Assembly (NCBI GenBank): GCA_905235605.1
Contig: CAJOMF010000014.1
Location: 4,662-68,661 of the forward strand
Direction of reading: 5' to 3'
DNA from: an uncultured bacterium
GTDB taxonomy: Bacteria > UBP6 > UBA1177
Length of the DNA stretch: 64,000 bases
How positions within the stretch are numbered: position 1 is the stretch's first letter; the number at the start of each line of letters is the position of its first letter. The position numbers and the translations under genes were made by a program. Under the pieces are notes generated by a model that made no database searches, had not been told where the DNA came from, and worked only from the letters and a program-made list of their open reading frames with translations. Shown one piece after another: positions 1-64,000 of the stretch.

Positions 1-2488
1 GCTTTTCCCAGAAGATTTTCGCCCACTGCGGTTCAACAATGCGCCACAGACGCGCATTTTTGATCTCAGGGAGGATCCTGAAATCATCTTCGGTATCATC
101 AGCCTCGAAAGAAGAAATGATCGTCTGGTAGCTTCTCTGCGCGATTTCGAAGAATCCGAGTTTTTCCATATATGCGGCGGACGAGAAAAGGAATGAATTC
201 ATCTTTTTGTCGACTATTCCGCCCAGATTGATGTAGCTGAGCAGCAGCCAGTGCCTGTTGATCGAAATGATGTCGCCCTGCGTTGCGGCAAGTTTGTCAA
301 CGATATTGCGGTAGAAATTGCGTTCCGGCTTACCGATTTTAACCATTTTTTTGAGTACGTTCATAACGGCTCTCGAAGCAAAGCGGATCGAATCGCCGTC
401 GGACACGATGTAGCCTTTTTTGATAAGCTCGTCAACGCATTCCGCGCCTGTCGTCGAAACAAGTGCGAAAAACTCTTTCGGAACTGAATAAAGGTTGAGG
501 AGCGTTATTTCCTTCAAAGTGAGCAGCAGGTCTTCGGAAAGCAGGGCAACACGCTTGTTTATCAGCTCGTCAATGTCTGCCGGGCAGACGAAATCGTCAG
601 GAAGTTTTGCAAAACGCCAGCTTCCCTTCATTTCGAAAATAAGTCCTAAATCTTTAAGATATTCAGTAAGCTGGATGGCAAAAAGCATGTTCCCGCCGGC
701 TTTTTCGCGCAGGAGTTTTTCCATATCGGCCGGGATCCTTTTCGTATCTAAAGCGGAAAAGATGGTTTCGGTAAGTTTTTCTTCGCCGAAACCTTTGAAA
801 TCATAAATATTTTCCTCTTCGGCGCTGGCAAGGACCGAAGCATCCGGATCTACCATGCAGATGACTGCCATCGGTGCGTAGTCGAAGAAAGAGCGGAGAT
901 TCGACAGGAATTTTACTGTCCTGACATTCAGTGCATTTGCGTTGTTTATTACCCAGAGAACCGGTTTGTTGCGGCTGAGGCAGTAAAGGATATATGAAAT
1001 AAGGTATTCCATATCGTGTTTCGGCAGCTTTGTCCTGAGCGGCACGAAATTGAGGCATATCAGTGCTGTGAGACACTCTTTTTTTCCGTCAGGAAGAGCG
1101 TCTCCGAAGAGAGAATCAAATCTTTCCGCAACAGCTTTAGAATCGGTACAGTCTTCGATTTTCATCAGTTTTTTGATGAGGTTGATGAAAATCATGAAGT
1201 CGAAATCAAAAATGTTGGCGTCGCTTGCAACGACTCTGAAAGTCTGGTTTTCCGAATTTTCCGTCTTTTCTGAAAAAGCGTTTACGCTGTTGAAAAAACG
1301 GCTTTTGCCTATGCCTGACTGTCCGCGCAGAAAAAATGTCCCGCCTTTGCATATTCTGAAATTCTGCTCGATTTTCCGCAGCATCGGGATGCACGACTCT
1401 TCAAATTCCGGTGTTACAGTGTCTCTGATAAGTTCATCAAAGGAAACATCATAAGTTTCGTTTACCTGACGCGGTTTAAGTTTGTATGCATCGGCGTTTT
1501 TTACCCACATTATTCCTGAAGCTGAGGCGGCGGACTGTCCCGTTTTCGTTTGTTCCGGCTGTGACAGCTCCTTCTTTGTTTCTTCAGGCTCTTCGGCAAA
1601 AAGTTCGTGCCCGATTTCTTCGTCGGGGTTCTGATTAGCTGAAGATGCCTGAGGTTCGATTTCAAGCATAAGCTCTTCAGGCTCTTCCGGCAGAACAGAG
1701 CGCTGTTCAGATCCGGCAGGCTGTTTTTTTACCGGCTCGAACAAATCGTCAGACTCGGTTTTTTCGTGTTTGTCCGGTGCCGCAGCTTCCTTTTCAACCT
1801 TTATGGTCAGGGTTGTGAGCTCTTCAAAAAGTGCGTCGAAACTGTCCGGAGCCTTTTTCGGTTTTTCGGTCTTTTTGGGTTCTTTAATCACTTCTTTAGG
1901 AGAATCCCATTTTGTGATGAAATCCGTAGCGCCTTTCTCGCTTTCGATCGATTCGAGCGTTGTTCTCCGGCGCTGTGCTCTTGATTCTCCGCCTTTTTTG
2001 CGCTGCTCGGCAACCTGCTTTTCAAAGTCGAGTTCAGGTCCGTCCTGATTTTTTTGGACGGGTTCGTCATCCATTTTTATTTCGATAGTGACGCGCGGTT
2101 TTCTTTCGGGTTCGGTTTGTATTTTGAGCGTTTTTTCTCCGGGATCTTCTTCAGGAGCAGCTTCGATACCGAGGTCTATTTCGAGAAAATCTTCTTTTTC
2201 CTTTTTTGCACGGTTGTCTTCAATATTGGTGGTGCCGCGCGGTATATCGTCGTCAAATTCGATTTTTATTCCGTCATCTTCGGCCTGTTTCGGAGCAGCA
2301 GGAGCCTCGCTTTCAGCCTTTCGGTCGGGAAGATCTTCGAGTTTGCCGCCGCATGACATGCAGAATTTCGCGTTTTTGTCGTATTTTATCCCGCAGACGG
2401 GGCATAGTCGCGCCAGTTCTTTTCCGCAGCCGTGACAAAAACCGGCGTCCTTGTTTTCATCAGTGCATGAACAGTAAAAACATTTCAT
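1..2488 (-). CDS. Zinc-ribbon + P-loop (AAA/STAND-like) ATPase domain protein, partial (C-terminus beyond window start)
   Basis: Minus-strand frame open from ATG at 2488 to position 1. N-terminus MKCFYCSCTD...CHGCGKEL...CPVCG...CMSCGG gives four CxxC pairs, a double zinc ribbon. Walker A is GQSGIGKS. Low-complexity acidic linker. Absent from the ORF track because no stop falls inside the window. Confidence 0.6.
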   Translation of the reverse strand, partial: MKCFYCSCTDENKDAGFCHGCGKELARLCPVCGIKYDKNAKFCMSCGGKLEDLPDRKAESEAPAAPKQAEDDGIKIEFDDDIPRGTTNIEDNRAKKEKEDFLEIDLGIEAAPEEDPGEKTLKIQTEPERKPRVTIEIKMDDEPVQKNQDGPELDFEKQVAEQRKKGGESRAQRRRTTLESIESEKGATDFITKWDSPKEVIKEPKKTEKPKKAPDSFDALFEELTTLTIKVEKEAAAPDKHEKTESDDLFEPVKKQPAGSEQRSVLPEEPEELMLEIEPQASSANQNPDEEIGHELFAEEPEETKKELSQPEQTKTGQSAASASGIMWVKNADAYKLKPRQVNETYDVSFDELIRDTVTPEFEESCIPMLRKIEQNFRICKGGTFFLRGQSGIGKSRFFNSVNAFSEKTENSENQTFRVVASDANIFDFDFMIFINLIKKLMKIEDCTDSKAVAERFDSLFGDALPDGKKECLTALICLNFVPLRTKLPKHDMEYLISYILYCLSRNKPVLWVINNANALNVRTVKFLSNLRSFFDYAPMAVICMVDPDASVLASAEEENIYDFKGFGEEKLTETIFSALDTKRIPADMEKLLREKAGGNMLFAIQLTEYLKDLGLIFEMKGSWRFAKLPDDFVCPADIDELINKRVALLSEDLLLTLKEITLLNLYSVPKEFFALVSTTGAECVDELIKKGYIVSDGDSIRFASRAVMNVLKKMVKIGKPERNFYRNIVDKLAATQGDIISINRHWLLLSYINLGGIVDKKMNSFLFSSAAYMEKLGFFEIAQRSYQTIISSFEADDTEDDFRILPEIKNARLWRIVEPQWAKIFWEK

Positions 2489-2513
2489 TTGGCACCCATT
2501 TTTTATATATTAT

Positions 2514-3483
2514 TCACCACTCTTTCAAGACCGAATCTTCACCGCTGAGAGTATATATTTTTACGCGGAATTTTTCCATAATTTTTTTAACGGTTTCTTT
2601 TTCGTGCAGAGCGACCGAAACGGCAGTTGCTGCGGCATCAGTCAAAGTCGCGTTTTCCCCGATTACGGTTACCGATCTCGCGTCTTTGACCGGTTTTCCC
2701 GTTTTAGGATCCATTATATGCGAAAAAGTCTGGCCCTCTATCACGAAAAAACGTTCGTAGTCGCCGCTTGTCGCAACTCCTTTGCAACCCGAAGTGCCGA
2801 GTTCCAGTTTTTTCAGTATTTCCGATGGTTTGTCAGGATTTTTTATTCCTATTGACCACGGTTTTCCTCCTTTGTTTCCGCAGAAAAGCATGTCTCCGCC
2901 GTAGTTCACGATGAAATTTTCAACGCCGTGTTTTTTCATTATTTCGGCGGCTCTGTCGATCGCATAGCCTTTGGCAACTCCGCCCAGATCGATTTTTACA
3001 CCCTTGCTGGCGAATTTTATTCTGTTTTCTGAGCAGTTGACCGAAAGTTTGTCTCTGCCTACAAAACGCTGTTTTTCTTCAATTTTTTTATCATCGGGGA
3101 TCTTGTTTCCGTTGTTTTCCCAGAGCTCGCCCGTGCTTTTGTAGGTGATGTCGAAAACTCCGCCGCTCATTTCGCCGAACTCAATACTTTTTTCAATGAG
3201 TCTGCAGACATGCCCGGGCACTTCAATCTCTTTTTCGTGCGCTTCGCGGTTGAGGAGTGAAACAAAACTTGAATCTTTATAATAACTTAACTCGTCTTCA
3301 ACGGTTTTTGCATCGTTTTTCACTGCATTTTCGAGAGCTTCGTTTTTTTCACCGGTGTAAATTATGCTGAGAACAGTTCCCATCCCTGAAAAAGTCAAAC
3401 TTTGGATTTCGGTCTGTTTTGTGCAGCCGCAGAAAAAGCCCGGCAGAAAAAGAAGAAAAAAGATTTTCGCCAAGCGTCTCATG
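2514..3483 (-). CDS. apbE: FAD:protein FMN transferase (ApbE family) lipoprotein
   Basis: Lipobox FFCGC after signal peptide. DLGGVAKGYAID motif typical of ApbE/Ftp. Start placed at MRRLAK (ATG at 3483) so it does not overlap the bamA stop. Confidence 0.75.
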
Positions 3484-3492
3484 CGTGCTCCG

Positions 3493-5826
3493 TCAGAATG
3501 AGTTTTTAATATTGAATTCAAACTGGAATTTAGGATCTCCCGGTCTACGGGTGAGCGGGAATCCCCATTCGAACGAAAGCGGAGCCATCGGTGTTACCCA
3601 GCGCAGACCGAATCCGGCGCTCCACAAAACGCCGAGCGGAAGGTCGTAGATGTCCTTGTCTTTCGAATTGATGTAGAAAAGATGCTCGTCTTTTGCCCAC
3701 GAGTTGCCGAGATCAACAAAACCGACGATGCTGATTCTCATCGATTTGACGACCGGAATTTCAAGCTCGTTGTTCATTATGAACTGCTTGTCGCCGCCGA
3801 TGATGTAGGGATAAGTCGAACTCGTCGGGTCTTTTCCGTCTGACGGGATGTTGTAGTCGGTGTCGCTGCGGTCGTGGTTGGGACCGATCGAATAGAACGG
3901 ATATCCTCGGACGCTGTACATTCCGCCGAGTTTGAATCTTTCGGCATAAGGCAGCGGCTTGTTCTGAAGGTGGATATTGTAACCGAGTTCGATATTTGTC
4001 CTGAAAACGACGCCAAGGAAAAGTTCCTGATACCATCTGAAGTTGAAGTCGAGGTTTAAAATATCCTCGTCACTTCCCATCCAGCGCGGGAAGTATTCGG
4101 CTCCGCCGATCACATAGATTCCTTTCGTCGCGTACATTCTGTCGTTTCTCATGTCGAGAGCGAGCCGCGCCGTGAGACCTGACGAGAAAATATCTCTGTA
4201 AAGATAGTTCATCTGGTGCTCTGTTGCGCCGTTGATATCAATTTTTTTCAGTTTGTAACCGACGTAAGCGCGCAGATACTTCGCGATCGGTATACCGAAC
4301 GTAACGCTGAAACCGAAGCTGTTCTGACTGTAGTCGGCGTAGTATTCGTAAATGTCCGAATCGTAGTTCAAATATCTGTAGTAAAACGAAAGATTGAATG
4401 AAACATTTGAATCGACGAACCACGGCTCATAGAAACTGAGACTTATTTCACGCCTCATTCTGCTGAGCTGGCCTGCGAGGCTGAGGCTCTGACCGTAGCC
4501 CAGGAAGTTGTTCTGCTCGACTTTTGCGTTGAAAAGGAAGCTCTCGAACGACGAGAAACCTGCGCCGACATTGAAAGTTCCGCTTTTGCGCTCTTTGACC
4601 GTGACGACCATCCTCGCCATGTTCGGAGAGGAACCTTTGACGACTTCGATCTTGACTTCATCGTAGAATCCGGTCCTTTTCAGGTTGAACTCGCTCTCTT
4701 TCTGCTGTGAATAGTTGAAAAGGTCGCCCTCGGAAATCTCCATTTCGCGGCGCATGACTTTGTCGCGCGTCCTGTCGTTGCCGGCAAAGGAAACCTCTTC
4801 AATAAAGCATTTCTCCCCTTTTCTGACGATAAAATTCATGTCTACAGTCTGTTTTTTGTCGTCAAGATGTCTGCCGGGAAGTATTTCAACAAAAGGATAG
4901 CCTTCGTTGCCGTAGATTTTCTTGAGATTTTCAAAATCACGTATTGTTTTTGAGTGCTGATACCACTCTCCCGGCTTTTGCGTGAACTTCATGTCAGGCA
5001 GTTTGCCGCTGTCGAGAGGATCGCCTTCGACCTCGTATTTGCCGACTTTGTAGCGTTTTCCTTCTTCAACGATGTATGAAATGTAGATGTCGCGCTTGTC
5101 TTTTGAAATCATGACAGTCGGTTTGGAAACTTTGACATCGACGAAACCGTTTTCGTTGTAAAGATAGGTTATCGCACCCATGCTCTCTTCGAGCGCGCTT
5201 TTCTTGTAGCCGCCGTCGCTGAAAATCGAGAAAAGCCCGTCCTCCTGAACGGACATGTACTTTTTGAGCTCGGCTTCTTCAAGGTATTTGTTTCCGACGA
5301 TCGTCACTTTTTTGACCCGGCTTTTTTTGCCTTCCGAAATCTTGAAGTCGATGTTGACCTCCTGCTTCTCCTTGTTTATCGCGACATCGGCATCAACTGT
5401 AGCCGAAAGGTATCCTTTGTCGTGGTAAAGACCTAGGATCGCTGAGGTATTTTTGGAAATTTTGTTCATGTCGAGAAGTTCGTTTTTCTTGACAGTGAGG
5501 ACTTCCTTGATGTCGTCGTTGTCGATTTTCTTGTTACCCGAGAATTTGACCGAGCGGATTATCGGAAACTCGACTACTTTGAATTTAAGAAGATTTTTCG
5601 CGTCATCGTAGTAGATCGAAACATCTTCAAAGATCTCGATCGCTATGATTTTTTCAAGGATCTCGTTGATTTCTTTCTCGCTGTAGTCGCGCTTTTCCTT
5701 GAAATACTGCGTCAGGATCGACTGCTCGGTCCTGATCGTCCCTTCGACTGCCACGTCATCGACCTGCAGAGAAAAAAGCGGCAGAAAAAGAAGAAATACA
5801 GCGAAAAAAGCAAAAAATTTATTCAT
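3493..5826 (-). CDS. bamA: Outer membrane protein assembly factor BamA (Omp85 family)
   Basis: 777 aa with signal peptide, POTRA-like repeats and a C-terminal beta-barrel ending in an aromatic residue (…FNIKNSF). Size and architecture fit BamA. Confidence 0.8.
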   Translation of the reverse strand: MNKFFAFFAVFLLFLPLFSLQVDDVAVEGTIRTEQSILTQYFKEKRDYSEKEINEILEKIIAIEIFEDVSIYYDDAKNLLKFKVVEFPIIRSVKFSGNKKIDNDDIKEVLTVKKNELLDMNKISKNTSAILGLYHDKGYLSATVDADVAINKEKQEVNIDFKISEGKKSRVKKVTIVGNKYLEEAELKKYMSVQEDGLFSIFSDGGYKKSALEESMGAITYLYNENGFVDVKVSKPTVMISKDKRDIYISYIVEEGKRYKVGKYEVEGDPLDSGKLPDMKFTQKPGEWYQHSKTIRDFENLKKIYGNEGYPFVEILPGRHLDDKKQTVDMNFIVRKGEKCFIEEVSFAGNDRTRDKVMRREMEISEGDLFNYSQQKESEFNLKRTGFYDEVKIEVVKGSSPNMARMVVTVKERKSGTFNVGAGFSSFESFLFNAKVEQNNFLGYGQSLSLAGQLSRMRREISLSFYEPWFVDSNVSFNLSFYYRYLNYDSDIYEYYADYSQNSFGFSVTFGIPIAKYLRAYVGYKLKKIDINGATEHQMNYLYRDIFSSGLTARLALDMRNDRMYATKGIYVIGGAEYFPRWMGSDEDILNLDFNFRWYQELFLGVVFRTNIELGYNIHLQNKPLPYAERFKLGGMYSVRGYPFYSIGPNHDRSDTDYNIPSDGKDPTSSTYPYIIGGDKQFIMNNELEIPVVKSMRISIVGFVDLGNSWAKDEHLFYINSKDKDIYDLPLGVLWSAGFGLRWVTPMAPLSFEWGFPLTRRPGDPKFQFEFNIKNSF

Positions 5827-6536
5827 ATACTGCGGATAACTCCTTCATTTATTTCAATAACTCTTCCCATTTCCGCAGCAAAATCCTGATTGTGCGTCAC
5901 GAAAAGAGTCGTCAAATTTCTTTCCTCAGCAATGGAAAGAATGAGTGCTATTATCATTTTTCCCGTCTCGTTGTCCAGATTTCCGGTAGGTTCGTCCATC
6001 AGAAGAAGCGAGGGCTCCGTGACAAGCGCCCTTGCAATGGCGACACGCTGCTGTTCTCCGCCTGAAAGTTCCGCCGGTTTGTGGTTCAAACGGTGCGTCA
6101 GAGCGACTCTTTCAAGCATTTTTTCCGCCTTTTCGAGAGCCGTTTTTTTCGACTGAGTGAGCATGAGCGGGATCGCGACGTTTTCAAGCGCCGTAAACTC
6201 GGGCAGGAGGTGATGGAACTGGAAAACTATGCCGATCTCGCGGTTTCTGAAAGCGCTCAGCTTCGAATCGGAAAATTTCGAGGGCTCTTCGCCTTTCAGC
6301 AGGATTTTTCCGCTGTCAGGTTTTTCCAAAGTCGCCATGATGTTGAGCAGAGTCGATTTTCCCGAGCCGCTTTTTCCGGTAAGAGAAAGTCTCTCGCCCT
6401 CTTTCATTTCCAGATCCACGCCGCGCAGAACGTCGATTCTGTGTCCTTCGACAAAGTACGATTTTTTTATGTTTTCCAAAGCAAGAATTGCATTGTCTGC
6501 AGGCGAGCCGCCCGCGCTCCGAAAAATTTCACTCAT
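5823..6536 (-). CDS. lolD: ABC transporter ATP-binding protein, LolD-like
   Basis: Walker A GKSGSGKST. ABC signature LSGGEQQRVAIARAL. Walker B LLLMDEPTGNLD. 4-nt ATGA overlap with bamA. Confidence 0.75.
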   Translation of the reverse strand: MSEIFRSAGGSPADNAILALENIKKSYFVEGHRIDVLRGVDLEMKEGERLSLTGKSGSGKSTLLNIMATLEKPDSGKILLKGEEPSKFSDSKLSAFRNREIGIVFQFHHLLPEFTALENVAIPLMLTQSKKTALEKAEKMLERVALTHRLNHKPAELSGGEQQRVAIARALVTEPSLLLMDEPTGNLDNETGKMIIALILSIAEERNLTTLFVTHNQDFAAEMGRVIEINEGVIRSI

Positions 6537-7827
6537 GTCTAAGCCCCTCTACCGGAGTGATTCCGGAAGCCTTGATACTCGGATAGAGCGTTGCCGCGAC
6601 CGAGATCAGAAGCGTTGAAAATATAACGACCGCAAATGTTCCGACCGACATCTGCACCGGCAGAGTCGAAAAAAAGTAAACCTCTTTGCTTATCTGAAAT
6701 TCGACATTTTTCAGCAGAAAACAGATCAGAACGGCGAAAACAGAACCGAGAAAAGTTCCCATAAGACCGATTATAAAGCCGTCGAACATGAAAATCCCGC
6801 GTATTACCCGTTTTTTCGCACCCAGCGAACGCAGGATCGAAACTTCCCGTGTTTTGTCGATAACCAGCATGATCAGCGTCGTAATTATTCCGAAAGACGC
6901 GACCACAGCGATAAAAACGAGGATTATGAACATTATCAGTTTCTGTAGATGGAAAAATTTTAAAGTCGTTTTGTGGAGGTCTCTCCAGTCCTGGACTGCA
7001 AAAGGAAAACCGCCGACGCGGTCTGTTATAAGCCCTTTGAATTCAAGTATTTTCCCTGGATCATCGACTTTTGTCGAAACAAAACTGACATTGTGCCCGA
7101 TGTCAAGCAGTTTCTGTGTCTCTTCAAGCCCGGCGTAGAGATAACGCGAGTCGTAGTCGTACATTCCCGATTCGAATATGCCCGCAACGACAAGATTTCC
7201 GCTTACCGGAACAGCGTCTTCACCGATGATTTTTCTGTTGCCGGAAGTTACGAGCGAAACGATGTCTCCCGGGGAAACCTGAAGTTTTGCGGCAAGATCA
7301 ACACCTAAAATTGCAGGAAAAAGCCGGGGTTTTTCACCGAGAAACTCATCCATTTCGCTCATTTCGAAAAGATTTTTCGCGACATATCCGCACTTTTCCC
7401 CTTTTGCCAGACACTCGTAGTTTCCCTTGACCACAAGTTCAGACAAATCTGAAATTTTTTTGTAGCCTTCGGGATCTATACCGTTCAAAAATGCGGTAGC
7501 GAGCCCTTTTTCCGACATCAGAAGCACTTCTCTGAAAACGACAGGAGTCGCTCCGAGAACGCCCGGTATTGACTCTGTCTGCTTCTCCACTTCGGTGTAA
7601 GTGTCGAAATTGCCGACCAGTCTGTAAATGTTGGCGTGAGTCGTTGATTTGAGAACGATTTCCTCGGTTTTCGCGATAAGACCGTCCATGACAGAAAGGA
7701 CGATTATCAAAGTTGCGACGCCGAGCGAAAGACCCAGGACCGAAATAAGCGAAATCAGGGAAAGAGTATGTTTTCTGTGACTTTGAGTGAAATATCTTAA
7801 AGCGATAAACCTTACAAATTCACTCAT
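6529..7827 (-). CDS. lolE: Lipoprotein-releasing system permease, LolC/E (FtsX-like) family
   Basis: 432 aa. N-terminal TM, large periplasmic loop, C-terminal FtsX-type 3-TM bundle. Overlaps lolD by 8 nt. Confidence 0.7.
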   Translation of the reverse strand: MSEFVRFIALRYFTQSHRKHTLSLISLISVLGLSLGVATLIIVLSVMDGLIAKTEEIVLKSTTHANIYRLVGNFDTYTEVEKQTESIPGVLGATPVVFREVLLMSEKGLATAFLNGIDPEGYKKISDLSELVVKGNYECLAKGEKCGYVAKNLFEMSEMDEFLGEKPRLFPAILGVDLAAKLQVSPGDIVSLVTSGNRKIIGEDAVPVSGNLVVAGIFESGMYDYDSRYLYAGLEETQKLLDIGHNVSFVSTKVDDPGKILEFKGLITDRVGGFPFAVQDWRDLHKTTLKFFHLQKLIMFIILVFIAVVASFGIITTLIMLVIDKTREVSILRSLGAKKRVIRGIFMFDGFIIGLMGTFLGSVFAVLICFLLKNVEFQISKEVYFFSTLPVQMSVGTFAVVIFSTLLISVAATLYPSIKASGITPVEGLRHE

Positions 7828-7861
7828 TCAGGTCTCTTAAACGGGAAAAACAGATGCGGAA

Positions 7862-8695
7862 CTATTTGGATTCTTCAGCCGGTTTTGCTTCTTCTTTTGC
7901 AGGCTGGGCTGCAGCAGGTTCCGGCTCTTCGGAAGTTTCGATTTCGACTTTTATCTCGTCTTCCGGTTTTTCCTGAACGTTTTCGTCAGGTTTTGCTTCC
8001 ATAGCTTCGTCAACAGGAGCCATGCTCTTGAAGCCGTCGTCGCCCGGCATCTTGGAAACATCGGGTTTGCCGTCTCTGTCGGTATCCTTTTCGATTTTTT
8101 CGATAACGCCGTTTCTGTAGTATTCCCAGTAATCGATCTTGCCGTCGCCGTTCTGGTCGAATTCTATTGCGATGAGCTGGCCTGTTTCATCATAATTTTT
8201 GATAATGTCGGCTTTTTCGTCAAACTGGAAATCGAATTCGCTTCTTACTACAAGACCGCCGATGAAGTAGTCTATCCGGTCAACTTTATTGTCAAAATCG
8301 AGATCGAGTTCTTCCTTGACGACAGCGCCTGTCTCTTCGTTGAAATAGCGCCAGACGTCGATTTTGGAATCGTGGTTGAGATCCATCATTTTGACAGAAA
8401 TCAACAGGTCGTTCCCGCCTTTTTCATTCGGAACTTTCTTGAAAACATTAATGATATCAGGCTTTTTGTCTTTGTTGACATCGTATTGTTTCAACTCATA
8501 GACATTGCCGTCAAACCTGATCTCGTCACCTTTTGAAGTGAGTTTATAACGTCCCTCCATTTCTTTTGCTGCAGCGGACGTTCTTACAGAAGAAGCGGAA
8601 GGCTGCCCGTCTTTTACGGAAGGTTCAGACGCACATGAACAAAAAATAGCCGAAAAAACCAAAAAAATCACCAACTTAATCATTTCAAACCTCAA
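7862..8695 (-). CDS. Secreted lipoprotein with four EF-hand-like Ca-binding loops and acidic C-terminal tail
   Basis: Signal peptide + Cys lipobox (FCSCAS). Repeated DxDxDGKID / DxNxDxKID loops: DLNHDSKIDVW, DFDNKVDRIDYF, DQNGDGKIDYWEY, DTDRDGKPD. Confidence 0.5.
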   Translation of the reverse strand: MRFEMIKLVIFLVFSAIFCSCASEPSVKDGQPSASSVRTSAAAKEMEGRYKLTSKGDEIRFDGNVYELKQYDVNKDKKPDIINVFKKVPNEKGGNDLLISVKMMDLNHDSKIDVWRYFNEETGAVVKEELDLDFDNKVDRIDYFIGGLVVRSEFDFQFDEKADIIKNYDETGQLIAIEFDQNGDGKIDYWEYYRNGVIEKIEKDTDRDGKPDVSKMPGDDGFKSMAPVDEAMEAKPDENVQEKPEDEIKVEIETSEEPEPAAAQPAKEEAKPAEESK

Positions 8696-8953
8696 ATATA
8701 TAACAAAGTTGCGCGCGATATTACATTAAAAAGGGAAAAAAGCAATTTTTTGAGGAATTAACACTTGTAAGGAAAAGGTTTTGTCCGGTTTTTACCATAA
8801 AGCCTCATTTTGTTGTCCACTTAGGGGTAGTGCACTATAGATTTTTCATTCTTTTAAAATTTGGAAATAAAATCCATTCAAAACCAGATCTTTATTGAAT
8901 TTTCTTTCAATTTTATTAAAATACCGCCCGAAATCTGTTTGAGGGGGTGAACC

Positions 8954-10204
8954 ATGAAATTTCTGTCAATGAGTGTTACAGACAAAGGTTTGATAAGAAA
9001 AAACAATGAAGATCACTTTCTTGAACTGCCTGAACTCGGACTTTTCGCGATCGCGGACGGCATGGGCGGCGAGCTTTGCGGGGAAATAGCTTCCGAAACA
9101 GCAGTAAACGCTCTCAGTGATTTTGTTACAGAAAACAGGGCTGTTATCGATGCTTTTCAGATGAACTCGAGCGCGGAGAACAAAACCCAGGTGCTTGATA
9201 TGCTTGCCGACGCTCTGCGCAACGCCAACGCAAAAGTTTTCAAGGAGGCCGGCAAGCGCGATATCGACGGCAAAATGGGAACGACTCTCACCGCTCTTCT
9301 CGTGATCGACAATACCGGTTTTATGGTTCACGCAGGCGATTCAAGGCTCTATATGATAAGGCACAGTGAAGTTACCCAACTTTCGACCGACCACACGCTG
9401 ATAAACGACTACAAAAAGCAGTTCGGCGACTATTTCGGCGTTTTTGACGCTAAATTCAGCGGAATTCTGACCAAAGCAGTCGGTATTCAGGAGTATGTCG
9501 AACCTGAAAAACTGACGTTCGCGATACTTCCGGAAGACAAATATCTTCTCTGCTCCGACGGGCTTTACAACGGTTTGGAGTGCGACACTCCCGGTTTCGG
9601 CGATATTTTTGACACACCTTTTGAAGATCCGCAGAAGGAGAAGGAACGGCTGAAAGAGGCAATGCGCAGCCTTACCGACGTCGTTTATAAAAACGGTGCC
9701 CCTGACAATGTTTCGATGATCCTTGTTTCAGCTTTCACCACGGACGAGGAAGAAGTAACGGGAACGCGCGAATTTATTAAGAAATTCGACAAGATACGTG
9801 CAATAGAACTTTTCAGGGATCTCGAATACCGTGAACTCCTTTCTGTCATGGCGCAGGTCGAAATCAGGACTTACAACAAATACGACGTCATTTCGAAAAT
9901 GTCGGCTTCAGACAGAGAACTTTTCATCATTCTTGACGGAAAAGTCTCCGCTTTGAAAGGAAGCAAACTGCTGAAAACCTTCCGCAGCGGCGATCACCTC
10001 GGTGACGTAGCCTTTTTAAGCGGAGAAATACCCTCATACAACCTTCTGCTTGACAAGACTTCATCGTTTCTTGTCATCAAAAAGTCAGCTTTTGACAAAA
10101 TCGTTGCCGAAGAACCGATAATAGGCGTGAAACTTCTTACCCGGCTCGCAACTGTCCTCGCAAAACAGGCTAATATCGCAGCCGACCTCATCAACGAACA
10201 ATGA
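8954..10204 (+). CDS. PP2C-family Ser/Thr phosphatase fused to a cyclic-nucleotide-binding domain
   Basis: N-terminal PP2C motifs (ADGMGGELCGEIAS; late DN motif). C-terminal cNMP-binding fold (FRSGDHLGDVAFLSGE…). RBS GAGGGGG upstream of ATG. Confidence 0.7.
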   Translation: MKFLSMSVTDKGLIRKNNEDHFLELPELGLFAIADGMGGELCGEIASETAVNALSDFVTENRAVIDAFQMNSSAENKTQVLDMLADALRNANAKVFKEAGKRDIDGKMGTTLTALLVIDNTGFMVHAGDSRLYMIRHSEVTQLSTDHTLINDYKKQFGDYFGVFDAKFSGILTKAVGIQEYVEPEKLTFAILPEDKYLLCSDGLYNGLECDTPGFGDIFDTPFEDPQKEKERLKEAMRSLTDVVYKNGAPDNVSMILVSAFTTDEEEVTGTREFIKKFDKIRAIELFRDLEYRELLSVMAQVEIRTYNKYDVISKMSASDRELFIILDGKVSALKGSKLLKTFRSGDHLGDVAFLSGEIPSYNLLLDKTSSFLVIKKSAFDKIVAEEPIIGVKLLTRLATVLAKQANIAADLINEQ

Positions 10205-12327
10205 TTTCTTCTTCGATTTTCATACTGCAGCTTTTGTTATCTTCTTTGGTTTTCGATTTTTCCGGAAGCGACATCGAGAAGCATGTTGAACAGAAGATCC
10301 AGTATTTTCAGCAGTTTACTCCGGAAGAAAAAGAAGATTTCTGCAAAAACGGAGACATTTTTTCGTGCCGGATCCTCTTTTTTGAGTCACTGAAATCTAA
10401 AGAAAACTCCAAAAATCCGGAAGATTACCTCTCTTTAATGAGCGACAGGGAAAAAAGTGCCGGGATATATCTTTACGCCACTGAAAGATGGGAAGATATT
10501 TCTTTGGAAAAACTAAAAAGTTACCTCGCGACTCTTCCTGAAAACTCAGCAAAAAGCCTTTATTCGGTCTATCTCAAAAAACTCTATCTTTCGGGCAGCG
10601 TGAAGCAGTTTATGGAAGATTACCGGCAGGAAAACAGCCCTGTTCTCACGCAGTTTTACGTCACCGAGCTTTTACGGCGCGATCCCGAAAGCGGTTTGTC
10701 TTACCTGCGGACCCTGAATATCTCTTTTCCCGAATCTTTTTACGACACTCTTTCAAAAATCGTTGAGCAGCATTCAAAGAAACTTGGGAACAAAGCCTAC
10801 AGTGAATTCAAAATCTGGAGCCTTGAATACAACTACCGCAAAGTGCGCTACAAACAGGTGATCCAGATGTCTACAGGCTGGTTCCCGAACAAAAATTACG
10901 CGAAACCTTACGACTGGAGAGCCCACCTGTACCGCGCAATGTCCTACACAAAAAGGCGCGAACATGCCCAGGCCGAGGCGATCTACGCGAAACTCGAACC
11001 ATACTGCTCAAACGAGGAGCTCACCGACAGCGATGTCTACAAATTTTACAGCGAATACGCCTACACAGAGGCGGCTTTGGGCAAAAATGAAAAGGCAATA
11101 GATCTCTATCTTGCGGCTTATGACCGCTTCAAATCAAAGGATGAAGATGCGGCCGGCGAATTTTTATATATGGCTGCAGATATGGCGAGACTTGCCGGAC
11201 TTTTGGAAGATGCTGAAAAATATTACAGAAATTTTATTGAATCTTATCCGCACTCGGGAAAAATCGAAATCGCGCGTTTTTTGAACTTCTGGATCGACTA
11301 CAAACGAGGAAAGTTCAAAGATGCACAGAAGATCCTTTCTTCAATAATTTCAGCCACCAATGAAATGAGTTACGACCACCAGCGGGCAACTTACTGGTTT
11401 GCAAGAGTTGCTGAAAAACTTGGTGAAAAAGAGGTCTCAAATGAAATTTACTGCGAACTTGCAGCAAAAATCCCGGCATCTTTCTACGGTTCTTTTGCAG
11501 CAGGCAGAGTCAAAACAGAAAATATAAAATGCGCCGAAAACAAAGTTCCGGCGAATGGCAAAACGAAATTTCACGATGACACGATGCTGCCCGAAACGGA
11601 ATGGATCATTGCGGCAATGGTGACAACCGACAAAAACATGACGGCGAAAGTGCTTAAAAACGCAGCGAAAACGATCGACAGCGAAGGAGATGAAATCGAC
11701 AGACTTGTCGCAAGCTATGCGGCAAAAACCGTGAACAACCACACACTTGCGGCAAATATTTTAAAGTCGATAAGCAACTTTTCCGCCCCTTCGAAAGAGT
11801 ATTTCAAACTGCGCTATACCGTCGCTTTTGAAGAAGAGATCCTCGCCCACTGCGACTTTTACGATGTCTCTCCGATTTTCGTTTTCTCGATAGCACGCCA
11901 GGAAAGCCTCTTTGACACATCGGCAATTTCCAGCAGTTACGCAATAGGACTTCTGCAGCTTCTTCCGGCCACAGCACAGACTCTGGCAACGAGAGAAGGC
12001 TACGGCAAAATCGAGACGAAAGATCTCCAGAAACCGCTCACAAATATCAGATTCGGAGTGAGATTTCTCGCCGATCTGGTAAAAAAATTCGACGGACAGA
12101 TCGCTCTGGCAGCAGCTTCATACAACGCAGGCCCCAACAGAATAAAAAAGTGGATCGAAAACGACCCCGGGCGCGAACTTGACGAATTTATTGAAGACAT
12201 TCCGATTTTCCAGACCAGGAACTACGTCAAGAAAGTTATGACGAACTACGCCGTTTATCACTACATTTTCTACGGAAAAGTCTACGACGGAATGAACTTC
12301 AAACTGCCGGTCAGTGCGGCAAACTGA
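10201..12327 (+). CDS. slt: Soluble lytic murein transglycosylase (Slt family) with N-terminal alpha-superhelical domain
   Basis: C-terminal SLT domain motifs ARQESLFD…AIGLLQLLPATA…AASYNAGPNRI. Long helical/TPR-like N-terminus. ATGA overlap with the upstream gene. Confidence 0.75.
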   Translation: MISSSIFILQLLLSSLVFDFSGSDIEKHVEQKIQYFQQFTPEEKEDFCKNGDIFSCRILFFESLKSKENSKNPEDYLSLMSDREKSAGIYLYATERWEDISLEKLKSYLATLPENSAKSLYSVYLKKLYLSGSVKQFMEDYRQENSPVLTQFYVTELLRRDPESGLSYLRTLNISFPESFYDTLSKIVEQHSKKLGNKAYSEFKIWSLEYNYRKVRYKQVIQMSTGWFPNKNYAKPYDWRAHLYRAMSYTKRREHAQAEAIYAKLEPYCSNEELTDSDVYKFYSEYAYTEAALGKNEKAIDLYLAAYDRFKSKDEDAAGEFLYMAADMARLAGLLEDAEKYYRNFIESYPHSGKIEIARFLNFWIDYKRGKFKDAQKILSSIISATNEMSYDHQRATYWFARVAEKLGEKEVSNEIYCELAAKIPASFYGSFAAGRVKTENIKCAENKVPANGKTKFHDDTMLPETEWIIAAMVTTDKNMTAKVLKNAAKTIDSEGDEIDRLVASYAAKTVNNHTLAANILKSISNFSAPSKEYFKLRYTVAFEEEILAHCDFYDVSPIFVFSIARQESLFDTSAISSSYAIGLLQLLPATAQTLATREGYGKIETKDLQKPLTNIRFGVRFLADLVKKFDGQIALAAASYNAGPNRIKKWIENDPGRELDEFIEDIPIFQTRNYVKKVMTNYAVYHYIFYGKVYDGMNFKLPVSAAN

Positions 12328-12353
12328 CCGGCCTTTCAGCAAAAATTTTCAGA

Positions 12354-12992
12354 CTAAAACCTATAAAAAGCGATGACCCTCTCCCCTTTTTCAAAGTCAT
12401 AGGTTTTTGTGTATTCAAGGTTCGAGTCCTGAAAAGGTTCCTGCTGGGAAGAATAGAAAACGACTAAACGTCCGCCCGGTTTGATGATCTTTCTGCAGTG
12501 CTCAAAAATTTCGTCATCGATTCTGACTGCTCTTGAAACGATGACGTCAAAATTTTCTTTAACATCGAAAAAGTTCCGGTTGATCCCTTCGGCGTTTGCT
12601 ATTCCGAGTTCCGCCGCCGTTAGGTTTATGAAGGAGATTTTCTTTCTGCTTTTATCCAGAAGCTTGAAGTCTGCATTCGGAAAGTAAAGTGCAAGCGGGA
12701 TTCCGGGAAATCCGCCGCCGGTTCCCAGATCGAGGATTTTCTCACCGTCAGAAAATATGTTTTTTTCACTTGCCGGAAACAAAGAGTCAACAAAATGCAG
12801 AAGCGCTGCTTCATGGAAATCAGTTACGGTCGTCAGGTTGTGGGTCTTGTTCCAGAAAACGAGTTTTTCCCAGAAAGAAAACATTTTTTCTGTGAGTTCT
12901 TCTGCGACACAAACACCGTATTTTTCAAGGTTTTTTGTCAGTATCTGCTGCAATGTTTCACGTGAAACATTTTCGGTTTTCTCTTTATTCAT
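12354..12992 (-). CDS. rsmG: 16S rRNA (guanine527-N7)-methyltransferase RsmG
   Basis: SAM-binding motif [17 protein letters not shown]. 212 aa. Sits downstream of mnmG as in the conserved mnmE-mnmG-rsmG cluster. Confidence 0.85.
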
Positions 12993-14850
12993 GGCTCTTT
13001 TTAAGGTGCATTATCAAAATTGAAATCGCCGCCGGAGTTATTCCCGGAATCGATGACGCTTCGGCTAAATTTGCCGGTCTCTGCTTTGTCAGTTTCTGCT
13101 TAACTTCGTTTGTAAGTCCGCTTAAGTTGCTGAAATCAAAATTTTCGGGGATCACAATCGTTGCCAGACTTTCAAATTTTTTGATTTCCTCTTTTTCTCT
13201 TTCGATGAATGAGGAATATTTTATTTCGACTTCAGCCCTGTCCCAGATCTCTGATGTTTCACGTGAAACAAAACCCGTTACAGCCTCTATCTGCGGGCGC
13301 GAGACGCAAGGCCTGCGAAGCAAAGTTGCAAGATTTCCCGCCTTCGAAAGCGGCGCCTCCCCCACTTCTTCAAGCCGCCTGTTTATTTCGGCTGTCGGAT
13401 AGATCGGGATCGAGTTTATCTCTTCGACCAGAGCCTGGACTCTTTCGCATTTTGCTTTTTCGATATCGTAGATTTTTTCGTCGATGAGTCCGGCAGCAAA
13501 CGATTTTTCGAGAAGTCTTTCTGCGGTGTTGTTGTCGCGGACTGAAAGTCTGAATTCGGCACGCGAAGTGAACATCCGGTAAGGCTCATCTACTCCTTTT
13601 GAAGTGATATCGCTGATCATGACTCCGGTGTAGGAATCGGAACGGTTGAGAATGAGTTCTTTTCCGCTTTCAGTTGCCGAAAATCCGGCATTTGCTCCGG
13701 CAACCAGACCCTGCGCTGCCGCCTCTTCGTAACCGCTCGTTCCGTTTACCTGACCTGCAAAGAAAAGTCCTTTCACAAATTTGCTTTCAAGCGTCATTGT
13801 CAGGTCTCTTGGATCGTAGGCATCGTATTCTATCGCATAAGCGGGGCGCGAGATTTCTGCATTTTCAAGCCCAGGGATCGATTCAAGCATCTCTTTCTGG
13901 ACGAAGACCGGAAGAGATGTCGAAATACCGTTCGGATAGTATTCGCGGCAGTCCCAGCCTTCGGGTTCGATGAAGATCTGGTGCGATTCCTTTTCGGGAA
14001 ATTTCATGAATTTGTCTTCGATCGAAGGGCAGTATCTCGGGCCGATTCCTTCGATTGATTTTGCGCTTCCGTACATCGGCGACAGGTCAAGATTGCTGAT
14101 CACGGCTTCTCTCGTTTTTTCGCTGGTGCGTGTCAAAAAGCACGGGATCTGTTTTGTCAGTATCCCTTCCGTTCTCACCGAAAACGGCGTGTAGTCGGTC
14201 TCGCCGGGTTGTATTTCCATCTTTGAAAAATCAATAGTTTTTCCGACGAGTCTCACAGGCGTTCCTGTTTTGAGGCGGAATTTTTTATGCCCTAAATCGA
14301 CTAGAAAATCGGATAATTTTTCAGAAGCCGGCTCCCCTAACCTGCCGCTTGAAAACATATCTCGGCCGATGTGGATTAAGCCGTTCAGGAATGTTCCGCT
14401 CGTGATCACGACTGACTTTGCCGAAAAAATAAATCCGTCCTTCGACTTAACTATAAAAGCGGAATCCTTATGCTCGAGCGAAACGACTTCGCCCTGAAAA
14501 ACGGTGAGATTTTCTACCTTGAAAACAAAAGCCTGCATGAAATTTTTATACAGATTTTTGTCGCACTGAGCGCGCAGAGCCTGAACAGCCGGTCCTTTTC
14601 TTCTGTTCAGAACTCGGTACTGGATCGCAGCAAAATCGGCCGCTCTTCCCATCGCACCGCCCAGCATATCGACTTCGCGCACGAGCTGGCCTTTCGCCTG
14701 ACCGCCGATCGACGGGTTGCACGACATCTCCCCTATTTTGTCGATCGAGATCGTGACGAGCAGAGTTTTCGCTTTCGTTCTCGCAGAAGCGTAAGCAGCT
14801 TCGATCCCGGCATGACCGCCGCCGATAACTATGACATCAAAATTTTTCAT
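12985..14850 (-). CDS. mnmG: tRNA uridine 5-carboxymethylaminomethyl modification enzyme MnmG (GidA)
   Basis: N-terminal FAD motif [15 protein letters not shown]. 621 aa. Matches MnmG along its length. Confidence 0.9.
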
Positions 14851-14991
14851 AAAGACCTCTGAAAAACGGCTTTCAAAATTGAGTTCTGACGCAAAAATCG
14901 GATCAAACCCGATTCGTTTGTCGCCCGGCAGAAAATCGTCGAATACGAGCCAAATGCGGCGTTATTTTGAAAATCAGACATTGTTCTCAAA

Positions 14992-16332
14992 TCATTTCCC
15001 CAGGCAGAAACCGCCGAAAATTTTGTCATACACATCATGGCTAGTCAGATCGCCGGCAAGATCACGGATTCCGTTGAAAATTTCCGAAACAAAGAAAAGT
15101 ATAATTTCTATTTGGTCTGAATCTAAATAAAGTTTGAGCTCTTCCAGTTTGTCCAGAATCTCTTCCGCTTTTTTTTTCTGCCAGTCGCTGAAAAAGATGG
15201 CTTCATTTTTATCAGGCATGCTTTTTTCGATATTTTCGCAGATCTTGTCAGTTAAAGTCCTGATTCCATTACCGTTTTTGCAACTTATCTCTATTGCGCC
15301 CATAAGTTCGGGATTTTCTGCCTGAGCAGAATCGCACTTGTTTTTGACGATAAGCCTAGATTTAATGCGGGTTTCACGCAATATTTCGCGGTCTTCTCCG
15401 TCAAGCGGTTTTGAGCCGTCAAAGACCAAAATGAGCAGATCCCCCTTCGCAAGCAGGTTCCGGCTCTTTTCGATCCCTTTTGCTTCGACTTCGGAATCGG
15501 CGATTCTTAAGCCTGCTGAATCAATCAAATTTGCCTGAAACCCCTTTGTGTAAAAGGTTTCAGAGATGTAGTCGCGTGTCGTGCCCGGAATGTCGGCAAC
15601 AATTGCTCTCTCCTGACCGACTAAGATATTGAAAAGAGAGGATTTTCCTACATTCGGCTTGCCCAAAATGATGATCTGATAGTCCAGAAACTTTTCTAAC
15701 GCCTTGGAATTTAAAAAAACCTTGTGAATATAGACCTTTGTGCGATTTATAAGATCGCTGAGTTTTTCAGAATCTATGTCTGTTGAGACCTGATCCGGGA
15801 AATCCACGACAGCAGTAGCCAAAGTGTGGAAATACTCCCACTCGGGAATAAGCTCTTTAAGCCTGTCGACGGTGTTTTTTTCGAACGCGGCCTTGCGTGA
15901 AAGCTCAGTAGCATAAGGGTTTTCCGAGGTTATGACCGTATTCAGCGCCAAGGCTTCGTCAACACTCATTTTTGAATTTATGACCGCTCTGAAAGAAAAC
16001 TCCCCTTTTAATGCGGGTATAGCGCCGTTTCTGACTATCAGAGCTAAAATCTGTTCGGCATTTTCAGCGGCGCCGTGGACGTGAAATTCGGTCACATCTT
16101 CACCTGTGAAGCTGAAAGGTGCATGAAAAGTAAGTATCAGGCACTTTTCAACGATTTTTTCGCCGTCAGAAATTTTAACGAAATCAGCTTTTCTGTGTTC
16201 GAATTTTGTTCTGCCGGTGAGTGTTGAGGCGATCTCAAACGCCTTTGTGCCGCTCACTCTGATTATGCCTATCGAGCTTCCTTTCGCAGTAGCGAGAGCG
16301 CATATTGTTGAATTTATCCTGTCGAAATACAT
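14992..16332 (-). CDS. mnmE: tRNA modification GTPase MnmE (TrmE)
   Basis: G1 motif GKPNVGKSSLFN. C-terminal C(L)GK motif. 446 aa. Confidence 0.9.
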   Translation of the reverse strand: MYFDRINSTICALATAKGSSIGIIRVSGTKAFEIASTLTGRTKFEHRKADFVKISDGEKIVEKCLILTFHAPFSFTGEDVTEFHVHGAAENAEQILALIVRNGAIPALKGEFSFRAVINSKMSVDEALALNTVITSENPYATELSRKAAFEKNTVDRLKELIPEWEYFHTLATAVVDFPDQVSTDIDSEKLSDLINRTKVYIHKVFLNSKALEKFLDYQIIILGKPNVGKSSLFNILVGQERAIVADIPGTTRDYISETFYTKGFQANLIDSAGLRIADSEVEAKGIEKSRNLLAKGDLLILVFDGSKPLDGEDREILRETRIKSRLIVKNKCDSAQAENPELMGAIEISCKNGNGIRTLTDKICENIEKSMPDKNEAIFFSDWQKKKAEEILDKLEELKLYLDSDQIEIILFFVSEIFNGIRDLAGDLTSHDVYDKIFGGFCLGK

Positions 16333-16341
16333 TTTTCGGAA

Positions 16342-17355
16342 CTATTTTGAGCAGAGCGGATATTTGAGGACTTCTTCGGGAACGGTCGTTTCTTCGTCGA
16401 GTCCCGGAACTTCGGTCGGATAGTAGAATTCTACATTGTTTGCAACGATTTCGACGCTTCCGCCTTCGTAAAGATCTGCGTTTTCAGGATAAACCGACGT
16501 AATGAAAACAGAGCCGGTGTATCCTATGCCCATGATGCATTCGCTGCCGTTCTGTCTGTCTACAAGTCTGTAACGGACAAGTTTCAGCATATTGTCAACC
16601 AAATCGAAAGTTTTGACTGCGTTTATTCTGTATTCCGCGCCGCTCTTTATAGAACCTGGTGAAAATTCGAGTTCGTGTCTCGGATAGCCGCCCGCCGGAT
16701 TCTGTTTGACGAAAAGCTGACGTCTGTTCGCACCCAAAGTGCCTGTGCAGTTGTCTGTAACCGCAAATGAAACAGAGCCGTCCCCGATTGTCGGGAAGTA
16801 TTGGGTCGTGTCACCGTAAAGCCCGTTGAATGCAGCGTAGGGAAGTGCACCCTGCGCGAAATAGTTTGAATCACCAGTTTTTGCATTGTCGAGAATATAT
16901 TTCGTCATGAAACGGACATTGAGAACACCCCACGCTTTTTTGTCGCATGTCGACATATCAAAAGCGGTGCAGTCGGGAAGGCATTTTGTCGCGCCGGTCA
17001 TAGCTGAATTAAGGTTCGAGCAGGTTATCGGGGCAGCAGAATCGCATCTTTCGCCGTATTCCACAGTCTCGTTGCCGCAGCCTTGGGGCAGGGTGTTTTC
17101 GTTGTCGGGAATTTCGTCCGAAATTCCGGGATCGGTCGGTTGAGGATCAGTGGCATCCTGACCGGGATCTGCCTGTTCTGTGTTGCTATTGTCGACCGGA
17201 GCTTCGGAATCATCTGCTTCGTCGTCACTTACGACATTGGAGTAATCCCAATCGGGAATATCCGAAAGTTCCTCCGAATCTTTTGCAGTCTCACTGCCGC
17301 AGGAAACAATGAAAAACAAGCTCAAAGAGAGCATGAAGACCAAAAACTCTTTCAT
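16342..17355 (-). CDS. Hypothetical secreted lipoprotein
   Basis: Start MKEFLVFML preceded by GGAGG. Lipobox IVSCGS. Acidic, Cys-containing, no recognisable catalytic motif. Confidence 0.5.
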   Translation of the reverse strand: MKEFLVFMLSLSLFFIVSCGSETAKDSEELSDIPDWDYSNVVSDDEADDSEAPVDNSNTEQADPGQDATDPQPTDPGISDEIPDNENTLPQGCGNETVEYGERCDSAAPITCSNLNSAMTGATKCLPDCTAFDMSTCDKKAWGVLNVRFMTKYILDNAKTGDSNYFAQGALPYAAFNGLYGDTTQYFPTIGDGSVSFAVTDNCTGTLGANRRQLFVKQNPAGGYPRHELEFSPGSIKSGAEYRINAVKTFDLVDNMLKLVRYRLVDRQNGSECIMGIGYTGSVFITSVYPENADLYEGGSVEIVANNVEFYYPTEVPGLDEETTVPEEVLKYPLCSK

Positions 17356-17511
17356 AAAGACCTCCATTTTTTGAGGAACACACGCCCCCGCCTTTCGGCA
17401 CCCCCTCTAACTTAGATGGGGAATAAAAACAGAGTATTATAGTAAAAACATTAAATTTTTCAATAATTTTTGATTTTTCTCTGTATAATTCAACAGTTTT
17501 TGAGTCAATGT

Positions 17512-18261
17512 TCAGTAAATGAACGGGAAAACTCTTTTTCTCGATTTGGGGTATTTATCTCCGAATTTTTCGATGTACCAGCGGCGGTTTGCATGCGCTC
17601 TCGGTACGAGGTTGGCCATTGAGAAGAAGACGAATGCTAGTCCCGGAACAGACCATGTGAGCACCGCCCAGCCTGCCCATTCGACGATCTCGCCGAAGTA
17701 GTTCGGACTTGCTACGAATCTGTGGAAACCTTTCATCGGGATGTGGTAGCCGGGGCCGTTTTCCTTACGCAGACTGCGGACGATGTGGTCGGATTGTATA
17801 TTGATGAACATTCCGCAGTAGAAGAGCAGGGTACCGATGATGAACTGCGGCGTTGCAAACCACGAAATTTCGTATTTCGAGAGGAAAAACAGCCAGTAGC
17901 CGTTGACAAAACCGTTCATGCAGTTGAAGAAAAGCGACATCGCGATGATCGAAAGAGGCATTTTGGCGCCGTTTTTGATGAGGAAAGGATAGATCAGATC
18001 GCGCTGGACGTAGTGCGAAAGCCAGATCCCGAGCATTACCGCTGTAACAGTTGTAACGTCACCAAGAAACGCGAAAACAATCGGAAGAACGACGACGGGA
18101 GACTCCATTATCAGCCAGCCGAGCTTCGGATTTACCGCGGGGCCCCATTTTTTACTGCCGTAGCGGCCGTAGCCCGCTGTCACGAAGTAGAGCGAGATCC
18201 ATGTGAAAACGCCGCTCACGAAGATGAAGACAAGTGTCCAGAAGTATAATTTTTCCATCAT
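17512..18261 (-). CDS. Steroid 5-alpha-reductase / DUF1295 family membrane oxidoreductase
   Basis: Polytopic membrane protein with the C-terminal NYFGEIVEWAGWA motif characteristic of 3-oxo-5-alpha-steroid 4-dehydrogenase-like enzymes. Confidence 0.65.
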   Translation of the reverse strand: MMEKLYFWTLVFIFVSGVFTWISLYFVTAGYGRYGSKKWGPAVNPKLGWLIMESPVVVLPIVFAFLGDVTTVTAVMLGIWLSHYVQRDLIYPFLIKNGAKMPLSIIAMSLFFNCMNGFVNGYWLFFLSKYEISWFATPQFIIGTLLFYCGMFINIQSDHIVRSLRKENGPGYHIPMKGFHRFVASPNYFGEIVEWAGWAVLTWSVPGLAFVFFSMANLVPRAHANRRWYIEKFGDKYPKSRKRVFPFIY

Positions 18262-19091
18262 TTTTTATCCTTTTTCGGCATAAGTTCGATCTCTTTGTTC
18301 TCAAAATGATAGATCATGATTCTTTTGTAACCCATAACACTGATCTCTACTTTGGTGTAGCCGCTCGTGAAGTGGAAAAACTGGCCGCCGTTGAAATCTT
18401 TCGCCTGATATTTGACGTAAAGATCCTTTTCGCCCATTCTTTTTTTGCCCGCTCTGCCTTCATTCTGCATGTATTCGAGGTTGTCGACCGAAATCCAGAC
18501 ATGTCCGACGAAGTGTTCGCCTTTCGGTTTTCTTGCAGTCATTTTGATCTTATAAGCCAATTTTCCGTTGAGTTTTTCGACTGCGACGAGCTCTCTGATG
18601 TACTCTTTCTCACCGTTTTTGTCGAAGTGGGGGATACCGGGCTTCGATTCGTGGGGATCGCATGCAATGACGCCCGGTCTTCTCGGTTTTCCGTCCGATT
18701 CGCAGGAATGGAGCTCGTATTTGAGGTCTTTATACCAGTAATCCCAGCGGGTGTAGACGTATTTTTCTGTCTCGAGCAGTTCATTAGTTTTGGGGTCGCG
18801 GTATTCGACAGTGACGTAGCGTTTGTTCTTCACGCCGGCGTAACTTTCATACATTTTCGAGTATTTCGCCGTGATCTTGTCGATTACTTCCTTCGAAAAT
18901 TCGGGGGTTATCGGCATTCCCGCGTAAACAGCCGGCTTTGCAGCAGCGGCTTTTTCAGCAGTCTGCACCGGAGCAGCCTCCTTTTTTCCGGTTGCCTGCG
19001 TTGCAGCATCGGTTTTCGGCTCAGTTTCTTCTGCTGACACACAGAAACTTAATAAAATCACAGAGATAAGTACTAAAAGATTCTTTTTCAT
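18258..19091 (-). CDS. Hypothetical secreted protein
   Basis: Cleavable signal peptide (MKKNLLVLISVILLSFCVSAEE). Ala/Pro-rich linker. ATGA overlap with the upstream gene. Confidence 0.5.
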   Translation of the reverse strand: MKKNLLVLISVILLSFCVSAEETEPKTDAATQATGKKEAAPVQTAEKAAAAKPAVYAGMPITPEFSKEVIDKITAKYSKMYESYAGVKNKRYVTVEYRDPKTNELLETEKYVYTRWDYWYKDLKYELHSCESDGKPRRPGVIACDPHESKPGIPHFDKNGEKEYIRELVAVEKLNGKLAYKIKMTARKPKGEHFVGHVWISVDNLEYMQNEGRAGKKRMGEKDLYVKYQAKDFNGGQFFHFTSGYTKVEISVMGYKRIMIYHFENKEIELMPKKDKK

Positions 19092-19307
19092 AGCTCCTCG
19101 ATCAATTCAACAATAAAACTTTCTTAAGACTGCTTTTTGTCATCCAGGTTTCACTCCATCTGAGTTTTCCCTTGAAAACCGGCAGATTATATTGAAGACG
19201 GATTTTTTATCAAACCGGCTCCCGGCTCAATATTTAATTGTGAAAAAATTATCAATGTTTATAATACCGCGTTACGTTTTCGGTTTATTGTTAATTTGGA
19301 GGTTTCA

Positions 19308-21875
19308 ATGAAGAAATTTTTGACACTTTTTGCTCTTCTGCTTTTTGTCTGCACACTGTCAGCAGCGCAGAAGAACAGCTTTTCCGCGGCTTCGGTAAAG
19401 AAGACCGGCGGAGTGACTTCTCTGGTTTCAGGGCTTGATATTCCGGTAAAAACGGATACAGATTCTCTGAAAAATTTCATTAAAAATGATTTTTACAAGG
19501 CTTTCAACATCGGTAAAAATGTTGAACCGGAACTTTTCCGCGCAGTAAAAATCGACGGCGCTTCGATTTACAAGTTCGTTCCTTTCTACAAAGGGATCAA
19601 GGTTGACGGCATTTACACCGTTCTCACAGTCAGAGACGGCAAAGTCGACAAAATCAGCAACGGTCTTTCCGACATCGACATTGACATTACGAAGATGATC
19701 CCGGAAAAACAGGCTCTCAAATCGGTCATGAAGGTCAGAAACATTAAAAACATGCCGAAAAACTACACAGCTGAAAAGATAATCACGCGTCATTTCGGCA
19801 AGTTCGTTCCGGCTTACAAAATCAGATTCGCGCCTGCTACGCTTGCAGACAGCCGCTATCACGTTGTCAACGCACTGACAGGCAAAGTCATCAAATCAAG
19901 TCATTCCACCTTTTTTGATGAGCCTACCACTCCGGCAGAACCTACAGAACCGACCGTACCGGTATGGGAATGCAAAGGCGACGAAACCGACACTGCGAAG
20001 ATCTGGAAGTTCAATCCGAACGTCACTCCGGATCTTGAAGAAGTCGAACTGCCGTGGGTCGCTCCGGTAGACGACAGCGAACTCACCCCTGAACTTCTCG
20101 GTTCGCTCATCACCGAAAAAGACGCAAAGGGCATCAGAAAAATCAAAGCGTACAACTGCCCCGATGACGGAACAAAAGTCAAGATCGATCCGGCTTCAAT
20201 GGGATTTGATCTCGGCGGCATGACATTTGATGTCCACGTATGTCATCCTATGCCGCTTGCAAACAAATGTGAGAAAGGCAGTTTCATTTACGACGACTGT
20301 GACAGCGGTCACGAATTTTCGGAAGAGGGGCTCGCTCCCGAAAAAATCGACAGATGCGCAGAAATTTCAATGTATTACCACGCTTCCAAGATTTATGACT
20401 ACATCCGTTCGCTCTATACCGGCATCGATTCCAAAAACGAGTTTTATCTCCAGCACAACGACAAAGACAAACCTCTCAATGTCATCAGCAATTTCGTAAT
20501 GCCTGATATGCAGGATTATCAGGGACTTTTTACCGGAACGAATAAACTTGCCGCTTTTGACAACGCGTTTTTCACCGAAGAACAGCCGATGCTGAACATG
20601 CTGCTCAAAGATTTCGGCGTAAACGGCGACCTTCTTGTTTTCGGACAGGGAACCAAAGCCGATTTCGGATACGACGGCGATGTCGTTTACCACGAATTCG
20701 GTCACGCTACGATCTACACTGCCGGCATCACCGGTCTTGAATACACCGACAAGTACGGTATGACGGTCGAGCCCGGTTCGCTCCACGAAGGTATGGCCGA
20801 CACATTCGCATTCATCATGACCGACAACACCTGTACCGGCGAATACGCTTCTGAAGGTTTTGTAAAGATCAGCCCGCTCTACGAGGCTCAGATGGATACC
20901 GAAGGCGAAGGCGACAACAAGATCTTCTGCATGAGAAGCGCTCTCAACAAGAGAAGAGTTTTTGAAGATTTCGTCGGCGAAGTCCACTGGGACGGTCAGC
21001 CGTTCCTTGCTTCAAACTGGGATATTTACCAGCTTATCAAAGGAAGTGATACCGATACGCAGAAACACCGCGACAATCTTGCAAAACTTTTCCTCAAAAC
21101 GCTCTATTCGATAGGCGATGCAAACGCTTCCTACAAACTTTGGGCAGAAACGCTTATGTCCGAAGTCGAAAAGGACGATAACTTCAAAGGCAAAGCGGCT
21201 GAAATCAGAAAAATCCTTGAAGACAGGAATTTCTTTGAAGAAGTCCGTGCACGCAGCGTAAACGAACTGATCAAAGACACGATGTATATTCCGGCAGGCG
21301 GCAGTAGCTCCGGCGAAGATGATCCTACGGGCGGTCTTATGGGATCAGGCGGCGGAATCGAGATCGAAGAGGGCAGTTCAACGATCCAGGTCGGTCCGGC
21401 TTACATCCAGCTTTACTACGATGTTCCAGCTGACGCAGAAAAAGACGCTCTCAAACTCAGTGCAGAAATCGCTGCCGACAGTTCAAGTTCGATGCTCGGC
21501 GACCTGGGCGGTATGGGCGGAACCCCGACGATCGAAGTTTTCTACAGAAAAGGTGCTCCGATAGAATATGTCGAAGGAGAAACAGCTATGAAAGCTGAAA
21601 AAGACGGAAAAGTTGCGGGAGATTCAAAGAAAGGCTGGATCATTCCTGAAGTCGAAAAAGGTGCAAGATACTATCTCCAGTTCGTAAGCACTACCGCAAG
21701 TTCCGCAACAGTTTCAGCGATCTCGGTCGAATCAGCTGACGCTCCTGCAGATTCCGAAATTTCAGACGAAGATACAGACGCAACTCCTGACGACGAAATG
21801 ACCTACAGCGACGACGATCCACAGGAAGAAAGCGGCAAAAAGAAGAAATCAAGCGGCTGCTCGCTTGTTCTTTAA
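19308..21875 (+). CDS. Secreted zinc metalloprotease (gluzincin, HEFGH…EGMAD; M4/M36-like) with C-terminal acidic extension
   Basis: ATG at 19308 after GGAGG (the ORF track's 19296 is a TTG). Signal peptide. HEFGHA zinc motif with a downstream EGMADTFA glutamate. Propeptide-like N-terminal region. Asp/Glu-rich C-terminus. Confidence 0.6.
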   Translation: MKKFLTLFALLLFVCTLSAAQKNSFSAASVKKTGGVTSLVSGLDIPVKTDTDSLKNFIKNDFYKAFNIGKNVEPELFRAVKIDGASIYKFVPFYKGIKVDGIYTVLTVRDGKVDKISNGLSDIDIDITKMIPEKQALKSVMKVRNIKNMPKNYTAEKIITRHFGKFVPAYKIRFAPATLADSRYHVVNALTGKVIKSSHSTFFDEPTTPAEPTEPTVPVWECKGDETDTAKIWKFNPNVTPDLEEVELPWVAPVDDSELTPELLGSLITEKDAKGIRKIKAYNCPDDGTKVKIDPASMGFDLGGMTFDVHVCHPMPLANKCEKGSFIYDDCDSGHEFSEEGLAPEKIDRCAEISMYYHASKIYDYIRSLYTGIDSKNEFYLQHNDKDKPLNVISNFVMPDMQDYQGLFTGTNKLAAFDNAFFTEEQPMLNMLLKDFGVNGDLLVFGQGTKADFGYDGDVVYHEFGHATIYTAGITGLEYTDKYGMTVEPGSLHEGMADTFAFIMTDNTCTGEYASEGFVKISPLYEAQMDTEGEGDNKIFCMRSALNKRRVFEDFVGEVHWDGQPFLASNWDIYQLIKGSDTDTQKHRDNLAKLFLKTLYSIGDANASYKLWAETLMSEVEKDDNFKGKAAEIRKILEDRNFFEEVRARSVNELIKDTMYIPAGGSSSGEDDPTGGLMGSGGGIEIEEGSSTIQVGPAYIQLYYDVPADAEKDALKLSAEIAADSSSSMLGDLGGMGGTPTIEVFYRKGAPIEYVEGETAMKAEKDGKVAGDSKKGWIIPEVEKGARYYLQFVSTTASSATVSAISVESADAPADSEISDEDTDATPDDEMTYSDDDPQEESGKKKKSSGCSLVL

Positions 21876-21967
21876 TTCCACGCTACTCACATTCACAAGT
21901 TTTTCAGTTTTTAAACACCACACTTAATTTAACCGGCTGAAATCAAAAAGGAATTTCTTAAAAACCC

Positions 21968-21995
21968 TTGACAAATAAAGAGTTTTGAGTATAAT
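21968..21995 (+). promoter_or_regulatory. Sigma70-type promoter TTGACA-N16-TATAAT driving the CarD-like gene
   Basis: Exact TTGACA at 21968-21973 and TATAAT at 21990-21995. About 36 nt upstream of the GGAGG/ATG of the CarD-like gene. Confidence 0.55.
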
Positions 21996-22030
21996 GCCAG
22001 CGTTTTTGTTCTTACTTGTCGGAGGTTTTT

Positions 22031-22549
22031 ATGAATCAGTTCAAACCCGAAGATCTGGCGGTTTATCCTAATTACGGAGTCGGGAAAGTCGTTTCCGTCG
22101 AATCGAGAATGATGGGAAATGCCGAAGTTTTCTGTTATGTCGTGAATATTCTTTCGGACAGTTCGAAAGTCGTTATCGTTCCTGTAGATTCTGCCGAGCA
22201 GATGGGACTCAGGACCTTGATCGGACCTGATGAAGTCCAGAATGTCTACGGTTGTTTCAAATACAAAGATCTCGACCTTCTGAAGATGAACTGGAACCGT
22301 CGTTACAGATCGCTTCAGGAAAAAATGAAAACCGGAAAAGTCACCGATGTTGCAACCGTCATTTCCGATCTGATGTTCCTCAAAAAGAAAAAAGGTTTGA
22401 GTTACGGCGAGGAAAGGCTTTTGAACGATGCGGAAGACATTCTTGCGACAGAACTTTCCATAATCGAAAAACTTCCGAAAGAAGAAATCGTCACAAAAAT
22501 CCACAACAGCTTCAAAAAGGAACCGAAAGAAGCAAAACCTGAATCTTAA
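22031..22549 (+). CDS. carD: CarD/CdnL-family RNA polymerase-binding transcription regulator
   Basis: N-terminal CarD_CdnL_TRCF-like motif (VYPNYGVGKVVSVE…). ATG at 22031 after GGAGG (the track's 22016 is a TTG). Confidence 0.7.
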   Translation: MNQFKPEDLAVYPNYGVGKVVSVESRMMGNAEVFCYVVNILSDSSKVVIVPVDSAEQMGLRTLIGPDEVQNVYGCFKYKDLDLLKMNWNRRYRSLQEKMKTGKVTDVATVISDLMFLKKKKGLSYGEERLLNDAEDILATELSIIEKLPKEEIVTKIHNSFKKEPKEAKPES

Positions 22550-22900
22550 ATGATTTCCGTTCAACCGGACACTCTGGTCACCGGTATCGACAGGTGGCAT
22601 CTCGAAAAACTGCTTGATTTTGATTTTTTCTGGTACGCAGATCCTTTTGAGCACTCAAAATCAAAAGGTTTTATTCTACCGCAGAAAGATTTCTCGATGA
22701 AAATCCCGATGAATCTGGTCGTTGACCTCAGTGAAACAGAAAAAGACACCCTCTTTTCGTTTGATCCTGCAAGCACTGTTTTTTACTCGGAAGAATGGCG
22801 GGGAAACGCTTCGGCTGTCGCCTCTTTTGTGAAAAATATCGTCAATTTTTCGGAAGACAGGGTCGATTTTGTGAAAAAGGATCACAGGATAGTCCGTTAA
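22550..22900 (+). CDS. Hypothetical small protein (possibly co-transcribed with carD)
   Basis: 116-aa ORF starting right after the carD stop. No strong RBS and no recognisable motif. Confidence 0.25.
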   Translation: MISVQPDTLVTGIDRWHLEKLLDFDFFWYADPFEHSKSKGFILPQKDFSMKIPMNLVVDLSETEKDTLFSFDPASTVFYSEEWRGNASAVASFVKNIVNFSEDRVDFVKKDHRIVR

Positions 22901-22921
22901 AAATGTAAAACGATTTTTATC

Positions 22922-25813
22922 CTATTTTACGTTGATGGAAACGACACCTTCCCAGCCGGCTGCGATGTAAACGGTTCCTTCGATGAGCTGCGGCTCTACA
23001 CCGTAATCACGCCAGTAGTCGCTGTAGGAGTAAGCTCTTGCTGAGGAAATGTCGAAATTACCTGATTTTTCCCCGCCGTCGGGAGCGATGTATGTCCAGC
23101 CTTCAGTCGTTGAAAGGATGACTCCGCCTTCATTTACATTCATTACGAAGTTGGCGTTTTCAAACGACTTTTTGTAGATCTCTTTGCCGTCAGATGCCGA
23201 AATGAGGCGGACTTCGGTAACTCCGCTCGATCTGTAAGAGCAGGTGTTCCACTCTTCGCCGGTCAAAGTTTTTACGAAGAAGACTTTGTCGTCTTTAGTG
23301 TAAACACTGTTTGAAACAGATTCGTAGGAATTCTGGTTGTAACCGTAGGAATCGGTCAAAGTCTCTTTTGCGACGACTGTTGCGGATGTTTTGTCCTCGT
23401 TGAGTTTCAAAATATTGATGTCGTAAGTGTTTTCGCTTGACCAGCAGTAGTAGTCACCGTCAGCGCAGTTGTCGTCATAGTTGTAGATCTGCGGCGTTTT
23501 TGTGTAGAGATACTTCGCATTTCCGCTGATTCCTACAAGTTCGCCGGGGATGTTCACCCTTTTGCCCGCTTTAGGATTTTTCGGATCGCCTGCGTCGAAG
23601 GGAAGGGCGTAGCAGAGATACTGGTCACCGTTTTCATCGGCTTTTTTGAGTTTGCAGCCGCTTGACCAGAATGTGCTGCCGACTGCGAAAATGTTCTTTT
23701 CACGGATCAGAGACTCATAGTCAAAATCAAAATCAGTAACTTTTATTCCTTTTTTAGGATCGTTCATGTCGATCAGTCTCATTTTTGCATTGTCTTCGGA
23801 ATGGTCGTCATACCATACTATATCGTAGGCAACAGCGGCAATGACATTGTTTTCCGAAGCGGTCTGGATCCAGGAAAGTTCTTTGTTCTCACCCAAAAAG
23901 AAATCGCCGACTTCTTTGACGGCTTCTCCGTCTTTGAATTGAACGACTTTGATCGCTCCTTCAGTATCGTTTGCTTCGCTATTGATCATTATGCGGTAAA
24001 TATATGCGAAGTTGCTGTTCTTCGTCAGGGTGACATCTGAATATGAATTCTGCGGCAGAGTTTTTGTCGACCAGAGAGTTTCCCCGTTAGTCTTGTCGTA
24101 GATGTTGAAATTGTAGTAACCGTCCAGTCCGCAGAGATACTGTCCGCATCTTGCCGTATTGCTGACGTAGGAGGCAAGGGTGAGTTCAGACAAAACTTTC
24201 GGATTGTCCCTGTCAGTCGCATCTGCAAGAACGACATGGTTTTCACCGATGCTGAAAATGAGATCCTGGATCGCGACACCGCGTCTGACATAGCTGTCGG
24301 AAGCGATATAACCGCGGGCTTTCAGGCCTTTGTCAAGGTCAAAATCGATGAGATAGAGTTTGTAGAGCGGCTCCCAGTAAGTGCCGTAATCAATGATCGG
24401 AAGGAGGATAAGACCGAGGTCGTCGAAGATCTTGAACGCTTTCCAGTCGTAGTTCGCTTCGCTGTAGCTGTATCCCGAACCGATCTCCACTGTGTTGATT
24501 TCTTTGGGATTTTCCGGATCTGCGACATCGTACATGCTGACCTTGGTTTTAGAACCGTCGCGGCCGACTGCAAGGATCGTTGTTCCTCTTACTTCGATGA
24601 AATCAGACCAGCCGGGAACTTCAAGTTCACCCAGCTGTTTGAGGTTCGACGGGTCGGAAATGTCAATGACATGCAGCGGATCCTGCTGGAAATAGGTGAC
24701 GGCATACATTCTGTCGCCTTCGAATTTCGTGCCGTAAAGCTGCTGGTTTGTCATGAATATGAGTTTGTCGAGTTTTTTGACGTTCGCAGGGTCGCTGACG
24801 TCAAAACTTTCGATCATACTGTCGCCGTTGCCCCAGCTTGTCGAGGAGCTTACTGCAAAGAAAGTGTTGCCGACCTCGTGCATTTTCCAGCGGTCGCTCA
24901 TGAAACCGTCAGTCCTGAACTCAGCTTTTTTGACGATTTTGCCATCGGGATCGCTGATATCGAACATCGTTACCGGATAGCCTTTGTCGTAGTCTTCAGT
25001 CCAGTAGTACGTGTCAGCTTCGGCAACGTAAATCGATTTCTGCGAAACGTAGAGCGTGTAGCTGTATCCTTCGACCGAAACTTTGTCGACCATTTTTATG
25101 TTTTTCGGATCTTTGACGTTGACCGACATGATCGATATCTGGTCTGCTCCCGAGTAGCCACCGTCACCGTCGCAGTCATACCAGTAGTATCTGTATTCAG
25201 TCGAAGCAACGTAAATGACGTCTCCGACCTGTCTCGAATCTGTGATCCAGCCTTCGATCTCGAATTCGCCGATAAGCGAAAGGTTTGCGGGATCTTCGGT
25301 GTTTACGACCATGAGTTTGGAATAAGTCTTGTTGGAATAGTAGATCTCGTCGTATTCGTAGCTGGAATTCGTGTAGCTTACGAGGATGTAAGCACGTCCT
25401 TCCTGAAGGTACATCTCGCCGACATATCCCTGGAATCTGAGGTTTCCGAGAATCTTTAGGTGTTCCGGATCTTTAATGTCGACTGCGATGAGTCCTTTGT
25501 ACTGGTTTGCGAGCCAGAGAACATTGCCGTCGAACTTGTAGATATCCGACTCAACTATCTCGCGTTCCGCGTCACCGTTTTCGCTGTCTTCGTTCGGTGC
25601 TGCTTCGGCATCGCCTGCATCGGCATCGACTTCATCCGCATAATCGCCGCCTTTGCCTGAATCACTTTCATAAGAATTTCCGACAGTTACGAATTCTTCC
25701 GTGCCGTCGCCCTCATACTCTGTTCTTCCGCCGTTCTGACTTGAATTGTCGCAAGAAGCGAAAAAACAAATCGACAGAACTAAAACTGCCAACAATTTAA
25801 AAAACTTACTCAT
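22922..25813 (-). CDS. LVIVD-repeat beta-propeller lipoprotein (large secreted)
   Basis: Start MSKFFKLL (ATG at 25813). Lipobox FFASC. Repeated LVIVD-like blades: VDIKDPEHLK, VNTEDPANLS, VNVKDPKNIK, FDISDPDGKI, FDVSDPANVK, IDISDPSNLKQLG. 963 aa. Confidence 0.6.
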   Translation of the reverse strand: MSKFFKLLAVLVLSICFFASCDNSSQNGGRTEYEGDGTEEFVTVGNSYESDSGKGGDYADEVDADAGDAEAAPNEDSENGDAEREIVESDIYKFDGNVLWLANQYKGLIAVDIKDPEHLKILGNLRFQGYVGEMYLQEGRAYILVSYTNSSYEYDEIYYSNKTYSKLMVVNTEDPANLSLIGEFEIEGWITDSRQVGDVIYVASTEYRYYWYDCDGDGGYSGADQISIMSVNVKDPKNIKMVDKVSVEGYSYTLYVSQKSIYVAEADTYYWTEDYDKGYPVTMFDISDPDGKIVKKAEFRTDGFMSDRWKMHEVGNTFFAVSSSTSWGNGDSMIESFDVSDPANVKKLDKLIFMTNQQLYGTKFEGDRMYAVTYFQQDPLHVIDISDPSNLKQLGELEVPGWSDFIEVRGTTILAVGRDGSKTKVSMYDVADPENPKEINTVEIGSGYSYSEANYDWKAFKIFDDLGLILLPIIDYGTYWEPLYKLYLIDFDLDKGLKARGYIASDSYVRRGVAIQDLIFSIGENHVVLADATDRDNPKVLSELTLASYVSNTARCGQYLCGLDGYYNFNIYDKTNGETLWSTKTLPQNSYSDVTLTKNSNFAYIYRIMINSEANDTEGAIKVVQFKDGEAVKEVGDFFLGENKELSWIQTASENNVIAAVAYDIVWYDDHSEDNAKMRLIDMNDPKKGIKVTDFDFDYESLIREKNIFAVGSTFWSSGCKLKKADENGDQYLCYALPFDAGDPKNPKAGKRVNIPGELVGISGNAKYLYTKTPQIYNYDDNCADGDYYCWSSENTYDINILKLNEDKTSATVVAKETLTDSYGYNQNSYESVSNSVYTKDDKVFFVKTLTGEEWNTCSYRSSGVTEVRLISASDGKEIYKKSFENANFVMNVNEGGVILSTTEGWTYIAPDGGEKSGNFDISSARAYSYSDYWRDYGVEPQLIEGTVYIAAGWEGVVSINVK

Positions 25814-25940
25814 CCCGACCTCCGTCAAAAAATACTCAAAAACATTCAATTTTCAGCAAATTGAACAAAAATACAATAGTTTAGTTCCATGTTGTGCCGA
25901 TTTTTCTGATAATTTTTTTAAAAAAAGTGATTTTTTCCGA

Positions 25941-28608
25941 TTATTTCACGTCGATCGTGACAATTCCGCTACCGTTTGTCGGAATATAAACTTTTTCACC
26001 GATGAGCTGTGAAGTGCCTGCAACGTTTGAAGCATCGGTGTCTTTGCTGAAAGTTCCGTTTTTTTCCTTGCCTTCCGGAGTTATGTAAGTCCAGTTTTGA
26101 TCTGTCAGAACCAAAAAACCTCCGTCACGGACATTGTTCCACTGTTTTTCCCCTTCAAAAGTTTTGTCGAAAACTTTTTTTCCTTTGTCCGAGATAACTT
26201 TGATCGAAGAAGGTGTCTCCTTTGTGTAGCGGCACTCTTTGACCGATGTCGAATTTGCATCGGAAACAAAAACCATTCCGCTGTTTTTCGGGTATGAATA
26301 GCCGTGCTTTTTCGTTGTTTTGGAAACACTGTCCTTTTCCGTGTTTTCGTAGGTGTAGTCTTCCACGGTTTCTTTTTTGATGACACATAGTCCTGTTTTT
26401 TCGGCATTGAGTTCGAGAATATATGAATAATGTACCGAATCAGACTTGCCGCGTCCCTGGATCTCAAATGTGTCCGTATGCAGATAGCGTCCGTTGTCAC
26501 TGATTCCGGAGAGCATTCCGGGAATATTTATTTTTTCTCCGGCTTTCGGGTTATTCGGGGCGCTGACATCAACCGGAGAAGCATAGCAGAGAAAAATGTC
26601 CTGATTCAGACTGTAGTCAACGCTCTGCTCTTCGCACCAGCTTACCCAGAATGTGCTGCCGTTTACAAGAATTCTGCTGATCCAGCCGAAATCAAAATGG
26701 TACGGAAGCTGTTTTATTCCGCTTCCCAAGTCATTCATATCGAAAAACGACAGTTGTTTCTCATCCCATGTCGTAACATAGGCGACGATATTGTTTTCAG
26801 AAACCGCCATCTTCTTCATTGTCTTGAACAGATCTTTTGATTTGAAATCGGTCTCTTTAAAAGAGCCGTCTTCTGAAAACTCTATAACCTTTAAAATTTC
26901 GTTGTAAGAGGTCTCCTTGCTGGAACTGTCACCGTAAATATATGCGCGGGAACCGTTTTTTCCAAAACAATTTCGGATATTACTTCAGGTTTGCCGTTTT
27001 TCGTGAAATTCACTGACAAAAGACTGGAACGGCTTATCGCCAAAACAGAATCTTTTAATGCAACTCCTCGTTTTAAGAGGCTTTCATCTTCTACAAAACC
27101 GTGTATTTCAAGTCCTTTTTCAATGTCAAAGCCGATAATGTACAACCTGTAGAAAGATTGCCATAACTCGTTGTATTCAGTAACCGGCACAAAGATAAAA
27201 TCATCTGACACTTGGAATATCGGTCTGGAATCTTCGGTCCAATAATTGATGCGGTTCGAGGCAAAAGTCAGGTATTTTATAGTTTTCACATATTTAGGAT
27301 CGGAAAGATCATACGCGGCAACTTCCCCGATATTGTCTCTCTTTCCCATTGCGATAAGACGGTTTCCCTTGACGGCGACTCCTTTAGACTGATTTGGAAG
27401 AGTTATGTTTTCGCCCAATTCCTTAAAATTTGAAGGATCTGAAATGTCGAAAATCTCAAGCCCGTAGACCTGATTATGAGTATAGAACACGGCATACAGT
27501 CTGTCTCCGTCAAAAATAGTGACATCGAGATCCCTGCCCCAGTCCAGCACAAATTGTGAGAGACTTTTTATATTTGTCGGATCGCTCACGTCGAAACTCT
27601 CAATTATATACATTTCGTCGGTTTCTTCATTCTGATAAGAAGTCACCGCATAAAAAGCATTGTCTTTTTCGTATATTCTCCGCAGGTCGCTTACTATTCC
27701 TTCTGCCTGAATTTCAGCTTTTTTGACTATTTTTCCGTCGCCGCTGCTGATATCCAGTACAGTTATCAGAGAACCTCCGCTTTCTGAAGTTTTATCCCTT
27801 GCGGTTTCAGCTACATATACCGATTTTTCAGAAATATGGACAGCGGGGTACGTGGGTCCTTCAACAAAATATTTGTCAATAATTTTCATAGCTTTAGGAT
27901 CTTTTATGTTTAAGGATACGGTCGTTGCTCCGTTTTTCGAAACTTCATATTCTCCGTTGTCGCATCCGTAACCGATATATGTGGAATCACGCAATGCAAA
28001 GTATAAAATATCGCCTGTGAGTTTTGATGAAACAGCAAGCCATCCTCTGATATTGATTTCACCTGAAACAGAAAGTTTTGAAGGATCGGAAATATCAACA
28101 GCGGTAATTTTTATGAAACCCATGTTGACAATGCCGATATCTCCGGTTTCTCCGTCGCCCTCGCCCGCCGATGTTTGGCTGACAACGAAAGCAGTTCCTT
28201 TATGGATATGCATTTCAATAATATCTTTCCCTTTGATTTTAATGCTTCCCAGCCTCTTCGGTTGTTTGGGATTGCTCACGTCAACGGAAACCAGACCGAG
28301 ATAACGGTTCGCAAGCCAGAGAATATCCCCCTCAAGTTTGTATATGTCGGGAGCATAAGTTTCTTCTTCATTCTTACGGCTGATACTGCGGAAAAGGCAT
28401 CCGCTTCCTCTGCAGCCTGCTTCCTCGTGTTTGGCATAGGTTAGAAATTCTTCCGAACCGTCGGCTTTGCAGTTTACTTTCTCCGGAGTCTGATTTTCCG
28501 GATCGCTATCGGAAATCTCCTGTTTCCCGGACTTTCCTTTGCCTCCGCACGCTGTGAAAATGAAAAGAAAAACTGCAAAAGCTGTGAAAAATCTGATGAA
28601 TTTTTTCA
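25941..28608 (-). pseudogene. Tandem paralog of the LVIVD beta-propeller lipoprotein, split into two ORFs by a 1-nt frameshift
   Basis: ORF 26891-28608 is homologous to the N-terminal two-thirds of the upstream paralog (APDIYKLEGDILWLANRYLGLVSVDVSNPK vs ESDIYKFDGNVLWLANQYKGLIAVDIKDPE). ORF 25941-26819 is homologous to the C-terminal third (both end …V(T/S)I(D/N)VK). Homology switches reading frame at the T6 run 26956-26961. Confidence 0.55.
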
Positions 28609-28757
28609 TGACGACCCCTCTAAAAAACCGAAAGATTTTATACAAAAAAACAAAAATACAATAGTTTAGTTTCACCTTGTGCCGGTTTTTCTGATAATTT
28701 TTTAAAAAAAGTAGTTTTCGCAGATCATACCCTGTTTACCTCGCAGTCTCGGATTCC

Positions 28758-28786
28758 TTGACACAAATTCCGCTAATTTATATAAC
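28758..28786 (+). promoter_or_regulatory. Sigma70-type promoter TTGACA-N17-TATAAC for the DUF1566 gene
   Basis: TTGACA 28758-28763, TATAAC 28781-28786, about 38 nt before GGAGGA/ATG. Confidence 0.45.
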
Positions 28787-28824
28787 GCGGCTGTTTTTGG
28801 TTTAATTAACTTTTGGAGGAAAAA

Positions 28825-29325
28825 ATGAAAAAAACCGCATTACTGCTGCTTGCAGTCGTTTTCAGCTGCTTCTTTGTTTCGGCTGAGACAAAACAACAGC
28901 CCGAACAGGCAAAAACAGCTCCCGCTGCTCCGGCAAAACAACTTCAGTGGGCAAAATATCCTGTGTTTATGGCAACTTGGGAAAAAGCCTACGAATACTG
29001 CGAAAATCTTGAAGAAAACGGATTCAAAGACTGGCGCCTTCCAACCATCGACGAACTCCGCTCGATAGTTAAAAAGTGCCCCGAGACCGCTACCGGCGGA
29101 AAATGCGCGATCAGCGACAAAAACGGCAAACTCAGCCTGAACGACTACGACAAACAGGACTGCCGCGGCTGCCGCAGAGGAGGATTCGACCTTCCCGGAA
29201 ACGGATGGTTCTGGTCTGCTTCACAGGTAACCGGCACTGACCACTTCTGGGTCATCAGCTTCAAAAACACAAGAGTTTCTCACGGCAAAAGAGTCGTTCC
29301 CTACAACGCTTACTGCGTCAGATAA
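28825..29325 (+). CDS. DUF1566 / Fibrobacter succinogenes major paralogous domain (Lcl C-terminal-like) secreted protein
   Basis: Signal peptide. …YEYCENLEENGFKDWRLPTIDELRSIV…WFWSAS…YNAYCVR, the DUF1566/Fib_succ_major signature. ATG 28825 after GGAGGA. Confidence 0.75.
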   Translation: MKKTALLLLAVVFSCFFVSAETKQQPEQAKTAPAAPAKQLQWAKYPVFMATWEKAYEYCENLEENGFKDWRLPTIDELRSIVKKCPETATGGKCAISDKNGKLSLNDYDKQDCRGCRRGGFDLPGNGWFWSASQVTGTDHFWVISFKNTRVSHGKRVVPYNAYCVR

Positions 29326-29347
29326 AATTTTGAAAATTTAAAAAATC

Positions 29348-31198
29348 TTAGAAAACCACTCCGAGATAAACATTCAGATAGTGGAAAAGCGATGTGTCAT
29401 GCTCGTCTGTGTCGAGACCGGAGAAGGGGATACCAATTTGGTATCTTGTCCCGAGGCGCATTCCGCTTTTGTTTGCGTAGTCAATGCCGATGAAGGGTTC
29501 GATCGCATTCGGAAGACCTTTGCCGCCTAAAGAATTGTTCTCTTTGAGTGCCATGGAGTAAGTCGTTCCGACGTACCCTTTGAGGTCGTCAAGAAAGAAG
29601 TATGTCAGGGTGAGACTTGCGTAGTAGCCGGCCGTGAATCTGCCGAGGAAATTGTTCCACAAAGCTGAGTTGAAGTTGTAGTCTTTGTTGAAACGGAAGT
29701 TTTCGACGGTGCGGTCGCCTTTTGTTGAGGAGTTGTTTATTGCGTTTCCCGGGGTGTTCCACGAATCGCCCTGAACATAGTCTGCATCATCCGGTGAGGC
29801 GATACCGGTAAGGAGACCGATGTGAAATTTTTTGGGAATTACGCGGAATCCGAGGTCTGCAGCCCAGCCGACCATCTGTGTTTTGACCGATTTGTCGCGG
29901 CCGTCTTCGAGGCGGATTTTTCCTATTGAACCTGTGAGAAAAGCAAGTTCGGTTTTGAGCGAGAAGAATTTGTAATGCAGATTGAGCCAAGCATCGAGTT
30001 TCCAGAGTTTCGCACTCTGTCCCGTGTAGGCGTAGACTTTGTCTGGATCGACGAAATGATCGGTAGCAGGCTCGACAGTACCGTCCTGTTCGTCAGATTT
30101 TACCCATTCGCCGGTAGTGTCGCCTTTCCAAGAGAACATGACCATCGCACCGACTTCGACGACAGTTTTTTCGTTGAGGATCTTGTTTTCGAGAACTGCC
30201 GGATCGTCTTCCTGCATGGTGAACATGAGGCTGACGTTGAAGCCGTCGTCTTTCTGTGACGCATCGATGAAGTAGTCGTGATATTTGTCCAGAAGTCCCG
30301 TGGAAGCGAGGTCGAAAGCGGGGATTATCTTGAATCCCATGACCGGGATCGTGAGCTGGATCCTGTCGAGATAGTTGCCGCTCGAAAGGGTGTTGAATTT
30401 GTTGCCGTCGCTGTAAAGGATCCCGAGGCCCCAGTGGAACGGCATCCTTCCGACTTTGAGCTGACCGATCGGAGTGTCGAAAACGCCCCACAAACCTTCG
30501 AAAACTATGTTGGCCGAGGTCGAAAGCTGGGCGTCACGCAGAAGTCCGTTCTCTTTTTTATCGAATTCGTAGTTGTCCGCTCCCATTGCCGTGTTGCCGA
30601 AAATCGAAAGTTTGGTGTGGATCTCCATTGTTTCGGCAATGTTGATGACCGGTTCAAGGTGGAGTTTGAGCCAAGCCCAGTTCAAAACATGTTCGTTTGT
30701 TGAGCGGGTAACCCTTTCGCCAGTCGTTTCATCCGTGACGACGTTGTTTATCGTATTTCTTGAAGCCATGTACGGGTTGTTGCCGCTCAGCTTCATGTTG
30801 TATGAGAAGGTGTTTGCTACGTTGAAATAACCGTAAAGTTCGAAGAATTTTACAGGTTTTCCCTGCTGGATCTTGACTAGAGGCGTATCTGTCGCAGATT
30901 CTTCTTCGGCGATAAATTCCTGACCGTCCTGAAGTTCCTCTTCTTGTTCGGGGGTTTCAGCGTTTTCAGCAGAAGATTCAGTTGTTTCCGGCGTATTGTT
31001 TTCGGGTCCTTTTTCAGGTTCCGGCTCTTTTTCCGGCACGGTTTCCGCTTCTGCCGGTTTTTCTTCTTCTGCAGCCTGTTCCTGTGCGGCTTCTTCTGCG
31101 GCTTTATCCGGTTCTGCATCTTCTGCCGGAGCTGTTTCCTGCGGCAAAAGGGCAAAACTGAAAATAAAAATAGTTAAAAATGCAAGAATTTTAGGCAT
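29348..31198 (-). CDS. Putative outer-membrane beta-barrel protein with Ala/Glu/Pro-rich N-terminal low-complexity region
   Basis: Signal peptide. Roughly 90-aa acidic low-complexity segment. Alternating amphipathic beta-strand pattern. C-terminal …YLNVYLGVVF ends on an aromatic residue. Confidence 0.45.
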   Translation of the reverse strand: MPKILAFLTIFIFSFALLPQETAPAEDAEPDKAAEEAAQEQAAEEEKPAEAETVPEKEPEPEKGPENNTPETTESSAENAETPEQEEELQDGQEFIAEEESATDTPLVKIQQGKPVKFFELYGYFNVANTFSYNMKLSGNNPYMASRNTINNVVTDETTGERVTRSTNEHVLNWAWLKLHLEPVINIAETMEIHTKLSIFGNTAMGADNYEFDKKENGLLRDAQLSTSANIVFEGLWGVFDTPIGQLKVGRMPFHWGLGILYSDGNKFNTLSSGNYLDRIQLTIPVMGFKIIPAFDLASTGLLDKYHDYFIDASQKDDGFNVSLMFTMQEDDPAVLENKILNEKTVVEVGAMVMFSWKGDTTGEWVKSDEQDGTVEPATDHFVDPDKVYAYTGQSAKLWKLDAWLNLHYKFFSLKTELAFLTGSIGKIRLEDGRDKSVKTQMVGWAADLGFRVIPKKFHIGLLTGIASPDDADYVQGDSWNTPGNAINNSSTKGDRTVENFRFNKDYNFNSALWNNFLGRFTAGYYASLTLTYFFLDDLKGYVGTTYSMALKENNSLGGKGLPNAIEPFIGIDYANKSGMRLGTRYQIGIPFSGLDTDEHDTSLFHYLNVYLGVVF

Positions 31199-31207
31199 AA
31201 ACCCCTC

Positions 31208-31633
31208 CTATTTTGCAAAATCTTCAAGGGTCACGATCTTTATTTTGTTGGCGAGCAGGATCTCTTCCGTCGCAGCCATGTCCCATGTTTTTATGGCGAT
31301 AAAAGCTGAATTTTTACCTGAAGCCAGCGTGTAGATGTAGTCGATGTTTATATCATTCTCGCTTAAGAGACGTGCAATTTCAAGCAATGCGCCGGGCTTG
31401 TCCTTGAGATCGACCACAATGATTTTTACAATATTGTGCGATAGATCCATTTTTTTCAGTATATCGCCGGTTTTTTTCGTGTCGCTTACGACAAGCCTGA
31501 GCTCGCCCAAAGACGCTGTTTCATTGATTGTCAGACCGAGAATATTGATATTGCCTTCGCTTATCGACTCAAGGATCTTTTTCAAAACGCCGGGTTCATT
31601 CCTTAAAAGCACCGAAATCTGCTCTACTCTCAT
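31208..31633 (-). CDS. Tandem ACT-domain protein
   Basis: Two ACT-like beta-alpha-beta-beta-alpha-beta units (VLLRNEPGVLKKILESI…; VVDLKDKPGALLEIARLL…). Start placed at MRVEQ. Confidence 0.6.
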   Translation of the reverse strand: MRVEQISVLLRNEPGVLKKILESISEGNINILGLTINETASLGELRLVVSDTKKTGDILKKMDLSHNIVKIIVVDLKDKPGALLEIARLLSENDINIDYIYTLASGKNSAFIAIKTWDMAATEEILLANKIKIVTLEDFAK

Positions 31634-31868
31634 TTTTGCCTCCAAACATAAAAAAACACCCGAAAACATATCATCTAAAAATGACTGATGTCAAAATATT
31701 TTATGGGTTATTCAGTCATTCTGAGTGTTCCCGCCGTTATTCTGAGTGAAACGAAGAATCTCAGAGATGTTTCGCTGACGGTACGAAAAGATGTTTCAAC
31801 ATTACAAAAAATTGCCGTATAGCCTTTTTTTCCTAAAATACGGCGTTTTTTTTGTTGGAGAATTGGAA

Positions 31869-32264
31869 ATGGAAGTGAATTTCAGTGACAGATGTTTTGT
31901 CTGCGGAAAAAACAATGTTGACGGGCTTCATCTCGACATACACCGCGACGATGAAAAGAAGGCGGCATGGGCAGAGATCGCTGTTCCGGATAAATTCTGC
32001 GGCTGGGAAGGGATAATCCACGGCGGGATAATCTCGACTCTGCTTGACGAGATAATGGCGTATTCGGCATTCACTCACAACGAAAAAGGGGTCACCGGCG
32101 AGATCAGTGTGCGCTTCAGAAAGCCGATGCCTTCGAACAGAAAGGTAAAAGTCGAAGGCTGTGTCGGATCGGAAAAGGGCAGAGTCCTCTGCACTACCGG
32201 AAAGATAACGCTTGACGGCGTTCTGATTGCGGAAGCCACGGCAAAAATGGTCAGACTGGACTGA
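31869..32264 (+). CDS. Hotdog-fold thioesterase (PaaI/YbgC-like) with N-terminal CxxC
   Basis: CFVCG…[14 protein letters not shown] motif typical of PaaI-type thioesterases. Start placed at MEVNFS. Confidence 0.6.
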
Positions 32265-32271
32265 GGAAAAC

Positions 32272-33210
32272 ATGATAAGAAAAACTGTTCTGGTCACCGG
32301 AGGAGCCGGTTTCGTCGGTTCCCACCTATGCAAAGCCCTGCTGGAGCGCGGAGATCACGTTGTCTGCATCGACAATTTCATCAGCGGCAGACTTTCGAAT
32401 ATCGAGCCGCTCAAGAAAAATCCTGAATTCGACCTTCTGATCCACGATGTGACGGAGCCTTACAATTTTTATGTTGACGAGATCTTCAATTTAGCGTGTC
32501 CGGCAAGCCCGATTTTTTATCAGAAAGATCCGATCGCGACTTACAAAACGACTGTTTTAGGCGCGATAAACGCCCTTGACCTCGCGCTCAGATGGAATGC
32601 GAAGATTTTTCAGGCTTCCACCAGCGAAGTTTACGGTGACGCGCTTGTTCATCCGCAGCCTGAAAGTTACTGGGGGAATGTCAATCCGCACGGTGTCAGG
32701 AGTTGCTACGACGAAGGTAAAAGAGGAGCCGAATCGCTCTTTTTCGATTATCGCAGAAAACACGGAATCAGAATTAAAGTTGCGAGAATATTCAATACTT
32801 ATGGTCCGAATATGAATGTTGACGACGGCAGGGTCGTAAGCAATTTCATAATTCAGGCACTCCAGAACCGCGACATCACGGTTTACGGTGACGGATTGCA
32901 GACGCGCAGTTTCTGCTATGTTGATGACCTGATCCGCGGAATGCTGGCACTCATGGATTCCGATGATTCTGTCACAGGTCCTGTAAACCTCGGAAATCCC
33001 GGCGAATTTACGATGCTGGAGCTTGCCGGAAAAGTTCTTGAACAGACCGGCAGCAAGTCAAAACTCGCATTCCTGCCGCTTCCGGGTGACGACCCGCGTG
33101 TCCGCCGCCCCGACATAACTCTTGCCGGAAAACTTCTCGGCTGGAAACCCGAGATCCCGCTTGACGAAGGTCTGCGCCGGACGATCGAATATTTCAAAGG
33201 TATACTCTGA
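32272..33210 (+). CDS. uxs: UDP-glucuronate decarboxylase (UDP-xylose synthase), SDR family
   Basis: [14 protein letters not shown] Rossmann motif. YDEGKR catalytic region. Matches UXS1/ArnA-decarboxylase-like proteins throughout. ATG 32272 after GAGGAAAA. Confidence 0.8.
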
Positions 33211-33231
33211 TTTTTCAGCAAAAATAAAAAA

Positions 33232-33256
33232 GGCCGGCTGACACCGGCCCCGTTTT
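33232..33256. terminator. Bidirectional rho-independent terminator between convergent genes
   Basis: GGCCGG-CTGACA-CCGGCC stem-loop, flanked by an A-tract upstream and CCGTTTT downstream. Confidence 0.5.
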
Positions 33257-33277
33257 GGTTGGCAAAGATGAAAAAAA

Positions 33278-33526
33278 TCACTTTTTACTTTTTTTAGGAG
33301 ATTCTTTTTTCTCTTTTGCACAGACTTTGCAGAATTTGTAGCCGTTTTCCAAAGCCTCTTCTTCTGATGCGAAAACTTTGGTGCACCCTTTGCAGTTGTA
33401 GTAACGACATGTTGATTTGTGACACGTTTTTGTGTCCGGGTTGCAGTGAATTTCTGCCGCAAATGCAATCGAAAATGAAAAAATCATTACTGACAAAACA
33501 AGAAATTTGGAAACAACTTTTTTCAT
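33278..33526 (-). CDS. Small secreted Cys-rich protein (8 Cys, Lys-rich tail)
   Basis: Signal peptide MKKVVSKFLVLSVMIFSFSIAFA. Mature region CNPDTKTCHKSTCRYYNCKGC…CKVC. GGAG RBS. Confidence 0.45.
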   Translation of the reverse strand: MKKVVSKFLVLSVMIFSFSIAFAAEIHCNPDTKTCHKSTCRYYNCKGCTKVFASEEEALENGYKFCKVCAKEKKESPKKSKK

Positions 33527-33763
33527 GATAAATACTCCAATTTAAAAAATTAACAAAAAACGGTGAATATCTAATATGCGATTTTAAATTTGTCAACAAA
33601 ATTTTAACAAAAATTTGAGAAAATTATTTAAATATGCGAAAATATTGAAAAATAAAAATCCTTTGTAATAAAATATTTTTATTTATAATGAAAAATAAAA
33701 AGTTGATTTTTTGTTGTGGTTGCAATTATATAATTTAGAAAATTTTTCTTTGAGGTTTGAGAC

Positions 33764-34603
33764 ATGAATCAAAATGACACAAGTTTGATAATGTATATTG
33801 CGGAAGACGGTGTTACGCGCATTCAGGCGACTTTTGACCGAGATACGGTATGGCTTTCAATCGACCAGATGGCCGAACTGTTTCAGAGAGACAAATCAAC
33901 AATTTCAAGGCATATAAAAAATGTATTTGATGAAAGAGAGCTTGACAAGAATCGAGTTGTTGCAAATTTTGCAACAACTGCCGCTGACGGAAAAACGTAT
34001 CAAGTCGATCATTACAATTTAGATGTAATAATTTCAGTTGGTTATCGTGTCAAATCAATTCGTGGTACACAGTTCAGAATATGGGCTAACGGCGTTTTGA
34101 AAGAATATTTGCTAAAAGGCTACGCCATCAATCAACGGATAGACAGGTTGGAACGTCGTGTTAGCAAGACAGAGGAAAAAATAGACTTTTTTGTCCGCAC
34201 ATCACTGCCTCCAGTAGAAGGTGTTTTCTTCCAAGGTCAAATCTTCGACGCCTATGCAAAATTCGAATCATTCATTCAAAGTGCTGAAAAAGAAATTTTT
34301 CTTATTGACAACTATATTGATTTATCGGTTCTGGAAAGGCTCACTAAAAAACAAAAAGATGTGAAAGTCACTATTTATACGGATCCGAAAACGAAACTAA
34401 GCGAGCAGGATGTTCAGAAATTCAACGAACAATATCCGCAGCTTACACTAAAACACACATCTAAAGCACATGACCGCTTTCTTATAATTGACGGCGTAAC
34501 TCTTTATCACATCGGCGCATCCCTAAAGGATCTCGGCAAAAAATGTTTTGCATTCGAAGTGCTTGATTCAGCGTGGATAAAAGAGATTTTGAAGAATTTG
34601 TGA
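33764..34603 (+). CDS. RhuM-family (virulence-associated, DNA-binding-like) protein
   Basis: Conserved RhuM core YQVDHYNLDVIISVGYRVKSIRGTQFRIWANGVLKEYLLKGYAINQ. Preceded by an AT-rich roughly 230-bp intergenic region holding a TTGATT-N18-TATATA promoter. Confidence 0.65.
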   Translation: MNQNDTSLIMYIAEDGVTRIQATFDRDTVWLSIDQMAELFQRDKSTISRHIKNVFDERELDKNRVVANFATTAADGKTYQVDHYNLDVIISVGYRVKSIRGTQFRIWANGVLKEYLLKGYAINQRIDRLERRVSKTEEKIDFFVRTSLPPVEGVFFQGQIFDAYAKFESFIQSAEKEIFLIDNYIDLSVLERLTKKQKDVKVTIYTDPKTKLSEQDVQKFNEQYPQLTLKHTSKAHDRFLIIDGVTLYHIGASLKDLGKKCFAFEVLDSAWIKEILKNL

Positions 34604-34724
34604 AAGAATGCCACGACCCGGAGAGACGTTCTGGAACGTCTTCAGAAAAGAACCATTGAATCCGTAAATGAGACGTATCATGATTCGTCTCTACAAAAAA
34701 ATTGCGGTCTCTGACGAACAACCT

Positions 34725-35740
34725 CTACCTGACACAACGGACACTATGTCTGTTGATGTTCTCCCTATACTGGTCGTACACGCGGCCGGAATAGAAATGC
34801 ACGCCCCACGCTTTGCGTGTTTTGCAGACGAAGGTAGAGGAAGACCAAAAATAGCTATCGATGCTTGGCATATCGGGAAAATCTGAAGCGGGGTTATATT
34901 TTTTATAATTTACAAGGGAAGCCAGTTCGTTTTTGTTCGGAAGCCTCCAGTCAGAATATCCGGCATAAGTCAGGGTTTCGCAGTAGGAAAGAGCCTCTTG
35001 CCAGATCTTATCGGTTACATAAGTTTTCTGCCAGATGAGTCCTGTTTCTCTGTCTGTCACAATGACATCTCCATGGACGGTCGAAGATTTAAATGAACCT
35101 GTCGGCAATGTAGCCCCCCTAACACACCTGACATAGACCCAGTACTGAATAGTCTTATCGTGGTAGTCCATGCGTCCGTCACCGAAATCCACACACCACG
35201 CGTAGTCCGTATAATCTACGTCTACGTTGGTAGAGGAAGACCAGAAATGGTAGTCTGGCGTATCCGGGAAATAACTCGTGTCGATTGCAGGATAATCTTT
35301 TGAGTTGTCAACGATAGTCAGAAGTTCCTGCGGTGTCGGCAGACGCCAGTCGGAATATCCCGCGTATTTAAGACTGTCGCAGTATGAAACGGCACCATCC
35401 CATTTATATTCGTCTGCTGCCACATCAGCCCCGTGTTGTTGTCAAGAACAACTGTCTGTGACGAAATTGTCTGAACAGTAAAATCCTGCGGTATGCATAC
35501 TCCCTGATACTGCACGTCCTGACCGAAGAAATCTTCTCCTTCTGCCGGGCACGTGATTTCGCTGTTCTCGTAGTCGTAGCATTTGTCCTGACCTGTGCAG
35601 ATGTTGCCAAAACACAGTTTTTGCGTCGAACAACCTTTTTCACCCGTGTCGGCGTTGTCGCTTGTTTTCGAACCGCCGCCGCAGCTTACGACGAAAATCA
35701 TCGCTGCGAAAAGTGCAAAAACAACCGAAAATTTCTTCAT
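34725..35740 (-). pseudogene. DUF1566-domain lipoprotein disrupted by a 1-nt frameshift (two overlapping ORFs 35318-35740 and 34725-35423)
   Basis: N-terminal ORF has signal peptide + lipobox and ends …NNTGLMWQQ. The DUF1566 continuation (ADEYKWDGAVSYC…SDWRLPT…) resumes in another frame. Consistent with a single-base deletion near 35416 (cagGca -> cagca). Confidence 0.5.
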
Positions 35741-35763
35741 TTTTTCCTCCTAATTTAAAATAC

Positions 35764-36783
35764 CTAGTCCAGTATTTCCCAATGACCGTTTTTGTCGGCA
35801 CCGATACGCTTTATGAGACCTTTTTCTTTCAAAGACGAAAAAATTCTTTCCGCCTGTCTCTGGCTGATGTTCAGACGAAGTGCAGCCGTTTTTGCCGATA
35901 TTTCAGGATTTTCTTTAATAAAATCAAGAATTTTAATTTCGCTCGCGCTGACATTTACACCGACATTTGCACCGACATTTGCACCGACATCTGATGTCGT
36001 TCTGTCGGCAAACCGGTGCCTTTTTATGGCATTGGCAATCATTTTCAGCATAAATTCTACAAAAACTCCCGAATCGGCATCATCGGTGCTCTGTTCGATC
36101 GCTTTGTAGTATCCTGCCTGATTTTCCCAGATCATGTTTTCAATGGGCAGGTGTGCGAAAACGGGATTCCACTCCGAGAGAAGTCTCGACTGCCAGAATC
36201 TTCCCATCCTGCCGTTGCCGTCTTCAAACGGATGGATGAACTCGAATTCGTAGTGAAAAACGCTGCTTTTGATGAGTATGTGGTCTTCAGCATTTTTCAG
36301 CCACTCGAAAAGATCGGATATGAGCCCTGAAACCATGTGTGCCGGAGGAGCGACATGCGAAATCCCGCTTCTGCCCATCACGCCGACTCCTCCGCGCCTG
36401 AAATGTCCGGGATTGTCTACTAAGCCCAAAGCCATGATCCCGTGCGCCTTGAGCAGGTCTTTAACGCTGAAAGGATCGAGATTCGGGAACTCTTCGTAAG
36501 CAAGGATCGCGTTTCTTACTTCCTGGATTTCTTTTATCGGCGCGATCACGTGTTTACCTTCGATCAGAGCTGTGACCTGCTCTTCAGAAAGTGAGTTCCC
36601 TTCGATTGCAAGAGAGCCGCGGATTGTTTTCATGCGGTTCACTTTGCGGAGCATGGGCCCGTCAGCCTGTTCGAGACGGATCGCAAAACGCTCAAGCAGA
36701 GCCGAGATTTCCGCCACCAGATTGACTGTTTCAGCCGTTATCGTAAAGGGCGGAGTGTGGATTTTTTTCTTTTTCTCGACCAT
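35764..36783 (-). CDS. fic: Fic-family protein (class II, auto-inhibited AMPylase type) with C-terminal winged HTH
   Basis: Canonical Fic motif HPFEDGNGRMGR. N-terminal inhibitory helix motif SLAIEGN (S/TxxxEG/N). C-terminal wHTH (…LRLNISQRQAERIFSSLKEKGLIKR). Confidence 0.8.
   Translation of the reverse strand: MVEKKKKIHTPPFTITAETVNLVAEISALLERFAIRLEQADGPMLRKVNRMKTIRGSLAIEGNSLSEEQVTALIEGKHVIAPIKEIQEVRNAILAYEEFPNLDPFSVKDLLKAHGIMALGLVDNPGHFRRGGVGVMGRSGISHVAPPAHMVSGLISDLFEWLKNAEDHILIKSSVFHYEFEFIHPFEDGNGRMGRFWQSRLLSEWNPVFAHLPIENMIWENQAGYYKAIEQSTDDADSGVFVEFMLKMIANAIKRHRFADRTTSDVGANVGANVGVNVSASEIKILDFIKENPEISAKTAALRLNISQRQAERIFSSLKEKGLIKRIGADKNGHWEILD
35951..35997. repeat. 12-bp tandem repeat (about 3.5 copies) inside the Fic coding region
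   Basis: acatttacaccg acatttgcaccg acatttgcaccg acatctg, encoding (VGAN)n in the Fic protein. Confidence 0.6.
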
Positions 36784-38156
36784 TACTTATTGAATTCGTT
36801 GAGCTTGTCTTCGAGAAGCTGTTTGATTTCAGCCATTCTTTCAGGCGTTTCGGCTTCGACTCTCATGACGATAACGTTCTGCGTGTTGCTCGGACGCATT
36901 AAGCCCCAGCCGTCTTTGAAAGTGACTCTGACGCCGTCGATATCGTTTACTTCGTAGCCGCCGTTTTTGAAGAAATTGACAACGTTTTCAACGATCTGGA
37001 ACTTTTTCGTCTCGTCGACTTCGATCCTGAGTTCGGGAGTAGAAAATGTTTCGGGGATCCCTTCAAGAAGTTTGTCGAAATCTGCTCCGTGTTTTCCTAT
37101 TATCTCAAGCATTCTGAACGCGGAATAGATTGCGCAGTCGTAGCCGAAGAAGCGGTGTTTAAAGAAGACGTGTCCGCTCATTTCTCCGCCGAAAGCGGCT
37201 CCGATCTCTTTCATTTTGACTTTGATGAGCGAGTGTCCTGCCTTCCACATTACCGGTTTGCCGCCGTGGGATGCAATGTCGTCGTAAAGAGTCTTGCTGC
37301 ACTTTACATCTCCTACGATTGCCGCGCCGGGAACTTCTTCGAGGACGCTTCTTGCGAAAATATTGAGGATCTTGTCGCCCCAGATGATTTTTCCGTTTCT
37401 GTCGACTATGCCGATTCTGTCGGCGTCGCCGTCAAAACCGATGCCGAGATCGGCTTTGTTCTCTTTTACCGCCGCGATCATCTTCTGGATGTAAGCCTCG
37501 ACCGTCGGATCGGGGTGATGGTTCGGGAATCTGCCGTCCGGCTCCTCGAAAATGCTGATGACGTTGAGCCCCATCTTGCGCATGATCGGAACTGCGACAA
37601 AGCCGCCGACACCGTTTCCCGCATCGACTACGAGTTTGATTTTTTCGGGATGATCGATGTGTATCGTCTTGAAAATGAACTTTTCAAAGTCGGGAATGAT
37701 GTTGTAAGTGGTGTTCGTTCCCTTTTTTTCAGGATTGATGAAGTCGTCAGCTTCCATGATATCCGCGATTTCCTGAATTCCGTCGCCGTAGACTGGAAGA
37801 TCGATGAGGTTTACTTTGAAACCGTTGTATTCAGGCGGATTGTGGCTGCCCGTGATCATTACCGCGCCCTGAACATCGATATTGAACATCGAAAAATAGC
37901 AGAGACCAGTCGGGATCATGCCGAGAAAGATCGTGTCGATACCGCTGTCGTTGAAACCTTTTATCATAGCCTGAGCAAAAGAAGGCGAGCTCAGTCTCGC
38001 ATCGTGACCGATCGAAACCGTCTTGAAAGAGGGGAGTTTTTTCTTGTAGAAACTTGCGCATCCGCGCGCCAGATTGTAGGCAAAATCATCAGTTAAATCG
38101 ATGTTTACATAGCCTCTGACATCATACTGTCTAAAAATCGTTCTGTTGATTTTCAT
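36783..38156 (-). CDS. Phosphomannomutase/phosphoglucomutase (alpha-D-phosphohexomutase family)
   Basis: Active-site loop TGSHNPPEYNGFK. Mg-binding DGDADR. 457 aa. Its stop overlaps the Fic start by 1 nt (TAATG). Confidence 0.8.
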   Translation of the reverse strand: MKINRTIFRQYDVRGYVNIDLTDDFAYNLARGCASFYKKKLPSFKTVSIGHDARLSSPSFAQAMIKGFNDSGIDTIFLGMIPTGLCYFSMFNIDVQGAVMITGSHNPPEYNGFKVNLIDLPVYGDGIQEIADIMEADDFINPEKKGTNTTYNIIPDFEKFIFKTIHIDHPEKIKLVVDAGNGVGGFVAVPIMRKMGLNVISIFEEPDGRFPNHHPDPTVEAYIQKMIAAVKENKADLGIGFDGDADRIGIVDRNGKIIWGDKILNIFARSVLEEVPGAAIVGDVKCSKTLYDDIASHGGKPVMWKAGHSLIKVKMKEIGAAFGGEMSGHVFFKHRFFGYDCAIYSAFRMLEIIGKHGADFDKLLEGIPETFSTPELRIEVDETKKFQIVENVVNFFKNGGYEVNDIDGVRVTFKDGWGLMRPSNTQNVIVMRVEAETPERMAEIKQLLEDKLNEFNK

Positions 38157-38268
38157 CTTTTTCTCCGCAAAAAGTCCTTAAAAAAACCGCGGCATTTTAG
38201 CAGAAATTATTTTTTTTGAAAGTTATAAGCGCTTGAAAATACGATTTTTATGAAAAGTTTTGAGCAGG

Positions 38269-39627
38269 TTACAGCACTGCCGCCATATAATACGGCAGGT
38301 AAATCACTTCGTTATCACGTTTTACATCACCGTCATACAGGACATACTGCAAGCCGACTTTGTTGGAAAACTTTGTTTTGAAATTCTGGAGTGATTTCAC
38401 TGCAAACTCTCTGCCTGATTTTACCTCGACCGGAACAACTTTTTTTTCGTTTCTGATCAGAAAATCGATTTCCATCACGGGTTTGCCCTTATTGTTGTAT
38501 TCAACATAAAAGAGGATTTTATGCCCGTTGCTGCGAAGGCACTGCGCGACCGCGTTTTCCACAAACATTCCCTCGTTTATATGCAGTTTGTCAGTGAGGA
38601 TTGTCTTATAAAACCCGTTATCCATAAATGTTCCGTCGCCGAAACTGAGGTTTATAAGCAAACCGGTATCAAGCAGGTAGCACTTGAAACGCCCGTTATC
38701 CATATTGAGGGTGAGAGCAGGGCTCGGATCGGTGACATTTCTCGCAACATTTACGATCATTGCTTCAGAAAGCCACGTGAGAGGGCTGCTGTATTCGCGG
38801 TATCTGGCGTTTTTATCCACATGAGAGAGCTGAAACGAACTGCTTTTTTCGTGTTTTGAGAGCTCGGAAGGAATATTATCCAGGATATTTCCCAAATAGG
38901 TGCTGTTTTCCTCTTTTTGATTCTTGATGTCGTTTCTGTAAAGAGCCAGAATTTCTTTCTTTGCAAAATCGACTTTTTCAAAATCTTTCGTCTGAATGTA
39001 TTTTACAACGGCCTGCGGCATTCCGCCGACACACATATATTCCCTGAATTTTCTGAAAATGTCTTTGTGAAGATTCCCGAGCGGTTTAATGTTTTCATAA
39101 CTGCTTTTTATGATAGGAAAAGTGAATTCGTCGCCCGCTGCCTGGAGAAATTCTTCAAAATCAAGCGGAAACATTTCAACGGCATATTCTTCAGAAGGAA
39201 TAAGGATTTCCGAACTCTCGGTCTTCTTTTTTATGCCAGCCAGTGATCCTGTTTCGATATAGTCGTATCTTCCGTCAGCCAACAGGGTTTTCAGAGCCTG
39301 GCGCGCCAGAGGGTAAAGCTGTATTTCATCTAAAATAATGAGCGAATCCCGCTTATAAAGCTTTTTCCCGTATTGCAGCTGAATTACGTTGAAAAAGTAA
39401 TCTAAGTCCAGAAGACTGTTCACGAAAAGGTCTCGGACAGTGTCGTTAGTTGATTGGAAGTTTATAGTTATGAAAGACTTATATTCGTTTTTCCCGAGTT
39501 CTTCCGCAATGGTTGTCTTTCCGACACGGCGTGCGCCTTTCAAAAATAAAGCATATTCCGGCGCATATTCTTTCTTCCATTTGAGTAATTCTTCATAAAC
39601 CTTTCTTTTCAGTACGATTTCTGCCAT
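38269..39627 (-). CDS. AAA_14 + DUF4143 family ATPase
   Basis: Walker A GARRVGKTT. About 450 aa, an architecture typical of DUF4143 ATPases. Start MAEIVLK (ATG 39627) after AGAGG. Confidence 0.65.
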   Translation of the reverse strand: MAEIVLKRKVYEELLKWKKEYAPEYALFLKGARRVGKTTIAEELGKNEYKSFITINFQSTNDTVRDLFVNSLLDLDYFFNVIQLQYGKKLYKRDSLIILDEIQLYPLARQALKTLLADGRYDYIETGSLAGIKKKTESSEILIPSEEYAVEMFPLDFEEFLQAAGDEFTFPIIKSSYENIKPLGNLHKDIFRKFREYMCVGGMPQAVVKYIQTKDFEKVDFAKKEILALYRNDIKNQKEENSTYLGNILDNIPSELSKHEKSSSFQLSHVDKNARYREYSSPLTWLSEAMIVNVARNVTDPSPALTLNMDNGRFKCYLLDTGLLINLSFGDGTFMDNGFYKTILTDKLHINEGMFVENAVAQCLRSNGHKILFYVEYNNKGKPVMEIDFLIRNEKKVVPVEVKSGREFAVKSLQNFKTKFSNKVGLQYVLYDGDVKRDNEVIYLPYYMAAVL

Positions 39628-39642
39628 TTGAGAACCTCTTTT

Positions 39643-39728
39643 CCACAAAATCTCCAATTTAAACCATGAAGATTTTCACAAAATCTCCAAATTTGTAATT
39701 GCCAGATATCACAAAATCTCTAATTTTT
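39643..39728. repeat. Three direct repeats CACAAAATCTC(C/T)AAtTT at about 33-bp spacing in the divergent promoter region upstream of the DUF4143 ATPase
   Basis: Copies at 39643-39660, 39676-39694 and 39709-39728. The proximal copy is 16 nt from the ATG. Confidence 0.55.
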
Positions 39729-39877
39729 CAATTTTTTAATGTAGATTTGTGATCTCTGCACACATCCTGAACATTTTCTGCCGCGCGGTTTCGTGATCCA
39801 AGCGCGTTCCGATTTTTCTTGATTTAAAATGCTTCAAAAGCATAATTAGGCGTTTTGTTGATGTTTAAAGGTGTGAT

Positions 39878-40822
39878 TTGGCTGAAAATTTCAAAAATAT
39901 TCTTGTTTTCGACGCTTCTTCTTCGAACATTTTTTTCGGCGGTGCTGACGGAAAGGGATCTGTTTTCCGGGCTGGGAATTTTGAAAAATCGAAGCTCAGC
40001 CGCTATCTTCCGGAAGAGTTCGGTAAAACTGTCGGAAACCTTGATCTGACGGAGCTTCCGCGGGTGATCATCGGCAACGGGCCGGGCGCTTTCACCGGAA
40101 TAAAAACGGGTACGGCGTTTTTTCTGGCGTATATCTATTCGCTCGGTGTCAAAACGGTCGAAACGGTAAGTTCGTTCTCGTTCATTTCGGCTCTTTCCGG
40201 GCCGTGCGCAGAAGATGCGAGGATCGTTCTCATTCCTTTCAACAAAGGGGAATATTTCGCGGCCGTTCTGGATAAAAACAACAAAATCCTGCGCGGCGAC
40301 ATCTTCATAAAGCCGCCTTACGAAAATATATCTTCTTTTTTTGCAGGTTTTGTAGGAAAGACAGCCGGCATCGTCGCTCCTATAGAGTGCGGAAGCGAAA
40401 TGATCCCTGAGCTTGAGAAGATTTTTTCAGTCAAAAATGTGCGTTTTGACGGTTTTTCTTTCGACAGAGGCCGCTTTGAGGCGCTGCCCGATACGAAAAT
40501 AGTTGATATCACTGCGGAACCTTACATCGTTAACCATGTGATTTTACCGGCGAATCTTGACAGTAACGGCAATTTTTATGTTGAAGTCAAACTTCAGGAG
40601 GCAAAAATGAGCCAGGATAATTTTTCGCGTGAAGAAATTCTTGCAAAGTTGGCACAGCTTAAAGAAGAACATGCGAAACTGAACGAAAAATCAGGTGAAC
40701 TCTCGTCGAAAAAGGTCTTTACTCCTGCTGACGAGGCTGAACTCAACATTGTCAGGAAGCAGAAACTCCGCGCGAAAGATATGATAGCCTACTTTGAAAA
40801 TCTTCTGAAAACCATGGAATAA
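39878..40822 (+). CDS. tsaB: tRNA threonylcarbamoyladenosine biosynthesis protein TsaB (YeaZ)-like with C-terminal coiled-coil extension
   Basis: N-terminal inactive-Kae1 pattern ILVFDASS…GNGPGAFTGIKTGTAFFLAY. Only in-frame start is a TTG at 39878. C-terminal roughly 100 aa are Lys/Glu-rich and helical. Confidence 0.55.
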   Translation: MAENFKNILVFDASSSNIFFGGADGKGSVFRAGNFEKSKLSRYLPEEFGKTVGNLDLTELPRVIIGNGPGAFTGIKTGTAFFLAYIYSLGVKTVETVSSFSFISALSGPCAEDARIVLIPFNKGEYFAAVLDKNNKILRGDIFIKPPYENISSFFAGFVGKTAGIVAPIECGSEMIPELEKIFSVKNVRFDGFSFDRGRFEALPDTKIVDITAEPYIVNHVILPANLDSNGNFYVEVKLQEAKMSQDNFSREEILAKLAQLKEEHAKLNEKSGELSSKKVFTPADEAELNIVRKQKLRAKDMIAYFENLLKTME

Positions 40823-40825
40823 CCG

Positions 40826-43096
40826 CTATTTTCTTTCAAAAACGAACTCGTTGTCACGGACGCAGCAGAGAAAATCACTGTGTTTGTCTGAATTTTTGTA
40901 GTATTCTTCGAGGAATGCACCTTCGAAAAATTTTCCGACGATCCTTTTGACAGCTCTTGCACCCATGAGTCTGTCGCGTGCAGTCATCTTCGAAACTATG
41001 AGTTCCTGAGCCGATTTCGGATCTTCTATTGAAAGCGAGCAGTTCTCCATTGTGTTGACTTTTTTAAGAGTTTCGTTGAATGCAGTTCCTGCAAGTTTCA
41101 CAAAATCTTCCTGAGAGAAAGGCTTGAAGAGCACTATGTCATCAACGCGGTTTACAAGCTCTTGGGAAAGGAAACCTTCGATTTTATTGATTATTTCGGC
41201 AGATTTTGCGCTTGTGTCAGCATCGCCGAATCCGACTCTGCCGGCTGAAAAAAGTTCTGCTCCCAGATTGGTCGTCATGATGACTATCGATTCGCTCATG
41301 TCGGCGGTGAAACCGCGCGTATCGGTAATTCTTCCTTCTTCAAGAATCTGCAGCAGGACGGTGAGGACTTTCGGATCGGCTTTTTCTATCTCGTCAAGCA
41401 GCAGAAGCTGGTAAGGTTCGCGCCTGAAAGCCTTGGTCAGCTTGCCGCCTTCGTCGTAACCGGAATATCCGGGAGGCGCGCCGATAAGTTTCGAGACGGA
41501 GTGCGATTCCTGAAATTCGCTCATGTCGAAAACCACCATTCTGTCGGGGCTTCCGAAAAGGAACGAAGCCAGTTTTTTCGCAGTTTCAGTCTTTCCCGTG
41601 CCGGTAGGACCTGCGAAAATCATCGATGCAAGCGGCTTTCCGACCGGTTTATTGCTGAATTTCCTCGCAAAAATCCTCGAAATTCGCTCTTTCGCACTTT
41701 TCTGCCCTACTATCGAGCGGTCGAGGACTTCCGGGAGCGTGTTCACGATTTTCGCCGTGTCGATAAGAAGATTTTCCTGCGGGATCCCCGTCCGGTTGGA
41801 AACTAACGATATGAGATCGTTTTTGTCTGCCTCGCTTTTCCTTTCACGTTTCAGGATGCTTCCCAAAGTGTCAAGCAGAGAAAGGACTTTGTCGGGCTGG
41901 CTTTTGCCCGAAATATACCGGTCGCTCAACGTTATTGCCGCTTTTATGAAATTTTCACCGCCGAAAGTTACACCATGGTAATTTTCAAGAGTTTTTGCTG
42001 CATTCGAGACGATTGCGAGAAGTTCTTCATTTTTAGGTTCTTCGACTTTCACGATCGAAAAACGTCTTTCCATTGCGGGATCTTTTGCGATGAATTTGTT
42101 GAATTCTTCGGTCGTCGTTGCTCCGATGAGCGGGAAGTTCCCGCGTGAAAGGGCAGGCTTGAGCATGTTTGCCACAGTATTGTCGCTTCCTGAAGAAGAG
42201 TAGAGAAGGTGGATCTCGTCAATGAAAACGATGATTTTCCCGCGGTTTTTTTCAACAAAATCAAGAAGTTCGGTAATTCTTTTTTCCAGAGAGCCGCGGT
42301 ATTCTGTTCCGCCGACAAGCGAAGAAAGGCGGAGTTCCCAGATTTCGATATCGGGCAGCAGACCTTCCTTCTGCCTGAGCGCGACAGCTTCCACGATCGC
42401 TGTTTTTCCGCTTCCTGCAGGGCCGATGATCATCGGGTTGTTGCTGTTTTTCCTGCCCAGAATGTCGATTATTGCTTCGATTTCGCGGTTTCGCCCGAAG
42501 ACAGGGTCGATTTTTCTTTCAAACGCTTCCCGCGTAAGGTTCCTTCCGAAAAGTGAAATGGCGCTTGCGTCGATCGGACGGTTTTGATCGCTCCTGGTTT
42601 CGCTGTCGAAAGAAGGATAGACTTTCGTTGATTCCTGCAGCATTTCGTTTGCGCGGTTCGTGGCCTTTTTTGTCGGAGCGTCTATGTGTGCCAGTGCAGA
42701 GGTTCGGATGTTGGATACGGTCCCCATTGCATCAAGTATCCTGTATGCGAGAGTGTCGCGGATGCTGGTCAAAGCTGCGAGAAAATGTGTCGGATTGACT
42801 GGCTGACCCTTGTTGGAACAGTATGAAGCGGCACTTTTTTCCAGTAATTGAATGACCCCCTTTTTTTCTTCCATGTTTGTGCCGGAAAGTTTTGCATCTT
42901 TCAGCATGGAATTGTATGTCTTTGCGACAGTCTGATATGATATTTGAAGATTTTCCAATATTGCTGCTGCTTCGCTCGGAGCGGAAAAATAAGCGAGAAG
43001 AAAATGGAGCGATGTCAGGGGTGTCTGCATCCTTTCTGCAAAATCAATAGCTTCACCGTAGAGCGAAACAAGAGCCTCATCCTGGATTTCGGACAA
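40826..43096 (-). CDS. Clp/Hsp100 ATPase (ClpA/ClpC family), two AAA+ modules
   Basis: Clp_N-like N-terminus. Walker A1 GPAGSGKTAIVEAVA. Walker A2 GPTGTGKTETAKKLA. Sensor/arginine-finger regions. 756 aa. Confidence 0.8.
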   Translation of the reverse strand: MSEIQDEALVSLYGEAIDFAERMQTPLTSLHFLLAYFSAPSEAAAILENLQISYQTVAKTYNSMLKDAKLSGTNMEEKKGVIQLLEKSAASYCSNKGQPVNPTHFLAALTSIRDTLAYRILDAMGTVSNIRTSALAHIDAPTKKATNRANEMLQESTKVYPSFDSETRSDQNRPIDASAISLFGRNLTREAFERKIDPVFGRNREIEAIIDILGRKNSNNPMIIGPAGSGKTAIVEAVALRQKEGLLPDIEIWELRLSSLVGGTEYRGSLEKRITELLDFVEKNRGKIIVFIDEIHLLYSSSGSDNTVANMLKPALSRGNFPLIGATTTEEFNKFIAKDPAMERRFSIVKVEEPKNEELLAIVSNAAKTLENYHGVTFGGENFIKAAITLSDRYISGKSQPDKVLSLLDTLGSILKRERKSEADKNDLISLVSNRTGIPQENLLIDTAKIVNTLPEVLDRSIVGQKSAKERISRIFARKFSNKPVGKPLASMIFAGPTGTGKTETAKKLASFLFGSPDRMVVFDMSEFQESHSVSKLIGAPPGYSGYDEGGKLTKAFRREPYQLLLLDEIEKADPKVLTVLLQILEEGRITDTRGFTADMSESIVIMTTNLGAELFSAGRVGFGDADTSAKSAEIINKIEGFLSQELVNRVDDIVLFKPFSQEDFVKLAGTAFNETLKKVNTMENCSLSIEDPKSAQELIVSKMTARDRLMGARAVKRIVGKFFEGAFLEEYYKNSDKHSDFLCCVRDNEFVFERK

Positions 43097-43182
43097 AATT
43101 GCCTCCCAAAAATCAAAAGCGGCGCAGTTTAAAGCAAACGGTGTCTTTTTTCAACAAATATCTGAGTTTAAAATAGTGAAAC

Positions 43183-43210
43183 TTGACTGTTTAATCATTT
43201 TAAATAAAAT
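43183..43210 (+). promoter_or_regulatory. Sigma70-type promoter TTGACT-N16-TAAAAT for the LPP20 gene
   Basis: TTGACT 43183-43188. TAAAAT 43205-43210. AGGAGG RBS before ATG 43244. Confidence 0.4.
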
Positions 43211-43243
43211 ATATGCGTTTTTGTTTAATAAGGAGGTTAAATT

Positions 43244-43822
43244 ATGAAAAAATCGTTGGTTTCCATCGTTTCTATCATTTTTCTTATGGTTTTGGCTGCA
43301 TGCGGAAGCGCTGACAAAAAGGACACCGGCAATGCTGTAAAAAATGAATTTGACGGTGCTCCGGAATGGGTTCTCGGCAGCTCCAGCACGGCTTCTCAGA
43401 TTTGCGGCGTAGGAAGTGCGGCAGGTTCAAGAAACGTTTCTATGATGCGTACCGCTGCGATGGGCAGAGGCAGGACCGAAATCGCAAGAATGCTTGAACT
43501 CAAAGTTCAGTCGATGTTGAAGGACTATCAGTCGACGACGACCGGCGGAGAGGATTTCGGAACGGCGGCAAATGACGAACAGCACATCGTTGACGTTGCA
43601 AAACAGATCACGGATCTTACGCTTTCGGGCACCGAGCAGAAGGAAAGCTGGATCTCCGATTCGGGAACGCTATACGTTCTTATGTGTGCGGATCTCGAGA
43701 AATTCAAAAATACAGTCAACAGCATGAGCCAGCTCAGCGAAAGCGTCAGAAAAGCAGTCACCGAAAGAGCCGACAAGGCTTTCGAAGAACTTTCAAAAGA
43801 GATCGAAGCTCAGAAAAAATAA
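43244..43822 (+). CDS. LPP20-family lipoprotein
   Basis: Signal + lipobox LAACGS. Central region resembles the LPP20 lipoprotein family. Lys/Glu-rich C-terminus. Confidence 0.55.
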   Translation: MKKSLVSIVSIIFLMVLAACGSADKKDTGNAVKNEFDGAPEWVLGSSSTASQICGVGSAAGSRNVSMMRTAAMGRGRTEIARMLELKVQSMLKDYQSTTTGGEDFGTAANDEQHIVDVAKQITDLTLSGTEQKESWISDSGTLYVLMCADLEKFKNTVNSMSQLSESVRKAVTERADKAFEELSKEIEAQKK

Positions 43823-43846
43823 GTTCTTTCATTTTTCAAAGTTTTA

Positions 43847-44647
43847 ATGAAACTCTTTTTCCTTTTATTTATTCTGTTTCCTTTTTTTGCTTCGGCGTCT
43901 GACGATACAGAATCGGCTGAATCTTTGACGGAAGGACGCGAAATAGCACCTCTGCCGAAGACTGACGAAAGGATCAACGGTTATCGCGAAGACTATAAAA
44001 AACCGAAGGAAAATCTGATCGAACTCCCGAAAAAATACAGGAAAAAGGAGAAATCCAAAAAGGAAAAAACAGTGCTCCGGGAAGAAAATCCGAAATTGCC
44101 GGAAACTGCGCCTAAACCCTCCGAAGAAGCTGAAAAAACTGAAGAAAACAAAAATGTTTCACATGAAACACTGCCGCCGAAAGCTGAGCCGAAACCTGAA
44201 CAGAAACCGGCGGAAAAACCGAAACCTAAGCCCGGATATTACGGCGAAACCTTTGACGGTCTGCGCGACGGAAAAGGAAAACTGGTTCTCGAAAACGGCG
44301 ATATCTACGAAGGATACTGGAGAGAAGGGCAGAAGGACGGGCACGGAATTTACGTCTACGCAAACGGAATAAAGTACAACGGGACCTGGAAAAACGACAG
44401 AATGGACGGCTACGGTTCGCTGATCTTTCCCGACGGAAGTTCATACTACGGCGAATTCGAAGACGGTGCGATATCCGGCACGGGCACTTTCAAATACGCA
44501 GATAAAGCCGAATATTCAGGCGAATGGAAAAACGGAAAATGGCACGGACGCGGCCGATTCAGACTTGCCAACGGCAGGGAAATCAACGCGGTATTCTGCG
44601 ATCAGCAGATAGTCGAATTCATCAAAACCGAAGAAGATTCGGAATAG
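43847..44647 (+). CDS. MORN-repeat secreted protein
   Basis: Signal peptide. Lys/Glu/Pro-rich linker. At least six MORN repeats (YEGYWREGQKDGHG, YNGTWKNDRMDGYG, YYGEFEDGAISGTG, YSGEWKNGKWHGRG). Confidence 0.7.
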   Translation: MKLFFLLFILFPFFASASDDTESAESLTEGREIAPLPKTDERINGYREDYKKPKENLIELPKKYRKKEKSKKEKTVLREENPKLPETAPKPSEEAEKTEENKNVSHETLPPKAEPKPEQKPAEKPKPKPGYYGETFDGLRDGKGKLVLENGDIYEGYWREGQKDGHGIYVYANGIKYNGTWKNDRMDGYGSLIFPDGSSYYGEFEDGAISGTGTFKYADKAEYSGEWKNGKWHGRGRFRLANGREINAVFCDQQIVEFIKTEEDSE

Positions 44648-44667
44648 AAATTAAGATCTGCAGCGGA

Positions 44668-45480
44668 TCAAAAATTTTTCAGAGATTCTTTAAAAGGTTC
44701 AAAAAAACGGGAGAGTTTTTTGCTCGCCGCAGATTTTGTCAATCCGTATTTTTGGGCGATTTCCGTAAAATCGGGTCTGTAATCATGATCTGCTGAATAA
44801 GCGTCCAAAAGTTCCTTATCTATGAAAGTGTAATTCACCAAAATCTCAGGGTTAAGACCATACAACAACAAGTTTTGGAGTGTGGCCCGATAAAGTCTGT
44901 GATAAACCTCTGTAAGATCAAACTCCATTTTCAGAAGTAAGACTGTAAGGATCTCGGAGAGCATCTGATCAGGATTCTTTTTCCACTCTTCCTGGATCTT
45001 CGGGATGAGTTTCTGCAGATCTTTTTTCATAAGGCTTTTTTCCAATGGATCGGTGTCGTTATCTTCCAAAAGAGTGTCCAAAATGGAGAAAGTTTCTCCT
45101 TCATCATTCGTCTTTTCGAGTTCGGTGGTGTTTGCATGTTCTTGAATTTCTTCGCCTTTTGCGGTGTTTATCGCCTTTTTCAATGAATTGAAAAGATATT
45201 TGCTGAAAGGAGCACCATTTTTGCGTGTTTCTGACTCGGGAAACCATTTTAGGCAATCTATGACCACTTTACGAACTTCATCAACATATTCCCCGTAAGC
45301 TGATTTTTTGATCTCTTTGACTTTCAGGTCTGAATTCTGGGAGGCTCCTTTTGGGGTTAATGCTGCCAGAACGATTTTCCATGTAAAGCCTTTTATCGCG
45401 ACTTCGATGTTTTCACCACGATCAAGGGCGTTTTGATATCCTTCGTAAAGTTCGTTAATCTTTTCAAAAATTTTTTCCAT
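44668..45480 (-). CDS. Hypothetical protein with sigma-70-like region 2.2 and region 4 (HTH) signatures
   Basis: …NGAPFSKYLFNSLKKAINTAKGEE… resembles sigma region 2.2 (FSTYxxxxIRxAI). C-terminal …FTEIAQKYGLTKSAASKKLSRF resembles the region-4 HTH. First gene on the low-GC island side. Weak by-eye assignment. Confidence 0.35.
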   Translation of the reverse strand: MEKIFEKINELYEGYQNALDRGENIEVAIKGFTWKIVLAALTPKGASQNSDLKVKEIKKSAYGEYVDEVRKVVIDCLKWFPESETRKNGAPFSKYLFNSLKKAINTAKGEEIQEHANTTELEKTNDEGETFSILDTLLEDNDTDPLEKSLMKKDLQKLIPKIQEEWKKNPDQMLSEILTVLLLKMEFDLTEVYHRLYRATLQNLLLYGLNPEILVNYTFIDKELLDAYSADHDYRPDFTEIAQKYGLTKSAASKKLSRFFEPFKESLKNF

Positions 45481-45482
45481 GG

Positions 45483-46103
45483 TCAGTCCTCGAACAATGC
45501 GTTAATTGTCTTTATTGCTCGTTCACTGCTTGAAGTCTCGATCATGTTGGTAAAGTTCTGCATAAGATAGAGCGGGGTGATGTCGTAGATCATAGGTGAA
45601 CCTTCTACGATTTCGTTGTTTTTGAATTCAACTTTGGAATAAACAATGTAGCCGACGGAACAATCGAAAAATTTCTCTGCAAACTGGCACACTGTGAAAA
45701 GCAAAAATGCCAATGGTTTCGGGCCATAAGTAGTGTCGGCATAGATTTCGGCATCATGCTCGAGTTCTTTGAGGATGGCTTTGAACATAAACTGAAAATT
45801 TGTTTTCGACATATCGAACGCGCTCGGAAGTATTTTATAAGTGATTTTTGCTCCGACTTTGTTGAAATGATCGAGTTCTTCCTCAAAAAGTTTCGCGTTG
45901 TCGCTTCCAGCGTTTTCACCCCCTTTTGTCTCGAGAAGGAGAACTTTGACATCATCATCCGCTTTAAGCGAGTTTGCAAGAGCAGCTGTCGCAGCAAACA
46001 GAATAGGTTCTTTAATCTCAAGCAGAGCGTTGCCGTCAACGGGATAGACGCATTTTTTTAAATTCTTTTTAAGCGGAAGTGTTACGAATAGGATTTTTTT
46101 CAT
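45483..46103 (-). CDS. Hypothetical protein (possible Rossmann-like fold; DTTYGP motif)
   Basis: 206 aa with a 2-nt gap to the downstream sigma-like gene, so an operon. No recognisable family. Preceded by island motif copy 1. Confidence 0.4.
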   Translation of the reverse strand: MKKILFVTLPLKKNLKKCVYPVDGNALLEIKEPILFAATAALANSLKADDDVKVLLLETKGGENAGSDNAKLFEEELDHFNKVGAKITYKILPSAFDMSKTNFQFMFKAILKELEHDAEIYADTTYGPKPLAFLLFTVCQFAEKFFDCSVGYIVYSKVEFKNNEIVEGSPMIYDITPLYLMQNFTNMIETSSSERAIKTINALFED

Positions 46104-46145
46104 TTTTTTTACCTCAATTATTCACAAAAAAACATTTCACACTGT

Positions 46146-46178
46146 ATATAATCGGTGAAAAACGGATAAGTTGACAAA
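46146..46178. promoter_or_regulatory. Island-specific conserved motif, copy 1 (TATAAtCGGTGAAAAA-N8-GTTGACAAAA)
   Basis: 43 nt 5' of the 206-aa gene start, on the template of minus-strand genes. Four more copies elsewhere in the island. Confidence 0.5.
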
Positions 46179-46209
46179 ATTTTTTCAAAAATTTCATAAT
46201 ATGCCTGTT

Positions 46210-47730
46210 TTATTGATGTTTTTCTTCACGTTTATCCATTTTCGCCAGCTCGAAAGTGAGATATATCAGGTAGATCTGAATCGCAAAAGCGTGCTTTTCA
46301 AAGAAATCGACCTCTTCGTTTTCGGAGCAGTAGAGAAAACTCATGAATTTTTTCAGATGAGCGCGTTCGTCTTCATCCAAAACATTATTATTATAGATAT
46401 TGGTTTTGTCGAGTTCCTCTTTGGGAAACTTGAGATAGCCGTCTTTATTGAAGACTTTACGCCATAATTCTTTATTGTTTGCCGCGTTGATGTTCAAAGG
46501 AGCCGTGATCTTTTTAAAATAATGCTCCAGAATTACGAGAAGTTTTTCCGCATTTTCTTTTTGAGCCGGATTTTTCTTAAGTTCACAGAGATATTGGTAA
46601 GAATCAAAAAAAGCGTAAAGGAGCAGCTTTTCCCAATACAATATTTGAAAATCGTTGAACATTTGGAAGTCGATATATTTGTCGAACAGTTTATAGACAG
46701 CGACATTCGCTCCCAAGTGGGTTATCCTGTTGCGTTCGGGATACAAAAACTTGTGATTCAGCGCACTTCTATTTGTAAAGCGGTCGTTTTTATTAGCTTT
46801 GATCGTTTGCCCGTCGAGCGAAGGATGTCCGTCCTGCCATTCCATTTCGGATTCTTCAAAGAATTTGCAGGTTATTTCCCTGCAGAATTTTTCATTTCCG
46901 GCAAAAAATGTCTGTGTAAAGCACTGATCCTTGAAACCGAAATCCAGTGTCTTGAGTGTTTTGAGATTAGTCAATACCTTTGTTATTTCTTCATTAGCTT
47001 CTGTATCGGTATAATTCGATTTTTTTCTGTTCGGGAAGATTTTAAGAATAGATTCCTGATGTTCCCTTACAAAATTCACCACATTTATGAGTTTTTCCCT
47101 CGGAACGGCTTCGTTTTCCGGCGGCATGAAATTAGCAAGGATGCGGAGAACGCCTTCATTCGCCTTGAAATAATTTCCTTCGAATTTCGTAAAATCGATA
47201 TCCGTGAATGGAGCTTTTTTTAAAAAACCGAGATCTTTGCTGATTTTATTAAGGATTTCACTCTGTTTTTCAGGCAGATACCAGGATTTTTCTTCCAAGG
47301 CCGAATCAAAAAGCTTCTTGATTTTCAATTTCCGTTCATCGGAAGCGAAAAATGTTCCGACTTCGCAGATGTCACGCAGCAGAAAGAAGAAAACTCCCTG
47401 CAGAAGCCGCATATCTTTTTCGAAAAGTTCAGGATCGATATTTTTGATCTTATCAGGTCTGGCAAGCGATATAACAGCAAAAGCCTTTTCCGCGATAGTT
47501 GTTCCAGCTATGATTCCGCTCGTTGCATTAAAAATATTTTGTTCGACTATGCTTTGGGGAGCAGAAAATACCTTTTTTAGAGAATCAATATTCAAGCCAC
47601 TTAAAGAGTTATAAAAAGCGAGAACCTTGTTCGGTTTTTCACTGAAACCACCGCGCAGGACCTCTTTGTTTTTCTTTATTTCTGCAATAATTTTATCAAG
47701 TTCTTCTTTTGATCTCATGGCATTCTCCAT
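46210..47730 (-). CDS. Hypothetical 506-aa protein (contains an Rx4H HEPN-like motif, RNRITH)
   Basis: Long ORF in the low-GC island with no recognisable catalytic family. The HEPN-like assignment is weak. Confidence 0.4.
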   Translation of the reverse strand: MENAMRSKEELDKIIAEIKKNKEVLRGGFSEKPNKVLAFYNSLSGLNIDSLKKVFSAPQSIVEQNIFNATSGIIAGTTIAEKAFAVISLARPDKIKNIDPELFEKDMRLLQGVFFFLLRDICEVGTFFASDERKLKIKKLFDSALEEKSWYLPEKQSEILNKISKDLGFLKKAPFTDIDFTKFEGNYFKANEGVLRILANFMPPENEAVPREKLINVVNFVREHQESILKIFPNRKKSNYTDTEANEEITKVLTNLKTLKTLDFGFKDQCFTQTFFAGNEKFCREITCKFFEESEMEWQDGHPSLDGQTIKANKNDRFTNRSALNHKFLYPERNRITHLGANVAVYKLFDKYIDFQMFNDFQILYWEKLLLYAFFDSYQYLCELKKNPAQKENAEKLLVILEHYFKKITAPLNINAANNKELWRKVFNKDGYLKFPKEELDKTNIYNNNVLDEDERAHLKKFMSFLYCSENEEVDFFEKHAFAIQIYLIYLTFELAKMDKREEKHQ

Positions 47731-47764
47731 TCAAAACAGCAATCCAATGATTCTGCTGATAAGA

Positions 47765-47797
47765 TATAAGCGGTGAAAAGAAGGGCGGTTGACAATT
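47765..47797. promoter_or_regulatory. Island-specific conserved motif, copy 2
   Basis: TATAAGCGGTGAAAAGAAGGGCGGTTGACAATT, 35 nt 5' of the 506-aa gene start. Confidence 0.5.
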
Positions 47798-48326
47798 ATT
47801 TTAACTTTTGTTGTTCTTTTTTTGTCGCATCATAGGCTTTTTTGACGCTTTTTTTGACTCCGTTGAAAGGGTTTAAAACGGAGTTTTTTGTCGAGTCTAC
47901 ATCCTCGTCATACCTTGCTGATGCGACCACATTATTTTCGAGATCGGTAAAAATAATGTAAAGAGTCCAGTTCCTCTGGTTGTCTTTGTCAATTTCCTCA
48001 TCAAAGTTTTTGAAAACAGTTCTATAATTCGTCAGGAAATTTTTCGAGTCAGTCTCAATTTTCTCCTTGTCTTTTTTATAACTGAGAACAAAACAGTGGA
48101 TCGGACTGTTCTGATAATAAGAACCAGTGTAATTGTCTCCTTCAAAATCACTGTTGATTTTTTGTCCGTTTATGCAACGCCTGTAATCATTGTTGCTTTG
48201 TCCATATGAGGTGGTGTATACATATGGAAAATCTGCAGTGGATTGCTTTTGCAGAGAAATCTTCTCAGCCCAAACGGCAGTAAAAACGAACAAAATGGCA
48301 AAAACAGCCAAAAATTTCTTTAACAT
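47796..48326 (-). CDS. Small secreted hypothetical protein
   Basis: Start placed at MLKKFLAVFAILFVFTAVWA (signal peptide). Asn/Tyr-rich. Lies between the 276-aa and 506-aa genes. Confidence 0.4.
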   Translation of the reverse strand: MLKKFLAVFAILFVFTAVWAEKISLQKQSTADFPYVYTTSYGQSNNDYRRCINGQKINSDFEGDNYTGSYYQNSPIHCFVLSYKKDKEKIETDSKNFLTNYRTVFKNFDEEIDKDNQRNWTLYIIFTDLENNVVASARYDEDVDSTKNSVLNPFNGVKKSVKKAYDATKKEQQKLK

Positions 48327-48403
48327 TTTTTCCTCCCTTAAGTTTAGATCCGTAATCAACCAAAATTCGAGTCAGAATAGTTAAAAATAGAGATTTGTAA
48401 ATA

Positions 48404-49234
48404 TTATGCGGCTTTGTCGAAAGCCAATATTTTATTGATCAATTTCGACAGTGATTCTTCTTTGAGTAATTTGCCGGTGAACTTTTTTATTGTTTTATGG
48501 TACTGACGTATATCGTATATGACCTCATCTTGCTGCTCTTTGTTTCTGAACCTCAATATCATAAAACGGATGTGTCTCTGGTATGCTTTGAAATCGGAAT
48601 TCACGAAATCATAAAATGTCTTTTCAGGGAAGCGTGTATGGTAAAATATTGCAAATTCGCTTCTTGCTTCCGTCAGATCGGAATAAGACGGCTTGTCACT
48701 GTGTTGGATATCTACTATTTCGTTGTTTATTTTTCTTTGGTTTGATTGAATGAGATCGTAACCTGGGAATTTTTTTGTTTTATCGGAACTCCAGTCTCTG
48801 TCGATGGGTTTTGACGGATCAAAAAACTCTCCCGAAAGGTCGTTGATGTAAAATTCCAGATCTTCGATCCCGATCTGCTTTATTTTGTGCTTTTTCTCCA
48901 TAAACTTCCGGCCTTCAAATGTGATTTCATAACTTTCGCCGTTTTCTTTCAGCAGCTCGTTCTTTATCAGGAAATTGAATTGCATATTCAGAAAACTGTT
49001 GCTGTCTATGCCCAGGAAAGAGCATATTTTCGAATATTCGGTAATACCGTTGTCGACAAGTTTCAGGATCACCATGCTGAAACGGTCGATTTCTCTTTCA
49101 GTTTCAAAAGCGACTTTCTGTTTGCATTTCCAGAACGGGAGATCAATTTCGAAAATGTCTTCCAGCTGGAATCCTTCCGTTGAGTATTCGTCCTTGTAAA
49201 GTTCCCAGATCCTCTGTTTAAGTTCTCTATCCAT
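48404..49234 (-). CDS. Hypothetical 276-aa protein (possible wHTH), translationally coupled to the upstream helicase
   Basis: 8-nt overlap with the helicase stop (…ATGGATAG…). Central segment resembles a winged helix. Confidence 0.45.
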   Translation of the reverse strand: MDRELKQRIWELYKDEYSTEGFQLEDIFEIDLPFWKCKQKVAFETEREIDRFSMVILKLVDNGITEYSKICSFLGIDSNSFLNMQFNFLIKNELLKENGESYEITFEGRKFMEKKHKIKQIGIEDLEFYINDLSGEFFDPSKPIDRDWSSDKTKKFPGYDLIQSNQRKINNEIVDIQHSDKPSYSDLTEARSEFAIFYHTRFPEKTFYDFVNSDFKAYQRHIRFMILRFRNKEQQDEVIYDIRQYHKTIKKFTGKLLKEESLSKLINKILAFDKAA

Positions 49235-52214
49235 TGAAAACCTCCTCCAAACTGTTGAATATAAGACCTTCTTTCTGAAGTTTTTCTGCTATTTTCTGCA
49301 ATTTGAATTCCGGAAAATCCTCCGACGGGGTGAATGTCGCCCTGTTCAGGAGGTAATCGCTGTCTCCGACTACGAACAGCAGGCGTTTCGCTCTCGAAAA
49401 TGCGACGTTGATCCTTCGGTAATCGGCTAAAAATCCGATGTTGTCCTGCCCCTGAGCACTTCTGACGATGTCGTAGATTATGATATCGCGTTCGGCTCCC
49501 TGAAATTTGTCGACAGTCTTTATTTCTATGAGGGGCTCACCCTTTTCCGTTACGAAATTACGGTATTTTTTCAGATTGATCTTCTGCTTCAGAAGCTCCA
49601 CCTGACCTTTGTAGGCGGCTATAACACCAATAGTGAGCGGCTTCTCTTTTTTCGTATTGGACGGATAAAGCGAGTTGAGTTTTTCAAGCAGTTCTTTTAT
49701 GGCTTCGACATTGCACTGGTTCTGGCGGAAGAATTTGTTGCCGTTGTCGTAAGGCTGAGGTCTTTGGGAAGTGCTCAAAAACGCTATGGATGTCGGTTTT
49801 TTCAAATTCAGACCATGTGCCTTGTCGGCATCGAAGCCGGGAATATCAGGGTTTTTGAGTTTGCCGTCGTAAAAGAATTCCGAGATCAGGCTCCCGATCT
49901 GTTTAGGCATCCGGTACTGGATATCGAGCATTCTTATGAAACGCTCGTTCGGAGTTCCCTGAAATCCTTTTTTTATTTTTTCGAAAAGACTGACTCCGTA
50001 GGTTTTGTCTATATCGAGACCGTCGTCTTCCATTTTTTCTCTGACATTCTTTCTTACAGCTTCTTCTCTTGTGATAACTGGCGGAAGCTGCCTGTCATCT
50101 CCTATCATTATGATGTTTTTCCCCATGCTCAAAGGGACAAGCGATTCTGCAGGGGTGGCTTTGCTGCTTTCATCCATTATTACATAGTCGAATTCAAAAT
50201 GTATATTCCGATATTTGCTGCTTGCGATATGGATGCATGTCGCTCCGACAACATTCGTGTTGTTAAGCATCGCGCTCAGGAGATCTATCTTTTCGCTTCC
50301 GTTGTCCAGCAGTGCTTTGTTTTTGAGCAGACCGTTGCCTATAAATGCAAGCCAATCTTTATTTATCTCAAGCAATATCCCGTTTTGGTCTTTGTCCGCG
50401 AACTCTTTTGAAAAATTTTCCGATGATGTTTTTGCCGTGTCGTTTATGTATTTTTCCAGCTTTTTTTCGAAGCAGTGCTGTTTCATCAGAATCGAAACAT
50501 TGTCCTTTTCCAAAGCGTTGTCACTTGCCAGCCGCATGAATGTCACATCTTTTTCTCCAGCAAGTTTTTCCAGGACGTTGTCCACTGCCAGATTCGACTG
50601 GGATGTCAGCAGGATCCTGACGTTTTTATTCTGTTTGATCAATTGGAGTATGATCTCAAGGATAACTGTCGTCTTGCCTGTTCCGGGAGGGCCTTGAATG
50701 AGGTATATCGGTTTGTAGTTGATCGCATCGACAACAGCTTCCAATTGAGATTCATCGTTTTCCAGCTTAGGATTGAAAAGATCATTCAGAATGTCGGCAT
50801 GATCCGATGGATGGATTCTGCAAGGTATTTCGCTTTCAGGCGTGGTTACTATGTCACACAGTTGTTTATTCACAATATCGCGCTGTTGAAATTGCTGACA
50901 GGCCTCTATCTGCTTTTTAAACTGGCTCGTTTTTTGATTGGTGTCTTCTGTAATGGTCCATGATTCAGGGATTTCTTCAATATTCCGTTTTGGATCTTTT
51001 ATCGTTATAGTTCCATCTTCCGGGCCGTAGTCGAGGATCTCACCGATCAGCGGAAGCGGAGGTTTTTTGCTCTGTAAAAACACTTTCGTTTGTTCATTTT
51101 TCAGTTCTTTGATCTTGCCCCAGTTGATCCCAGTATAGTCCTTTAAATAGAAGATCAAATCACCGTTGTCGCTTTCTTCTACCTTGTCATACTTTACTGC
51201 AAAGGCATTTTCTTCGATGTAGCGTTTTTCCGACTGAGGCAGTTCCTTCCAAATCTCCAATTCATTTTGTTGAGTCCGGTTCAATTCAGACAGCCTGTTG
51301 CTTTTCACTGCTGAGCGGAAATGGCGGCTCAATGGTGGCAGTTTTTTCAGCAGATCTATCAGATCTGCATACTTAGAAAAACGTTCGGTGCGTTCCTCTG
51401 CCAATGACCCAGACAGTATCAGATCGATGGTCTCCTTATGGTCTTCAGTCGCATAATTCTCTCTGATAAAATCCTCGAAAGTCTTTATGAGAGAGTAGAT
51501 ATCATCCTGAAAATTTATCCGGCCGTTTCTGCTAGAAAGATATCTTTTTGCTCCAGCAGAAAGATAATTTTGATCAAGCAGTCCTTCATCGGCGAAGATG
51601 TCGAAAAGTTTTGCGAAAAGGAGTTCTGCACGTCCCTCATCGTCAATTTTGATGTATTTTGGTGATATTATGAATTTCTCTGAATTCTCGTTTTTCTTGA
51701 ACCAATCGAGGCCGAGAGCAATATTGGTAACATCGGTGATATCAACTTTTTCGGCGGATTCTTCAAGCATGTTGTCTCCGAAATTCTCATAAACTATGTA
51801 ATAAAAATGCTGATTTTCATCGTATCCTGTATCCATGATCTTTACAAATCCAGGGATCTCTTTGTCAATCAAAGGCTTTATTTCGTAATCAAGGATCCTT
51901 TTTATCTTTCTGGCGTTTGTTTCCGTTTCTTTTATCATCAGAATGTCAAAGATTTCGCCTTCACGGTTTTCGCACCCTTCGAAAAAACGGAGGTTGGAAC
52001 TTAATTCTTTCGAAGCTGAGATAACGGTGTAATTTCCTATCGTTTCTGTGCCCGATATGTCATTTGCTGCACTCTCTTCCTCTTCTTCAAAGACCTCTTC
52101 GGAATCAAAATCCATGCTTAATGATTCATAAGAAAAGAAACGGTCGGATCTCCCCGAATAGGTGAGTTCTTCGATCGGTTCTCCGAGATAGAATAAATTC
52201 GAGTTTTTTTTCAT
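49227..52214 (-). CDS. Upf1-like SF1B helicase (DNA2/NAM7, AAA_11/AAA_12-type) with roughly 480-aa uncharacterised N-terminal domain
   Basis: Walker A GPPGTGKTT. Motif II VIMDESSKA. Motif III/IV region. Motif VI KFQGAERDIIIYDIVRS. Start placed at MKKNSNLF (ATG 52214) after GGAGG. N-terminal half has no clear family but shows a kinase-like beta3-K / hinge pattern. Confidence 0.7.
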   Translation of the reverse strand: MKKNSNLFYLGEPIEELTYSGRSDRFFSYESLSMDFDSEEVFEEEEESAANDISGTETIGNYTVISASKELSSNLRFFEGCENREGEIFDILMIKETETNARKIKRILDYEIKPLIDKEIPGFVKIMDTGYDENQHFYYIVYENFGDNMLEESAEKVDITDVTNIALGLDWFKKNENSEKFIISPKYIKIDDEGRAELLFAKLFDIFADEGLLDQNYLSAGAKRYLSSRNGRINFQDDIYSLIKTFEDFIRENYATEDHKETIDLILSGSLAEERTERFSKYADLIDLLKKLPPLSRHFRSAVKSNRLSELNRTQQNELEIWKELPQSEKRYIEENAFAVKYDKVEESDNGDLIFYLKDYTGINWGKIKELKNEQTKVFLQSKKPPLPLIGEILDYGPEDGTITIKDPKRNIEEIPESWTITEDTNQKTSQFKKQIEACQQFQQRDIVNKQLCDIVTTPESEIPCRIHPSDHADILNDLFNPKLENDESQLEAVVDAINYKPIYLIQGPPGTGKTTVILEIILQLIKQNKNVRILLTSQSNLAVDNVLEKLAGEKDVTFMRLASDNALEKDNVSILMKQHCFEKKLEKYINDTAKTSSENFSKEFADKDQNGILLEINKDWLAFIGNGLLKNKALLDNGSEKIDLLSAMLNNTNVVGATCIHIASSKYRNIHFEFDYVIMDESSKATPAESLVPLSMGKNIIMIGDDRQLPPVITREEAVRKNVREKMEDDGLDIDKTYGVSLFEKIKKGFQGTPNERFIRMLDIQYRMPKQIGSLISEFFYDGKLKNPDIPGFDADKAHGLNLKKPTSIAFLSTSQRPQPYDNGNKFFRQNQCNVEAIKELLEKLNSLYPSNTKKEKPLTIGVIAAYKGQVELLKQKINLKKYRNFVTEKGEPLIEIKTVDKFQGAERDIIIYDIVRSAQGQDNIGFLADYRRINVAFSRAKRLLFVVGDSDYLLNRATFTPSEDFPEFKLQKIAEKLQKEGLIFNSLEEVFNG

Positions 52215-52251
52215 TTTTTCCTCCTTGAGAAGCGTTACATCCAACACCACT

Positions 52252-52284
52252 TATAAGCGGTGAAAAATCCCTGAGTTGACAAAA
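52252..52284. promoter_or_regulatory. Island-specific conserved motif, copy 3
   Basis: TATAAGCGGTGAAAAATCCCTGAGTTGACAAAA, 38 nt 5' of the helicase start. Confidence 0.5.
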
Positions 52285-52314
52285 AATCTGTGCAAAAAGC
52301 TTAAGGCTGTTAAA

Positions 52315-54048
52315 TTATTGGTTGTTTCTCACACACACAACTTTGAGTTTATAGTCGAGAATGTAGGGAAAATCTGCCGAATGTGCTCCTCCGCGATTGT
52401 ATGCGTCAATAAGCATCGTCATGTGGCCGACTCTGGCGTTCATAAAGTCAACGCCCCATGCTTCTTTAGTGTTTTCCGGGTCGAGAGTTGATGACCAGAA
52501 GGCCTCAATTGAGCCGGTTTTGCTGAATTTGGGATCGTTTATTTCTTCCAAAAGTTGTTTTTGGGTTTCTTCTCCGAGCTCATAGTATTCCGTTTTTGCC
52601 GTCAGAGTGTTGATTTTACCGCACCCGTTGCAGTCTTTGCTCCAGCATTTTTCATTAAGGCACTGTCTGTTTTCGCTGATTCTGCACCTGCCTCCCAATT
52701 TGGTTTTGTCGCAGTTGTGAATAAGCGTGCGCAATTCGTCTATGTTTGGCAGGTGCCAGTCGGAATTGTTGTTTTCTGTAAGGTTTGAGCAGTAATTCTG
52801 TGCTTCTTCCCATGTCATCGGATCGGCTGCAACGGACGACCACTTCAAAGACTTGGGATTTGGCAATGATTTCACAGGTTTCCTTTTAGGTTTAACCTTG
52901 AAATCGTCATCTTTTCTGTCGCGGACGCAGATCACATCTGTATCGTGGTTTATCACCGGCACATAAAGAGCGAGGTCGAGCACCGGACTGTATGTCCAGC
53001 CGAACCGGTCTGGCCTTGCATGAGAGCCGTCCCAGATACTGTTTGCCGTGAGAGCCCTTATCCCGTGAGTTCTTCTTGCAGCAAGGAAAAAACTTTCATC
53101 TGCATCTTTTTCCGGCTTTTTATATCTGCCGTGCAGCGATTTTAATTCTTCTATTGTCGGCTGGCGCCAGTCGCTGAAACCTCCTTCTCTTAAAGATTCA
53201 CAGTATGCATAGGCATCATGCACCCCGAAAGTATTGTTCACGCAGTCACGATACAGGTATCCGCAGGGAATTTCCCGTTCTTCGTTTTCTTCGCAGATCC
53301 AGCTTTCATCGCAAAGTCCTTTTGCTGCGGTGTACATGATGTGCCGATCTGCAAGCAGCGCTGCTGTGTAGTTTTTCTTTTTCGACACCGTGCTTTCAGA
53401 CCACTGCAGTTTGTCAGGATCGATGGTTTTTTCTATTTCAATTTTTTTCTCTGCGGCAAAGTCTTTCGGGTAAGATTCCCTGACGCACGCAACATTGCAG
53501 AGATCCCGCATACACGGGCGGCACGGATGCCAGTCAGGATCGGCAAGGCAGCTTTTTCCGCTAACCATCCCGTAACCGTTAAACCAGTTCTGGTCATTTT
53601 CCTTTTCGTTGAAAGACCAGAAACAGCTGTCGTAAAGGTAAAATCCGTTGACATAAGTCCGCAATGTGTCAGCCTCTTTTTCTGTGTAGAATATGCCGCT
53701 TCCCTCCTTGAATACTGAACAATCTTTCATTATTGATTTCAATTCCTCGGTTGTCGGCGGTCTCCAGTCGGAAAAACCGTCTTCGCGCAGCTCTTCGCAG
53801 TATTCTGCGATGGTGTCGTAATACATCGGTCCGGGAGAGGGCTGCGACCACATAAGATTTGGAGCGACATCGGTTTTTACAGTGGACTGCTTCTCACGGC
53901 GTATGGCAGGATCGGGATCATTTTCAGTGTCTTGAAGCAGAATTATGTCTTCGTTTTTTGGTTTCTGAACCTCTTCTTTTGAAGAACAGCCGGACATCAA
54001 GCAGAGTGTAATCATGCAAAGGTGTAAGATCATTGAGATATTTTTCAT
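52315..54048 (-). CDS. Secreted lipoprotein with three DUF1566 / Fib_succ_major domains
   Basis: Lipobox LMSGCSS. Three copies of the YCEELREDGFSDWRPPTTEELKSI / YCESLREGGFSDWRQPTIEELKSL / YCSNLTENNNSDWHLPNIDELRTL signature. Confidence 0.7.
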   Translation of the reverse strand: MKNISMILHLCMITLCLMSGCSSKEEVQKPKNEDIILLQDTENDPDPAIRREKQSTVKTDVAPNLMWSQPSPGPMYYDTIAEYCEELREDGFSDWRPPTTEELKSIMKDCSVFKEGSGIFYTEKEADTLRTYVNGFYLYDSCFWSFNEKENDQNWFNGYGMVSGKSCLADPDWHPCRPCMRDLCNVACVRESYPKDFAAEKKIEIEKTIDPDKLQWSESTVSKKKNYTAALLADRHIMYTAAKGLCDESWICEENEEREIPCGYLYRDCVNNTFGVHDAYAYCESLREGGFSDWRQPTIEELKSLHGRYKKPEKDADESFFLAARRTHGIRALTANSIWDGSHARPDRFGWTYSPVLDLALYVPVINHDTDVICVRDRKDDDFKVKPKRKPVKSLPNPKSLKWSSVAADPMTWEEAQNYCSNLTENNNSDWHLPNIDELRTLIHNCDKTKLGGRCRISENRQCLNEKCWSKDCNGCGKINTLTAKTEYYELGEETQKQLLEEINDPKFSKTGSIEAFWSSTLDPENTKEAWGVDFMNARVGHMTMLIDAYNRGGAHSADFPYILDYKLKVVCVRNNQ

Positions 54049-54073
54049 CGTTTCCCTCCGTTATGTGGTTGTT

Positions 54074-54364
54074 TTAGGCAACGCAAAGAAGACGGTATTC
54101 TTCGTGCCATGTTCTGTCGTCTTCAAAAGCGATAATGTTTCTGAGTTTTCGTCTGAATTCGCGCTGAGGTTTGTCACTTTTGTAGAAGGAATAGTGCGTA
54201 AGGTGGTAACAGCCGCATTTTGAGCAGTAATATTTCCTTTTCGGGATCTCGTTCGCGTGTCCGCATTTTTTTGCTCCGTTGAGAGCGTTTCCCGCTTCTC
54301 TTTCAGTGTAGCAGATCTTTCCCGTGCTTTTGCATCTCAAATCTCTTCCGAAATCGTCTTTCAT
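54074..54364 (-). CDS. Small zinc-ribbon protein (CxxxxxxC … CSKCGC)
   Basis: 96 aa, basic, two Cys clusters. GGAGGG RBS. Island motif copy 4 lies 44 nt upstream. Confidence 0.4.
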   Translation of the reverse strand: MKDDFGRDLRCKSTGKICYTEREAGNALNGAKKCGHANEIPKRKYYCSKCGCYHLTHYSFYKSDKPQREFRRKLRNIIAFEDDRTWHEEYRLLCVA

Positions 54365-54407
54365 CTTTTCCCTCCATTTGTCTTGTCAATCAAACGCCTA
54401 CACGACA

Positions 54408-54440
54408 TGTAAGGGGTGGAAAATGAGAGAGTTGACAAAA
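54408..54440. promoter_or_regulatory. Island-specific conserved motif, copy 4 (degenerate 5' half)
   Basis: TGTAAGGGGTGGAAAATGAGAGAGTTGACAAAA. Confidence 0.45.
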
Positions 54441-54454
54441 TTTGCCTCCTTTTT

Positions 54455-55012
54455 TCATACTAAAGTGTTAAAAAGCCTGTCCCCAGTGTCTGGTCCTATG
54501 CCGTTTTTTTGAGTCAAAACTTTTTGACCGACAAAAGAATTATTTGAAACTCTGACTGTAAAAACTTCATAATCGTTGAATTTTTTAATAGATTTCTCGC
54601 ACAAAACATTCGTGACAATTTTAATTTTATCTTTTGGAATCTCAGATTTTTCGATTGCACTCAAAATGCCCTTTCCTGAATTGATAACTGCATCTACGAA
54701 AATAACGTCTTTGTTGAAAAGCAGCAGTTTGTTTTTCTCAAAAAAATCCTTGTCTGTTTTGTCATCGTAAAATGTTACGGCACAATCCAGACAATCTGCA
54801 AAACCTAAAGCCATTGGAATCCCAGCCCTTATTAAAGCTATGATTATGGAATCTTTTGTGAAGTGATTTTTAAAATATTTCCCTAATGCAAATCCCAAAT
54901 CAATATGAGCATGTCTCAATTCAGCTCCAGTTTTTTGAGAGTCACTTTTGCAAATACTGATTGCGTCAACAATTTTATCTGTTGAAAAATTTTCGCTTAA
55001 AACATACAGCAT
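54455..55012 (-). CDS. Uracil phosphoribosyltransferase-like PRTase (Upp family)
   Basis: PRPP-binding loop VIFVDAVINSGKG. C-terminal GIGPDTGDRLFNT matches the Upp tail (GLGDAGDRLFGT). GAGGAG RBS. 2-nt gap to the upstream gene. Confidence 0.65.
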   Translation of the reverse strand: MLYVLSENFSTDKIVDAISICKSDSQKTGAELRHAHIDLGFALGKYFKNHFTKDSIIIALIRAGIPMALGFADCLDCAVTFYDDKTDKDFFEKNKLLLFNKDVIFVDAVINSGKGILSAIEKSEIPKDKIKIVTNVLCEKSIKKFNDYEVFTVRVSNNSFVGQKVLTQKNGIGPDTGDRLFNTLV

Positions 55013-55014
55013 TA

Positions 55015-56220
55015 CTATTCTCCTCTGATTCCTTTATATTGATTTTCATTCCCTGCAAACTGTCGTATTGCGGTGTTTCTATGATTATCAATGTATGTTT
55101 GTACAGCAGGTCTTATTTTCCCTGGAGCCCAGAGGTAGCCGCTTGACATTTCAAGCATATAAATGTCGCACATGCTGTCTCCGGCACTAAAAACTTCGTA
55201 ATTTTGTAACAGAAGCAATTCTACGACATAACCTTTGACAAAATCCGAGATAAGATTCTTTGAGTTTTGGTTGAGATCGTTGCCTATTACCATTTCAAAT
55301 AAATGATGCTCTGCATTGAATTGATTCCAAAATTTATATATTCCAGAGGTGAGTCCAAACACGTGATACCCAGAAGTTTTTAAAGATTTTAGTTTTTCGA
55401 TGACGATATTATTGGCATGAAATAAAGAGGTCTTAGGGTGTTTTTTGAAGTTCTTGTATAATTCCTTTTGTCGCCAAAACTGATATACAGAATAGATATC
55501 GTCTGTAAAAATGGTTTTTAATATTGCAGGATCGGTGTTGTTGAGTTCAAAAAACGGAATAGTCGAATCCTCTTTAATGATGGTCTTGTCACAATCAAAT
55601 ATGGCGATTTTTTTAAATTTGTTTGGGTCGGAGCGTGTGTTCTCAATTTGAGAAACAATTCTTTGAGCTATGTTCATAGGTGTTAATTCAGGGAAACAAT
55701 CCATGTATTCATGCAAAAACTTCATGTCCAGATCAAAATCAGCATCCAGAACAATGAATTCTTTACGAGATTTGAAGCATATATCTCTAAGTTCCGAAAT
55801 CTCTTTTAATTGCCAATCTTTTATTTGTTGTTCCGTAAGATTTCTAAATTTTTGATTTTTCTGGCTTAAATTTATTCTTTCTTTTGCAATAGATGGATTG
55901 ACGTGCAGGTACAAAAATATGTCGTACAACTTACAATCGTTTTCTGTGCAAACAATTTTAAAACTTTGAGAATCAGGAAAACAATAGTGACCATCGACAA
56001 TAAAATCCTGTTGATTTTTTAATTCTTCTGCGAAAATAGTTCTTGTCCTTTTTTGAAGTTCGGAATCTAATTCCTGAAAATTTTTGCAATATATCCTGTT
56101 AGATATGATGTTTAATTGCTCAGATCCTTTCTTGTGGCAGTATTGCGGAAAATGACGAAGAAATTTTTCTATAAACGTGTCTTTCCCGGCACAGGAAATT
56201 CCATATACAGCAATCTTCAT
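55015..56220 (-). CDS. Fusion of a P-loop nucleoside/nucleotide kinase-like domain (Udk/NRK-like) and a HAD-superfamily phosphatase domain
   Basis: N-terminal KIAVYGISCAGKDT P-loop. C-terminal HAD motif I IAIFDCDKTII (DxDxT) and motif IV GDSMCD. ATGA overlap with the radical SAM gene. Confidence 0.6.
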   Translation of the reverse strand: MKIAVYGISCAGKDTFIEKFLRHFPQYCHKKGSEQLNIISNRIYCKNFQELDSELQKRTRTIFAEELKNQQDFIVDGHYCFPDSQSFKIVCTENDCKLYDIFLYLHVNPSIAKERINLSQKNQKFRNLTEQQIKDWQLKEISELRDICFKSRKEFIVLDADFDLDMKFLHEYMDCFPELTPMNIAQRIVSQIENTRSDPNKFKKIAIFDCDKTIIKEDSTIPFFELNNTDPAILKTIFTDDIYSVYQFWRQKELYKNFKKHPKTSLFHANNIVIEKLKSLKTSGYHVFGLTSGIYKFWNQFNAEHHLFEMVIGNDLNQNSKNLISDFVKGYVVELLLLQNYEVFSAGDSMCDIYMLEMSSGYLWAPGKIRPAVQTYIDNHRNTAIRQFAGNENQYKGIRGE

Positions 56221-57128
56221 TTTATATCCCCTATATATTTGTCAAAATAGCATTCCCCGTCATTAAGCTGCTTAAATCGTTGCATGGATTTTTCTACCGA
56301 TATTAACGAATCTGACGCCTTGCCTATTTCATATTCAGGTAGTCCGATGAATCTGCCGCAAGGGTATATTTTATTGTTCGCATAAAAAATGTTTGTTTTT
56401 CCGACCCCGCATAACTGACCATACATCGTGCAGTCGTATCGTTTGGGTTTGCGCAACTGTCTCAGTAACAGTTTTTTTTGAGAGGCCTCCTCTATAAATT
56501 TAATAAAATCGCCTTTGGATATGTATAAATCCGGAGATTTTTCATCCACAAGTCTGGAAAAGCAGACTTCGGAAAAATTCTGCTCAAAAAATCTAAGAGT
56601 TTCTGTTTCGCTGCTCAGTGTTCCTTTGTGAACAGTTGCATTTACGGAAGGTGTTTCCTGAAAGATTTTTTTATATAGATTTATAGAGTTCATTACAATG
56701 TCAAAGGAGCCTTTTCCGTAGGCAAGTGTTCTGCATGAATCATGTAGATTTTTATCGCCGTCTATGGAAAAACATAGTTTTATTAAATCCCGATTGTTGT
56801 GGAACCACCGGATAATATTTTCTGTGGCAGAGATCCCGTTGGTTATGGTGTAAAAAGACAGCAGTTTATGTTTGGCGATCAGCCTGGTATACGAGACAGC
56901 TTCTTGTATTAAATCAAACCGGATTAACGGTTCCCCTGCGCCGACAAGTCCGATTTTGAAATTTATCTTGTTCTCTTCTGAATAAGCAACAATGTTGGAT
57001 ATAATATTGAGCAGAACTTCTGTAGAAATGTCATTGCAAGACTGCTTTGAAACATGCTTGTCAAAGTGGCAGTATCTGCAGCGAAGTTGGCATTTGCCTG
57101 TTATGGAAATACAAGCTCTGTCAATCAT
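56217..57128 (-). CDS. Radical SAM enzyme, MoaA/viperin-like (CxxxCxxC near N-terminus, GAGEPL)
   Basis: ISITGKCQLRCRYC (CX3CX2C) resembles the MoaA N-terminus (ISVTDRCNLRCTYC). …NKINFKIGLVGAGEPL… resembles viperin/MoaA (EKINFSGGEPF). C-terminal Cys pair. Start at MIDRAC (ATG 57128) after GAGG. Confidence 0.7.
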   Translation of the reverse strand: MIDRACISITGKCQLRCRYCHFDKHVSKQSCNDISTEVLLNIISNIVAYSEENKINFKIGLVGAGEPLIRFDLIQEAVSYTRLIAKHKLLSFYTITNGISATENIIRWFHNNRDLIKLCFSIDGDKNLHDSCRTLAYGKGSFDIVMNSINLYKKIFQETPSVNATVHKGTLSSETETLRFFEQNFSEVCFSRLVDEKSPDLYISKGDFIKFIEEASQKKLLLRQLRKPKRYDCTMYGQLCGVGKTNIFYANNKIYPCGRFIGLPEYEIGKASDSLISVEKSMQRFKQLNDGECYFDKYIGDIK

Positions 57129-57129
57129 T

Positions 57130-58389
57130 TCAGACCTCATTGTTTTCAGTTTTTGCAAATTTTTTATTAATTTCAGGATCGTTGATTTGGAGGGCATAAT
57201 CTTTGGCGGTTTTGTTTTCGTAACGACTGTGAATATTTAAGTCTGTTTTATCAACAAGATAGTTTGCAACATCAGAACACTTTCTAATGCAAGCTTTTAT
57301 TAAAGGCGTAAAACCGTTGGAATCCTGTTGGTTGCAGCAAGCTCCCTGTTCAACAAGATATTTTACTATCTCAAGTTCTCCATGCCATGCAGCGATCATC
57401 AAAGCAGTGTTTCCGTAATTATCGCCTTGCGAACCTTTGTCTATGTCAGCCCCGTTTTGCAATAGGATTTTTATAAATTCTAAATTTTTTATTTGAACCG
57501 CATGGCTAATTGGTGGAAGTCTGTATTTTGCATCGTCGCATTTATTTATATCTGTTCCCGGCAGGGAAATAAGGTATTCGAGCATTTTTTTGTCTCTATT
57601 TCTGATTGCTTGAATGCAAGGGGTATATCCCGTTTTGGGGTCAGTATGATTTATGTCGGGATTTCCCTTTTTTACTTTCTCTGCATCCAAAATATTTCCG
57701 TTTTTAACAGCATTGTAAAAATTGCCGGTGTCTCTGGGGCTAAAATCTTCATCCGATAGAGAGAATTCTCTTTCGTAATCCTCAAGATTTAACACTTTGA
57801 AATTTAGAGTTGATGCAGCTTTCAAAGGGAAATAAACATCTTCAGCAAGAAGAAAAACGGTTAGTGATGAGTCTTTTTTGGCTTCACGCAGAGCAGCATT
57901 TATGATTTTATTGTCGTTGAAATTCTCATTTTTATTAACAACATCTTCGAGAACTAAAAATCTTTTTTCATCTTTTTTCTGCAAATCAACAAAAGACTTC
58001 ATAGCTAGCCAAGCCTGTTGCTTTCGTTTTCCACGATCTTTTTGGTAATTCATTTCATCAAGAACTGTTTCGGTAATGCAGATATAGTTAATGGCTTTTT
58101 TTCCATTCATTTCTTCCAAAATTCTTGGTCTGCGGCACAATATGGATGAATCCACGATCAGCATGATTTTTTTTGATTTTTTCAATCCTAACAATTCGTC
58201 AATGCTCACACAAAATGTTTGAGCTATTTGAATTAGCTGGTCGGTTGTCGGAAGACTTTTCGCTTGTTCCCAATTCGACACTGTAGGTCTTGAAACATTG
58301 AGCTTGTTTGCAAACTCTTCTTGTTTTAGCCCTTTGGAATTTCTTAACTCTTCAATGTTTTTAGCAATTTCGTCTTTTGAGTAATTCAT
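57130..58389 (-). CDS. XRE-family HTH + PIN-like domain + ankyrin-repeat protein
   Basis: HTH_XRE (LKQEEFANKLNVSRPTVSNWEQ). PIN-like acidic motifs (KIMLIVDSSIL…ITETVLDEM). At least two ankyrin repeats (GNTALMIAAWHGELEIVKYLVEQGA…). AGGAG RBS. Confidence 0.6.
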   Translation of the reverse strand: MNYSKDEIAKNIEELRNSKGLKQEEFANKLNVSRPTVSNWEQAKSLPTTDQLIQIAQTFCVSIDELLGLKKSKKIMLIVDSSILCRRPRILEEMNGKKAINYICITETVLDEMNYQKDRGKRKQQAWLAMKSFVDLQKKDEKRFLVLEDVVNKNENFNDNKIINAALREAKKDSSLTVFLLAEDVYFPLKAASTLNFKVLNLEDYEREFSLSDEDFSPRDTGNFYNAVKNGNILDAEKVKKGNPDINHTDPKTGYTPCIQAIRNRDKKMLEYLISLPGTDINKCDDAKYRLPPISHAVQIKNLEFIKILLQNGADIDKGSQGDNYGNTALMIAAWHGELEIVKYLVEQGACCNQQDSNGFTPLIKACIRKCSDVANYLVDKTDLNIHSRYENKTAKDYALQINDPEINKKFAKTENNEV

Positions 58390-58590
58390 TTTTTTCTCCT
58401 TTCAAGTGGTTCTGTTTCTCAAAAAAACAATCAACGAAAAGTATTTTAAGCAAGAATTTTTAATGTCAATATCAATTACTTGTATTTTGACCAATGTTAA
58501 ATCTTCTTACATTTGTAAAAAATCCTGACATCGCAATAAATAGAACAATGTATCCTTTTTTCACTTATCAAAGAACCTTTCTGCTCTACC

Positions 58591-58624
58591 TATAAGCGTC
58601 AAAAACTTTCTGAGTTGACAAATA
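58591..58624. promoter_or_regulatory. Island-specific conserved motif, copy 5
   Basis: TATAAGCGTCAAAAACTTTCTGAGTTGACAAATA, about 200 nt 5' of the XRE-PIN-ANK gene. Confidence 0.45.
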
Positions 58625-58695
58625 AGAGAGATTTTTTGAGAAAAAATTTAGCTGATGAAGGAAAAGATCAATATATTAAGTGGTTTGCTTTGAGC

Positions 58696-59553
58696 TTAGT
58701 ACAACTTTTCCTTGTGTTCCAATTCGAGTTTTTTATCGTCGATGGAAGCCTTGAGGATTTCGTAGTATTTCTGGCGTGTAAATATGTTTGCTTTGTATTG
58801 TGCGTGCTGTTTGCCGTCCAGTTTGCTCTCAACTGCATGCCGTTTCAGAATCTCTTCGACAAAACGGTTCGGGATCGCGTAGTCGATAAGCAGACAGTCG
58901 ATGAGATCGACTTTGCTCCTGCCGTTCAGGAAAGCGCAGGTTTTGAGAACATGGACGATTCTTTTCCAGCGGGAGTCACTTACATAGAACTCGAAGCACT
59001 TTCTTCTGATTTCTGAAATGACACTTTTGGCTTCTTCGCTCAGTTCGACCCTGTCGATTACCGGCTGCCACTCTTTTACTTCCTTTATTGTAAGCAGTGC
59101 GGCTTTTTGTTCTTTATCGGGATGCGGGATTGTCTCGAAGCTGGGACTGTTTACGAAGTTAAAAAAATTGTCGTCATCCGCAATCGGTTTTACCTCGACA
59201 GTAATGACCCAATCTTCATTATTTTCCGCAGCTTTATAGGGATCTGCTTCCGACGAGTTTTCCATACGGAATAAAGAATCAATGCCGTATTCTGACGACC
59301 GGGGGGCAAACTGATCATGGCTGTAATAATCTTTAAACGCACTTTGGATAGAGAACTGAATAAGTTTTTTGTCGTTGTCGGATCTTCCGGAAAGAATAAT
59401 GTCTTCCGCAGCAACAGCCGAAAGCAGCGAAAGGTTGATTACTTCCTCTCTGCCTCGCAGATTACGGTTTAAAAAGGCAAGAACAGTTTCAATACGGTCA
59501 CGCATTTCCTTGCCGGAAAAAATCTTTTTTTCTCCCGAATTGTTGTCGCTCAT
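58696..59553 (-). CDS. Hypothetical protein (island edge, adjacent to tRNA-Leu)
   Basis: ATG 59553 after GAGG. No recognisable family. A partial motif-like TTTTTGACAATTTT lies at 59603-59616 upstream. Confidence 0.4.
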   Translation of the reverse strand: MSDNNSGEKKIFSGKEMRDRIETVLAFLNRNLRGREEVINLSLLSAVAAEDIILSGRSDNDKKLIQFSIQSAFKDYYSHDQFAPRSSEYGIDSLFRMENSSEADPYKAAENNEDWVITVEVKPIADDDNFFNFVNSPSFETIPHPDKEQKAALLTIKEVKEWQPVIDRVELSEEAKSVISEIRRKCFEFYVSDSRWKRIVHVLKTCAFLNGRSKVDLIDCLLIDYAIPNRFVEEILKRHAVESKLDGKQHAQYKANIFTRQKYYEILKASIDDKKLELEHKEKLY

Positions 59554-59680
59554 CTTCAACCTCGTAAAAAGTGATTAAAAAACTGCGTAATTTTAAAGAA
59601 GAAGAGATTTTTGACAATTTTTTGCGGGAAACGGTTTTTCAGCTTTTCTATTTGCTGCAAAGCTTGGATTGTTCTAAAAA

Positions 59681-59768
59681 TGGTGCCGGAGACCGGGCTC
59701 GAACCGGTACAGGAGGTTATCCCGAGGGATTTTAAGTCCCTTGCGTCTACCAATTCCGCCACTCCGGC
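59681..59768 (-). tRNA. tRNA-Leu (anticodon UAA), CCA encoded
   Basis: Minus-strand read: GCCGGAGTGGCGGAATTGGTAGACGC…AGGGACTTAAAATCCCT…GGTTCGAGCCCGGTCTCCGGCACCA. Long variable arm. Anticodon loop CTTAAAA. Confidence 0.85.
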
Positions 59769-59785
59769 GGTTATAAGTTTGAAAA

Positions 59786-59859
59786 TGGAGGCACCTTCCG
59801 GATTCGAACCGGAGATGGAGATTTTGCAGACCTCTGCCTTACCTCTTGGCTAAGGTGCC
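59786..59859 (-). tRNA. tRNA-Cys (anticodon GCA), CCA encoded
   Basis: GGCACCTTAGCCAAGAGGTAAGGCAGAGGTCTGCAAAATCTCC…GGTTCGAATCCGGAAGGTGCCTCCA. Anticodon loop CTGCAAA. Confidence 0.85.
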
Positions 59860-59897
59860 GACCAAAAAGAATTTCGATTGAAAAAGGACATAAAAAA

Positions 59898-59973
59898 ATG
59901 GAGCGGGAAACGGGATTCGGACCCGCGACGTCTACCTTGGCAAGGTAGCACTCTACCACTGAGTTATTCCCGC
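59898..59973 (-). tRNA. tRNA-Gly (anticodon GCC), CCA encoded
   Basis: GCGGGAATAACTCAGTGGTAGAGTGCTACCTTGCCAAGGTAGACGTCGCGGGTCCGAATCCCGTTTCCCGCTCCA. Anticodon loop TTGCCAA. Confidence 0.85.
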
Positions 59974-60074
59974 TCTGGCAGGCGACAAGATAGTCAGAAA
60001 CTTTTGAATGTCAAGTTTTTTTTGCAGGTTTTTGAAAAAATCTGCTTTTTCCTGCGCGCTCCCGCCTTGTATCT

Positions 60075-60170
60075 GAGAAAATTTTGCGGAAAGTGCGTTT
60101 TTTGGCGAAAAAAATTTTGCGAAAAGTGCAGTTTTGAGCAAAAAAAATTTTGCGATTCCTGCAAAGCCAT
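60075..60170. repeat. Three tandem imperfect copies of AAAATTTTGCG(G/A)AAAGTGC(A)GTTTT; a related copy at 59619-59645 and a 45-bp near-duplicate at 63074-63118
   Basis: Direct comparison: 60117-60160 ttttgcgaaaagtgcagttttgagcaaaaaaaattttgcgattc versus 63074-63118 ttttgcggaaagcgcagttttgagcaaaaaaattttgcgattc. Confidence 0.55.
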
Positions 60171-60411
60171 TAAAATCATTATTCTTTTTAGTTGTCCGGT
60201 TACAAAACTCATAAGTCGCTGGATTTATTCTGTGAAAAGTTTTCTTCGCGAATCGGAGAAAAAATTCTGCTTTACACTAAAGATTATCAGAAAGACGGCG
60301 AAGTTCAGTGCATTCCCGCTTATTTCACATGGCTTTTGTGATTTTTTTGCCAAAACAAAGAATTTTTATAAAATACTGCGGTTTAAAAATCGAGGCTCTC
60401 CGAGGTCGCAA

Positions 60412-61449
60412 ATGAGGAAAATCACGACGCTTTTTGCTCTGGCAATTTTGGTGTTTTTTATTCTGATGACCGGTTGCAGTAAGTTTCCGGAATGCAGCCC
60501 GACAAGCAAAACTCCGTGCAAAGATTCATCAACCGGTCTTATCTGGTCATCAAAATCACACGGCATAATGTATGATTCTGATGCCAAATATTATTGCAGC
60601 CACCTTCAGGAAGGCGGTTATTCCGACTGGCGTCTGCCGTTGATTGATGAACTCAGAACATTGATAGAAAATTGCCGGAAAACGGAAACTGGCGGGGAAT
60701 GCAGAGCTTCCGAGGAGTGTCGCGATAGCTGTTGCGAAAATGATGCCTGTGCGGGATGTCCTTTCAATTCAAGCGGTTATTACAGCAAGTTAGGTGACAG
60801 CGAAACACTTTGGTCTTATTCCTGGCCTACTGACGGTGGGGCAGATTGCAGCTGGTCTGTAAATTTCAGCGAAGGCGCGGTTCACATTGACAACGAATAC
60901 CTTTACACCCGCTGTGTAAGGGGTGCTTCCCAAGATGATGAAGAAGGAGACGGGGAAGATGAAGAGGATGAAGAAGACGAGGAAGAAGAGGAAGAAGAAA
61001 ACGGCAACCGTTTAAACGGTGCGTGTTTCAAAGTTGACGGCAGAGAGTGGTCGAATCTTTCTTCCATAAAATTTATCTGGTCTGATGCAGTGAAGTACTG
61101 CGACAAGTTGAATCAATGCGGACATTCCGACTGGCATCTGCCCACAATCAGCGAGCTCCGTACTTTGATTCAAAACAATCCGGGAACAGAATCCGGCGGA
61201 ACATGCGGTGTTACCGACACTTGTCTTAGTGATGAGGATTGTTATGATTTAGACAATTGCTGGTCTGTGGGGCTTTATGGTGACGGCCCATACAGCAAAC
61301 TCGGTGACGAGGAGTGGTTCTGGTCTTCTTCTGATTTGTCCGATGAGCCGGACTATGCGTGGGGCGTTGATTTTTACGACGGCACTATCAGTGAGTATGA
61401 GAAAAATGTTTACGATTCCGAGGGATGCAATGTCCGTTGCGTGAGGTGA
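60412..61449 (+). CDS. Lipoprotein with two DUF1566 / Fib_succ_major domains and an acidic (DEEDEEEEE) linker
   Basis: Start MRKITTLF (ATG 60412). The ORF track's upstream extension overlaps the tRNAs and is spurious. Lipobox LMTGCS. YCSHLQEGGYSDWRLPLIDELRTL and YCDKLNQCGHSDWHLPTISELRTL. Confidence 0.7.
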   Translation: MRKITTLFALAILVFFILMTGCSKFPECSPTSKTPCKDSSTGLIWSSKSHGIMYDSDAKYYCSHLQEGGYSDWRLPLIDELRTLIENCRKTETGGECRASEECRDSCCENDACAGCPFNSSGYYSKLGDSETLWSYSWPTDGGADCSWSVNFSEGAVHIDNEYLYTRCVRGASQDDEEGDGEDEEDEEDEEEEEEENGNRLNGACFKVDGREWSNLSSIKFIWSDAVKYCDKLNQCGHSDWHLPTISELRTLIQNNPGTESGGTCGVTDTCLSDEDCYDLDNCWSVGLYGDGPYSKLGDEEWFWSSSDLSDEPDYAWGVDFYDGTISEYEKNVYDSEGCNVRCVR

Positions 61450-61565
61450 CTACTTTTTGCAGGCTTCGTAGATACAGTTTTTCGATTTATATCTTGGCAA
61501 ACATTTTTCGTAAAGTACGGTTTTTCTGTTTGTGAAAGCAGTCTTGCAGACAATCAAAAAAGCGC

Positions 61566-62918
61566 CTACTTTTTAGACGCGATTTTTGTCTCAAAAATCC
61601 ATTTTTTCAGCAAAAAGGCACAGAAATGAGGGAAGGTGTAGAATTTTCCGTTGAATCCGATGTTTCCGCCGCAGAATTTTATGCCGTATTTTATGTCGTG
61701 ATACTTTTCTTTTTCAATGAGTTTGTTGAGCGAAGCGGTCGCGCTGTCCTGCGCTTTGACTTCGACCGGAACAAGGGAATCGGCATCGCGCACGAAGAAA
61801 TCCATCTCGACAGTCGATTTTTCGTCTTTGTAGTAAAAAAGTTCGTATCCCTGCTTTACGAGCATGTCGCCGATGACATTTTCATAAACTGCACCTTTAT
61901 AGATATTGAAATTTTTGTTCCGGCGCAGATCCTCCTGGGCTTCCTCGTCAAGAGATGCGATCAAAAGCCCCGTGTCACGGAAATAAATTTTGAAATCGTT
62001 TGCCTTATAGTTGCCTTTCAGCGGCAGTTCCGGTGTTTCAAGACAGTGGCAGACATTGATTATTCCGGCATCTCGGAGCCATTCGACCGTTCCGGCATAC
62101 TCGCGGTTTCTTGCTCCCGTTGCGATTTTCGACACCTGATATTTTTTGTTCTCTTTTGCTAGAAAAACAGATATGTTGTCGTAAACATTGGTGATTTTTC
62201 CTTTGTCAAGACCTGCTGCATATTTTGTTATATCCTCTTTGTAGGCGGCAAGTATCTGCCTTTGCGCATCTAAAGTTCCCGAAAAGTTTTTCTGCTCCGC
62301 AAACATCCTGACAACCGCCGGCATACCTCCGAGAGTCATATATTCAGTAAAGTTTTCCTGCCACACCGCGTATTCGTTCTGATTGAAAGGCTCAATATTT
62401 TTCATGTGTTGGAAAATCGTTGCAATCTGATCTTTTCCGAAGCCTTTCGCCCAAAGAAATTCCTCGAAATCGAGAGAATGCATCTCTAAATCCTTTTTGT
62501 AGCCGACACTGACGGAAGTCACTTCATTGTAGTTTATTCCGAGCATTGATCCCGAGCAGATCACGTCATAACGCCCGTCGATCTTAAAGAATTTCAGACA
62601 TGTCGCACAGTCTGGGCAGGCCTGCATCTCGTCGAAAAAAATCAAAGTCTCTTTCGGAACGAATTTGAAAGAAGGGTTAATGAAGCTTATCTCCTTTATG
62701 ACCGAATCGGGCGAATAGCCGCCCGCAAAAATATTTTTGTACTTCGGCTCCTCGATAAAATTTATCTCGACAAAGTATTTATAAGTTTCGGCAAAACGTC
62801 TGATCGAGAAAGTTTTTCCTACCTGACGCGCTCCCTTTACAATAAGCGGAAGCCTTTCCGGATTCTTTTTCCACTCAAGAAGAAAATCATCAATTTTTCT
62901 ATGAAGTATTTCGGGCAT
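61566..62918 (-). CDS. AAA_14 + DUF4143 family ATPase (second copy)
   Basis: Walker A GARQVGKTF. Same architecture and length class as the 38269-39627 gene. Confidence 0.65.
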   Translation of the reverse strand: MPEILHRKIDDFLLEWKKNPERLPLIVKGARQVGKTFSIRRFAETYKYFVEINFIEEPKYKNIFAGGYSPDSVIKEISFINPSFKFVPKETLIFFDEMQACPDCATCLKFFKIDGRYDVICSGSMLGINYNEVTSVSVGYKKDLEMHSLDFEEFLWAKGFGKDQIATIFQHMKNIEPFNQNEYAVWQENFTEYMTLGGMPAVVRMFAEQKNFSGTLDAQRQILAAYKEDITKYAAGLDKGKITNVYDNISVFLAKENKKYQVSKIATGARNREYAGTVEWLRDAGIINVCHCLETPELPLKGNYKANDFKIYFRDTGLLIASLDEEAQEDLRRNKNFNIYKGAVYENVIGDMLVKQGYELFYYKDEKSTVEMDFFVRDADSLVPVEVKAQDSATASLNKLIEKEKYHDIKYGIKFCGGNIGFNGKFYTFPHFCAFLLKKWIFETKIASKK

Positions 62919-62930
62919 TTATGCAACTCC

Positions 62931-63054
62931 ATCACAAAATTCCGGTGTATTTTGCCACAATTTTTCACAAAATTCCAGTTGTTTTTTGCTGTTTTTTCAC
63001 AAAATTCCGGATGTTTCAGTGATATTTTTCACAAAAATCTGATTTTAGGACTGT
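62931..63054. repeat. Four direct repeats TCACAAAATTCC(G/A)G at about 33-bp spacing upstream of the second DUF4143 ATPase
   Basis: Copies at 62931, 62963, 62997 and 63038. The proximal copy is about 15 nt from the ATG, mirroring the 39643-39728 arrangement. Confidence 0.55.
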
Positions 63055-63070
63055 AAAAAAGGACTAACAG

Positions 63071-63120
63071 ACAAACATTTTGCGGAAAGCGCAGTTTTGA
63101 GCAAAAAAATTTTGCGATTC
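63071..63120. repeat. Distal copy of the TTTTGCGGAAAGCGCAGTTTTGAGCAAAAAAATTTTGCGATTC element (direct repeat of 60117-60160)
   Basis: Near-identical 45-mer in the same orientation. Brackets the 60.4-62.9 kb two-gene segment. Confidence 0.5.
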
Positions 63121-63132
63121 TAAAAGGATTTT

Positions 63133-63200
63133 CTTGACACGGCATTCTTTATGATTAGATAAATGACAAGATATTTGACAAGATAAATGACAAGATAAAT
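63133..63200 (+). promoter_or_regulatory. Promoter TTGACA-N16-TAGATA followed by 3.6 tandem copies of a 12-bp repeat GATA(A/T)(A/T)TGACAA in the 5' leader
   Basis: TTGACA 63133-63138. TAGATA 63155-63160. Repeats at 63157-63200. RBS AAGAGGT. ATG 63220. Confidence 0.45.
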
Positions 63201-63219
63201 TAAAAGAGGTCTTGAAAGT

Positions 63220-64000
63220 ATGAGACGCAGGGAATCAGAAACTCTTGAATTCAAAAAAACAACAGCCCAGTTGAAGGAGGCAGTTATTTCTATTTGTGCA
63301 ATGCTGAACAAACACAATGTCGGTATTGTCTATTTCGGAATCAAAGACGATGGTTCCGTGTTTGGCCAGGATATAGGCAGAAAAACACTTTCCGACATAT
63401 CGCATGAATTGAGAAATAACCTGAAACCTACTCCGGGCATTTCGATAACATCAGAAACTATAGATGAAAAAAATGTTATTAAAGTCTTTGCTACAGGTGA
63501 CGACACGCCGTATTCCGCCTACGGACGCTACTACATAAGGATACATGATGTCGATGTTTTCATGGATTCGGGACTTTTGTGGAAATATTTCGAATCGAAA
63601 GAAAAAACCTATTCCAAGTGGGAGGAAAAAACGACATCTTTCAATATTGATCATGTAAACGAAGATCTTTTGATTCACTATATAAGAAGTGCGAATGATA
63701 CCGGCAGACTAAACTATATTTACAGGAATCCGGAAGAGGCTTTGAGAAAATTGAATCTTATAGATGAAGATGGGTTTCTGAATAATGCCGGATATTTTTT
63801 GTTCGGGAACGACGGTCCTGTGCTCCTGAAGGAAGTGATTTATCCGACAGACGAACGGAACTCTTTTACCGATTTGAAGCAATTCAGGGGAAATATTATC
63901 GAGTGCATCGGCGAAGGGTTGAAATATATACAGAACAACATTCACTATCTTTCCGAGATTGTCGGAACAAGGCGCGTGGAAACGCCCGAAATTCCGTTGG
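63220..64000 (+). CDS. AlbA_2 (Schlafen-like) DNA-binding-domain protein, partial (continues past window end)
   Basis: N-terminal ESETLEFKKTT…GIVYFGIKDDGSVFG matches the AlbA_2 putative DNA-binding domain found in ATP-dependent regulator-like proteins. The frame stays open to 64000. Track ORFs 63451-63678 and 63709-63945 are antisense to it. Confidence 0.55.
   Translation, partial: MRRRESETLEFKKTTAQLKEAVISICAMLNKHNVGIVYFGIKDDGSVFGQDIGRKTLSDISHELRNNLKPTPGISITSETIDEKNVIKVFATGDDTPYSAYGRYYIRIHDVDVFMDSGLLWKYFESKEKTYSKWEEKTTSFNIDHVNEDLLIHYIRSANDTGRLNYIYRNPEEALRKLNLIDEDGFLNNAGYFLFGNDGPVLLKEVIYPTDERNSFTDLKQFRGNIIECIGEGLKYIQNNIHYLSEIVGTRRVETPEIPL

Follow-up and report, generated by a model that had tools for sequence, protein, structure and literature searches.

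The window, i.e. the whole 64-kb stretch of DNA analysed here, derives from an uncultured rumen bacterium and contains two tandem minus-strand ORFs (termed copy 1 and copy 2; Table 1), in agreement with the tandem paralog pair reported in an earlier note on this DNA. Both ORFs belong to the same family, which comprises predicted double β-propeller lipoproteins. They match PF09826 (Beta_propel) with E-values of 1e-68 for copy 1 and 6.5e-21 for copy 2; the corresponding scores are 232.9 bits for copy 1 and 75.2 bits for the N-terminal ORF of copy 2, compared to a gathering threshold of 22.4 bits, and precomputed PF09826 annotation is found on essentially all homologs. By contrast, LVIVD (PF08309), the family named in the earlier note, stays below cut-off in copy 2 (18.3 bits, E 0.0015, against a gathering threshold of 20.2 bits; 0 passing stretches) and gives no match in copy 1, leaving PF09826 as the significant family. 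A weak precomputed PF08309 match is present on some homologs, and the proteins possess LVIVD-like blade motifs of the form "...DISDP..".

All family gene bodies match a single HMM, and each copy has its own series of orthologs in other genomes, with identities of 60-97%. In related contigs, the family members are organized in tandem arrays of 1-4 genes, with housekeeping genes (carD, mnmE and an epimerase, among others) as neighbours; the MAG Tb.RUG.391 possesses at least five paralogs over two contigs. The closest relatives of the host lineage are ruminant-gut MAGs that carry the label UBP6 or "uncultured Spirochaetales". Neither NCBIfam nor a PDB sequence search gave a match for the proteins, and a literature search found no functional study of PF09826.

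Table 1. Features of the locus (window positions, or residues of copy 1 for protein features)
Feature	Position	Strand	Basis or remark
Copy 1, intact 963-aa lipoprotein (predicted)	ATG 25813 to stop 22922	-	ORF, PF09826 E 1e-68, orthologs 60-97%
Copy 1 signal peptide and lipobox Cys21	N-terminus	-	sequence
Copy 1 disordered acidic linker	residues about 22-86
Copy 1 N-terminal PF09826 β-propeller	residues about 90-550		Pfam
Copy 1 Cys-containing connector	C556, C561
Copy 1 second all-β, propeller-like domain	residues about 595-963		AlphaFold model
Copy 1 leader, about 35 nt, Shine-Dalgarno GGAGG	25814..25848	-	sequence
Copy 1 5' module	25849..25930	-	sequence, family alignment, spacer statistics
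Copy 1 module: TCAC, T7, A7	25930-25927, 25926-25920, 25919-25913	-
Copy 1 module: box A TTATCAGAAAAA, 14-nt variable spacer, box B AACTAAACT	box A 25912-25901, box B 25886-25878	-
Copy 1 module: putative -35 TTGTAT, 16-nt spacer, putative -10 GAAAAT	-35 25876-25871, -10 25854-25849	-
Copy 2, whole gene	28609-25941	-	ORF and frame-switch analysis
Copy 2 5' part, 572-aa ORF: signal peptide, lipobox, complete PF09826 propeller	26891..28609	-	ORF, Pfam
Copy 2 3' part, coding for the C-terminal domain, -1 frame, stop-free	25941..26960	-	tblastn frame switch
Copy 2 deletion junction, one hybrid repeat GAAAAAACGGTTCCCGC	26946..26962	-	alignment to L023 and L001
Copy 2 mosaic patch	26962..27645	-	about 68% identical to L001, 98-100% to L023
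Copy 2 5' module	28635..28714	-	sequence, nhmmer match 28711-28649, spacer table
Copy 2 module: CTAC, T7, A6, box A	T7 28710-28704, A6 28703-28698, box A 28697-28686	-
Copy 2 module: 14-nt variable spacer, then box B	box B 28671-28663	-
Copy 2 module: putative -35 TTGTAT, 15-nt spacer, putative -10 TAAAAT	-35 28661-28656, -10 28640-28635	-

The AlphaFold model of copy 1 adopts an all-β fold with a pLDDT of 82 and a pTM of 0.77. The best Foldseek matches of this model are multi-propeller proteins; a Foldseek search against the PDB returned generic multi-propeller matches only, with low TM scores, and pointed to no function, and sequence search detected no solved structure of any PF09826-type member. 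Both copies have a signal peptide, MSKFFKLLAVLVLSICFFAS followed by C in copy 1 and MKKFIRFFTAFAVFLFIFTA followed by C in copy 2, that ends in a lipobox (FFAS-C and IFTA-C, respectively), and the lipobox Cys (C21) is invariant among 59 homologs. With a signal peptide and this invariant Cys, both products are predicted bacterial lipoproteins, of which surface exposure and biological role are presumptive. The family resembles PF09826 proteins in the strong N-terminal HMM match and the all-β, propeller-like predicted fold, but differs from PF09826 in general by the addition of a lipobox, an acidic linker and a second propeller-like domain of ~370 aa that has no Pfam model.

The two proteins share 33% identity over copy-1 residues 3-562 and 35% over residues 610-975, the latter segment reaching the C-terminus, with a frame change in between (numbering refers to the 975-aa ORF; the ATG ORF has 963 aa). 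The full-length alignment of the paralogs described previously thus holds at the protein level but not at the DNA level, where the coding regions share only short patches of 72-85% identity (blastn). The sole strong DNA similarity between the copies is the upstream block (25934-25864 and 28718-28649), which is 90% identical over 71 nt (blastn E 7e-22) and corresponds to the conserved ~70-bp 5' region noticed before. For each of two sub-motifs of the block, the window contains exactly two occurrences, whereas shuffled sequence gave an expectation of 0.00, and no further module copies were found in the 64 kb.

Alignment of the family revealed a common order for this 5' module: TCAC, a T-run, an A-run, TTATCAGAAAAA, N14, AACTAAACT, a, TTGnnT, N16 and nAAAAT, followed by a leader of 21-45 nt with GGAGG. 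The nhmmer match to the copy 1 module covers 25927-25863 (E 3e-19), and an inverted repeat, TTCAATTT/AAATTGAA, spans the copy 1 -10 region (25865-25845). In total, the module was found about 40 times in relatives, which are ruminant-gut MAGs (UBP6-like); the nhmmer matches comprise 25 from genomes and 14 from metagenomes, and a downstream ORF is readable at 13 of these metagenome loci. All copies have the orientation of the gene and are located 18-62 nt before the ATG of a family member; at least four divergent types of paralog, from about 20 related contigs, have this block in front of them. As judged from this distribution, the module is a family-specific 5' element. Of the 15 loci that a pattern scan of metagenomes returned, 6 were discarded as chance matches, being located in unrelated AT-rich contigs without the flanking motifs.

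The arrangement TTGnnT / N16 / nAAAAT reads as a putative sigma-70-type core promoter. Among 29 unique variants, 27 have a spacer of exactly 16 nt despite differences in its sequence, and copy 2 provides the sole 15-nt case; the TTG and the equivalents of A(-11) and T(-7) are invariant in the family alignment. The most diverged ortholog (L008) has lost box A but kept the TTGnnT/nAAAAT pattern. The tRNA operon in the window has a canonical TTGACA-16-TATCTT promoter, and therefore sigma-70-type promoters are used in this genome. The putative -35 element matches TTGACA at 3/6 positions, and a consensus promoter scan gave no call at the site. An alternative core promoter would take T7A7 as a UP element, followed by GAAAAA, N17 and TAAACT. 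As a minor caveat, a -35-like TGnAAC just before box B, present in most module copies, resembles those of ECF sigma promoters, but no conserved -10 lies 16-17 nt downstream. A sigma-54 reading of the stretch CGGCAC... was rejected, as this stretch is a variable part of the element with no TTGC after it; so was a Bacteroidetes-type -33/-7 promoter (TAnnTTTG), because the family does not conserve the -7-like TATTTTTG and has no TTTG at -33. We read the invariant upstream boxes as candidate sites of a dedicated regulator (or UP-like elements) that would co-regulate all paralogs; no regulator gene for the module was identified. The earlier suggestion that the shared block is a promoter/leader thus stands in the form that it is most likely regulatory DNA, the promoter being assigned by pattern.

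The frameshift in copy 2 was also confirmed: the 572-aa ORF is out of frame for its last 19 residues (PAHIFTVTVPARRPLTTKF) and terminates at a stop codon (26893-26891), and coding continues in the -1 frame from about 26960. This 3' part shares 92% amino-acid identity with the intact L001 copy and 98-100% nucleotide identity with L023, another intact allele; its longest ATG ORF (26819-25941) encodes 292 aa. Comparison with related strains, which the earlier note had called for, revealed a 145-nt gap against L001 and L023 at the frameshift. On either side of the junction, L023 and the window are 99.4% identical, whereas at the junction L023 contains 145 additional nt, flanked by the direct repeats GAAAAAACGGTTCCCGC / GAAAAACAGTTCCCGC (L023 5641-5658 and 5788-5803, with 145 nt between the two repeat copies), of which the window allele retains one hybrid copy. 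These repeats are imperfect, with a length of 16-17 bp, of which 8 bp are perfectly identical, and are located in the inter-domain connector. The crossover lies inside GTTCCCGC (26953-26946), and the junction reads GGAAAAAACGGTTCCCGC joined to GCATATATTT. The lost segment corresponds to 48 codons, including C556, C561 and Y572, which are invariant in 59 homologs, and the near-invariant W581. In-silico re-insertion of the 145-nt segment of L023 yields a single ORF of 937 aa. A homopolymer slip at the A6 run was ruled out by the same comparison, which shows a 145-bp gap against both L001 and L023, and a -1 programmed ribosomal frameshift by the physical loss of the 48 conserved codons.

We propose replication slippage or microhomology recombination between the imperfect direct repeats as the cause of the 145-bp loss in copy 2. 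What is left would be a lipoprotein of 572 aa with only the propeller, and a C-terminal remnant that cannot be translated; the event appears to be recent because the remnant has no further damage. The break shares the features of slippage/microhomology deletions in general, with nothing unusual. Altogether, a pair of ancient paralogs that share a family-wide promoter/operator module, one of which was broken by a 145-bp deletion between direct repeats, is in our view the probable explanation of the locus (roughly 80%).

It is less likely, yet worth consideration, that copy 2 is a functional split gene, in which the propeller-only 572-aa lipoprotein is useful, perhaps together with a separately translated C-terminal domain. 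The 572-aa ORF retains the complete PF09826 domain, its allele is widespread enough to occur in five assemblies, and other genomes possess paralogs of 514-517 aa that consist of the C-domain alone, in frame, behind the same 5' module; because of such in-frame paralogs, the 572-aa product may keep a function and the label "pseudogene" may overstate the loss. Against a split gene, sequence inspection found neither a signal peptide nor an obvious Shine-Dalgarno for the 292-aa ORF, the out-of-frame break adds a nonsense tail, and the promoter spacer is off-consensus; no intact allele with the copy 2 mosaic was seen.

We give little weight to a phase-variable (contingency) locus, the other reading offered by the earlier note besides decay, in which copy 2 would be switched by slipped-strand changes at the A6 run of the junction or in the T/A homopolymers of the promoter. 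Such runs do vary in length, both among paralogs and among strains at one locus, where the window has T7A6, L023 has T7A7 and L001 has T6A6. The putative promoter spacer measures 15 nt in broken copy 2 and 17 nt in a single paralog, compared to 16 nt in the others, a difference located in a T-run. However, with 6-8 nt, the tracts are short by the standards of contingency loci, and the constancy of the 16-nt spacer across 27/29 variants suggests stability over switching. Moreover, copy 2 cannot toggle, because the break is a 145-bp deletion that removed 48 codons with invariant residues: slippage cannot revert it, no tract-length change restores the protein, and only re-insertion of 145 nt restores the ORF. 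The decay suggested for copy 2 is thus borne out in the source strain, where the gene was damaged by a defined deletion; its loss amounts to plain gene decay, with no genetic switch involved.

Quite improbable, too, is that the block acts in transcribed form, as a cis-regulatory leader RNA of riboswitch-like or protein-binding type, rather than as promoter DNA, even if a highly conserved, strand-specific block immediately 5' of the ORFs would fit such an element. RNAalifold yielded 0 consensus pairs in 23 variants, and Rfam gave no match at the gathering score and only chance-level matches at an E-value threshold. The bipartite invariant boxes, the length-fixed and sequence-free spacer, and the TTG and A...T positions are instead typical of promoter DNA. 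In addition, the block starts about 10 nt past the upstream stop codon in tandem arrays, so there is no room for a separate promoter upstream.

Further comparison of the strain alleles revealed a mosaic structure. From 27600 to 26900, copy 2 matches L023, whereas the reverse pattern is seen from 28500 to 27700, where it matches L001. Copy 2 and the L019 gene are 95-97% identical over CDS nucleotides 1-120, whereas the mature proteins share 30% identity. Such mosaic alleles indicate probable recombination. The window allele resembles an L001-like 5' half fused to an L023-like 3' half, and chimeras of this kind can come from metagenome assemblers, which raises the question of whether a collapsed or chimeric assembly of co-occurring strains or paralogs made both the frameshift and the mosaic. 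This explanation, which corresponds to the mis-assembled repeat considered earlier, is highly unlikely. The 572-aa protein (P0121) is identical on five contigs from separate assemblies, the independence of which was judged by assembly accessions and k-mer sizes; identity is 100% throughout the locus for L021 (ERZ27234816, MEGAHIT k141) and, for the 2-kb contig L022 (ERZ1667847, k87), throughout the part that it covers (28.9-26.9 kb). The deletion repeats of 8-16 bp are far below k = 87-141, and the deletion is absent from both putative parents. The deleted allele is real, because it is identical in five contigs that were assembled separately.

What remains is the near-identity of the 5' blocks. 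Because the proteins share only 33-35% identity, the duplication of copy 1 and copy 2 is, on this measure, ancient. In some genes, the promoter, leader, signal peptide and first mature codons share 91-97% nucleotide identity, compared to about 30% for the rest of the protein; throughout the MKKF...FIFTAC leader class, CDS nucleotides 1-120 are 84-97% identical on bodies of about 30% identity. A second leader class begins with MSKFF.... We propose that selection holds the module nearly identical and that recombination probably adds to its conservation, because the 5' ends share 91-97% while the protein remainder shares only about 30%. The conservation of the block reflects selection and/or 5'-end recombination and not recency, because the proteins are so diverged, the copies have separate orthologs and the block precedes divergent paralogs in other contigs. 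A recent tandem duplication that copied the promoter/leader along, with the 5' similarity as its residue, would suit two adjacent, co-oriented, full-length homologous genes with 90% identical blocks, but is already refuted by the contrast between upstream and coding identity, as there is no extended DNA similarity, each copy type has distinct orthologs in many genomes, and the block is equally conserved ahead of equally divergent paralogs elsewhere; of the tandem duplication proposed in the earlier note, the tandem paralogs stand, and the near-identity as a trace of the duplication does not.

The organization of the family resembles known lipoprotein systems. In Mycoplasma, the variable lipoprotein families vlp and vsp have conserved 5' regions and promoter homopolymer switches. 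Similarly, the present family has a conserved promoter and signal-peptide module before divergent lipoprotein bodies, as well as homopolymer runs in or near the promoter with some length differences; compared to vlp/vsp, however, its spacer is nearly constant, its runs are short (5-9 nt), repetitive C-terminal coding regions are lacking, and inactivation occurred by deletion and not by a tract change. In Borrelia burgdorferi, all members of the erp genes (ospE/ospF/elp) share an "upstream homology box" (UHB) of conserved promoter/operator DNA, and possess a conserved leader peptide and first mature residues, whereas the remaining ORF is divergent and recombining (PMC10016077). The family is like erp in its conserved promoter/operator (some 40 elements with invariant boxes, each located in front of a family gene) and in the conserved leader and first mature residues on divergent bodies, as in the MKKF...FIFTAC class. 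It differs in that the bodies are mutually homologous (about 30-37% identity), whereas the erp bodies are of independent origins, and in that its arrays are chromosomal, whereas erp genes reside on cp32 prophages; its module does not resemble the erp operators in sequence, and no BpaB, BpuR or EbfC-type regulators were seen. The likeness to erp is an analogy only.

A more far-reaching reading, which we regard as speculative and rather unlikely, is that the module is a portable recombination and expression cassette, the T-run spacer of which (15/16/17 nt) tunes or switches the paralogs within a surface-variation system. If so, a cassette flanking every body would permit swaps, duplications and deletions between paralogs and strains, and the family would constitute a surface-variation system of an uncultured rumen phylum, an independent analogue of Borrelia erp and Mycoplasma vlp.

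For annotation, copy 2 should be described as a gene disrupted by a defined 145-bp deletion, rather than as an assembly problem or a phase-variable gene, and the family label should be PF09826 instead of LVIVD. Current understanding is not overturned, as lipoprotein families with conserved promoter/leader modules are well known, and so are deletions at microhomologies. A lineage-specific cis-regulatory module would, in turn, mark the whole double-propeller lipoprotein family in a candidate rumen phylum without cultured members, serving as a handy sequence tag for locating family members and as a means of testing how genes are regulated and surface proteins diversify in that group.

The two neighbouring minus-strand genes, copy 1 and the frame-broken copy 2, are homologous and share a 5' block, which confirms the observation of the earlier note at the ORF, protein and DNA levels. 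Their alignment over the full length holds for the proteins, with identities of 33% (copy-1 residues 3-562) and 35% (residues 610-975 of the 975-aa ORF), but not for the coding DNA, which has short weak patches only. The sole strong DNA match is a 71-bp upstream block (25934-25864 versus 28718-28649, 90% identity, E 7e-22); two sub-motifs of this block occur exactly twice each in the window, against a chance expectation of none. Pfam assigned PF09826 (Beta_propel) to copy 1 (E 1e-68) and copy 2 (E 6.5e-21), whereas LVIVD was sub-threshold in copy 2 and had no match in copy 1; the previous label LVIVD was imprecise.

Features of the two genes, their paralogs and the surrounding window
Feature	Position	Strand	Remarks
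Copy 1	ATG 25813 to stop 22922	-	963 aa; N-terminus MSKFFKLLAVLVLSICFFAS, then lipobox C
Copy 2, 5' ORF	ATG 28609 to stop 26893-26891	-	572 codons; N-terminus MKKFIRFFTAFAVFLFIFTA, then lipobox C
Copy 2, 3' remnant	~26960 to stop 25941	-	copy 1 homology continues in -1 frame
Copy 1 acidic linker, disordered	residues ~22-86		AlphaFold model
Copy 1 propeller	residues ~90-550		AlphaFold model
Copy 1 connector, short, Cys-bearing	between propeller and second domain		AlphaFold model
Copy 1 second propeller-like domain	residues ~595-963		AlphaFold model
C-domain-only paralogs	L005:1857-3401; L015:12475-14028; L027:8880-10433		in-frame domain loss within family
DUF1566/Lcl_C-domain lipoprotein gene	28813-29325	+	divergent from copy 2; conserved with locus in related strains
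616-aa TIGR04551-family protein gene	29348-31198	-	conserved with locus in related strains
tRNA-Gly(GCC), tRNA-Cys(GCA), tRNA-Leu(TAA) cluster	59681-59973	-	promoter 60014-59987, upstream A-run

Orthologs of copy 1 are 60-97% identical to it, and copy 2 has a separate ortholog series (60-81%). The related contigs belong to MAGs of the ruminant gastro-intestinal tract, labeled as bacterium UBP6_UBA1177/UBA1209, as RGIG yak, goat and buffalo bins, or in some cases as uncultured Spirochaetales; rumen metagenome papers mention UBP6 as a phylum, and more distant homologs are present in Candidatus Sumerlaeota. Paralog arrays on these contigs comprise one to four genes, with four in GCA_017963125.1, and at least five paralogs are spread over two contigs in MAG Tb.RUG.391. 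The distinct ortholog series and the arrays in related MAGs indicate that the duplication is older than the diversification of the clade. Copy 1 and copy 2 are ancient tandem paralogs, and their lipoprotein family is lineage-specific; of the proposed tandem duplication including promoter and leader, the tandem paralogs stand, and the event was not recent. In the GCA_017963125.1 array, an AAA_14/DUF4143 ATPase gene (L002:201-1538) lies between the first and second paralogs.

A profile of the 5' module, built from six copies, gave 25 significant matches in genome loci and 14 in metagenome loci (13 with a readable downstream ORF), each on the gene strand and followed after 18-62 nt by the ATG of a family member; besides those of copy 1 and copy 2, no further module was found in the 64-kb window. 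Metagenome-wide scanning for box A and box B (TTATCAGAAAAA-N14-AACTAAACT) returned 15 loci, nine of them true family loci and six chance matches on unrelated AT-rich contigs without the flanking motifs. Across 29 unique variants, the module runs as (A-run) TCAC, T3-8, A6-9, invariant box A, a 14-nt variable stretch, invariant box B, TTG[T/C/A][A/G]T, a spacer and [T/G/A]A[A/G]AAT, followed by a 21-45-nt leader with GGAGG and then the ATG. Between the two hexamers, 27 of the 29 variants have exactly 16 nt, and the spacer sequences differ. By its distribution, the module, a putative promoter/operator and leader unit, is common to the whole family. A structured RNA leader is unsupported, since RNAalifold predicts no base pairs in the module and Rfam gives no match.

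The invariant TTG, the invariant A/T at the -11/-7 equivalents and the length-fixed, sequence-free spacer are read as the signature of a putative σ70-type core promoter. Promoters of this type are in use in this genome, as the tRNA operon of the window has a canonical one (TTGACA-16-TATCTT), taken here as reference. Box A is missing from the diverged ortholog L008, in which TTGTGT-16-GAAAAT is kept. A consensus promoter scan did not call the module promoter, because its -35 fits only 3/6 positions; GAAAAA-N17-TAAACT, with T7A7 as an UP element, is a possible alternative core promoter. Upstream of the putative -35 of the σ70-type core, the invariant boxes would bind a dedicated regulator or serve as UP-like elements, and so co-regulate the family.

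Copy 2 and the gene of L019, a yak reticulum MAG contig, have 226 nt in common at 91% identity, spanning module, leader and CDS start; CDS nucleotides 1-120 are 95-97% identical, and the mature proteins only ~30%. The related gene L002_p2 has the same near-identical 5' end and divergent body. Synonymous sites would be saturated at ~30% protein identity, so that, judging from these alignments, recombination must have exchanged or homogenised the promoter, leader, signal peptide and first mature residues that make up the 5' end; selection alone is an insufficient explanation for the conservation of the module. Comparisons with two close strains agree: over 28500-27700, identity of the window to L001 is 98-100% and to L023 only 51-93%, but over 27600-26900 it is 98-100% to L023 and only 60-87% to L001. 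The promoter and signal-peptide segment (28700-28600) differs even among otherwise near-identical strains. This modular layout closely parallels that of the Borrelia erp (“upstream homology box”) genes, which combine conserved promoter/operator DNA, leader peptides and first mature residues with divergent recombining bodies (PMC10016077). Unlike erp, the gene bodies here are homologous to each other, and the genes are chromosomal, without erp regulators or sequence similarity to erp; the parallel is regarded as analogy, not membership.

As noted earlier, copy 2 is frameshifted, and comparison with related strains revealed a 145-bp deletion as the cause. Copy 2 is intact in L001 (942 aa; its copy 1 is 97% identical to that of the window) and in L023 (935 aa). 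On either side of the break, L023 and the window are 99.4% identical. Between these flanks L023 has 145 extra nt, with GAAAAAACGGTTCCCGC as the left and GAAAAACAGTTCCCGC as the right boundary, whereas a single hybrid repeat copy is left in the window at 26962-26946. The two L023 repeats are translated in different frames (EKTVPA versus KNSSRA) and 145 is not divisible by three, hence the frameshift; in-silico re-insertion of the segment restores a single uninterrupted 937-aa ORF. The deleted segment encodes the inter-domain connector. Of its residues, C556, C561 and Y572 are invariant among 59 homologs and W581 is near-invariant. The lesion is a classical slippage or microhomology deletion, strain-specific, that truncates the gene; the downstream frame, still stop-free and ~100% identical to L023, argues that it is recent. 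Within the same 48-codon connector segment, L019:1740-1900 has a 1-nt-type frameshift; chance, fragility of this region or, the contig being short, a sequencing error could account for it.

The deletion allele is real and no assembly error, since the identical 572-aa product is found on five contigs, with 100% matches to the window in L021 (ERZ27234816, k141) over the whole locus and in L022 (ERZ1667847, k87) up to the end of its 2-kb contig (28.9-26.9 kb). Repeats of only 8-16 bp could not collapse in k87/k141 assemblies, which speaks against the mis-assembled repeat considered earlier. The suggested phase variation is excluded at the coding level, because no repeat-tract change can undo the deletion. 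Switching at the promoter level is unlikely; its main residual evidence is the 15-nt putative promoter spacer of copy 2, the only such case in 29 variants, due to the T-run at 28644-28650. This spacer is also compatible with relaxed selection or prior down-regulation of copy 2. Homopolymers at the same locus differ among close strains: T7A6 (window 28698-28710), T7A7 (L023:3900-3925) and T6A6 (L001:4944-4960).

The AlphaFold model of copy 1 (59-homolog alignment) is all-β, with a pLDDT of 82 and a pTM of 0.77. Foldseek against the PDB retrieved only generic multi-propeller proteins (DDB1, LRP2 and EMC1) at low TM scores; searches with the family proteins found no relative among PDB sequences and no NCBIfam model, and a literature search on PF09826 found no functional study. 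The predicted function is generic, that of a secreted or surface double-propeller lipoprotein. Intact paralogs of 514-517 aa in other genomes consist of the C-domain only, keeping the 5' module and signal peptide without any of the N-terminal propeller. The family therefore tolerates modular loss, and the propeller-only product of the window could have kept some activity.

On the other flank of the locus, a 116-aa ORF and carD are conserved in related strains. Elsewhere in the window, a ~44-nt intergenic element occurs in four copies (46136-46179, 52241-52284, 54397-54440 and 58580-58623), each reading TTTGTCAACT, ~20 nt and CTTATA on the minus strand upstream of a minus-strand gene, in a 46-60 kb stretch with a GC of 0.36-0.41 versus ~0.45 elsewhere. 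These copies may serve a gene cluster as a common promoter or operator. A distinct 44-nt repeat (AAAATTTTGCGGAAAGTGCG/AGTTTTGAGCAAAAAAATTT) has two tandemly overlapping copies immediately upstream of the tRNA cluster (60074-60117 and 60107-60150) and a third at 63070-63113. Overall, the phenomena are of known kinds, and only the cis-module specific to this lipoprotein family, in an uncultured rumen phylum, is mildly novel.

Follow-up and report, generated by a model that had tools for sequence, protein, structure and literature searches.

Variable gene content beside a phosphomannomutase gene in a rumen bacterium of candidate phylum UBP6

Gene content of the locus

We analysed a stretch of 64,000 nucleotides from an uncultured UBP6 rumen bacterium, hereafter called the window. 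Two of its genes, both on the minus strand, encode a phosphomannomutase/phosphoglucomutase (PMM, positions 36783-38156) and an 82-residue secreted Cys-rich protein for which a Pfam search returned no family (small82, positions 33278-33526). Three genes lie between them. The first (33764-34603, plus strand) encodes a 279-residue protein with a RhuM-type N-terminal part and a predicted phospholipase D (PLD) fold, hereafter RhuM-PLD; the second (34725-35740, minus strand) encodes a DUF1566/Lcl_C lipoprotein and the third (35764-36783, minus strand) a 339-residue SoFic-like Fic AMPylase of class II whose C-terminal part is a winged helix. The open reading frame listing and the domain matches agree with the original prediction on the positions of the RhuM, DUF1566 and Fic reading frames.

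Two variable slots flank PMM

We compared the locus with 13 related rumen MAGs of UBP6. The backbone Clp–p314–PMM–small82–UXS–thioesterase–ACT–OMP is kept in all 13 and the gap between PMM and small82 measures from 194 bp to 3.3 kb. This gap is empty in six of the 13 (194-219 bp, 17-26% GC), holds Fic as its sole accessory gene in two (L008, L013) and a decayed Fic in three (L011, where an internal part is deleted, and L012 and L015, where remnants are left); the full Fic–DUF1566–RhuM set is found in a single relative (L016). small82, one edge of the slot, stands next to UXS in L008-L018 and L022, all empty-site genomes included, with 59-92% amino acid identity. The three genes are indeed accessory, as had been proposed: conserved rhuM-fic synteny is not observed in these genomes. 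We searched the locus for a tRNA, an Rfam family and flanking repeats and found none, and no integrase is present there. Genes of the slot are presumably exchanged by recombination through the conserved flanks.

A second slot lies on the other side of PMM, between p314 and PMM. In the window it contains a gene for an AAA_14 + DUF4143 ATPase (38269-39657, minus strand) matching PADLOC PDC-S01 (E 4.8e-102), which is absent from this slot in L008, L010, L011, L013, L016 and L022. Elsewhere the same slot holds MmeI-type enzymes (L007, L009) or McrBC together with MazEF, ORF6N-PLD and WYL (L012). PMM of this bacterium therefore sits between two intergenic slots in which accessory, mostly defence-type, genes turn over among closely related species. 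The suggestion that the genes belong to a defence island fits with the PADLOC matches to SoFic, PDC-S05 and, across PMM, PDC-S01, although these three assignments are HMM matches and the functions are predicted ones. It also fits with the occurrence of RhuM and Fic/DOC genes within type I restriction-modification (R-M) loci (PMC9881135).

The slot does not hold a single AT-rich islet

The three genes had been described as one AT-rich islet, bounded by a bidirectional terminator and beginning with a region of almost pure A/T. The GC profile does not agree with this description since the GC content of the whole region (42.9%) is close to that of the window (43.8%). Fic (48.0% GC) and DUF1566 (47-48%) differ in this respect from the rhuM-like gene (38.3%), and low GC is limited to the latter (GC3 0.357) and to the spacer.

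The A/T-rich stretch itself is real, with 18% GC over positions 33527-33763, but it does not mark an islet. Its first part (33527-33660, 17.9% GC), which includes the small82 promoter region, is a native spacer kept in relatives with and without accessory genes. An alignment of the spacers revealed a conserved TTGACAAAT... block in this part, and blastn homology to L008, L012, L013 and L015 extends from 33000 to 33657-33660. The remaining part (33661-33739), upstream of the rhuM-like gene, carries promoter-like hexamers and is common to L016 only. The AT-rich spacer is thus largely native backbone and does not indicate an insertion, because positions 33527-33660 are conserved in relatives devoid of all three genes and the empty spacers are equally AT-rich.

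The terminator was likewise recovered as a hairpin of the bidirectional intrinsic-terminator type (33230-33251) between small82 and the convergent UXS-like gene, with a 9-pair stem followed by a T-run on the minus strand and a stem of 6 pairs on the plus strand. The hairpin belongs to the backbone and does not delimit an islet, because it is separated from the variable region by the conserved small82 gene (33278-33526).

We then considered the distribution of the genes. A horizontally acquired unit comprising rhuM, a DUF1566 pseudogene and fic, inserted between UXS and PMM with the terminator and the A/T stretch as its limits, would account for the accessory status of the genes, for the low GC3 of the rhuM-like gene and for the presence of the whole arrangement in L016. 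However, L008 and L013 have Fic alone and L011, L012 and L015 a decayed form of it, two other chromosomal contexts contain RhuM and DUF1566 but no Fic, and the GC3 of Fic and DUF1566 is host-like. In addition, the dS of Fic is near that of PMM, whereas that of RhuM is lower, and both the base composition of the region and the backbone nature of its supposed limits speak against such a unit. The independent distribution of the modules already contradicts a single insertion, which we regard as very improbable. Nor do rhuM and fic travel together as had been supposed: Fic is found without RhuM in L008, L013 and L011, and RhuM without Fic in the two other contexts. Since Fic, DUF1566 and RhuM differ in distribution, composition and divergence, the slot holds three independent modules and not one inserted AT-rich islet.

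Fic is an intact class II AMPylase joined to PMM

The Fic protein (Fic domain, 68.9 bits; HTH_24) carries the catalytic motif HPFEDGNGRMGR (residues 184-195; positions 36199-36234, minus strand), identical in L008, L013 and L016. Its inhibitory-helix motif S57-L-A-I-E61-G62, of the form S/TxxxE(G/N) (residues 57-62; positions 36598-36615, minus strand), corresponds in the alignment to TVAIEG in a FICD homologue (PDB 5JJ6). Since this motif precedes the Fic core, the protein belongs to class II, reportedly (Engel et al. 2012) the group of SoFic from Shewanella oneidensis, a single-gene Fic-domain anti-phage system with EcSofic as its form in E. coli. None of the four full-length copies has lost either motif, and purifying selection is indicated by a dN/dS of about 0.1. 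The view of Fic as an intact class II enzyme is thus borne out by HPFEDGNGRMGR, by S57xxxE61G and by the selection estimate.

In the window, the start codon of Fic overlaps the stop codon of PMM (TAATG) and the two genes are within 1-10 nt of each other in relatives. Because of this overlap, Fic is probably co-transcribed with PMM. Its dS (0.36-0.64) is comparable to that of PMM (0.31-0.50) and its GC3 (0.529) is host-like. Fic appears to have long resided at this site and to have been lost repeatedly in several lineages. An in-frame 12-nt tandem repeat of 3.4 copies (35950-35990) codes for the (VGAN)n linker that connects the Fic core to the winged helix; the copy number differs among relatives, and the lengths in the Fic 90% cluster range from 328 to 347 residues.

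Such an attachment to PMM could also suggest a housekeeping or regulatory AMPylase, or a winged-helix transcription factor, tied to PMM or to envelope-sugar metabolism and dispensable in some lineages. The TAATG overlap and close spacing, the host-like GC3, the dS that tracks PMM and the C-terminal wHTH of MarR/HTH_24 type are all compatible with this proposal, as is the score of 53 bits against the NCBIfam SoFic equivalog, far under its cut-off of 550. Nevertheless, the absence of Fic from six of 13 close relatives and its decay in three would be unusual for a metabolic regulator, and the slot otherwise gathers defence genes. Moreover, the architecture and the PADLOC SoFic model match, which is full-length (E 2.4e-44, residues 15-328), point to the SoFic type, whose wild-type member EcSofic is toxic (PMC12249575). 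We consider such a housekeeping or regulatory role rather unlikely, and a defence AMPylase remains our preferred reading.

The DUF1566 gene is most likely intact

The DUF1566 gene encodes a signal peptide with a lipobox, a Cys-rich spacer and two Lcl_C domains (204.5 bits over two stretches). It had been called frameshifted, and in the window it does consist of two overlapping reading frames on the minus strand, 34725-35423 and 35318-35740. Compared with two contiguous, independent assemblies (L033, L034), 13 nt, ATATCCGTCGGGA, are missing between positions 35409 and 35410. Restoring them gives an intact reading frame of 342 residues, 98% identical to NCBI MBR6245045.1 (342 aa), junction included. 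The contig ends of three assemblies of the same population fall at this very position, a sibling record has a 10-N scaffold gap there, and joining the two contig ends through their 6-nt overlap yields the intact allele. Most likely, therefore, the gene is intact and its frameshift was introduced during assembly.

A true inactivation in the sequenced strain, by a 13-bp deletion or an insertion allele, would take the window sequence at face value; it also finds a point in its favour in ENA scaffold_266, which has 44 nt otherwise unseen and a gap at the site, and where in-frame reading brings a stop. Against this, the break coincides with the contig ends of the three assemblies, whose overlap yields the intact allele, this allele is identical over the junction to MBR6245045.1 and to both contiguous assemblies, which come from other samples, and the version shorter by 13 nt is found in no other record. 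Real loss of the gene is thus doubtful in our opinion.

RhuM-PLD and DUF1566 move as a 2-kb unit

The rhuM-like gene and the convergent DUF1566 gene form a 2.0-kb unit (33740-35750) that recurs in other chromosomal contexts. It is 93.6% identical over 2025 bp to a unit located between a peptidase S13 gene and a MiaB-like gene in L033/L034 (GCA_017539605.1). The unit of L032/L036, which adjoins an M20 peptidase gene, has identical outer limits but another DUF1566 body; indeed, this body is replaced between relatives and the signal-peptide end is kept. With the window, three contexts are known, and the two genes move together.

A convergent pair with constant outer ends in three contexts might be a functional two-gene system, for instance one joining surface exclusion to an intracellular nuclease, and not two neighbours that merely hitch-hike. 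We find this distinctly unlikely, since DUF1566 genes are dense in this genome (at least four loci in 64 kb) and the lipoprotein body varies by context (342, 218 or 161 residues, about 30% identity). Furthermore, no DUF1566 gene adjoins the more distant RhuM-PLD homologues and PADLOC counts PDC-S05 as a single-gene system.

RhuM-PLD combines a DNA-binding head with a predicted PLD fold

The assignment of this protein to the RhuM family is correct for its N-terminal part (Pfam PF13310, E 2.4e-23) but understates the protein, the match being confined to residues 65-131 (model positions 2-69 of 252). The protein consists of a DNA-binding head (residues 1 to about 131), a long helix (99-146) and a C-terminal PLD-superfamily fold (about 150-279), and it matches the PADLOC PDC-S05 HMM PDLC04879 over its full length (E 1.6e-111). 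The Pfam PLDc_2 match (E 0.0056) stays under the cut-off (16.9 against 27 bits), and a sequence search of PDB chains gave no significant match. In the AlphaFold2 model, which is of moderate confidence (pLDDT 71.7, pTM 0.43), the C-terminal half appears to adopt the fold of PLD nucleases, with HxR as a variant of their motif. This HKD-like motif, H236-D-R238-FLII-D243-...-G251-A-S253 (34469-34522, plus strand), has an invariant Arg in place of the catalytic Lys; H236, R238, D243, G251 and S253 are invariant across 22 homologues. The top structural matches of the model are FAM83 proteins, which are non-catalytic pseudo-PLDs.

Homologues share C-terminal domains that are 89-90% identical where the heads are 50-58% identical, and the C-terminal domain is also found fused to ORF6N heads. 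They adjoin type I R-M systems, GmrSD with methylases, and HigBA. When the window is compared with L016, dS is 0.18 for RhuM and 0.49 for PMM.

The replacement of Lys by Arg, the ORF6N-fused paralogues and the annotation of one homologue in a JGI source as a 'prophage antirepressor-like protein' would suit a stranded phage or mobile-element regulator, an antirepressor-type relative of Bro-N/KilA-N/ORF6N whose PLD fold serves as a non-catalytic dimerisation or ligand module, as in FAM83 or TrmB. The catalytic His, Asp and G-x-S of the motif are nevertheless invariant, there are no prophage genes nearby, homologues in other genomes adjoin R-M and type IV restriction genes, and a PDC-S05 member protected E. 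coli (PMC12881386). A stranded regulator is thus unlikely, and we favour a nuclease-type defence protein.

Comparison with known systems

Taken together, our data make it reasonably probable, though far from certain, that the locus is an ordinary variable hotspot beside PMM with three independent modules, a self-inhibited Fic AMPylase, a DUF1566 lipoprotein and RhuM-PLD, the frameshift being most likely an assembly error. Its content represents further members of already known kinds.

Fic shares with SoFic and EcSofic the class II layout, in which about 123 residues separate S/TxxxE(G/N) from HxFx(D/E)GNGRxxR further downstream, and a core followed by a C-terminal winged-helix domain. Its sequence is however only distantly related, SoFic chains scoring about 35 bits across 110 residues; SoFic and FICD structures match, but the best solved match, PDB 4RGL (E 5.5e-78), is an uncharacterised Fic. 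Further differences are the lack of an AS1-like small reading frame downstream, the junction with the PMM operon and the variable (VGAN)n linker. By its likeness to these proteins, Glu61 of the inhibitory helix would hold ATP in a non-productive pose until a trigger, plausibly phage infection, relieves the inhibition; the released enzyme could then AMPylate cellular targets and arrest growth, as reported for EcSofic, for which toxicity and defence have been described (PMC12249575; 10.1101/2022.05.11.491447).

The lipoprotein, with its two Lcl_C domains behind a lipoprotein signal peptide, resembles surface proteins such as the C-terminal domain of Legionella Lcl and the Lsa25-like adhesins of Leptospira. 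It differs in belonging to a large, fast-diversifying paralogous family of this genome whose allele at this locus changes between relatives.

The resemblance of RhuM-PLD to Salmonella SPI-3 RhuM extends over some 70 residues, at the beginning of the PF13310 model (83 bits, above the gathering score); about 180 remaining model positions are unmatched and the 'virulence' label has no bearing here. Single-HKD PLD nucleases (Nuc, NucT, Zucchini, BfiI, NgoAVII, the SauUSI nuclease domain) act as homodimers, and RhuM-PLD, with one motif copy per chain, would need to dimerise as well; in the model, its long helix could mediate this. As in BfiI, a catalytic-type domain is paired with a separate DNA-binding domain, but the motif reads H-x-R-x4-D-x7-G-x-S instead of H-x-K-x4-D-x6-G-S-x-N. 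A dimer resembling that of Nuc or BfiI would form one active site and might cut DNA chosen by the head, acting as a PDC-S05-type anti-phage effector. PDC-S05 is a single-gene candidate with a Virulence_RhuM domain, and RhuM-PLD shares with it the RhuM-type head, the full-length PDLC04879 match and relatives in defence-island neighbourhoods. Most PDC-S05 and PDC-S23 models (about 330-346 residues) match residues 1-130 only, and the RhuM-PLD subtype has the PLD-fold domain in place of the canonical RhuM C-terminal region. One PDC-S05 representative reduced the plating of T7 and T5 about 1000-fold (PMC12881386); RhuM-PLD resembles this validated member at the level of the HMM family.

Gene content of the PMM–small82 interval

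The original prediction described an AT-rich islet at 33530-36783 with a RhuM-family gene, a frameshifted DUF1566 gene and a class II Fic gene. Its gene calls and its Fic motifs are real, since the open reading frames, the Pfam matches and both motifs were located in the window. Overall, the observation was confirmed in part and its interpretation partly supported: the genes, the Fic motifs and the accessory character of the genes stood; the AT-rich islet with its two border marks and the single inserted unit did not, and the frameshift is probably an artefact.

By ORF and domain calls, the region contains a convergent UXS-like SDR gene (32227-33210, forward strand), a hairpin at 33230-33251 with a terminator score in both orientations, and the small82 gene (33278-33526, reverse strand), encoding a secreted, Cys-rich protein of 82 aa. 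A 237-bp spacer of 18% GC (33527-33763) separates it from a gene for a 279-aa protein with a Pfam RhuM match (33764-34603, forward strand). Then follow, all on the reverse strand, two overlapping Lcl_C/DUF1566 ORFs (34725-35423 and 35318-35740), the Fic gene (35764-36783; 339 aa) and PMM (36783-38156), whose TAA is overlapped by the ATG of Fic as TAATG.

Occupancy of the interval in close relatives

Exact protein matches assign the window to rumen metagenome assemblies. When species-representative genomes were scanned with PMM, 21 loci were obtained (designated by L numbers), 13 of which come from close relatives, with PMM identities of 95-98% at the amino acid level and about 89-94% at the nucleotide level. 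These are rumen MAGs from goat, yak, buffalo, deer and cattle, several of them labelled UBP6, and the backbone order Clp–p314–PMM–small82–UXS–thioesterase–ACT–OMP is conserved. We observed that the interval between PMM and small82 is empty in six of the 13 (194-219 bp, 17-26% GC; L009, L010, L014 and L022, and the more distant L017 and L018) and contains Fic only in two (L008, L013). Fic is decayed in three others: L011 lacks aa 28-125 through an internal deletion, L012 retains short remnants only, and L015 has remnants beside an unrelated 419-aa DUF1566 lipoprotein gene. A single relative, L016, has the full set, in which Fic is accompanied by a different DUF1566 gene (161 aa) and by a RhuM gene with 95% identity; the remaining one of the 13 is rearranged. 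A conserved rhuM-fic synteny is therefore absent and, as expected from the original prediction, the genes are accessory.

The AT-rich spacer belongs to the backbone

A GC profile does not bear out an AT-rich islet over the whole region, as 33530-36783 has 42.9% GC vs 43.8% for the whole window. Fic (48.0% GC, GC3 0.529) and DUF1566 (47-48% GC, GC3 0.53-0.56) resemble PMM, UXS and Clp, and low GC is confined to the rhuM-like gene (38.3% GC, GC3 0.357) and the spacer. About 13% of the 840-bp windows across the 64 kb are as GC-poor as the rhuM-like gene, whose deviation is modest by GC and clearer by GC3. Two longer stretches, 46000-49000 and 54000-59000, were also seen at 34-38% GC, well under the 43.8% window mean.

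The A/T stretch of the spacer had been taken as a mark of the islet. In the relatives without accessory genes and in the Fic-only relatives, homology extends from UXS through small82 up to 33657-33660; the 134 bp adjoining small82 align well across all relatives, and the empty sites match the window spacer in AT-richness. Since the small82 side of the spacer is conserved and the empty sites are equally AT-rich, this stretch is the native intergenic region that receives gene insertions, and it cautions against reading such a sequence as an AT-rich "insertion scar". Nor does the terminator bound the islet, because a conserved gene, small82, separates the hairpin from the variable region. The small82 protein (CNPDTKTCHKSTCRYYNCKGC...FCKVC) matches no Pfam family; it is conserved in all relatives, and its AT-rich promoter region is strongly conserved.

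The DUF1566 frameshift coincides with an assembly break

The two overlapping ORFs match Pfam PF07603 (Lcl_C/DUF1566) in two stretches with 204.5 bits. Members of this family are unusually crowded in the 64-kb window, which has at least four such loci, the further paralogues lying at 28813-29325, at about 52.7-53.8 kb and at about 60.6-61.4 kb.

In other assemblies of this population, three contigs stop only a few bases away from 35407, and ENA scaffold_266 (L004) has ten Ns at the break site. Two megahit contigs share 6 nt at their ends; when these are joined, 13 nt (ATATCCGTCGGGA) are restored which are missing in the window between 35409 and 35410. After this repair, the gene codes for a lipoprotein of 342 aa (...TGLMWQQTIPTDIYKWDGAVSYC...) with a spacing equal to that of its homologues, and NCBI MBR6245045.1 (342 aa) is 98% identical to it, junction included. 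The 13 nt are also present in L033 and L034, which are contiguous at this place. With the break sitting on contig ends and an N-gap, and intact 342-aa alleles carrying the missing nucleotides, the predicted frameshift is best explained as an artefact at a position where the assemblers failed. Caution is thus needed with a seeming pseudogene that sits exactly on an unresolved assembly break. We also considered whether the rhuM side and the Fic side had been joined into a chimera at the break and rejected this, L016 being contiguous across Fic–DUF1566–RhuM, and L033 and L034 across the break.

Beside its 10-N gap, scaffold_266 carries 44 nt (CGCCAATTATGCCTTCGTCAATTTGAATATTGAT...; 11647-11700 of L004, about 35409 in the window) which had no match in the window, in the fetched loci or in JGI metagenome contigs. 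They may represent a second population allele or an insertion within the DUF1566 gene.

Fic and the RhuM–DUF1566 pair are separate modules

The region had been read as a single inserted unit. Fic, DUF1566 and RhuM instead differ in distribution, composition and divergence and make up three modules. The RhuM–DUF1566 block (33740-35750, 2.0 kb) has a counterpart (L033, 5991-8015) with 93.6% identity over 2025 bp, present in GCA_017539605.1 as well as in an ENA scaffold, where it is flanked by peptidase S13 and MiaB-like genes. One outer end of the block lies 24 bp before the rhuM ATG, the other just beyond the DUF1566 ribosome-binding site; identical outer ends occur in L032 (7976-9756) and L036, where the neighbour is an M20 peptidase gene and the DUF1566 body differs. 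The 2-kb convergent pair is thus present in three chromosomal contexts, in which the lipoprotein body is swapped and both rhuM and the signal-peptide end are retained. RhuM has a dS of 0.18 between the window and L016, well below the 0.49 of PMM. The unit shows no terminal repeats. A functional partnership between RhuM and DUF1566 is unproven, because DUF1566 genes are dense and their bodies differ between contexts.

For Fic, the dS between the window and L008, L013 and L016 is 0.36-0.64, with 0.31-0.50 for PMM. An exception is the pair L008 and L016, where a Fic dS of 0.09 vs 0.49 for PMM points to recent exchange. Taken together, the PMM-like dS, the remnants and the internal deletion indicate a long-resident gene that was repeatedly lost, and no recent arrival.

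Fic is an intact class II protein

The catalytic motif HxFx(D/E)GNGRxxR is present in the Fic protein as HPFEDGNGRMGR (aa 184-195), and the Pfam Fic match reaches 68.9 bits (cut-off 24). The same chain also carries, on the N-terminal side of the Fic core, an inhibitory motif (S/T)xxxE(G/N), S57-LAI-E61-G62 (SLAIEG, aa 57-62). It aligns with TVAIEG of a FICD homologue (PDB 5JJ6), so that the protein falls into class II as defined for the Fic/Fido family by Engel et al. 2012. The prediction of an intact catalytic motif combined with an intramolecular inhibitory SxxxEG is thereby borne out. Both motifs are kept in all four intact Fic copies, among which dN/dS is about 0.1; Fic is under purifying selection. 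The closest solved relative is 4RGL (E 5.5e-78), and FICD and SoFic chains match too. After the AMPylase domain, the C-terminus forms a winged helix (HTH_24 and MarR_2, aa 278-328). The linker between core and winged helix, (VGAN)n, is encoded by a 12-nt in-frame tandem repeat of 3.4 copies (35950-35990); its copy number varies among relatives, resulting in Fic proteins of 328-347 aa.

In the mechanism that we propose, Fic would be auto-inhibited by Glu61 and, once relieved, would AMPylate cellular targets and thereby abort infection. The main alternative is a housekeeping role of Fic tied to PMM; the start–stop overlap of the two genes, the host-like GC3 and the PMM-like dS speak for it, and the absence or decay of Fic in nine relatives speaks against it.

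The rhuM-like gene encodes a candidate PLD-fold effector

The Pfam Virulence_RhuM (PF13310) match of the 279-aa protein lies above the gathering threshold (83.2 bits vs 33.7), covering only model positions 2-69 of 252 (aa 65-131), and the canonical RhuM architecture is absent. The PADLOC PDC-S05 model PDLC04879 matches almost end to end (E 1.6e-111; aa 4-278 vs positions 3-283 of 285), and the match to most other PDC-S05 and PDC-S23 models is limited to the first ~130 residues. An AF2 model (pLDDT 71.7, ~80 within domains) starts with a winged-helix-like domain, continues with a helix of 48 residues and has an α/β domain at its C-terminus.

A fold search assigned a predicted PLD fold to the C-terminal part. 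It alone gave the link: the C-terminal domain, used as a single sequence or as a profile, matched no PDB sequence, and PLDc_2 stayed below threshold (E 0.0056, 16.9 bits vs a cut-off of 27), so that no PLD-family sequence match is significant. The domain contains an invariant motif, H236-x-R238-x4-D243-x7-G251-x-S253, in which the equivalence to the residues of HKD, the PLD-family catalytic motif, is taken from spacing and not from superposition. Read in this manner, it appears to mirror HxK(x)4D(x)6GSxN: His, Asp, Gly and Ser are retained, and an invariant Arg stands in place of Lys.

Between proteins whose heads share only 50-58% identity, the C-terminal domain still reaches 89-90%. In addition, this domain is found at 65-67% aa identity behind ORF6N heads (L012, 4295-5194; L028, 13722-15191; L030, 16041-16846). 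These ORF6N-headed proteins are often encoded a few kb from a RhuM-headed copy, which suggests that heads are swapped on a common PLD-fold effector. Distant RhuM-PLD homologues adjoin type I R-M, GmrSD with methylases, and HigBA; RhuM-family genes are also enriched alongside phase-variable R-M loci (PMC9881135). A literature search on RhuM/ORF6N/PLD returned no relevant paper.

The protein could dimerise through the long helix or the PLD domain, forming one active site, and would then cut DNA selected by the head domain. The main alternative is that the PLD-like domain is non-catalytic; the Lys-to-Arg replacement and the sub-threshold PLDc_2 score have to be considered with it, as does the invariance of the motif. 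Our preferred proposal, a nuclease, can be extended to an undescribed PDC-S05 mechanism class: a BfiI-like, metal-independent dimeric nuclease with an H-x-R variant of HKD, made of a conserved effector on interchangeable RhuM-N/ORF6N heads and forming a functional pair with a diversifying DUF1566 lipoprotein in this rumen lineage. We regard this full proposal as improbable. Only two points are mildly new, namely the PLD-fold nature of the PDC-S05 subtype and the 2-kb pairing with a lipoprotein gene. The "RhuM" label would hide a PLD-fold effector with swappable DNA-binding heads, giving a concrete mechanism proposal for this subtype.

A second variable slot and the absence of mobility genes

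A gene coding for an AAA_14 and DUF4143 ATPase (38269-39657, reverse strand) matches PADLOC PDC-S01 (E 4.8e-102). It sits between p314 and PMM, and its presence is itself variable. In relatives, this second slot contains nothing, MmeI-type IIG enzymes (L007, L009), or McrBC, MazEF, ORF6N-PLD and WYL genes (L012). The MmeI-type enzyme of L007 (6929-9845) is split into two ORFs (505 and 425 aa), for which either a frameshift or a fault in the assembly may be responsible.

No integrase or transposase was detected among the window ORFs and Pfam hits, no tRNA between window positions 25 and 45 kb, no flanking direct or inverted repeats above chance, and no att sites or Rfam families at the borders. 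A prophage or ICE remnant was rejected on the lack of an integrase and of any phage structural gene; PHROGs matches are only to families of unknown function. The genes show the presence/absence polymorphism of a mobile island; an atypical composition across the island is absent. The locus is a small predicted defence hotspot without mobility genes, assembled from already catalogued families, and slot contents may be exchanged by recombination through the conserved flanks. For an uncultured phylum of the rumen, it provides a worked example of how such small hotspots arise around a housekeeping gene. In rumen genomes, SoFic, PDC-S01 and PDC-S05 are reported to rank with the predicted defence systems of highest abundance (PMC13356809).

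Comparison with known systems

In HKD nucleases, a Lys occupies HxK; the rhuM-like protein differs by an Arg at the presumed position. One PDC-S05 member, unrelated to this protein, reduces T7 and T5 plating about 1000-fold (PMC12881386).

SoFic is a validated single-gene defence system (10.1101/2022.05.11.491447). The window Fic has in common with it an HMM match over most of its length (PADLOC PDLC03963; E 2.4e-44, aa 15-328 vs profile positions 18-341 of 361) and a C-terminal winged helix; unlike SoFic, it falls far below the equivalog cut-off (NCBIfam NF046030; 53.4 bits, cut-off 550). EcSofic is a toxic dimeric AMPylase which needs its C-terminal domain, and phage protection and toxicity on activation are known for EcSofic only (PMC12249575). 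It is countered by AS1, a small protein encoded downstream, whereas no AS1-like small antitoxin ORF is conserved downstream of Fic in the Fic-only relatives.

Follow-up and report, generated by a model that had tools for sequence, protein, structure and literature searches.

On plasmids with iterons, helically phased direct repeats in variable copy number are located immediately upstream of the gene for the protein that binds them. Rep_3 plasmids carry 3.5 × 22-bp repeats upstream of rep, other iterons are found on pPS10, F and R6K, and autoregulation by the same Rep protein is the rule. In archaea, the gene for Orc1/Cdc6, a protein with AAA+, lid and winged-helix domains, lies beside several polar boxes of about 13–30 bp (ORB and mini-ORB), and one Orc1/Cdc6 monomer binds each asymmetric box via bipartite contacts. 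The AAA+ protein DnaA represses its own gene via clustered asymmetric boxes, and the STAND NTPase MalT binds cooperatively to several non-palindromic direct-repeat boxes near promoters. The winged helix of STAND proteins is usually regulatory, not DNA-binding. In type III toxin–antitoxin (ToxI–ToxN) and abortive infection loci, a single defence-type gene is directly preceded by a short tandem repeat array (ToxI, 36 nt). In general, a strong promoter next to an operator array is the usual signature of repression.

The array described here lies upstream of a gene of the type PDC-S01 (COG1373). To our knowledge, PDC-S01 has no validated function, known trigger or known regulation. It is a candidate for which validation is pending (PMC12988326), and it is reported to rank fourth in abundance among prokaryotic defence candidates and to be found in rumen genomes more often than any other single locus (PMC12988326, PMC13356809). 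The literature found on PDC-S01 consists of surveys that count an unvalidated candidate and do not mention upstream repeats, and no description of arrays upstream of DUF4143, COG1373 or PDC-S01 genes was found in the literature searched.

The Array and Its Gene

The window, which is the whole 64,000-nucleotide stretch of DNA that was analysed, contains on its minus strand a gene (38269–39627) that encodes a 452-amino-acid protein with AAA_14 and DUF4143 domains. Three 33-bp units and a leader bearing a Shine–Dalgarno (SD) sequence form an array directly upstream (39628–39737, minus strand), as delimited by the edge of nucleotide homology and by a matrix of unit conservation. On the plus strand, CACAAAATCTCCAA is present as exact copies at 39644–39657 and 39677–39690, and CACAAAATCTCTAA, a copy with one mismatch, is present at 39710–39723, giving start-to-start distances of exactly 33 and 33 bp. 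Read on the gene strand, the box is TTGGAGATTTTGTG and points toward the 452-aa open reading frame. Box 1 (distal; 39710–39723, minus strand) is the one-mismatch form TTAGAGATTTTGTG, whereas box 2 (39677–39690, minus strand) and box 3 (proximal; 39644–39657, minus strand) match exactly, the latter being in the predicted 5′ UTR. The unit consensus is TTGAAAAnnt-GGAGATTTTGTG-AtAw followed by about seven variable nucleotides. Inspection of box 2 for inverted repeats and promoter-like elements indicated that AAAATCTTC, which follows it, is an imperfect inverted copy of the box, and that its GTG and the following AAAAT together form an extended −10-like element (TGtGAAAAT).

The sequence-only reading had described three boxes with a period of about 33 bp, the proximal one nearly abutting the ribosome-binding site, and both statements were confirmed. 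The rest of the 64-kb window has no CACAAAATCTCCAA site with zero or one mismatch, and the three phased copies are not a matter of chance: for an exact 14-mer in the 128 kb of both strands, arithmetic gives an expectation of only about 0.0005. Box 3 ends 5 nt before the SD sequence AAGAGG (39635–39640, minus strand; GAGG at 39635–39638), the position of which is conserved in orthologs, and 16 nt before the ATG at 39627. This ATG is the true start of the gene; the TTG start listed by the program (39657) falls inside box 3. Tandem Repeats Finder did not report the window array, because only about 19–25 of 33 positions are conserved between units. Recent duplication or chance is ruled out by the motif statistics and by conserved cores as against diverged spacers in about 70 units. 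A coding repeat (33 bp being 11 codons) and a series of mini-ORFs each with an SD and GTG were also rejected, as the reading frames are closed by stop codons after no more than one or two units; in addition, the GGAG that the latter would need is absent from other clades.

The Pfam matches of the protein are AAA_14 (E = 1.5e-22) and DUF4143 (E = 3.8e-21), with no others, and its assignment to PADLOC PDC-S01 is based on profile matches (PDLC04786, E = 4.6e-102, residues 6–451; PDLC04792, E = 5.4e-97) and on the fusion, as in PDC-S01, of an ATPase domain to a PD-(D/E)xK domain. Weak matches to YraN, Cas4 and NERD were also obtained, and Glu386, Asp388, Glu401 and Lys403 (E401-x-K403 motif) are invariant in an alignment of 53 sequences. 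An AlphaFold2 model built from this alignment (pLDDT 85, pTM 0.87) predicts a nucleotide-binding domain (residues 1–165), a helical lid (169–236), a winged helix (about 242–318) and a PD-(D/E)xK nuclease (352–445); an earlier model from a shallow alignment was poor at residues 226–354 and gave generic fold matches, which the deeper alignment fixed. No solved homolog was found by sequence in the PDB. The predicted fold resembles those of Orc1/Cdc6 and STAND proteins. Clades that differ in their boxes have almost the same winged-helix segment, and comparison of this segment across box types gave no box-reading residues, as it hardly varies and the differences are confounded with phylogeny.

The array and the gene form one transferable unit of about 1.47 kb (38267–39737, minus strand), which runs through the stop codon, has the array (39628–39737) as its 5′ part and recurs in unrelated contexts. 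In blastn comparison with 56 loci, nucleotide homology is sharply confined to the region from about 39737 (to 39740) down to about 38267, and flanks differ between loci; homology therefore extends from the array edge to the stop codon, which defines the unit. No second gene is conserved beside it among the loci compared, and a single gene travels with the array. The neighbours in the window are chromosomal (ClpA-like, TsaB-like and phosphoglucosamine mutase-type genes), as are the loci of relatives, which are found in varied contexts on contigs of up to 670 kb. No terminal inverted repeats and no recombinase were found for the unit, and no box is present at its 3′ end except in locus L015. Transposon-like ends were thus rejected, since there are no terminal inverted repeats and a flanking direct repeat at L029 is not general.

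The box region had also been proposed as the divergent promoter for tsaB, a proposal that is not upheld. The best predicted plus-strand promoter of the TsaB-like neighbour (TTGATT-16-CATAAT, 39819–39846) is about 100 bp away and outside the unit, and strains that have this neighbour without the ATPase retain the sequence only from 39788 onward. These strains carry other genes at the corresponding place, and the comparison yielded no clean empty site. The neighbour itself matches TsaB below threshold (TIGR03725, 40 bits; cutoff, 69.3).

Arrays across the Gene Family

A scan of one genome per species yielded 56 related loci, mainly from gut and rumen metagenomes and metagenome-assembled genomes (MAGs), some of which are possibly mis-binned. 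The periodicity test covered 59 loci and all periods from 12 to 60 bp, with 998 segments as controls. The 59 homologous loci (26–95% amino-acid identity), which come from Spirochaetota, Bacillota, archaeal MAGs and viral contigs, have 2–8 boxes directly upstream of the gene, as does the second paralog in the window. Most have a period of 33 bp and a few one of 32 or 34 bp. The best period was 33 bp in 42 of 59 loci versus 13 of 998 controls, and the period-33 score exceeded the control 99th percentile in 52 of 59. A phased upstream array, present before nearly every relative examined, is a feature of the whole sampled family. This agrees with the earlier proposal of an iteron-like phased cis element tied to the DUF4143 ATPase, which the arrays before homologs bear out. 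The absence of boxes from orthologous promoters had been named as the result that would overturn that proposal; instead, GGAGATTTTGTG recurs at 33 bp before about 20 orthologs in different phyla.

About 20 loci belong to the same clade as the window gene; they carry 3–8 copies of GGAGATTTTGTG spaced 33 bp apart (occasionally 32), and the start codon follows 12–34 nt after the array. These orthologs come from Treponema, Spirochaetales, Lachnospiraceae and unclassified MAGs. Conservation over about 70 units is 83–100% at core positions and about 25–45%, near background, in the spacers. Proteins with 70–95% identity are encoded in Treponema, other Spirochaetales, Lachnospiraceae, Ruminococcus, Bacilli and Erysipelotrichaceae MAGs, and this similarity across phyla points to frequent horizontal transfer of the gene family; relatives with 26–56% identity are found in Bacteroidota and in MAGs of Methanomethylophilaceae and Methanomassiliicoccales. 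COG1373 is among the genes frequently shared between gut genera (PMC10782964).

Within an array the box is near-invariant, and it differs between protein clades, examples being GGAGATTTTGTG, GCGATTTCGTG, CGGGTTTTTGTG, TGTCGGAATTGTG, GGCGCATTTGTG and AAACTCGCTTGAAAAAGTGC. The last is the box of a clade with 31% identity (L044–L053). Other loci have GCGATTTCGTGATA (L017), TGATTTCGTGATAAA (L018), CGGGTTTTTGTGA (L023), TGTTATTTTGTGA (L024, L027), (C)GTAGTTTTGTGA (L022, L026), TGTCGGAATTGTGAAA (L035, L036, L039), GGCGCATTTGTGAAA (L040, L041), TTGAAATAATGTAAC (L042), GATTCGCTTGAAAAAATGT (L083–L088), CATTTTCCATTTTCCGACAAA (L076–L082), GGAAAAATGTGTTAAAT (L094) and CCCTTGATTTGGTGTAT (L075, with a period of 34). 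Variants are concerted: GGCGATTTTGTG is present in 4 of 4 boxes of L034 and GATGATTTTGTG in 3 of 3 boxes of L016. Identical boxes are kept across phyla, with both Spirochaetota and Bacillota among the hosts, and this speaks against a host factor. Since box and gene are physically linked, co-variation between the box and the protein clade is confounded with common descent. In one clade the L039-type box is apparently inverted (14 matches to the reverse complement versus 9 in direct orientation, including the 10-mer TTGTCGGAAT), which is suggestive only.

The window contains a second gene for an AAA_14–DUF4143 protein (61569–62918, minus strand; 449 aa, 32% identical to the first), and upstream of it four CGGAATTTTGTGA boxes (62932–63041, minus strand) at 62932–62944, 62965–62977, 62997–63009 and 63029–63041, with spacings of 33, 32 and 32 bp. 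This second paralog with its array is an internal replication of the pattern. The two paralogs differ in box, GGAGATTTTGTG (39644–39723) versus CGGAATTTTGTG (62932–63041), and paralogs L013 and L052 in MAG UBA3632 also have different boxes. The family-wide scale, the second paralog with its own array and the overlap of boxes with the predicted promoter of the unit extend beyond what the sequence-only reading contained.

A protein-blind scan of metagenomes for two boxes 33 bp apart returned 31 loci. A full-length gene follows 19–57 nt downstream in 18 of them, and a partial homolog cut by the contig end is present in 3 more (L104, L105, L111). In L097 the gene is truncated, with 25 codons and then a stop; in L112, as in L037, a deletion has joined the array to the gene at about residue 221, with the junction at a GATTTTG stretch that is microhomologous to a box. 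Others are orphan arrays followed by nothing recognisable. Arrays are thus specific to the PDC-S01-type gene family, yet outlive the gene. The array region is also prone to rearrangement: a strain with 97% identity to the window (L062) has gained a fourth unit, an exact second copy of unit 2, and in L015 one unit has been duplicated after the stop codon.

Promoters, Putative Binder and Alternative Explanations

All promoters discussed here are predictions from the sigma-70 consensus. The best candidate for the ATPase gene in the window (39672–39699, minus strand) consists of ATTACA (39699–39694), a 16-nt spacer and TG-n-GAAAAT (39677–39672), and box 2 fills its spacer. This candidate is weak (score 9) and is missed by a stricter scan, but the same register in orthologs L010, L012 and L017 gives near-consensus predicted promoters. 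A near-consensus predicted promoter lies in the penultimate unit of L010, L012, L016, L017 and L031, a register in which the box is the spacer, GTG supplies the TG of an extended −10 and one box remains downstream. It lies in the last unit of L035, L039, L044 and L046–L048, in the first unit of L029 and L041, just upstream of the array in L015, and just downstream of it in L018, L020, L022–L024 and L089, where the −35 element lies 7–13 nt past the last box. When the promoter is in the last unit or downstream, as in several clades, most or all boxes would be outside the mRNA. The position of predicted promoters inside or beside the arrays thus argues that the element acts on DNA, not RNA, at or against the predicted promoter.

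The array is probably a docking and self-control site for the protein of its own gene. As the array and the gene travel together and the box tracks the protein clade, the ATPase itself appears to be the most economical choice of binder. In particular, an element that is phased, polar, promoter-linked, clade-specific and paralog-orthogonal would need a sequence-specific partner encoded by the unit, and because the unit has a single gene, the only candidate partner is the ATPase–nuclease. From these comparisons we infer binding by a protein, with repression as the outcome, and we give roughly an even chance to the specific form in which the array is a cooperative head-to-tail operator through which the ATPase–nuclease represses its own gene. 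Each 33-bp unit would then be a polar, non-palindromic dock for one protomer; protomers would bind head-to-tail on successive units, would cooperate through AAA+/STAND interfaces and, as units are about three helical turns apart, would be placed on one face of the DNA. The occupied array would occlude the built-in or abutting sigma-70 promoter, which would result in autorepression of a potentially toxic nuclease. The usual regulatory role of the winged helix in STAND proteins and the near-invariance of this segment across box types count against this reading. The weakness of the predicted window promoter counts against autorepression, and arrays wholly upstream of the −35 element (L018–L024) would also suit an activator. 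Moreover, the 3′ part of the box (TGTGAwAwT), invariant in many boxes, has the form of an extended −10, and part of its conservation could therefore reflect promoter function.

The own protein might instead bind the array in a non-transcriptional role, which we consider possible though unlikely. The array would in that case be an assembly or loading platform, on which a nucleoprotein filament of 33-bp pitch stores, poises or activates the nuclease, or a mobility site, which acts in cis in the copying or movement of the array and gene. Such roles would fit the phasing, which is held at 32–34 bp whereas placement relative to the promoter varies freely, the fact that the outer array edge is also where the transferable unit ends on its 5′ side, and the recombinogenic nature of the array (the unit gain in L062, the duplication in L015, the in-box deletion junctions in L037 and L112, and the orphans), as well as the wide transfer seen in 70–95% identity across phyla and in gut sharing of COG1373 (PMC10782964). 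However, most loci have no 3′ box, no terminal inverted repeats or recombinase were found, decay of a costly gene explains orphan arrays and truncations equally well, and the promoter overlap is too regular to be incidental. A filament on the gene's own array with one protomer per 33 bp, setting an activation threshold and/or providing a cis site for copying of the cassette between genomes, is distinctly improbable.

Explanations without binding of the own protein to DNA rank lower. The tandem repeats of about 33 nt directly before a defence-type gene resemble toxI–toxN, one or two boxes in the window clade are probably in the 5′ UTR with the last abutting the SD, and the core can be read as GGAG, 5 nt and GTG; action as RNA, either as a ToxI-like antitoxin that the nuclease would process and bind or as repeated protein-binding 5′ UTR sites that control translation, is nevertheless extremely unlikely. 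Predicted promoters in other clades are downstream of the array or in its last unit, GGAG is not conserved there, the units are only partly conserved, unlike ToxI, the box is apparently inverted in one clade, and the protein is not a ToxN/AbiQ RNase. In addition, predicted RNA folding of the window leader is not significant (z = −0.60) and Rfam gave no match, on which grounds a known RNA family or structured leader was rejected. It is very unlikely that the units act without a specific factor, as a portable stack of curved DNA, UP elements or tandem promoters by which expression is secured in any host after transfer. Each unit is promoter-like (TTGAAA, 17 nt, TG-n-TAtttt), A/T tracts are phased and the 3′ part that the boxes share (TGTGAwA) fits an extended −10, but 6–12 clade-specific spacer nucleotides show 94–100% conservation inside a clade and are entirely different in other clades, a pattern for which RNA polymerase exerts no selection; furthermore, promoters 33 bp apart would occlude each other, and most units lack a usable −10. 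A host-encoded regulator, the default for operators of an unassigned binder, would accord with the winged-helix segment having no obvious co-variation with box type. It is rendered scarcely credible by the presence of the same box in Spirochaetota and Bacillota hosts, by different boxes in one genome, each with its own paralog, and by the lack of a second conserved gene next to the unit.

The array is a phased, operator- or iteron-like signature, common to the family, of an abundant uncharacterised candidate defence gene, and the fixed 33-bp pitch that co-varies with the protein offers the first concrete experimental handle on PDC-S01. It supplies a defined candidate DNA ligand for binding assays, footprinting and cryo-EM, and the apparently orthogonal boxes of paralogs in one genome are a built-in test of specificity. 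Gene starts, pseudogenes and orphan remnants could also be annotated better with the array as a simple genomic signature. Polymerisation of the protein on the array, if it occurs, would add a new case in which phased DNA sites template an AAA+/STAND protein; if the array is a copying site, the unit would represent a mobile defence cassette of a new kind, with a single gene and no recombinase.

Comparison with Known Systems

CRISPR arrays have repeats of at least 23 nt that alternate with unique spacers of comparable length, usually close to cas genes. The array is not of the CRISPR type: cores are 12–20 nt at a 33-bp period, there are 2–8 units that abut the start of one gene family, and no cas domains were found in five ORFs scanned around the gene. 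The likeness to ToxI–ToxN lies in the placement of a short tandem array before a single defence-type gene. In type III toxin–antitoxin systems, near-identical full-length repeats are expressed from an upstream promoter as a structured antitoxin RNA, and the toxin is a ToxN/AbiQ endoribonuclease. Here, by contrast, the element appears to function at the DNA level, about 19–25 of 33 positions are conserved, the predicted promoters often leave the units outside the transcript of the gene, and the protein has no relation to ToxN.

MalT (8bob) is among the fold matches of the protein, and its cooperative binding to several direct-repeat boxes near a promoter resembles the arrangement proposed here. 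The nucleotide-binding, helical and winged-helix core of STAND proteins is present in the predicted structure, whereas a large C-terminal sensor (repeat) domain is not; the protein has 452 aa, and PD-(D/E)xK follows directly after the winged helix. The LuxR-type helix-turn-helix that reads DNA in MalT is absent. MalT is a ligand-responsive activator of other operons, whereas no target other than its own gene was detected here and the control is more likely to be negative. Domain III of DnaA is also among the fold matches, and DnaA resembles the present case in being an AAA+ protein that acts on its own gene via clustered asymmetric boxes. It differs in that it has a dedicated C-terminal helix-turn-helix, 9-mer boxes without a fixed 33-bp pitch and an essential chromosomal function, and is not a transferable cassette.

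The predicted structure also resembles that of Orc1/Cdc6: the best Foldseek matches include Cdc6 and the Orc1/Cdc6–origin DNA complex of S. solfataricus (2qby), and the model has the same predicted architecture of AAA+ domain, lid and winged helix, with its gene beside several polar boxes. Binding of one monomer per box would fit the conserved block of 20–26 bp within the 33-bp unit. However, neither Pfam nor the PDB gave a Cdc6/ORC match by sequence, the protein carries a C-terminal PD-(D/E)xK nuclease, and the boxes are direct repeats at fixed pitch, whereas ORBs are inverted around an AT-rich core; here there is no obvious AT-rich unwinding element and no replication context.

With plasmid iterons, the array shares phased direct repeats of variable copy number immediately beside the gene of the (here presumed) binder. 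The period is 33 bp instead of about 22 bp, the neighbours are chromosomal rather than those of a plasmid origin, no DnaA box or AT-rich region was identified, and the protein is not a member of a Rep family, having only AAA_14 and DUF4143 in Pfam and fold matches to AAA+/STAND proteins. The array would thus work like the sites of iterons, ORBs, DnaA and MalT, yet falls short of full membership in each.

Copy Number and Rearrangement of the Box Array

The array upstream of the AAA_14/DUF4143 ATPase gene varies in length between strains. In locus L062 (3717–4001), from a strain 97% identical to the window, the intergenic region is 33 bp longer and contains four boxes because unit 2, one 33-bp repeat period, has been exactly duplicated. 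This difference is a box copy-number polymorphism between strains. Arrays have also been joined to coding sequence: in L037 (2949–3011) and L112 (6118–6200), a deletion has fused the second box to the gene at codon ~221, the junction being a GATTTTG microhomology between the box (GAGATTTTGTG) and the gene (GATTTTGCAAAG; window 38960–38985).

Among the loci compared, only L015 has box copies flanking the gene on both sides. At 4360–4410, the final codons and stop codon of the gene mimic a box (GGCGATTTTGTGA), and a duplicated array unit and then another ATG follow. In L029, direct repeats of ~38 bp (aatctgcaca..ttgaccttatctgcataaaaaatcc) at 2814–2851 and 4411–4447 flank the array-plus-gene unit and sit in a patch of promoter-like repeats containing TCTGCA; these may have arisen by duplication of a target or may already have been present as a repeat.

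Sequence and Orientation of the Boxes

Position-specific box variants are common to L010, L057, and L058. Boxes 1 and 3 of these loci almost always end with TTTCGTG, although L058 has a more diverged box 1. Box 2, which lies in the promoter spacer, has TTTTGTG in L010 and L057 and TTTCGTG in L058. In the clade of viral contigs L076–L082, the box is CATTTTCC(A/G)NTT(T/C)CCGACAAA, which, when reverse-complemented, resembles the TGTCGGAATTGTGAAA box found in L035, L036, and L039; in this clade, the orientation of the box with respect to the gene may be reversed.

In the window, an imperfect inverted box copy, GTAGATTTGTGATCTC (39742–39757, + strand; inverted repeat I5), is one T short of the box and is located 18 nt past box 1, the distal box, just beyond the boundary of the array-plus-gene unit. 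Strains without the ATPase are also without window segment 39738–39787. This copy may be a remnant of an older array in the opposite orientation.

The Site Beside the TsaB-Like Gene

The TsaB-like gene (39878–40822, + strand) encodes a protein with a TIGR03725 match that is below threshold (40 vs 69.3 bits) and spans the N-terminal 144 aa, followed by a C-terminal extension of ~170 aa that terminates in a DUF465-like coiled-coil segment. An identical TsaB-like protein is encoded in the strains of L060, L065, L068, and L069, but there DUF3800, RelB, LRR_5, and GIY-YIG genes replace the ATPase, phosphoglucomutase-family, and Fic genes, and homology to the window begins again only at 39788. The site beside the TsaB-like gene is a variable hotspot. 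The gene at 35764–36783 (minus strand) encodes a Fic/DOC protein that has a winged helix-turn-helix at its C terminus, and the gene list of L001 includes a RhuM-family gene some kb beyond it; the neighborhood therefore has a defense-island flavor.

Other Arrays and Homologs

At 61569–63041 (minus strand), the window contains a second AAA_14/DUF4143 paralog (449 aa; 32% identical to the first ATPase) together with its own array of four boxes (CGGAATTTTGTGA) spaced by 33, 32, and 32 bp. IMG/VR contigs with a viral classification carry 25 homologs (L072–L096), and an upstream array signal of 32–34 bp is present in 14 of the 15 such loci examined, being weak in L089, with L092 as the exception. 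Orphan arrays of two to four GGAGATTTTGTG boxes with no ATPase gene downstream occur in L099/L125, L100/L122, L106/L124/L127, and L103/L107; in L103 and L107, an ORF encoding a secreted, Cys-rich protein of 91 aa begins 4 nt past the last box.
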